The translations under genes were made by a program, and so were the position numbers. The notes beneath the pieces were generated by a model. That model worked only from the letters and a program-made list of their open reading frames with translations. It made no database searches and was not told where the DNA came from. A stretch of DNA of 20,000 bases from an uncultured virus (IMG/VR IMGVR_UViG_2928819513_000009) (Duplodnaviria > Heunggongvirae > Uroviricota > Caudoviricetes). Shown piece by piece: positions 1-20,000 of this stretch. The number at the start of each line of letters is the position of its first letter. The stretch's first letter is position 1. The DNA lies in IMG/VR virus record IMGVR_UViG_2928819513_000009, positions 50,244 to 70,243 of that record; one strand, written 5' to 3'.

Positions 1-3000
1 GCCTGGGTGGCGCAGGCCGGGGCGGTGGCCGAGTATCAGGCCCGCATCGCCGACGCCACCGAGACCAGCCGCGACTTCGCCAACGTCATCACCCAGGGCT
101 TCGAGGACGCCCTTGTGTCCGGCGGCAAGCTGGGCGACCTGCTGAAGGGGCTGGAAGCCGACATCAAGCGCATCGTCGTGCGCGGTGTCATCACCAAGCC
201 GCTGGAAACCTACCTGACCGGCAACCTGACCAAGCTGCTCGCCGGCACCCCGCCGGGCGACAGCCAGGTCAAGCCGGTCACGGCGTCGGACCCCGGCGGC
301 TACAAGGCCCTGTTCGACAAGCTGTCGGGCGGTGCCGGTGCGCTGGGCAGCCAGTCGAACCCCATGTGGATCCGCATGTCGGCCGGCGCTCCGGCGCTGG
401 ACGTCAGCCAGTTCAGCGGCGGCGCGGCCCTCCCGGTGGCCGTCCAGGATGGCGGCGCCATCGTCGACGCCATCCGCTCGGAGGCGCGGGCGCAGGGTGT
501 GCCGGAGGAAGTCGCGCTCGCCATCGGCCGGATCGAGAGCGGGCTCCAACAGTACCGTGCCGACGGCTCTGTTCTGCGCTCGTCCGCCGGCGCCATGGGC
601 GTCATGCAACTCATGCCCGGCACGGCGCAGTGGCTGGGCGTGGATGCCTCCGACACGCGCGACAACATCCGGGGCGGCGTCAAGTTCCTGGCGCAGCTCG
701 GTCGGCAGTTCGGCGGGGACTGGTCGCAGGTTGCGGGCGCCTACAACGCCGGCCCCGGTCGGATGACGCAATACCTCCAGCAGGGCCGCGCTCTGCCGGC
801 CGAAGCCGTCACCTACATCGAGAAATTCGGCTCGTCGGTCCAGACGGCCAACGCCGCCGTGGTGGGGCTGGCCGCCCCGGTCCAATCCATGGCGATGGCG
901 CAGACGGCGCAGGTCCGGGCGCAGCAGGCGGGCGCCACCGCGACGCAGGCGCTGTCCGAGGGGCAGCAGGATGCGGTGTCGGCGGCGCTCGCGGCGGTCC
1001 GTGGGATGGATGCGGTCCGGGGCACCGCCGAGGACGTGGACGCCCGTTGGAGCGCCGTGTCGGATTCGTCGACGACGGCGGTCCAGAAGATGGCGGACGC
1101 CCAGCGCCGCGCGGCCGATACCATGGCCGGCGGCGCGGCGGTGTTCGCCAGCGGCGCGCAGCAGGCCGGCGCCTACATGGTGTCCGGCTCGCAGCAGGCG
1201 ATGGGCGCGCTCATCTCCATCATCGGCGCGGCGTCGGGCATCCAGGGCGGCGGCATCCCCGGCCAAGTGGTGCAGGCCGGCGGTCCGCAAGGCATCGCCA
1301 GCAGCATCCAGCAGCTTGGCGGGGTCCTCCAGAAGGCGACCGGATCGGACCTGTTCGGCGGCGGCTCGCTCGGCGGCATCAAGGAGTGGCTCAACACCCC
1401 GCTGTATGGCGGGTCGGGCGCGGTCCTGAACACCGGGGCGGTGCAGCAGACCGCCGCCTCGCTGGGGTCGGGGGCGCGCGAGATGGCGAGCGCGTCGATG
1501 CCGCTCTCCGGCTCTCCGGGCGCGGGCGGCGTCACGGCCGGCGACGCGCTCGGCGCCGTCGGCTACGGCTTCAACGCCTTCCAGAACTTCAAATCCGGGA
1601 ACACCATCGGCGGCGTCGGCAATCTCGCCGCGACGGCGATGATGTTCATTCCGGGGGCTCAACCGTTCGCACCCCTGGTCGCGATCGGCTCCCAGCTTCT
1701 CGGCGGGCTGTTCGGCAAGGACCGCGGCACCCCGACGGCGGCGGCGACCGTCACCTACAGCGGCACCAATCAGGTCGCGAGCAGCTACAACCAGGACAAC
1801 GACGGCTCGCTGGAGCAGGCGCAGCAGCTCCTGTCCAGCATCGACGCGGCCACCAAGCAATTCATCACGGCGGCCAGCGGCGCGACCAACGGCGAGTTCG
1901 GCATCGGCGTGGAGGGGCGTGACGGACGCTTCAAGGCCCGGACGCTGACCGGCGAACTGCCCGGTGACTTCGGCAGCCTGGATGAGGCGGTCATCGCCGG
2001 CTTCAAGGCCAACGTCGGCAAGGGCCTGATTTCCGCGTCGGACGACGTGCTGAAGGCCATTGGCACCAGCACCAAGACCGACATCAACGAATGGCTGGGC
2101 GACGTCTCGTTCGCCAAGACCTTCCGGCCGCAGTTCGACTCGCTGATGGCGAACCTTGATCCGGTGTCCAACCAGATCAAGACGTTTACCGAGGCGTCGA
2201 AGCAGCTTGGCGAACAGGTCCAAGCCAACATCGTCGAGTGGCGGGACACCGCGTCCCGGCTCGGGCTCGCAACCGGGTCGGAACTGACCACGGCGGCGCG
2301 GCGCGGCATCGAGGCGATGATGGGCCTCGGTCCCGTCACCCAGCCGCTGGTCGGCATGGCGGCTGCGAGCAAGCAGGCGGAAATCCAGTTCGAGGCGTTC
2401 CGGCCCGCGCTCGCCTCCCTCGGCTACACCGCCGAAGAGGTCGCCGACATGGCGACCCGCTACACCGCCAAGCTGACGACCGCCTACAGCGACGCGGTGG
2501 GGCTCCTCCAGCGGCAGGCGGGCGTCCAGGTGTCCGGGCTGTCGGGCCGGGGTGCCAGCTTGTCGGCAGCGGATACCTTCCGGGCCGCCGGTGCGACGGT
2601 GGAGGCGGTGACAGCCCCAGCCTTCGCGGCGCTCACCGATGGTCTGGACGGGCTGACGGCTGCCGCGCGGCGCGGCGCGCTGACCTATGCCGACGTCGAG
2701 GCCGGCTGGCGCGCTCTCAATCAGGCCGTCTATGAAGGCGTGCTGACGGCCGACCAGTACACCACCGCCGTCGGCCTGCTGACGACGGCTTACCAGGACA
2801 GCCAGACGGTGCTGTCCACCCTGCGCCAGGGCTGGACCTCGGTCCAGGCGATCACCGAGCCCCACCGCCAGCCGACGGCGACGGACGTGCTCGATGGCGC
2901 GATGGTCCGTGGTGGTGGCGCTGGAGTGCTGGCCTTCGCGACCCAGCTCGACGGCCTGTTCACGGCGATCCAAGGCGGTACGGCATCCTTCGGGGATTTG

Positions 3001-4815
3001 GCCTACACCTATGAGCGCGCCGCCGATCTGTTCCGCGCCGGCACGATCACAGGCGAACAGTTCACCGGCATCGTCAGCAGCATGACGACGGCGTGGACCA
3101 AGGCGGCCGACGCCGCCAAGGCCCTGACCGCCTATCAGTCCGACCTCAACAGCCGGATGTACACCGGCGTCGGGGCGGCTCGGACGGCGGGCTTGTTGTC
3201 TCTCGACCAGCAGCAGGCGGTCGAGTTGGCGCAGGCGCGGGATGCCGGCTACGACACGACGCTGTTGCAGCAGGTCCTGGCATCCGAGCGGGGCCAGAAG
3301 GCGTTCGACCTCGCCAAGGCCGATGTCCTCGGCTACTACGACCAGCAGATCAGCGCGACGCAGGACCTGATCACCAGCCTCCAGGATGGCGCGGTCGCGG
3401 CGGCGGCGGTCGCCCGCCAGTTCCGGCAGGCGTACGACAGCCTGGCGCTCGACGACAGCAGCCCGCTGTCGGCCTACGAGAAGCTGATCGAGGCCCGCCG
3501 GCAGTTCGACGAGGCCTACAGCACCGCGACCAGCGACACCGCCAGCGACACCGAGAAGACGGAGGCGCAGCAGCAGCTCCAGCAACTCGGGCCGACGCTG
3601 GTCTCGCTGGCCCAAGCCTACTACGCCAACAGCAACCGCGACGATTACGACCGGATCCGGTCGCTGTTCGACCGGCTCGGCACCTTGCCGGGCGGCGCCA
3701 ACCCCGCCACCGCCGACAGGGATTTGCAGGTCGCGCAGGATACCTTGAAGGAGTTGCAGCGGCAGCGGGCCGACGCCGCCCGGCTGGGCGAGCGGCAGTA
3801 TGGGAAGCTGGACGACCTCAGCGCCACCATGAACCAGAGCTATGCCGTCTGGCAGGCGTCCCTGGTTGCGCTCCAGCGGCTGACGAACACCCCGTCGGCC
3901 GCGACGCTGCCCCAGATGCTGGCCGGCATGACCAGGGAGACCCTGCCGGATGTCGTCACCTGGGCGAAGGCGCAGGGCGCCGACACCCTGCAACAGGTCC
4001 TGGTCGCGGCCGACAAGCGGTTCGGCTGGGAGAACAACCCGTACCGTTACCGGGCGCCTGATGACGTCGCCACGATGGAGGGGACCGGCTTCACATCCGA
4101 GGACGCCTTGGGGTTCCTGCGGCAATTCGGCTACGCGGGCGGGTTCGACAGCAACGCGAACGCCTTCATCGCCGCGCACGGGATCGGCGACCAGTACACG
4201 GCGTTCCTGCGGGACTTCAAAGCCCGCAACTCGGTGGAGGGCAAGCGGACCCGACTGGCGGCGTTCACCGACGCCCAGATCGAGGCAGCCTTCGGCGGGA
4301 TGGCGGACATCCAGGCGGCGCGGTCGGTCGATCCGGGCTTTAACCTGCGCCGCTGGTTCGAGGCTTACGGCATCAACGAGGTGCTGTCGGGCGCCCGCTC
4401 CATCCCCGGCTTCGCAAAGGGCACCCTCTCCACGCCGCCGGGCGCGAAGTGGGTGGGCGAGCACGGCGCCGAGCTTGTGTGGGACGGCGGTGGCGCGGCG
4501 GTCGCCTCCAGCGCCGACTCGATGCGCATCGCCAGCCTGTGGGAGAGCGCGGCGAACGATCGGTGGTCGGGGCCGAACATCGCCAGCCTTCGGGCGCACC
4601 GCCCCGAACCCAGCGGCGACGCGGCGCTGGTCGCCATGCTGGAGCGCAAACTCGACACCGTGACCGCCGAGTTGAAGGCGTTGCGCGCGGAACGGTCGCG
4701 CGACGCCCGCGACCAAGTGGCCCTCACCGAAGCCGCGGCAACCGAAACCATCGCCGGCCAGGGGCGGATGCTTGCCGCCCTGCGCCTGCACCATGACGAG
4801 GAGAGAGCAGCGTGA
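1..4815 (+). CDS. Phage tail tape measure protein with internal lytic transglycosylase (SLT) domain; 5'-partial
   Basis: Frame is open from base 1 and encodes >1600 aa of Ala/Gly/Gln-rich helical sequence. SLT motifs IESG, GAMGVMQLMPGT and AYNAGPG lie at ~nt 520-760. C-terminal FAKG...VGEHGAELV motif is typical of tape measure proteins. Followed by tail genes. Confidence 0.9.
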   Translation, partial: AWVAQAGAVAEYQARIADATETSRDFANVITQGFEDALVSGGKLGDLLKGLEADIKRIVVRGVITKPLETYLTGNLTKLLAGTPPGDSQVKPVTASDPGGYKALFDKLSGGAGALGSQSNPMWIRMSAGAPALDVSQFSGGAALPVAVQDGGAIVDAIRSEARAQGVPEEVALAIGRIESGLQQYRADGSVLRSSAGAMGVMQLMPGTAQWLGVDASDTRDNIRGGVKFLAQLGRQFGGDWSQVAGAYNAGPGRMTQYLQQGRALPAEAVTYIEKFGSSVQTANAAVVGLAAPVQSMAMAQTAQVRAQQAGATATQALSEGQQDAVSAALAAVRGMDAVRGTAEDVDARWSAVSDSSTTAVQKMADAQRRAADTMAGGAAVFASGAQQAGAYMVSGSQQAMGALISIIGAASGIQGGGIPGQVVQAGGPQGIASSIQQLGGVLQKATGSDLFGGGSLGGIKEWLNTPLYGGSGAVLNTGAVQQTAASLGSGAREMASASMPLSGSPGAGGVTAGDALGAVGYGFNAFQNFKSGNTIGGVGNLAATAMMFIPGAQPFAPLVAIGSQLLGGLFGKDRGTPTAAATVTYSGTNQVASSYNQDNDGSLEQAQQLLSSIDAATKQFITAASGATNGEFGIGVEGRDGRFKARTLTGELPGDFGSLDEAVIAGFKANVGKGLISASDDVLKAIGTSTKTDINEWLGDVSFAKTFRPQFDSLMANLDPVSNQIKTFTEASKQLGEQVQANIVEWRDTASRLGLATGSELTTAARRGIEAMMGLGPVTQPLVGMAAASKQAEIQFEAFRPALASLGYTAEEVADMATRYTAKLTTAYSDAVGLLQRQAGVQVSGLSGRGASLSAADTFRAAGATVEAVTAPAFAALTDGLDGLTAAARRGALTYADVEAGWRALNQAVYEGVLTADQYTTAVGLLTTAYQDSQTVLSTLRQGWTSVQAITEPHRQPTATDVLDGAMVRGGGAGVLAFATQLDGLFTAIQGGTASFGDLAYTYERAADLFRAGTITGEQFTGIVSSMTTAWTKAADAAKALTAYQSDLNSRMYTGVGAARTAGLLSLDQQQAVELAQARDAGYDTTLLQQVLASERGQKAFDLAKADVLGYYDQQISATQDLITSLQDGAVAAAAVARQFRQAYDSLALDDSSPLSAYEKLIEARRQFDEAYSTATSDTASDTEKTEAQQQLQQLGPTLVSLAQAYYANSNRDDYDRIRSLFDRLGTLPGGANPATADRDLQVAQDTLKELQRQRADAARLGERQYGKLDDLSATMNQSYAVWQASLVALQRLTNTPSAATLPQMLAGMTRETLPDVVTWAKAQGADTLQQVLVAADKRFGWENNPYRYRAPDDVATMEGTGFTSEDALGFLRQFGYAGGFDSNANAFIAAHGIGDQYTAFLRDFKARNSVEGKRTRLAAFTDAQIEAAFGGMADIQAARSVDPGFNLRRWFEAYGINEVLSGARSIPGFAKGTLSTPPGAKWVGEHGAELVWDGGGAAVASSADSMRIASLWESAANDRWSGPNIASLRAHRPEPSGDAALVAMLERKLDTVTAELKALRAERSRDARDQVALTEAAATETIAGQGRMLAALRLHHDEERAA

Positions 4816-6629
4816 TCCATTTGATCGAAATCGGCTGCTACGTCGGCGCCGCATCCTCCAGCACCCACACGGTCGGCGCCGGGCTCAAGGGCTTCGTGCT
4901 GACCGCCGGCCCGCCGGCCACGGTGGGAATGACGCTGCGCGTGGAGGCGACGGACGGTTCCGGCGCCTGGATGGAGGGGCTGGTGGTCGCCGGCACCTCC
5001 GCTGGCTTTGCCCTGTCCGTCAAATCCACCGGCGGCGCGGGCGTCCACAGCGGCTGGAAGCTCGCCGCCGGCATCCTGCGCTATGCCAACGAGGACTATG
5101 ACCACCCCTCCGCCCCCGGCCCCTACGAGCCGGTGATCGCGCCCGACGGCTACGCCATGGGCTCGGTCAGCCTGCATGGGGACGGCCGATCGTTCGGGGC
5201 GGGCGATGTCGAGAAGGGCCGGATCAAGATCATCAACGCCGGGCTGCGCGACCACCTGCGCCGCTACGCCTACTTCGGTCGGCTGGCGCGGGAGCTGTTG
5301 GTCGCGGGGCCGGCGGCGGCCTACAGCACGGCGGTCGTGCTGCGCACCGGCACCGTGGAGCAGCCGGTGGTGGGGGCGCAGGATGTGCTGTTCCGCTGGC
5401 GCGGCGCGCTGTCCGATCTGGACAGCCGGTGGCAGGGCTCCACCTATCCCGGCGGCACCGGCGCCGCGATGAGCACCGACGGAGCCGAAGGGCTGCGGGA
5501 TTTGCCGCGCCCCCGGCTCCGGGGCTACCGGGCGCAGATCGAGCCGGTGTCGACCAACAACGTCGGGGACCTGCGCCAGATCAGCGACCGCCGCATCCAC
5601 GGCGTCGCCGACGGCCGCAACAAGGGCGTCCCGATCACGGTCGGCGTGAGGTGCTCGACGCTCCAGGCGCTGAAGGACTCGACCCCGACCACCGGGACGT
5701 TCAATTGGTATGCCGGCGAGAACGGCGACGGAGCGTGGTGCAAGACGACGTTCGGCAGCCAAGGCGGCGTTTTCACGCTGGCGGCTTGGGAGGGGGCGAC
5801 CGAGGCGGACCGCTTCCTGGCGCAGGTCTGGCGCCGCAGCCTCATCGAGGATTGCGGCTACACCGGCGCCGACCTCTCCGCCGCCGATGTGGCGGCGCTG
5901 GACCTCGCCTGTCCGTGGGAAGCCGGCGTTTGGGCCGGGACGCAGGAGCGGACCAAGCGGGCGGTGCTGGACGAGCTGTGCGGCGGCGTGGCCGGCTACC
6001 ATGACGACGACATGGGGGTGTGGCGGATCGTCTACGACGGCGCCGCCGCCGGTCCGCCGGTGCTGACCTTCCGACAGCTTCTGGGGGCCGACGAGGACGC
6101 GCCGGCCGGGCATGTCCCCTATGGCTCCCTCGAACTGGTCGCCAGCAACGACGACACGCGCGGGTTGCCCGTCTGCGCCGTCGACGTCGAGTTCGCGCCG
6201 CGCGACCGGCCGTTGGGCTCGGGCGATCTGGCCGGCGACCCCGCCTCGGACTTCGATCCGGTCGGCGGGGCGGATGCGCGGGTCCAGTTGTCGAGCGAGG
6301 TGCTGACCGCGACGTGGCCGTCGTCCGGCAAGGACCAGGGAATCATCGACCTGTGGGGCGAGCGGCGCCTGACGGTCCGGACGGCTCTGCGCAAACGCGA
6401 GCACGCCCTCGCGCTCGCGGTGCGGCTGTTCGCCGTCCACAGCGCGCTGCGCGACCGCTTCACCCTGGCGGCGGCCCTGACCGCCGAGACCATCCCCGCC
6501 CGGCCGGGCACCGACATCGCCGTACGATCCTCGCGCTACGGCCTGGAGGCGGGCAAGACGATGCGGGTCAACGGCCGGCGGCTGGAGGGGCTGACCATCA
6601 AACTCGACCTGCTGGAGGCCCCGCTGTGA
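4812..6629 (+). CDS. Phage tail tip / hub-like structural protein (605 aa)
   Basis: GTG start overlaps the tape measure stop (GTGA). Long ORF with GC3-rich codons, directly after the tape measure gene. Function inferred from position. Confidence 0.7.
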   Translation: MIHLIEIGCYVGAASSSTHTVGAGLKGFVLTAGPPATVGMTLRVEATDGSGAWMEGLVVAGTSAGFALSVKSTGGAGVHSGWKLAAGILRYANEDYDHPSAPGPYEPVIAPDGYAMGSVSLHGDGRSFGAGDVEKGRIKIINAGLRDHLRRYAYFGRLARELLVAGPAAAYSTAVVLRTGTVEQPVVGAQDVLFRWRGALSDLDSRWQGSTYPGGTGAAMSTDGAEGLRDLPRPRLRGYRAQIEPVSTNNVGDLRQISDRRIHGVADGRNKGVPITVGVRCSTLQALKDSTPTTGTFNWYAGENGDGAWCKTTFGSQGGVFTLAAWEGATEADRFLAQVWRRSLIEDCGYTGADLSAADVAALDLACPWEAGVWAGTQERTKRAVLDELCGGVAGYHDDDMGVWRIVYDGAAAGPPVLTFRQLLGADEDAPAGHVPYGSLELVASNDDTRGLPVCAVDVEFAPRDRPLGSGDLAGDPASDFDPVGGADARVQLSSEVLTATWPSSGKDQGIIDLWGERRLTVRTALRKREHALALAVRLFAVHSALRDRFTLAAALTAETIPARPGTDIAVRSSRYGLEAGKTMRVNGRRLEGLTIKLDLLEAPL

Positions 6630-7501
6630 GTCTGGATGCCATCATCGGTTTGGACCGCTGGACCGACCAGTTCGCTTTCGCGGCCGGCGGCGGGGGCTGG
6701 GACCCCGACCGGCCCGTCACGAACCTCGGCTCGATGCCGCTCTACCGGGTCGGCCGGACGGCCACCGGCAACGCGGACGACACCGTGTTCGTGGCGACCA
6801 GCACCAGCCCCTTGCCGGTCGGGCTGATGGCCTTCGTCGGGCACAACGCGGACGACGACGACACCTTCGAGATCGAGATGTTCGGCGACCCCGGCATGGC
6901 CCCGTCGACTCTCGTCCATCATGAGGATCCGGCCGACTTCTGGCCGGTGGTCTACGACCGCTCCGCCCTGCCGTTCGAACACGAGTCGTTCTGGACCGGA
7001 AAGTATTCGGCCCGGCAGCGGGCGCGCAAGCGCACCCCGATCCGTCCGGTCTACCTGCCGTCACCCGTTCTGGTGCAGGCCATCCGCGTCAGGGTGCGCA
7101 AGATCAACCCATCGGCCGGCCCCTTTCAATGCCGGCTGTTCGAGATCGCCATGGGTCATCAGGTCTCGATCAGCCCGGCGCTGGGGCTGAACTATGGGTT
7201 TGGCTTCCGGACCACGGCGGTGCAGGCCGAGTGCGGCCACAAGGAGTTCAACCGGCTGCCCAAACCGCAGATCTGGAGGGGACGCATCCCCTACCTGCCG
7301 GTCGACGAGGCCCGCCAGCGAATGCACGACGCGCTGGAGGATTACGACCTGGACGTGCCGTTCCTCTTCTTCCCCTTTCCCGACCGGACGGTCGACTGGC
7401 TGCGCATGGTGCAGCTCGTCCGCAACCTCGACCCCGGCCTGTTCGGCGTCGTCGGCCACCAGCACGACGAGGTGCCGTTTTCTTTCGAAGGAGTGCTTTG
7501 A
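6626..7501 (+). CDS. Phage tail protein, possibly distal-tail-like (291 aa)
   Basis: GTG at 6626 overlaps the upstream TGA, with SD GGAGG at 6614-6618. The ORF-track start at 6020 is an in-frame extension overlapping the previous gene. Lies between the hub-like gene and the tail fibre. Confidence 0.65.
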   Translation: MSLDAIIGLDRWTDQFAFAAGGGGWDPDRPVTNLGSMPLYRVGRTATGNADDTVFVATSTSPLPVGLMAFVGHNADDDDTFEIEMFGDPGMAPSTLVHHEDPADFWPVVYDRSALPFEHESFWTGKYSARQRARKRTPIRPVYLPSPVLVQAIRVRVRKINPSAGPFQCRLFEIAMGHQVSISPALGLNYGFGFRTTAVQAECGHKEFNRLPKPQIWRGRIPYLPVDEARQRMHDALEDYDLDVPFLFFPFPDRTVDWLRMVQLVRNLDPGLFGVVGHQHDEVPFSFEGVL

Positions 7502-8710
7502 ATGGTGATGCTGAAGGGCAAGGAATACACCGGCGCCGGGCTCGGGACGAACTTCGGCCACAAGAAGCCGACGGTCTCCGGAGCCGATGGGCAGACCCGC
7601 GACCAGTGGGAGAACATGTGGACTGATGGCCTCGCGGAAGTGGGGGACCGCGCAGCCGCTGCCGTGGAGGCTGGCGAATCCGCCGCCGCCAGCCAAGCCG
7701 CCGCCGCCGCATCGGCGACCGCCGCCGCCGGCAGCGCGGGCAACGCCGCGGCCGATGCCGCTGCCGCGCATACCGACCGGGTGCTGTCCGAGACGGCCCG
7801 CACGGCGGCGCAGGCCGCTGCTGCATCCGTCCTGCCCGGCCAGCCGGGCGGTGTGTGCGAGCTGGACGGCGACGGCAAGGTGCCGACCGCCCGCTTGCCG
7901 GCGGCAATTTTGGGCGCTCTCAACTATCAGGGCGGGTGGAACGCCGCAACCAACAGCCCGGCCATCCCGACCGCGGCCTCGGGCAACAAGGGCCGCTACT
8001 ACGTCGTCTCGGTCGCCGGGACCACAGCGATCAATGGCGAGGCGGATTGGCAGGTCGGCGACTGGATCGTTTCGTCTGGCTCAAGCTGGGGCAAGGTGGA
8101 CAACACCGACCGCGTCCGCTCCGTCGCCGGCCGGGCCGGGGACGTCACCTTGACGGTGGCCGATCTGCCCGATCTGGCCGAATTCATCCGCGACACGATC
8201 GCTGCCTTCTTGGTGGGTGGCGCCGGGGTGAGCGTCGTTCACGACGACCCCGGCAACACGCTGACCATCTCTGTCACCAGCCACGGACTGGTGGCGGCGC
8301 GGTACTGGCGGCTGTTTTCCAGCGGCGCGCCCTACACGGGAGCTGGCGACTACACGGCCCTCTACGAACTGGAGATGTTCGGTGCGGCCGACGCTACCGG
8401 AACCGATCTCACCACGGGCAAGACGGCGACCGCCAGCAGCGCCTACCCCGGGTTCCCTGCGTCGCGGGCCATCGACGACAACCCCTCCACGGAGTGGTCC
8501 ACCGCTGACGGACAAGCGTCCAACGCTTGGATTTACGTGGACTTCGGGACGGCAGTGACGGTGCGAGCCCTGTCGCTCACGCCGCAACCCAGCCGCATCA
8601 GCGGGACGGTGTTCGTGCAGTATTCGTCCGACGCTGCCGGCTGGGCGACCTTGGCGACCATCGCCCCGGTCAACGTGACCGGCAAGCAGGTGTTCACCTA
8701 CCTTCAATAG
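7502..8710 (+). CDS. Tail fibre / receptor-binding protein with C-terminal F5/8 type C (discoidin)-like domain
   Basis: SD GAAGGAG. N-terminal anchor, Ala-rich stalk, YQGGWNAATNSP module and VRSVAGRAGDVTL fibre motif. C-terminal ATASS..AIDDNPSTEWS..WIYVDFG..VQYSSD motifs match discoidin domains. Confidence 0.8.
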   Translation: MVMLKGKEYTGAGLGTNFGHKKPTVSGADGQTRDQWENMWTDGLAEVGDRAAAAVEAGESAAASQAAAAASATAAAGSAGNAAADAAAAHTDRVLSETARTAAQAAAASVLPGQPGGVCELDGDGKVPTARLPAAILGALNYQGGWNAATNSPAIPTAASGNKGRYYVVSVAGTTAINGEADWQVGDWIVSSGSSWGKVDNTDRVRSVAGRAGDVTLTVADLPDLAEFIRDTIAAFLVGGAGVSVVHDDPGNTLTISVTSHGLVAARYWRLFSSGAPYTGAGDYTALYELEMFGAADATGTDLTTGKTATASSAYPGFPASRAIDDNPSTEWSTADGQASNAWIYVDFGTAVTVRALSLTPQPSRISGTVFVQYSSDAAGWATLATIAPVNVTGKQVFTYLQ

Positions 8711-8741
8711 CCCCGCGACAACACTCCAACCTGACCGACCC

Positions 8742-8763
8742 GGCCGCCGTGAGCGGCCTTTTT
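8742..8763 (+). terminator. Rho-independent terminator after the tail fibre gene
   Basis: GGCCGC-CGTGA-GCGGCC followed by TTTTT. Confidence 0.75.
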
Positions 8764-8773
8764 CATGCCCACC

Positions 8774-8811
8774 AAAAGAAGCAGGCGACCGGCGGGGGAG
8801 CGCGGTCGCCC
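8774..8811 (-). terminator. Putative minus-strand intrinsic terminator
   Basis: Stem GGCGACCG (8784-8791)/CGGTCGCC (8803-8810), preceded on + by AAAAGAA, giving a U-rich tail on the - strand. Confidence 0.45.
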
Positions 8812-8912
8812 GAGTTCAGGGGAGATAACCTCAGAGGAGCCTACCTGCCCTCATCTTGGCCTGCCTGCTCCCCAGCGTCATGTCCGGCACAACCCGATCC
8901 GGAGCAATCCCT

Positions 8913-9077
8913 ATGACCGATGCAACCGACCCCGCCGAACTGGAGGTCGAGCGGGCGCTCGCCGACTGCGACGGGAACAAGGACGCCGCCCTCCTGCTGC
9001 TCGCCCACCTGCTCGTCAATGCCAAGCGCGGCCTGTCCGCCGGGCATCTGCGCCTCCCGCCGGCCGACCGCCGGTAA
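8913..9077 (+). CDS. Small hypothetical protein (54 aa, MTDATDPAELEVERALADCDG...)
   Basis: SD GGAG at 8901-8904 and ATG at 8913. GC3-rich codons. Helical protein upstream of the endolysin. Confidence 0.6.
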   Translation: MTDATDPAELEVERALADCDGNKDAALLLLAHLLVNAKRGLSAGHLRLPPADRR

Positions 9078-9079
9078 TC

Positions 9080-9102
9080 GCGTTACAGCCGGCCTGTAAC
9101 GC
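9080..9102. repeat. Perfect 9-bp inverted repeat upstream of the endolysin gene
   Basis: GCGTTACAG-CCGGC-CTGTAACGC. Confidence 0.7.
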
Positions 9103-9132
9103 AAAATTCCCACCACCACGGAGACCACCATC

Positions 9133-9966
9133 ATGACCACGCCCACCGGCGCGGCGATCCCGCGCGCCCTCCCGTATGCCGGCGCCGCCCGGCCGCTCCC
9201 CCTCGGTGCCATCAACCGCGCCGCCCGCGACCTCGGTTGCGAGCCCGCCGCCCTCTCGGCGGTGCTGATCGTCGAGACCGGCCTGCGCAGCGGCTTCCTG
9301 GCCGCGCCCGACGGTCGCCCGCGAATCCTCTACGAGGCCCACATCGCCCACCGGCTGTGCGGGCGCCCTGTGCCTGGTCTCTCGGTCCAGTCCTGGGACC
9401 GCAGCCTCTACGCCCCCACCGGGGCCGGCGAGTGGGAGCGGCTGCTGCGCGCCGTCGACGTGCTGGGCGAGGATGTCGCGCTCCAGGCCGCGTCCTGGGG
9501 CATCGGGCAGGTGCTGGGCACCAACCATGGGCTTTGCGGGTTCGCCACGGTCCAGTCCTTCGTGCGGGCGATGGCCGCCGGGGAGGAGGAGCAGCTCGGC
9601 GCGGTGGCCGCCTTCATCCGTGCCCGCCGGCTGGCCGATCCGCTGCGCCGGAAGGACTGGGCCGCCTTCGCGCGCGGCTACAACGGCACCGCCTACGCCG
9701 CCAACAGCTACGACAGCAAGCTGGCTGCCGCTTATGTCCGCGTCATCGCCGGCAGCCCAAACGACGGCACCCTGTCCATCGGTGATGTCGGCCCGGAGGT
9801 CGCCAGCATGCAGCGCGCGCTCGTCGCGCTGGGCTTCAAGGTGGCGACCGACGGTGATTTCGGCCGGATGACGCGCAACGCGGTGGAAGCGTTCCAGGCG
9901 GCGCGCGGGCTGGTCGCTGACGGTGTGGTCGGGCCGGTGACGGCCAAGGCGATGGGGATTGCGTGA
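9133..9966 (+). CDS. Endolysin: DUF3380-type N-acetylmuramidase plus C-terminal peptidoglycan-binding domain
   Basis: Muramidase motifs IVETG..ILYEAH, ASWGIGQVLGTNH and FARGYNG. C-terminal DGDFGRMTRNAVEAFQAARGLVADGVVGPVT is PG_binding_1-like. Confidence 0.9.
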   Translation: MTTPTGAAIPRALPYAGAARPLPLGAINRAARDLGCEPAALSAVLIVETGLRSGFLAAPDGRPRILYEAHIAHRLCGRPVPGLSVQSWDRSLYAPTGAGEWERLLRAVDVLGEDVALQAASWGIGQVLGTNHGLCGFATVQSFVRAMAAGEEEQLGAVAAFIRARRLADPLRRKDWAAFARGYNGTAYAANSYDSKLAAAYVRVIAGSPNDGTLSIGDVGPEVASMQRALVALGFKVATDGDFGRMTRNAVEAFQAARGLVADGVVGPVTAKAMGIA

Positions 9967-10262
9967 TGGCCGCGCTCTCCAAGATCCTCCGCAGCGTCGA
10001 AGGCAATCGCCTCATGTTCTGGTGCCCCGGCTGTGACGCTGCGCACGCTGTCCGCGTTGGCTCCGGCTCTGGCTGGACCTACAACGGCAACCCCGACAAG
10101 CCGACGTTCACCCCGTCGATCCTGTTCAACCCCGGCGGCGAGACGCCCGGCGTGCCGCTCTGCCACAGCTTCGTGACGGACGGGCGCATCCAGTTCCTCG
10201 GCGACAGCACCCACCCGCTCGCCGGCCAGACGGTCGACCTGCCGGACTTCGACGCCGGCTGA
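9966..10262 (+). CDS. Cys/His-rich DUF6527-like protein (putative metal-binding)
   Basis: Start overlaps the endolysin stop (TGATG; GTG at 9963 is an alternative). Motifs FWCPGC..H, WTYNGNPDKPTFTPSIL and CHSFVTDGRIQFLGDSTH. Confidence 0.8.
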   Translation: MAALSKILRSVEGNRLMFWCPGCDAAHAVRVGSGSGWTYNGNPDKPTFTPSILFNPGGETPGVPLCHSFVTDGRIQFLGDSTHPLAGQTVDLPDFDAG

Positions 10263-10286
10263 CCGCAACCACTGCCACAGCTATCC

Positions 10287-10315
10287 GCCCGCGCCGTCCC
10301 GGCCGCGGGCTTTCT
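10287..10315 (+). terminator. Putative weak terminator/attenuator before the holin gene
   Basis: GCCCGCG...CGCGGGC stem followed by TTTCT. Confidence 0.45.
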
Positions 10316-10336
10316 CAAGCCCGAAAGGAATCCATT

Positions 10337-10888
10337 ATGCTCCCTCTGCTTCTCGCCGCCGCCGCTCCCCTCGCCCAACTGGCCGGGGAGGAGATCGCCA
10401 AGCTCATCGGCGGAGACGACCCCGCGACTTCAGCCAAGGGCGCCGCGGTTGCCAAGGCGCTGGTGACCGCCGCCGGCACCGTTGCCGGGGTGCCCATCAC
10501 CCGGCCGGAGGACATCGCCCCGCTGGCCTCGATGATCGCCGAGGACCCCACCAAGCTGGCCGAGTTCCGGAAGGCGGTGGGCGACCAACTCATCGCGCTC
10601 CTGACGCTCGACAACGACGACCGAGCCGGCGCGCGGGGGCAGACGGTCGAGCTGGCCAAGGCCGGCAGCCACATCGCATGGGGCGCCCCGGTGGTGTCCG
10701 TGGTGGTGATGTCCGTGTTCGGAGCGGTGCTCTACAAGGTGCTGAGCACGCCTGCCGGCACCTCGATCGACCCGAACGCCGCAATCATGCTGGGGGCGTT
10801 GACGACGATGGCGACGGCGGTGGTGTCATATTGGGTCGGGTCGAGTGCCGGCAGTGCGGCGAAGGACAAACTGCTGCGCGGCGGGTAA
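10337..10888 (+). CDS. Putative holin (GTA 3TM-holin-like membrane protein)
   Basis: SD AAGGA. Hydrophobic N-terminus and two C-terminal TM segments ending YWVGSSAGSAAKD. Located in the lysis region. Confidence 0.7.
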   Translation: MLPLLLAAAAPLAQLAGEEIAKLIGGDDPATSAKGAAVAKALVTAAGTVAGVPITRPEDIAPLASMIAEDPTKLAEFRKAVGDQLIALLTLDNDDRAGARGQTVELAKAGSHIAWGAPVVSVVVMSVFGAVLYKVLSTPAGTSIDPNAAIMLGALTTMATAVVSYWVGSSAGSAAKDKLLRGG

Positions 10889-11103
10889 GGCAGGGGAGGG
10901 AGCCGCCTTGGCTCACACCATTTTCCCTGGCCAAGGCCATGGCCCTCCATAGTCGAGATGCGGGACCTTGGCGATTCCGCCGCCACCATGGCTCAAGCGG
11001 TGCGGTTCACCCAAGTGCACCCCGTCATCGGATACCCCCGGACCCCGTAAAGGTCCGGGCCTCCTGTATAGGTGATGAACGCTTCTCCAGATGCGGAGAA
11101 AAT

Positions 11104-11131
11104 TCGTGTCATAAGATATATTATGGAAAAT
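11104..11131 (+). other. XerCD dif-like recombination site
   Basis: TCGTGTCATAA-GATATA-TTATGGAAAAT has the 11-6-11 layout. The right arm matches E. coli XerD arm TTATGTTAAAT at 9/11, and the left arm ends in the conserved CATAA. Sits in an AT-rich intergenic island. Confidence 0.75.
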
Positions 11132-11581
11132 ATTAATATAATGACCAGAATATCACGTCGGCTACCTTGCCGACCTTGGTCGCGTCCAGGCGCAGGCAAT
11201 GTCAACATGTTGTGCTTGGCTAGACGGCTTGGCTCCAACGCCTTCCAATCGCTACCAACCGGCAATGGATTGCCCCGGTCCGCTCCGAGTCGCCTGTCGG
11301 CGACTCGACCATCGGGGAGGTTAAGTGCGCAAGGGCCGCGAGCGCTGTCTAATGGTGGAGGAGGAAGATTAGGCACCACAAAATATTGATCGCTTTGGGG
11401 CCGGGAGCCATAAATATCGAAATTTCCGCTTCATATTGGTCTATCTTAGGCGGGGAGCAAAAATCTCCTGGAGAGCGTGCAACAGAGGCCATGCTGGCGT
11501 TGTTGACAGGGCAAATCGCTAGATTTGCGGGGCTCTTCCAGTGTCAAACGCTATATCTGGTGGATTAGAACTTTCCTTCCC

Positions 11582-11610
11582 TTGCAGGCCCCGCGCTCGC
11601 TGGCTAGGAT
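11582..11610 (+). promoter_or_regulatory. Sigma70-like promoter of the small peptide gene
   Basis: TTGCAG (11582-11587)-17 nt-TAGGAT (11605-11610). Confidence 0.55.
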
Positions 11611-11619
11611 TGCCGCGTG

Positions 11620-11832
11620 GAGTCGGGCGGCGGATCCGCCGCCGCCCTAACCACTGACCTGTGAAGGAGGCCAAGATGATCCAATGGATCATTCTAACCA
11701 AGCTCCTGGTTGAACTGGTGCAGTCGATCCAGGCTATCCTGGTCCTCTTGCACTAACCGGAGCGGGGAAGGGTCGGCTGGACCCCGGCCCTTCCTCTCCG
11801 ACACGATAGGACATCTCCTGCACGTCTCGCAA
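11620..11832 (-). ncRNA. Candidate cis-antisense RNA (antitoxin) and its promoter; ends uncertain
   Basis: Minus-strand TTGCGA (11832-11827)-18 nt-TATCGT (11808-11803) points back across the peptide ORF. The transcript itself is inferred. Confidence 0.3.
11676..11756 (+). CDS. 26-aa hydrophobic peptide MIQWIILTKLLVELVQSIQAILVLLH; candidate type I toxin
   Basis: Strong SD AAGGAGG (11664-11670) 5 nt before ATG. Own promoter, with hairpins on both sides (11625-11647, 11758-11800). Below the ORF-track size cutoff. Confidence 0.7.
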   Translation: MIQWIILTKLLVELVQSIQAILVLLH

Positions 11833-11877
11833 GCCGCCAAATCGGCCAGATCATGTATTCGAAACGGCGCATGCACG

Positions 11878-12060
11878 CTATAGGCGGAGCCTGGACGGGG
11901 TAAGCCCTGAGCATGGCAGGCGCTCATCGAACTCTTCGATTCCCTCGTCTTCCGGTTCGCGAACAACCAATGCATCGCGCTCCGCGGCATAGGGGCTCCC
12001 GAGCAGCGGCAGCGCCGCAACAACGCGACCATGACCGGCGTCACGTGCTGCTGTAGCCAT
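11878..12060 (-). CDS. Possible small hypothetical protein or gene remnant (60 aa)
   Basis: ATG 6 nt after the umuC stop. No clear SD and no recognisable domain. Confidence 0.25.
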   Translation of the reverse strand: MATAARDAGHGRVVAALPLLGSPYAAERDALVVREPEDEGIEEFDERLPCSGLTPSRLRL

Positions 12061-12066
12061 CCGCTG

Positions 12067-13353
12067 CTAAGCCCGGACAACGGGCACATCCGTCAATCTG
12101 GTCGTATAAGAGGGTGACCGGGATTCCTGACGCATCCGCCATGCCCGCCCCATCGTCGCCGCAGACCGAAGCGTGTCTCGTCCCATCCTGGCGTTGACGG
12201 CATCCATAGCCGCCATGAGCCGCGACCCGCGTTGCCGATCGGCAGCCTGCAGCAGATCCGGCTGAACGCGCTCGACCGGCACCAAGCCGGATAGGACGAC
12301 GCCGGCCTTGCTGAACTGGAATCCCTCGCGCCAGATCCGTTTCGCCGCCGCGGTGGCCGCTGCGATCAGGGCGAAGCTGTCGTTGGTCGGCGGCTGGAGC
12401 TCGACCGTGGCCGCGTTGGCGTAGCTCGGGCCCGAGCGGAAAGGCGAGGTATGCATGAAGACCTGCAAGGACTCGGCTGCCAACCCATGGGCGCCCTGCC
12501 CTCTCAGCTTCTCGGCCGCGCGGGACGCGTAGCTGGCCACAGCCTCTCGCATCGGCTCCCAAGTCTTCACCGGCTCGCCGAAGGAGCGGGTCACGGCGGT
12601 GCCCTTCACCGGCTGCGGCGCCAAGTCGAGCGGCAGGCACGCCACACCGCGGAGCTCATACACCAACCGCTCACCCACCACCGTCAGCAGCTTGCGCGCC
12701 TGGCGCGGGTCCATGCTGCGCAGGTCGGCCGCAGTCTTCACGCCGAGCATGTTGAGCTTCTCCGCGCTGCGCCGGCCGATGCCCCAAACCTCCTCCACCG
12801 GCACCATGTGGAGCACTTGCTCGCGGTCTCCCTCGTGCGTCAGGTCGCATACCCCGCCCTCCCCCATCAGCGACTTCTTGGCCGCGTGGTTCGCTAGCTT
12901 GGCGAGCGTCTTCGAGGAGGCGATGCCGATGCACGTCGGGATTCCGGTCCACATCTTCACCGTTGAGCGAATCTCGGATGCATAGGCCGAGAGGTCACGG
13001 CCGTGAAAGCCCGAGAGGTCGAGAAAGCTCTCGTCGATCGAATAGTTCTCCAGGGCGGGGGTGAACCCGCGAAGGCACTCGGTCACCCTCTGGCTCATGT
13101 CGCCGTACAGCACGTAGTTGCTGCTGAACACGCGAACCCTGTGCCGGCGGACCAAATCCTTCACCTCGAACAGCGGCTGCCCCATCTTCACGCCGAGGGC
13201 CTTGAGTTCGGAACTCCGCGCGACGAAGCATCCATCGTTGTTCGACAGCACGCCCACAGGAACGCCTTCAAGATCGGGCCGGAAGACCCGCTCACAGCTA
13301 ACGTAAAAGTTGTTGCAATCGACAAGGGCAATCGCTCGCGGCGCCATAGCCAT
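12067..13353 (-). CDS. umuC: Y-family DNA polymerase V catalytic subunit UmuC
   Basis: Motifs [47 protein letters not shown] and C-terminal [14 protein letters not shown]. Start overlaps the umuD stop (exact start 13356, 13353 or 13347). Confidence 0.95.
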
Positions 13354-13808
13354 CACCTCCGGTGGAACCGAATGGTGCTGTAGATCACTCCCCAGATCTC
13401 GAATCCGGGCCGCCCCGTGACGTCCACGGCTTGGTATGCACGATCGTCGGAGTCTGGCGCCAGATAGGTCCGGCCGCTCCGAAGCAAGAGGCGCTTGCAG
13501 GTCAGCTCACCGTCAAGCACCGCAACAACCACGTCGTCGTGTCTGGCCGTGAGGCTGCGGTCGACGAGCGCCAAGTCGCCATCATGGATGCCGGCGCGCG
13601 ACATCGAGTGTCCGCTGATTCGCAAGGTGAATGTCGCGCTGGGGTGCGGTACCAGGATCTCAGAAAGGTCGAGCCGACCCTCGACATAGTCGGCAGCCGG
13701 CGACGGAAAACCGGCCGGCACATTCGCCTCAACCATCCAAATCTCGCATACGCTCATCTCGACGGGCTCCAGGTGGAGCTCGAACCCGACGTTGGTCAAT
13801 GCTGGCAC
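13353..13808 (-). CDS. umuD: UmuD-like S24 peptidase (Pol V accessory subunit)
   Basis: VPAGFPSPA cleavage site, GHSM catalytic Ser and TCKRL catalytic Lys. SD GAGGAGG before GTG. Confidence 0.93.
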
Positions 13809-13869
13809 GGCCCCCTCCTCCCACCATTAGGCGCGACTTCGTAAACGTAGGAAGGATGTCCGGGTTCCG

Positions 13870-13884
13870 GAACTTTTCAAGAAC
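13870..13884. promoter_or_regulatory. Alphaproteobacterial LexA (SOS) box upstream of umuDC
   Basis: GAAC-TTTTCAA-GAAC (GTTC-N7-GTTC on the - strand), ~60 bp upstream of umuD. Confidence 0.85.
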
Positions 13885-13941
13885 AAAGAGCGGTTGACAG
13901 CTGAAACTGGAGCGCTCGTCTCTCAGGATCCGATTCGGGCC

Positions 13942-14116
13942 GGGGACTTGGGTGACGCCTACGGCCTTCATCCACAGCGGCAGGCTATGTCCACGGGACC
14001 AGAGTGACGGACATGGGGACTTGGGTGACGCGACTCGCTTAATCCACGGGACTCTGGTGACGCATACTACAGATAGAGTCTACAAGCTTTCAAATAGCCC
14101 CGTCACCTAAGTCCCC
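13942..14116. repeat. Iteron-containing plasmid replication origin
   Basis: 17-bp repeats with consensus GGGGACTTGGGTGACGC: 13942-13958 and 14015-14031 (exact), 13994-14010 and 14047-14063 (degenerate), and 14100-14116 (inverted). DnaA-box-like TCATCCACA at 13968-13976. AT-richer tract at 14064-14097. Confidence 0.85.
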
Positions 14117-14119
14117 GCC

Positions 14120-14148
14120 TTGACGGTCTGCGGTAGGGCAGCCATGAT
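14120..14148 (+). promoter_or_regulatory. repA promoter abutting an inverted iteron
   Basis: TTGACG-17 nt-CATGAT, 3 bp from the iteron at 14100-14116. Confidence 0.6.
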
Positions 14149-14170
14149 CCCAGCAGATATGGAGGTTGGT

Positions 14171-15088
14171 ATGAGTGAAGCTCGACGCTTGATCCAGGTT
14201 CACGGCGTCGAAGAGGCCCGACGAATTGCTCCGCAAGAACTGCGCCCTGCTATCGACATTGCGTCACAGGTTCTCGCATCAGAAGAGAACAAGACAGGCT
14301 TTAGCTATTCGGGCTTTGCCCTCACCGCCCTCCCCTACCGGCAGCTGGCTACCAGCGACAACTGGGTGAAGGAAGGGCATGACGTTACGCTTTCTATCGA
14401 CCCTGGCACTCTGAAAATCAACAATCGGATCCGCCGCTTTGGTGTTCCATACGGCAGCTATGCGCGGTTGGTCTTGATTTACTTGCAATCGGAAGCCGTC
14501 AAAAACAGCAGCCCGCACATCGAGCTTGGTGGCTCCCTCCGGGAATTCGTCACCGGGAAGCTTGGACGTGAGTATGGTGGTAAGACTGGAACGCTGCTGA
14601 TGGATCAGATCTATCGGCTTGCCGCCTGCTCAATGCGATTTTTCTGGTCAAACGCGCATGGAGACGGCTTCGAAGCAAAGAACATCATCAAGAGCGGCTA
14701 CTTCTATCGTGCCGGCGCAGGTGATGCCCAGGCTCAGCTCTGGGACGATGAAGTCGTTCTAGACGCCGATTTTTATGGGCACCTGAAGAAACACGCTGTG
14801 CCGCTACTGGATGAAGCTGTGCGTGCTCTGGCCGACGATGCGGTCGCTCTCGACGTCTATATCTGGCTGGCCTATCGACTCCGCGTCGTGGATCGACCAA
14901 CCCCGGTAACTTGGGCTGCGCTGCACGCCCAGTTTGGCACAAATTACAAACTCGTCCGTCAGTTCAAGCACAAGTTCATTCCGAATCTTCAAAAGGCCCT
15001 GGCCGCCTATGATGGTGCGGTGGTGTCGATCGAAGACACTGGAGTGGTGCTGCATCCGAGCCGCCCGCCTGTTAGCCGGCTTCGGTAG
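14171..15088 (+). CDS. repA: Plasmid replication initiator RepA (RepA_C / IncW-pBBR1-like family), 305 aa
   Basis: SD GGAGG before ATG 14171. Motifs TALPY, GVPYGSYARLVLIYLQSEA, IELGGSLREF and ALDVYIWLAYRL. Flanked by iterons. Confidence 0.88.
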   Translation: MSEARRLIQVHGVEEARRIAPQELRPAIDIASQVLASEENKTGFSYSGFALTALPYRQLATSDNWVKEGHDVTLSIDPGTLKINNRIRRFGVPYGSYARLVLIYLQSEAVKNSSPHIELGGSLREFVTGKLGREYGGKTGTLLMDQIYRLAACSMRFFWSNAHGDGFEAKNIIKSGYFYRAGAGDAQAQLWDDEVVLDADFYGHLKKHAVPLLDEAVRALADDAVALDVYIWLAYRLRVVDRPTPVTWAALHAQFGTNYKLVRQFKHKFIPNLQKALAAYDGAVVSIEDTGVVLHPSRPPVSRLR

Positions 15089-15199
15089 GCGTCACCCAAG
15101 TCCCCAGTCTCACAACGGCCGACTGCAGACCCTAAACGGGGCTCAGCGCCCTTCCTACGTGAGATGGCGCTTGCCCTAAGGCGTCACCCAAGTCCCCAG
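15086..15199. repeat. Two inverted iterons downstream of repA
   Basis: AGGCGTCACCCAAGTCCCCAG at 15087-15107 and 15179-15199. 15086-15105 is the exact reverse complement of 13942-13961. Confidence 0.85.
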
Positions 15200-15260
15200 A
15201 AGGTCGACGTTGACACCCTCCCCTCCCCTGTCGCACCCTCCGGCAAAACGGGGGAAGCTC

Positions 15261-15896
15261 ATGCCCATCATCACCTGCGCCAGCACCAAGGGCGGTCCGG
15301 GAAAGACCACGCTCTCTCTTTGCCTCGCCGACCACTGGCGTCGCTCCAACCGGTCGGTCGAGTTGTTGGACGTCGACCCTAATCGCAACCTGACGCAGTG
15401 GATCAAAAATTCTGGGGCGTCTATCGCCTGCACAGCGATCGATGAAGACGACATCGTGGAGCGAGCGGCGGAAGCTGAAGCTCGGTCCGATTTCGTGGTG
15501 ATCGATGTCGCTGGCGCGCTCGCTCGCGGCCTCGTGCATGCGATCGCTGTGGCAAATGCGGTGTTGATTCCAAGCCGTCCCGACGCCAAGGACACCCTCG
15601 AAGCGGCCAGAACCTACCAGAACGTCATTGCAGAACGCCGGCTGGCCCAGCGCCGGAATCCTAAGGCTACGATCCCGGCCGCGGTGGTGCTGATGCAGGT
15701 GAACAAGCGGGCCCAGTCCTTCGGCTTCGCCAAGTCCCAACTGGAGGCGTTGAACGTTCCCCTGCTGAACGCCGAAGTGCCGTTCCGCGCGGCCTATCAG
15801 AATTACAGCTTTGCTGGGCTGCCACTGGATGATACCGCGGTCCGCGGCGACTATGCCGAGCTGGGTGCCGCCGTGGAGGCTCTGCTCCATGGCTAA
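15261..15896 (+). CDS. parA: ParA partition ATPase (short, type Ib/ParF-like), 211 aa
   Basis: Deviant Walker A KGGPGKTT, LLDVDPN and Walker B FVVIDVAG. No N-terminal HTH extension. TTGACA at 15210-15215. Confidence 0.9.
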   Translation: MPIITCASTKGGPGKTTLSLCLADHWRRSNRSVELLDVDPNRNLTQWIKNSGASIACTAIDEDDIVERAAEAEARSDFVVIDVAGALARGLVHAIAVANAVLIPSRPDAKDTLEAARTYQNVIAERRLAQRRNPKATIPAAVVLMQVNKRAQSFGFAKSQLEALNVPLLNAEVPFRAAYQNYSFAGLPLDDTAVRGDYAELGAAVEALLHG

Positions 15897-16491
15897 GAAG
15901 CTTACCCCACGGATCGTGACTGCAGAACAGGCGACGGAGATTCTGAGCCCGTCGGATGCCCCGGCCCCGCGTCTTTCGCGACCTCTTGCGCCCGGCAAAC
16001 TTCGCACACGTGCGAGTTTTGCGGATGCTATCGGCCGGCTCTGGGCTCAGGCTGAGGAAAACTTCATCGCCATCGGCCGCTACCTGAATCACGCCAAGAC
16101 CACCTTGGAGCATGGCGAGTTCATGGAGATGGTGGAGCGCGATCTCCCGTTCCGCTACAGCACTGGCAACCGCATGATGAAGGTGGCTGCGGCTCTGGAT
16201 GCCAACGTCCTGTCGCTGGACACCATGCCCGGTTCCTATGCGACGGCCTATGAGGTGCTTACGCTCACGGACGAAGAGCGTTCAGCTGCCGCTGAACAGG
16301 GTTTGATCCGGCCTGATGTGCAACGCAAGGAAATCGCGGAGTTCAAGAAGCGCCTGCGAGCCCCTTCCCCTGCCCCATCAACCGATCGCCGCACAGAACT
16401 GCTGCGGGAGATCAAGCAGGCGAAAGATGAGGTAAAGCGTTGGAAGGAGCGGCAGGCGCAGCTGGAAGCCGAGCTGGCGGCTTTGTCCTAA
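15889..16491 (+). CDS. DUF3102-like putative DNA-binding protein; candidate ParA partner (200 aa)
   Basis: ATG overlaps the end of parA by 8 nt. Motif IGRYLNHAKTTLEHGEFMEMVERDLPFRYSTGNRMMKVA. C-terminal coiled coil. Confidence 0.75.
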   Translation: MAKKLTPRIVTAEQATEILSPSDAPAPRLSRPLAPGKLRTRASFADAIGRLWAQAEENFIAIGRYLNHAKTTLEHGEFMEMVERDLPFRYSTGNRMMKVAAALDANVLSLDTMPGSYATAYEVLTLTDEERSAAAEQGLIRPDVQRKEIAEFKKRLRAPSPAPSTDRRTELLREIKQAKDEVKRWKERQAQLEAELAALS

Positions 16492-17072
16492 TCTCGGAAT
16501 CGAACCAAGGGTGTGGTGCCCTTGAGGTACAGGGGGTGCTTGGGGCTGCCATCAGCGTTTGTCCCAAAGCACCACATCTCGACGCCGGACTCCTTCAGAA
16601 TCTGGACGGTCTCCTCACCGAAGACGGCTAAGGGGCGCGGCAGATTCCCCCAGCACGCCACCACCCTGTGCGCCGCTGTCGCTGCACTCAGGATCGCCGG
16701 CAGGTTTGCTCCAGACCGAGGCTCAACTCCTGCTCCGCTGAGGGATGCGGGATCGGTGGCGCGGAAGTCGCCGACGTTGGCCTTCACGAAACCAAGGTAG
16801 CCCTCGCGAACGGTGAACCCCCATTCCCGCCTGATGGTGGGATCGTTGAAGGCTGCATCTGCAGTGCTCGGGTTCATTCCGATCAGCAGCCAGTGGTGGG
16901 CGGGAAATTCATCACCGACCCATCGGCGGAGAATGTGGCGATAACGGCCGCAAGGGCTGAAGGCAGCGTCTCCGTGGAGACCGGGAGGGAGGGCCGTCTT
17001 CACCTTGCCGCCTGGCGCATGAAGCATGGCCGGCGTCGACGACGGGGCTGCGTCGAAGAGGTCGAGAGTCAT
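16488..17072 (-). CDS. DUF1643 family protein
   Basis: Motifs SPCGRYRHILRR, IGMNPSTADAAFNDPTIRR, RATDP, VVACWG and GSPKHPLYL. Confidence 0.85.
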   Translation of the reverse strand: MTLDLFDAAPSSTPAMLHAPGGKVKTALPPGLHGDAAFSPCGRYRHILRRWVGDEFPAHHWLLIGMNPSTADAAFNDPTIRREWGFTVREGYLGFVKANVGDFRATDPASLSGAGVEPRSGANLPAILSAATAAHRVVACWGNLPRPLAVFGEETVQILKESGVEMWCFGTNADGSPKHPLYLKGTTPLVRFRD

Positions 17073-17470
17073 TCCTTATCCCTCCCCTCCCCCGCCGTGG
17101 TCTCGGACAGGATCTCCCTCACAACTTCCGGCCGCTCCAGCATGACGGAAAGCACCGCGTCAGCTGCCCCCTGGTAGTTGGGCCAGTCGGCCGCGATCAA
17201 GTGAGCGTGCATGACGGCCCCACCCTCTCGATGCCGCAAGTCGCGATCCAGCCGGGCGAAGGCCTGGATGTGTCGAAATTTCCTCCACGCCTTCTCTACA
17301 CCGTGGACCTGCCGTGCGAGGGCGAGCAGCTCATCCAGCTCGGCAAGCTCTTCGTCGGTCATGCGCCCTTCCCCACCAGCGATGTCGAAGGCGCAGAGCG
17401 CGTGAGCAACGCGTTCCTGGAAGGTGATGGGGTGGCGTGGAGCTGCTTGGCCGAACGAGTCAGCCACCAT
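17069..17470 (-). CDS. Hypothetical phage protein (133 aa)
   Basis: Overlaps both neighbours in the minus-strand operon; no motif recognised. Confidence 0.65.
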   Translation of the reverse strand: MVADSFGQAAPRHPITFQERVAHALCAFDIAGGEGRMTDEELAELDELLALARQVHGVEKAWRKFRHIQAFARLDRDLRHREGGAVMHAHLIAADWPNYQGAADAVLSVMLERPEVVREILSETTAGEGRDKE

Positions 17471-18005
17471 GGATCGGCTCCAGCTTCAGGTGGTCGTTGG
17501 TCCCGTGCATCTGGACGCGGTTCCGAGCGAGCGCGTCCTCGCGGTTCAGACCGATCAGGCTTCCGACCTTGCGGCGGGCCGTAAGGCTGATAGCCCGGTA
17601 GACGGTCTCGGAATGCTCCAGGCTGTAGTCGGCCGCGGCCGACCACATGTCCGCGTCAGTCCATCGGCGCTCGGCTTCCCAGCGGATGACATAGACCTCT
17701 GACATGTTGAGGTGGGTGACCGGGAATGCGCCGCGAGACTTGGGAGCGGCGTCGCGATACTCGAACATCCCAGGCTCGCTGCGGATCGGGACGACCCTCC
17801 ACCATCCATGGACGATCATCCAGGGGGACACCACCGGTCGCCGGCCGTAGGGATCCCATAAGGAGTCGTCAGAGGCCGCGGCGTCGAGGAAGGCGCCGAC
17901 ATCGTGATGCCCTTTCGCCCAGAAGCCGAGCCACCCTCCCCCATCACCGCCGGCCTCGACCAACCGCTCGATGTCCATCTTCTCAACCGGCACGGCATCC
18001 TCCAT
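17460..18005 (-). CDS. Hypothetical phage protein (~177-181 aa)
   Basis: In the operon; start may be GTG at 17993 after GGAGG. No motif recognised. Confidence 0.6.
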   Translation of the reverse strand: MEDAVPVEKMDIERLVEAGGDGGGWLGFWAKGHHDVGAFLDAAASDDSLWDPYGRRPVVSPWMIVHGWWRVVPIRSEPGMFEYRDAAPKSRGAFPVTHLNMSEVYVIRWEAERRWTDADMWSAAADYSLEHSETVYRAISLTARRKVGSLIGLNREDALARNRVQMHGTNDHLKLEPIHGG

Positions 18006-18618
18006 CGATGTTGGCCTTGGTCACCCGAAACGTGAGGGCGACGACAGCCGGGTTGGCGTTCCAAGACTCCGCGCCATGGAGGGTGTCCCACAGCGCCATG
18101 AAGCCGGCGCGGTATGACCCCTTCCAGTCCGGATTGAAGGGGCGCTGGATTTTGGTCTGGCTGGTGTACTGGCCCGCACCCTCGGCGATGGCGTCCTCCT
18201 CGCTGATGTCGTGGAGGTGCTGATACCGAACCTCCTCAACGATCAGCGTCATCCTGCTGACCCAGCGGAACATGTGGATCGAGGGGCGCCAGCCTTTCTC
18301 GCTGCCCGACTCCAGGTCCCCCGCCCAGATCGACCATGCGCCCTCCCCGGCCGGGTACTTGGAGTAGTCGAAAGACGGCCCTGCCCCATAGTTCGGACCG
18401 TCATACTCCGGATACCAGCGATGAAAGTTCGCCCTGTAGCAGACACAAGGGCCGCGAGCGGAGTTGGCCGGACACCAAGCCTCACGAACCCATAGGCGGT
18501 CACCGGGTTTGGCCTTGGCGAGGGGGCTGCGAGCGAGGCGCCGCGTCTGCGTCTTCAGGCCAGCCCACAGGGAGCGGGCCATCTGGTCCGAGAAGATGAC
18601 GGAAAGGTCATTTTGCAT
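17983..18618 (-). CDS. ASCH/PUA-like phage protein (211 aa)
   Basis: Motifs GLKTQTRR, PGDRLWVRE, WRPSIHM..RMTLIVEEVR..LHDISEEDAIAEG and WNANPAV. Confidence 0.8.
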   Translation of the reverse strand: MQNDLSVIFSDQMARSLWAGLKTQTRRLARSPLAKAKPGDRLWVREAWCPANSARGPCVCYRANFHRWYPEYDGPNYGAGPSFDYSKYPAGEGAWSIWAGDLESGSEKGWRPSIHMFRWVSRMTLIVEEVRYQHLHDISEEDAIAEGAGQYTSQTKIQRPFNPDWKGSYRAGFMALWDTLHGAESWNANPAVVALTFRVTKANIDGGCRAG

Positions 18619-18826
18619 CCCGTGTCTCCTTGGGGCTGATGGGAGTTGAGAGCGCGCGCCGGCACTTCGAGCAGGTCACGGCTTCGGATCGGAGAGTCCA
18701 CGTAGCGCGGCTCAAGTCGATGGCACGCGGGGAGGTGAAGCACGCCGCCGAAACTCGACCATCCGGGGCGACCAGCTTGGCCATGTGGATGGTCTTCGAT
18801 CGGGTCTGAAAATCAGGCGGCATCAA
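18608..18826 (-). CDS. Small Cys/His-containing hypothetical protein (72 aa)
   Basis: H..C...VTCSKC putative Zn-binding pattern; overlaps both neighbours. Confidence 0.6.
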   Translation of the reverse strand: MMPPDFQTRSKTIHMAKLVAPDGRVSAACFTSPRAIDLSRATWTLRSEAVTCSKCRRALSTPISPKETRDAK

Positions 18827-19121
18827 TAATGCTCCTCACCATGCCGGGCAGTTCGGCCTTCAGGGCTGCCATCACGCGCTTTTCGAGTTCCTTGCGGGGG
18901 GCAGGCGGCTTGGGCGGGACCTTCAGCGGTTCGCCGTTGGCGGTCCGAACGTCGATCTGGCGGTAGAGTTCAGCGTAGAGCGCTTCGACCGCCTCGCCGT
19001 GCTCCTCCCACGCCGCCTCTGGCGCCGTCTTCCAGTTCGGATGATCTCTCAACCGGCGTTCGGTGACAGCCAGCGACAGGATGCGTTCCAGGTCGGCGCG
19101 CATGGGTGAGGGGTCATGCAC
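18813..19121 (-). CDS. Hypothetical protein (102 aa)
   Basis: Overlapping operon arrangement; helical protein. Confidence 0.6.
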   Translation of the reverse strand: MHDPSPMRADLERILSLAVTERRLRDHPNWKTAPEAAWEEHGEAVEALYAELYRQIDVRTANGEPLKVPPKPPAPRKELEKRVMAALKAELPGMVRSIIDAA

Positions 19122-19404
19122 GACACGCTTCCCTCGAAACGGTCAGCAGTTCCAGCCATGGTGCGATCGGCTCGGCCGGCTGGGCCTCGACGACGAAATC
19201 GCACTCGCCGCACTGGCACAGGTAATCCGGCTGGCAATGGCGACAGGCCTTCGTGTAGCGGACGCCGGTCCAGCCGTCGCGGAAGCCGTTGGCGAAGGTC
19301 ACCGCGAGATAGCGGTCACCGATTCGGATCGGATGGCCGCAGCGGTAGCAGTCGTGCTGCTTGTGGGCGGTGTGGAACACCTGGCGGAGAATAGTTGCCA
19401 TCAC
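19114..19404 (-). CDS. Cys-rich zinc-finger-like phage protein (96 aa)
   Basis: AHKQHDCYRCGHPIRIGDRY, CRHC and CQCGEC. SD GGAGGG upstream. Confidence 0.65.
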   Translation of the reverse strand: MMATILRQVFHTAHKQHDCYRCGHPIRIGDRYLAVTFANGFRDGWTGVRYTKACRHCQPDYLCQCGECDFVVEAQPAEPIAPWLELLTVSREACRA

Positions 19405-20000
19405 TCACCCTCCGTGGCGGGGCGCGCCTTCAAGGCGTCGGCTTGGCGCATGATTGACGACAGCAGCGCCATCATGCCGCTTGGATCTCTAAGCAGGACG
19501 TAGGCGCCATGGGCGGATTGGACCCGCCCCAACTCGGCCTTGATCAGCACGGCATCGTGGCGGATGTTGTCGGCATCCTCGGTGCGCGCCATCCGCCCGT
19601 CCGCCCTGGCGTTTGCTTCGGCGGCGCTGATTGCGGCGGCGATGATGGAAACGGCCTGGGGGTTCGCATGCCATTCGTCGAAGGAGTCGCCCTTAACGAG
19701 GATATGACCTTCTGGAAAGCCGACGCTTTTCGAAAGGGCGTCGATCAAATCGCGAGCTCGCAGCTCCGGGCTCGTCGGCAGGGAGGGCTGGGGCTGGCCA
19801 GTTACGGGCGCCCTCCCCAGCTTGTTGGTTTCCACGGTATCCAGAAGGCCGGCGGCGCGGGCTTTGGCGAGAATGTCGTCGGCCCTGATACCGAGATGCA
19901 GGAACCTGCGGGTCTGCATCGTAGGCAGCGCGGCGAGGGTGGTGACGATTTCGTCCAACGAGCAGGCTAGTTCCCGTGCCAGCAGTTTGTCGGTCGGGCC
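19401..20000 (-). CDS. Hypothetical phage protein, 5'-partial
   Basis: Reading frame is open from the window end (GPTDKLLARELACSLDEIV...). Stop overlaps the next gene's start. Confidence 0.6.
   Translation of the reverse strand, partial: GPTDKLLARELACSLDEIVTTLAALPTMQTRRFLHLGIRADDILAKARAAGLLDTVETNKLGRAPVTGQPQPSLPTSPELRARDLIDALSKSVGFPEGHILVKGDSFDEWHANPQAVSIIAAAISAAEANARADGRMARTEDADNIRHDAVLIKAELGRVQSAHGAYVLLRDPSGMMALLSSIMRQADALKARPATEGE

What the first reader, a model, noticed from the sequence alone, without database searches (positions are those of the whole stretch)
10890..16491. Complete plasmid-maintenance module inside a tailed-phage genome: probable circular phage-plasmid
Seen: between the lysis genes and a phage accessory operon lie a dif-like site, a type I toxin-like locus, LexA-boxed umuDC, an iteron origin, repA, parA and a partner gene. 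Known: P1-like (circular) and N15-like (linear) prophages combine replication, partition, resolution and addiction functions. Inference: all four are present here but built from different parts, namely RepA_C instead of P1 RepA, host XerCD instead of Cre/lox, a DUF3102-like protein instead of ParB, and a peptide toxin instead of Phd/Doc. This may be a poorly characterised alphaproteobacterial phage-plasmid type.
Basis: partly seen in the sequence, partly recalled or inferred. Interest (0 to 1): 0.8.

Follow-up and report, generated by a model that had tools for sequence, protein, structure and literature searches.

The report
Azospirillum phage-plasmid with host-type dif site
This is most likely a roughly 93-kb tailed phage of the soil bacterium Azospirillum that lives as a circular plasmid, using a plasmid replication and partition cassette and a copy of its host's chromosome-resolution site instead of an integrase.

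Summary
The listed features are at the stated coordinates: a dif-like site, a small hydrophobic ORF, LexA-boxed umuDC, a 17-nt iteron array, RepA_C repA, parA and an overlapping DUF3102-family gene.

The window is the last 20 kb of a 70,243-b virus record labelled 'provirus'. A second, 100% identical but permuted 84,714-b contig of Azospirillum agricola joins the record's right end to its left end through 23,118 further bases. Together they give a closed 93,361-bp map. It has no tyrosine or serine recombinase hit and no protelomerase hit.

The dif-like site belongs to a genus-wide family, CATAA-N6-TTATGGAAAAT. It has 7 sites on 7 contigs in this host and occurs in 39 of 61 Azospirillum genomes, with 0 control hits.

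Two relatives of the phage carry other cassettes: Rep_3 + ParA + its own recombinase, and RepA_C + ParA + ParB.

The phage-plasmid reading is supported in silico. The weak point is the 'peptide toxin'. It is a conserved 26-aa ORF with no antisense RNA found, and a BrnT/BrnA pair elsewhere is the better addiction candidate. The ParB-like role of the DUF3102 protein rests on synteny only.

This is a new variant of a known kind. Episomal state, replication and induction are untested.

The parts
9133..9966 (+). Endolysin (muramidase + peptidoglycan-binding domain). It marks the end of the phage late/lysis block that borders the module.
   Evidence: Pfam Muramidase 2.2e-48 and PG_binding_1 3.2e-16. 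PHROG endolysin 9.4e-70.
11104..11131 (+). dif-like site TCGTGTCATAA / GATATA / TTATGGAAAAT: an 11-nt left arm, a 6-nt centre and an 11-nt right arm. It is the proposed target of host XerCD for multimer resolution.
   Evidence: Sequence read. CATAA-N6-TTATG occurs at 7 sites in the host genome against 0 in the control, and all 7 end in GAAAAT. The extended pattern occurs in 39 of 61 Azospirillum genomes with 0 control hits.
11457..11610 (+). Copy of the host nrdJ promoter/leader region. It holds two NrdR-box-like 16-mers (about 11516-11531 and 11548-11563) separated by 16 nt, and lies upstream of the small ORF.
   Evidence: 83% identical to G002:C4 and 79% to G014:C32. The gene downstream in G002:C4 is the B12-dependent ribonucleotide reductase (NF005736, 1.2e-274). 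The box architecture follows the abstract of PMC13584703. The match to the box consensus was judged from recall.
11676..11756 (+). 26-aa hydrophobic small ORF behind GAAGGAGG, flanked by GC-rich hairpins.
   Evidence: Sequence. Hydropathy 1.61 and fold. A 24-aa homologue with the same flanking hairpins lies in G032:C37. No relevant Rfam family.
12067..13356 (-). umuC, the catalytic subunit of translesion DNA polymerase V.
   Evidence: Pfam IMS 1.4e-35, IMS_C and DUF4113. NCBIfam UmuC 436.4 bits against a cut-off of 431.
13353..13808 (-). umuD, the S24 autoproteolytic subunit.
   Evidence: Peptidase_S24 3.7e-24. NCBIfam 135 bits against a cut-off of 110.
13870..13884 (-). LexA (SOS) box, GTTCTTGAAAAGTTC on the umuD strand, 62 nt upstream of the umuD start.
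   Evidence: It is the only GAAC-N7-GAAC / GTTC-N7-GTTC match in the window (shuffle mean 0.38). The identical 15-mer lies upstream of the A. brasilense umuD, and a box of the same form lies upstream of the Methylobacterium pMRAD01 umuD: 3 of 3 loci examined. The motif GTTCN7GTTC is given for Caulobacter in PMC9578287, Table 1.
13942..14116 (.). Iteron origin. Three direct 17-nt iterons (13942, 14015, 14047) and one inverted copy (14100-14116) abut the repA start. Between them lie ATCCAC-type DnaA-box-like words and an A+T-rich spacer.
   Evidence: The DnaA-box likeness was judged by eye against the recalled TTATCCACA.
14171..15088 (+). repA, a RepA_C-family replication initiator. The longest ORF starts at 14120. 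The ATG at 14171 behind GGAGG fits the homologues.
   Evidence: PF04796 1.5e-23, 84.4 bits against a cut-off of 26. Homologues align from residue 15-18 onward. The frame was checked.
15089..15197 (-). Two further exact iteron copies (15089-15105 and 15181-15197, within 21-nt repeats 92 nt apart) between repA and parA. They are candidate control, handcuffing or centromere sites.
15261..15896 (+). parA, a small (211-aa) Walker-type partition ATPase.
   Evidence: CbiA, VirC1 and AAA_31. NF041546 2.5e-30, below its cut-off. 78% aa identity to ParA of Azospirillum megaplasmids. The 211-aa form is in the protein collection.
15889..16491 (+). DUF3102-family partner of ParA (200 aa). Its start overlaps the parA stop. 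It is the proposed centromere-binding / ParA-stimulating protein.
   Evidence: PF11300 6.6e-8. Start fixed by alignment, and 62% identical to the A. lipoferum DUF3102 protein. The same gene pair occurs in 3 PLSDB plasmids and in G012:C8.
16488..17072 (-). First gene (DUF1643) of the leftward phage accessory operon that borders the module.
   Evidence: PF07799 3.1e-24. Homologues in the related phages G012:C8 (67%) and G133 (29%).

Best explanation
The window is part of a roughly 93.4-kb temperate tailed phage of Azospirillum agricola. In the lysogen it is most likely kept as a circular, low-copy plasmid rather than integrated.

**Shown by sequence**
- A full late-gene set: gpA-type terminase, lambda-type portal, protease-capsid fusion, tail genes and endolysin.
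- An iteron origin with a RepA_C initiator.
- A parA gene with an overlapping DUF3102-family gene.
- A site of the host's own dif family.
- LexA-boxed umuDC.
- No integrase, serine recombinase or protelomerase.
- A closed circular map.

**Inferred mechanism**
1. After infection, the cos-ended DNA circularises.
2. RepA binds the 17-nt iterons and fires the origin beside them. The two extra copies before parA give copy-number or promoter control.
3. ParA and the DUF3102 protein segregate the copies.
4. Host XerC/XerD resolve dimers at the dif-like site. A close relative instead carries its own large tyrosine recombinase in the same region and has none of its host genome's four dif-family sites.
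5. BrnT/BrnA, and perhaps the 26-aa peptide, penalise loss.
6. umuDC is SOS-induced cargo.

The cassette is exchangeable. Relatives of the same phage carry Rep_3 or RepA_C with other partition genes.
For: **Circular map**
- The window is G000:C1:50244-70243.
- G001 1-10178 equals G000 60066-70243 at 100% identity.
- G001 33297-53296 equals G000 1-20000 at 100% identity.
- Both junctions were checked and the extra segment is 23,118 b.
- Further anchors share the same +33,296 offset: TerL at G002:C27:64233, and window 1-1175 at C27:83540-84714.

**No chromosomal junction**
- The 8.6 kb missing from G001 lies on small contigs C59 and C78 at 100% identity.
- The breaks fall where other contigs of the genome hold similar DNA: C38 at 94%, C65 at 81% and C53 at 94%.

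**No integration enzyme**
- PF00589, PF00239 and PF16684 gave 0 hits in G000.
- PF00589 and PF00239 gave 0 hits in G001.
- None of the 35 ORFs of the extra segment and its flanks scanned with Pfam is a recombinase.

**Phage genes.**

**Replicon and partition.**

**dif family**
- 7 of 7 host sites share TTATGGAAAAT, each on a different contig. 39 of 61 genus genomes carry the pattern, with 0 control hits.
- G012 has 4 sites, none on its phage contig C8. That contig has a 527-aa tyrosine recombinase.

**Relatives**
- G012:C8 is a 95,602-b whole contig with TerL 80% identical and 29 shared proteins. It carries Rep_3 with iterons, ParA (49%) and a partner homologue (27%).
- G134 (78.5 kb, TerL 53%) carries RepA_C (39%), ParA and ParB.

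**Unitigs in runs**
- In two runs of one sample, which may be the source of this DNA, unitigs bridge the G000-end junction. By arithmetic from their start about 7.3 kb before the laid stretch, they also cover the plasmid module at a single depth.

**Addiction candidate.** BrnT 8e-26 and BrnA 1.3e-16.
Against: - IMG/VR classes G000 as 'provirus', meaning it was cut out of a longer contig. I could not see that parent contig.
- The circle is inferred from two assemblies that may come from one strain. Neither contig has terminal overlap, and neither is itself closed.
- No physical evidence exists for an episome, for copy number, for origin function or for virion production.
- The only depth hint is weak. 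The element's unitigs have depth 111-118, against 33.5 and 35.1 for two unrelated contigs of the same run. The tool itself says such depths are not copy numbers.
- The XerCD role is inferred from site likeness only.
- The partner protein has no known fold or function: there is no PDB sequence match.
- G133, a relative with TerL 69% identical, is a 'provirus' record with a tyrosine recombinase at its end. The lineage therefore also has members that may integrate.
Confidence: 0.75

Rival explanations
1. The element is a plasmid that carries a defective or cryptic prophage. The replicon works, but the phage part no longer makes infectious particles, so this is a plasmid with phage cargo rather than a true phage-plasmid.
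For: No test of induction or of virions was possible. No holin or spanin was identified by any family search. Azospirillum genomes hold many prophage remnants and GTA-like regions (PMC3899980, passages read).
Against: All large late genes are intact open frames: TerL 690 aa, portal 530 aa, capsid fusion 718 aa, a 2843-aa tail protein and the endolysin. CheckV rates the record 100% complete. The same gene order is kept in relatives at 47-80% protein identity, which argues for purifying selection.
Confidence: 0.12
2. The dif-like site is (also) an attachment site. The element integrates reversibly into a host replicon through host XerCD, as IMEX elements do, and the rep/par cassette only maintains the excised form.
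For: The element has no integrase but has a dif-family site. Its 22-nt core CATAAGATATATTATGGAAAAT, including the central GATATA, is identical to one host site (G002:C33:4795-4816). That site lies on a contig with housekeeping genes (a class-I aminoacyl-tRNA synthetase), next to another element's tyrosine recombinase. Among the 90 sites listed for 39 genomes, no other has GATATA. IMEX elements and dif-like sites in or near prophages on chromids are described in PMC7858055 (passages). G000 carries the label 'provirus'.
Against: Both assemblies are continuous across the site, so the element is not integrated there in either. C33 shares no protein with the element. An intact iteron replicon plus a partition system is hard to explain for an element that lives integrated.
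Confidence: 0.1
3. It is an ordinary integrated prophage, and the rep/par/umuDC block is cargo captured from a plasmid, or an assembly chimera of a phage and a plasmid.
For: The IMG/VR label is 'provirus'. The block has lower G+C (0.55-0.63, against about 0.70 in the late genes). Its genes are most similar to Azospirillaceae plasmid genes.
Against: There is no integrase and no att-like boundary. The map is circular and permuted. Two assemblies and the unitigs of two runs agree on the junctions. Independent relatives have rep/par cassettes at the same place.
Confidence: 0.04

Closest known systems
Phage-plasmids in general (P1-like circular type)
   Same: A temperate tailed phage kept as a circular plasmid, with an initiator and iterons, a ParA-type partition system, a multimer-resolution function, an addiction module, and no integrase.
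   Different: Every part comes from another family. The initiator is RepA_C. The ParA partner is a DUF3102 protein, not ParB. There is no Cre/lox and no element-encoded recombinase at all, but a host-type dif site. The addiction candidate is BrnTA rather than Phd/Doc. The terminase is gpA (lambda) type. The description of P1 is from recall.
N15 / VP882 / phiHAP-1 telomere phage-plasmids
   Same: Among deposited phages, the nearest TerL proteins are those of VPHZ6, VP882 and phiHAP-1, at 38-43% identity. All are extrachromosomal prophages with partition genes.
   Different: No protelomerase domain was found (Pfam of the extra ORFs). The map is circular, not linear with hairpin ends. That VP882 and phiHAP-1 are linear is from recall.
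Azospirillaceae plasmid and chromid replicons (RepA_C; ParA + DUF3102)
   Same: RepA_C homologues occur in 105 of 130 family genomes, with 7 in the host itself. The ParA + DUF3102 pair on A. lipoferum 4B p2, an A. ramasamyi plasmid and Skermanella pTT6-3 is 70-78% and 47-61% identical at protein level. The dif family is shared with host replicons.
   Different: Here the cassette sits inside a complete tailed-phage genome of about 93 kb, not a megaplasmid.
IMEX elements (CTXphi-type) and Xer-resolved plasmids (ColE1 cer)
   Same: They rely on host XerCD acting at an element-borne dif-like site instead of an element-encoded recombinase.
   Different: IMEX elements are filamentous phages or islands that integrate at dif. 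This is a tailed phage with its own replicon and is not integrated at the site in either assembly. No cer-like accessory sequences were examined. The descriptions of CTXphi and cer are from recall; IMEX as a class is described in PMC7858055.
Known Azospirillum phages (PhiAb-Cd, the Sp245 65-kb prophage, GTA-like particles)
   Same: Temperate, mitomycin-inducible phages of the same genus (PMC3899980, passages).
   Different: Those are described as integrative or GTA-like. No Azospirillum phage-plasmid turned up in the searches made, and no close relative exists among 50,697 phage or 72,556 plasmid records.

Membership tests
Phage-plasmid (operational definition) | Complete tailed-phage morphogenesis, packaging and lysis gene set | tested here: met
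   TerL gpA, lambda-type portal, protease-capsid fusion, tail proteins and endolysin are present. CheckV completeness is 100%. No holin was identified.
Phage-plasmid (operational definition) | Plasmid-type replication initiator with origin, and a partition system | tested here: met
   RepA_C scores 84.4 bits and there are 6 iterons against 0.15 expected. ParA is present.
Phage-plasmid (operational definition) | No integration machinery; extrachromosomal topology | tested here: inconclusive
   No recombinase or protelomerase hit. Two permuted contigs give a closed map. The record is nevertheless labelled 'provirus', and no physical or read-depth proof was possible.
Phage-plasmid (operational definition) | Produces infectious virions and replicates autonomously | not testable with these tools
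   Needs induction and minimal-replicon experiments.
P1-like phage-plasmids | Cre/lox-type element-encoded tyrosine recombinase for dimer resolution | tested here: not met
   PF00589 gave 0 hits in G000 and G001, while the control genomes rang in 14 of 14.
N15-like telomere phage-plasmids | Protelomerase (ResT/TelK catalytic domain) and linear genome | tested here: not met
   PF16684 gave 0 hits in G000, and no such hit among the extra-segment ORFs. The map is circular.
RepA_C (PF04796) initiators | Match to the family profile above the curated cut-off | tested here: met
   1.5e-23, 84.4 bits against 26. There was no NCBIfam match.
ParB / centromere-binding protein | ParB_N or HTH_ParB domain, or a known RHH fold, in the gene after parA | tested here: not met
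   The partner matches only DUF3102. The profile search against PDB sequences gave nothing below E = 0.07. It therefore works like a ParB by position only. A separate HTH_ParB protein lies near the terminase, at G000 28476-29285.
ParB / centromere-binding protein | Binds ParA and a repeated centromere | not testable with these tools
The candidate sites are the 21-nt repeats at 15087-15199.
dif / Xer recombination site | 11-6-11 architecture with a conserved XerD-side arm shared with the host's own sites | tested here: met
   7 of 7 host sites and the sites in 39 of 61 genus genomes share CATAA-N6-TTATGGAAAAT, with 0 control hits. The criteria follow PMC7858055.
dif / Xer recombination site | Bound and recombined by XerC/XerD | not testable with these tools
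   Needs genetics or biochemistry.
Type I toxin-antitoxin | Small hydrophobic toxin ORF | tested here: met
   26 aa, hydropathy 1.61, a strong Shine-Dalgarno sequence, and a 24-aa homologue in G032.
Type I toxin-antitoxin | Antisense RNA antitoxin, or membership of a described family | tested here: not met
   No relevant Rfam match at E <= 1. The promoter scan was not above chance (3 found, 1.3 expected). The 131-aa ORF on the opposite strand looks spurious and is not conserved.
UmuDC (polymerase V), SOS-regulated | UmuC and UmuD profiles above cut-off, and an alphaproteobacterial LexA box in the promoter | tested here: met
   NCBIfam 436.4 against 431 and 135 against 110. The box lies at 13870-13884 and is conserved in 3 of 3 umuD promoters examined. 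The motif is from PMC9578287.
BrnT/BrnA type II toxin-antitoxin | Adjacent BrnT_toxin and BrnA_antitoxin genes | tested here: met
   PF04365 8e-26 and PF14384 1.3e-16, at G000 18862-19438. This is outside the window.

The most novel reading that the evidence does not exclude
A tailed phage-plasmid has taken up its host's own dif. The 22-nt core, including the central region, is identical to the dif-family site of one host contig that carries housekeeping genes. The phage could then use XerCD both to resolve its dimers and to enter and leave that replicon. That would be an IMEX-like, integrase-free integration route for a member of the Caudoviricetes, switching between episome and prophage. The swap between 'own recombinase' in the G012 relative and 'host dif' here would mark how such phages exchange resolution or integration strategies.
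Probability: 0.12. Interest if true: 0.8.

Novelty: new variant of a known kind. Interest (0 to 1): 0.55.

Why it matters
- **Under-sampled hosts.** Phage-plasmids are studied mostly in enterobacteria, vibrios and Firmicutes. This gives a defined, testable lineage of about 93-96 kb in Azospirillum, a plant-growth-promoting genus with many replicons.
- **Exchangeable cassettes.** The same phage backbone carries exchangeable maintenance cassettes (RepA_C, Rep_3; ParA with a DUF3102 protein or with ParB; own recombinase or host dif).
- **A genus-wide dif family.** Azospirillum has a dif family with one site per replicon and an invariant XerD-side arm. The phage's site belongs to it. This makes host-Xer dependence of a tailed phage directly testable.
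- **A function to test for DUF3102.** The domain has no known role, and is here a candidate partner of ParA.
- **Mutagenic cargo.** A mobile phage carrying SOS-controlled umuDC could spread mutagenic capacity between strains.

Tried and rejected
- **Structure of the DUF3102 partner.** Structure prediction accepted no jobs (retried once after 20 other calls as its message allowed). No fold was obtained.
- **PDB by sequence.** The partner profile gave nothing better than E = 0.075, on coiled-coil designs. RepA gave nothing.
- **Protein Atlas.** It returned only DUF3102 or unnamed clusters.
- **Rfam over 10300-16600.** One chance miRNA match at E = 0.26.
- **Promoter and terminator scan.** Not above chance: 3 against 1.3 promoters, and 1 against 4.3 terminators.
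- **The 131-aa ORF at 11694-12089 (-).** Rejected as a gene. Its translation has odd composition and it has no homologue in 5 loci.
- **Sequencing runs.** No RNA holder is listed. The runs are kept as contigs only, so no read-level ends, cos site or true copy number could be read.
- **Run X3.** It holds only short pieces at 95-99% identity and low depth, and was not interpreted.
- **Nucleotide searches of the module.** In the phage collection they found only umuC fragments. No plasmid record covers 80% or more of the module.
- **Literature.** 'DUF3102' gave 3 papers, none on partition by their titles or abstract starts. 'phage-plasmid' with 'Azospirillum' gave 3 papers, none relevant by title or abstract. 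'phage-plasmid' with 'XerD' and 'dif' gave 11 papers, none describing such a system by title or abstract; 'dif' also matches 'different'. The review PMC11652158 has 0 occurrences of 'Xer', 'dimer' or 'integrase'.
- **RepA near the ParA/DUF3102 pairs.** tblastn with this RepA found nothing at E <= 1e-5 beside the pairs of the three PLSDB plasmids.

Full report
**Where the window lies.** The window is bases 50244-70243 of a 70,243-b virus record (G000). IMG/VR classes the record as 'provirus' and CheckV rates it 100% complete. G+C falls from about 0.70 in the late genes to 0.55-0.63 across 10.5-16.5 kb.

**The observation**
- Family searches confirm the flanking phage genes. Window 1-4815 is the end of a 2843-aa tail protein with an SLT domain. 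Tail genes follow, then an endolysin at 9133-9966.
- On the other side lies a leftward operon of phage-typical unknown genes, starting with a DUF1643 gene at 16488-17072.
- Between them lie umuC (12067-13356, -) and umuD (13353-13808, -), both above NCBIfam cut-offs. Then come a RepA_C gene (84.4 bits against 26), a small ParA, and a DUF3102-family gene.
- Alignment with Azospirillum homologues puts the partner's start at 15889, overlapping the parA stop. The likely repA start is the ATG at 14171 behind GGAGG.
- The 17-mer GGGGACTTGGGTGACGC occurs 6 times at 3 or fewer mismatches, against 0.15 expected. Three copies are direct and lie upstream of repA. One inverted copy abuts the repA start. 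Two inverted copies sit between repA and parA, inside 21-nt repeats 92 nt apart.
- The only GAAC-N7-GAAC in the window (13870-13884; shuffle mean 0.38) lies 62 nt upstream of umuD. The identical 15-mer precedes the A. brasilense umuD, and a box of the same form precedes the Methylobacterium pMRAD01 umuD: 3 of 3 loci examined. GTTCN7GTTC is the SOS box listed for Caulobacter in PMC9578287, Table 1 (passage).

**The dif-like site**
- At 11104-11131 the sequence reads TCGTGTCATAA-GATATA-TTATGGAAAAT.
- The core CATAA-N6-TTATG has 7 matches in the 7.6-Mb host genome and 0 for the reversed control. All 7 continue with GAAAAT. All 7 lie on different contigs. Their central 6-mers differ, except that G002:C33 has the same GATATA.
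- Across 61 Azospirillum genomes, 39 carry CATAA-N6-TTATGGAAAAT, up to 7 times each. With one exception (two sites on G011:C4) there is one per contig, and no control hit occurs anywhere.
- This is the pattern expected of one dif per replicon in a multi-replicon genus. [quoted passage not shown]
- The element's site is therefore a member of the host's own dif family, well beyond chance. That XerC/XerD act on it is inference.

**Circularity and integration**
- A second record (G001, 84,714 b) was found through RepA. A contig of the same length and coordinates in the genome collection is titled Azospirillum agricola CC-HIH038.
- G001 1-10178 equals G000 60066-70243. G001 33297-53296 equals G000 1-20000. 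Both matches are at 100% identity, and both junctions were verified.
- G001 thus links G000's right end to its left end through 23,118 further bases. G000 in turn supplies the 8.6 kb between G001's ends. The result is a closed map of 93,361 bp.
- In the draft genome, the 8.6 kb sits on two small contigs at 100% identity. The breaks coincide with similar DNA on other contigs (94%, 81% and 94%). They are repeat-induced breaks, not host junctions.
- The 23-kb segment encodes DNA methyltransferases, a DnaQ-like exonuclease with a BRCT domain, an RHH protein, an EamA transporter and many unknown proteins. It has no housekeeping genes. This may be why a classifier trimmed it off as 'host'.
- No Phage_integrase or Resolvase hit occurs in G000 or G001, and no ResT/TelK hit in G000. 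Control genomes rang in 14, 13 and 3 of 14.
- In two runs of one sample, which may be the source of this DNA, single unitigs of 13.9 and 23.1 kb start about 7.3 kb before the laid stretch. By arithmetic this is about window 11556. They cross the G000-end junction at one depth.
- In one of these runs the element's unitigs have depth 111-118. Two unrelated contigs of the same run have 33.5 and 35.1. The tool warns that such figures are not copy numbers, so I treat this as a hint only.

**Relatives**
- RepA_C homologues occur in 105 of 130 Azospirillaceae genomes, with 7 in the host. The ParA + DUF3102 pair recurs on Azospirillum and Skermanella plasmids. The cassette is therefore of host-plasmid type.
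- TerL relatives at E <= 1e-60 occur in 7 of 130 genomes.
- The nearest, G012:C8, is a whole contig of 95,602 b. Its TerL is 80% identical, it shares 29 proteins, and it is collinear over the early and structural genes. After its tail and holin genes it carries Rep_3 with its own iterons, a ParA 49% identical to ours, a partner 27% identical, and a 527-aa tyrosine recombinase. It has none of its genome's four dif-family sites.
- An IMG/VR contig, G134 (78.5 kb, TerL 53%), carries RepA_C (39%), ParA and a canonical ParB.
- G133 (TerL 69%) has a recombinase at its end. Only 26 of its 83 kb were examined.
- The backbone thus carries interchangeable maintenance cassettes. This also argues against a chimeric assembly.
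- The nearest deposited phages by TerL are VPHZ6, VP882 and phiHAP-1, at 38-43%. No plasmid or phage record is close overall.

**The 'type I toxin-like locus'**
- The ORF at 11676-11756 encodes 26 hydrophobic residues behind a strong ribosome-binding site. GC-rich hairpins lie on both sides.
- One homologue, of 24 aa with the same hairpins and 68% nucleotide identity, lies in G032:C37. It was the only locus covering the ORF, in 1 of the 129 other genomes searched. The ORF is probably real.
- Nothing shows that it is a toxin, and no antisense partner or Rfam family was found.
- Just upstream, 11457-11610 is 83% identical to the promoter/leader of the host's B12-dependent ribonucleotide reductase gene. 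It holds two 16-mers 16 nt apart that resemble NrdR boxes. The architecture is from the abstract of PMC13584703. The consensus match is from recall.
- A regular type II pair, BrnT/BrnA, lies at G000 18862-19438. It is the more credible addiction module.

**The partner protein**
- It has 55 homologues at E <= 1e-5, nearly all annotated DUF3102 or unnamed.
- Six 'longest contig' lengths are shared between its hit list and ParA's, in line with the conserved gene pair.
- There is no PDB relative by sequence.
Its ParB-like role is therefore inferred from position and overlap with parA only.

**Verdict.** The phage-plasmid interpretation is supported as far as sequence can take it, with a confidence of about 0.75. 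It is a new variant of a known kind: a circular Azospirillum phage-plasmid lineage that combines a RepA_C iteron replicon, ParA with a DUF3102 partner, and a host-family dif site in place of an element-encoded recombinase. The episomal state, replicon function, Xer dependence, partner function, peptide function and inducibility all remain to be shown.

Noticed in passing
window 11457-11610: A 154-nt copy (83% identical) of the host nrdJ (B12 ribonucleotide reductase) promoter/leader sits upstream of the 26-aa ORF. It holds two NrdR-box-like 16-mers 16 nt apart. A phage may have borrowed dNTP-sensing control.
   Followed up: partly
G000 18862-19438 (outside the window; L004): A BrnT toxin / BrnA antitoxin gene pair (8e-26 and 1.3e-16). 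It is a more conventional addiction candidate than the small peptide.
   Followed up: partly
G002:C38 (L034-L036), 47,132 b: The same host genome holds a second, structurally different phage contig with HK97-type capsid, portal and TerL. It also carries a RepA_C gene (59% to ours), two tyrosine recombinases, a ParB fusion, a Tn3 transposase, SRAP and AbiU2. Its tail-fibre gene is 95% identical to window 7502-8710. This may be a second phage-plasmid, and it is the cause of one assembly break.
   Followed up: partly
G002:C33:4795-4816 (L042, L071): A host dif-family site whose 22-nt core, including the central GATATA, is identical to the element's. It lies between another element's tyrosine recombinase and ECF-sigma/TonB/aminoacyl-tRNA-synthetase genes. 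No other GATATA centre occurs among the 90 listed sites.
   Followed up: partly
61 Azospirillum genomes: A genus-wide dif family, CATAA-N6-TTATGGAAAAT. The right arm is invariant, the central regions vary, and there is usually one site per replicon or contig (up to 7 per genome). I found no description of it in the papers searched.
   Followed up: partly
window 1-4815 (G000 46527-55058): A single 2843-aa open frame with an SLT transglycosylase domain near window residues 155-263. It is a very large tail (tape-measure-like) protein. Its homologue in G012:C8 is half as long, at 1394 aa.
   Followed up: no
window 19401-20000 and beyond (G001 9579-10940): The right end of the 'provirus' record cuts through a 453-aa ORF of unknown family. 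The record boundary is therefore not a biological end.
   Followed up: partly
G000 1-16000 (L004): The early region encodes a DnaN-like sliding clamp, a GapR-type DNA-binding protein, a CII-like regulator, two DNA methyltransferases, an SNF2 helicase, a PAPS-reductase-like protein and an ATP-dependent ligase. This is a rich replication and anti-restriction set for a temperate phage.
   Followed up: no
G000 613 and circular-map position 87002: Two more GAAC-N7-GAAC / GTTC-N7-GTTC boxes lie elsewhere in the element. One is inside or beside the CII-like gene. They are possible further LexA targets linking SOS to the lysis-lysogeny switch.
   Followed up: no
L016 15812-15875 (G001 about 24,812-24,875): A short stretch with two- to four-fold higher unitig depth, where unitigs break in both runs. 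It is probably a short repeat shared with other parts of the genome.
   Followed up: no
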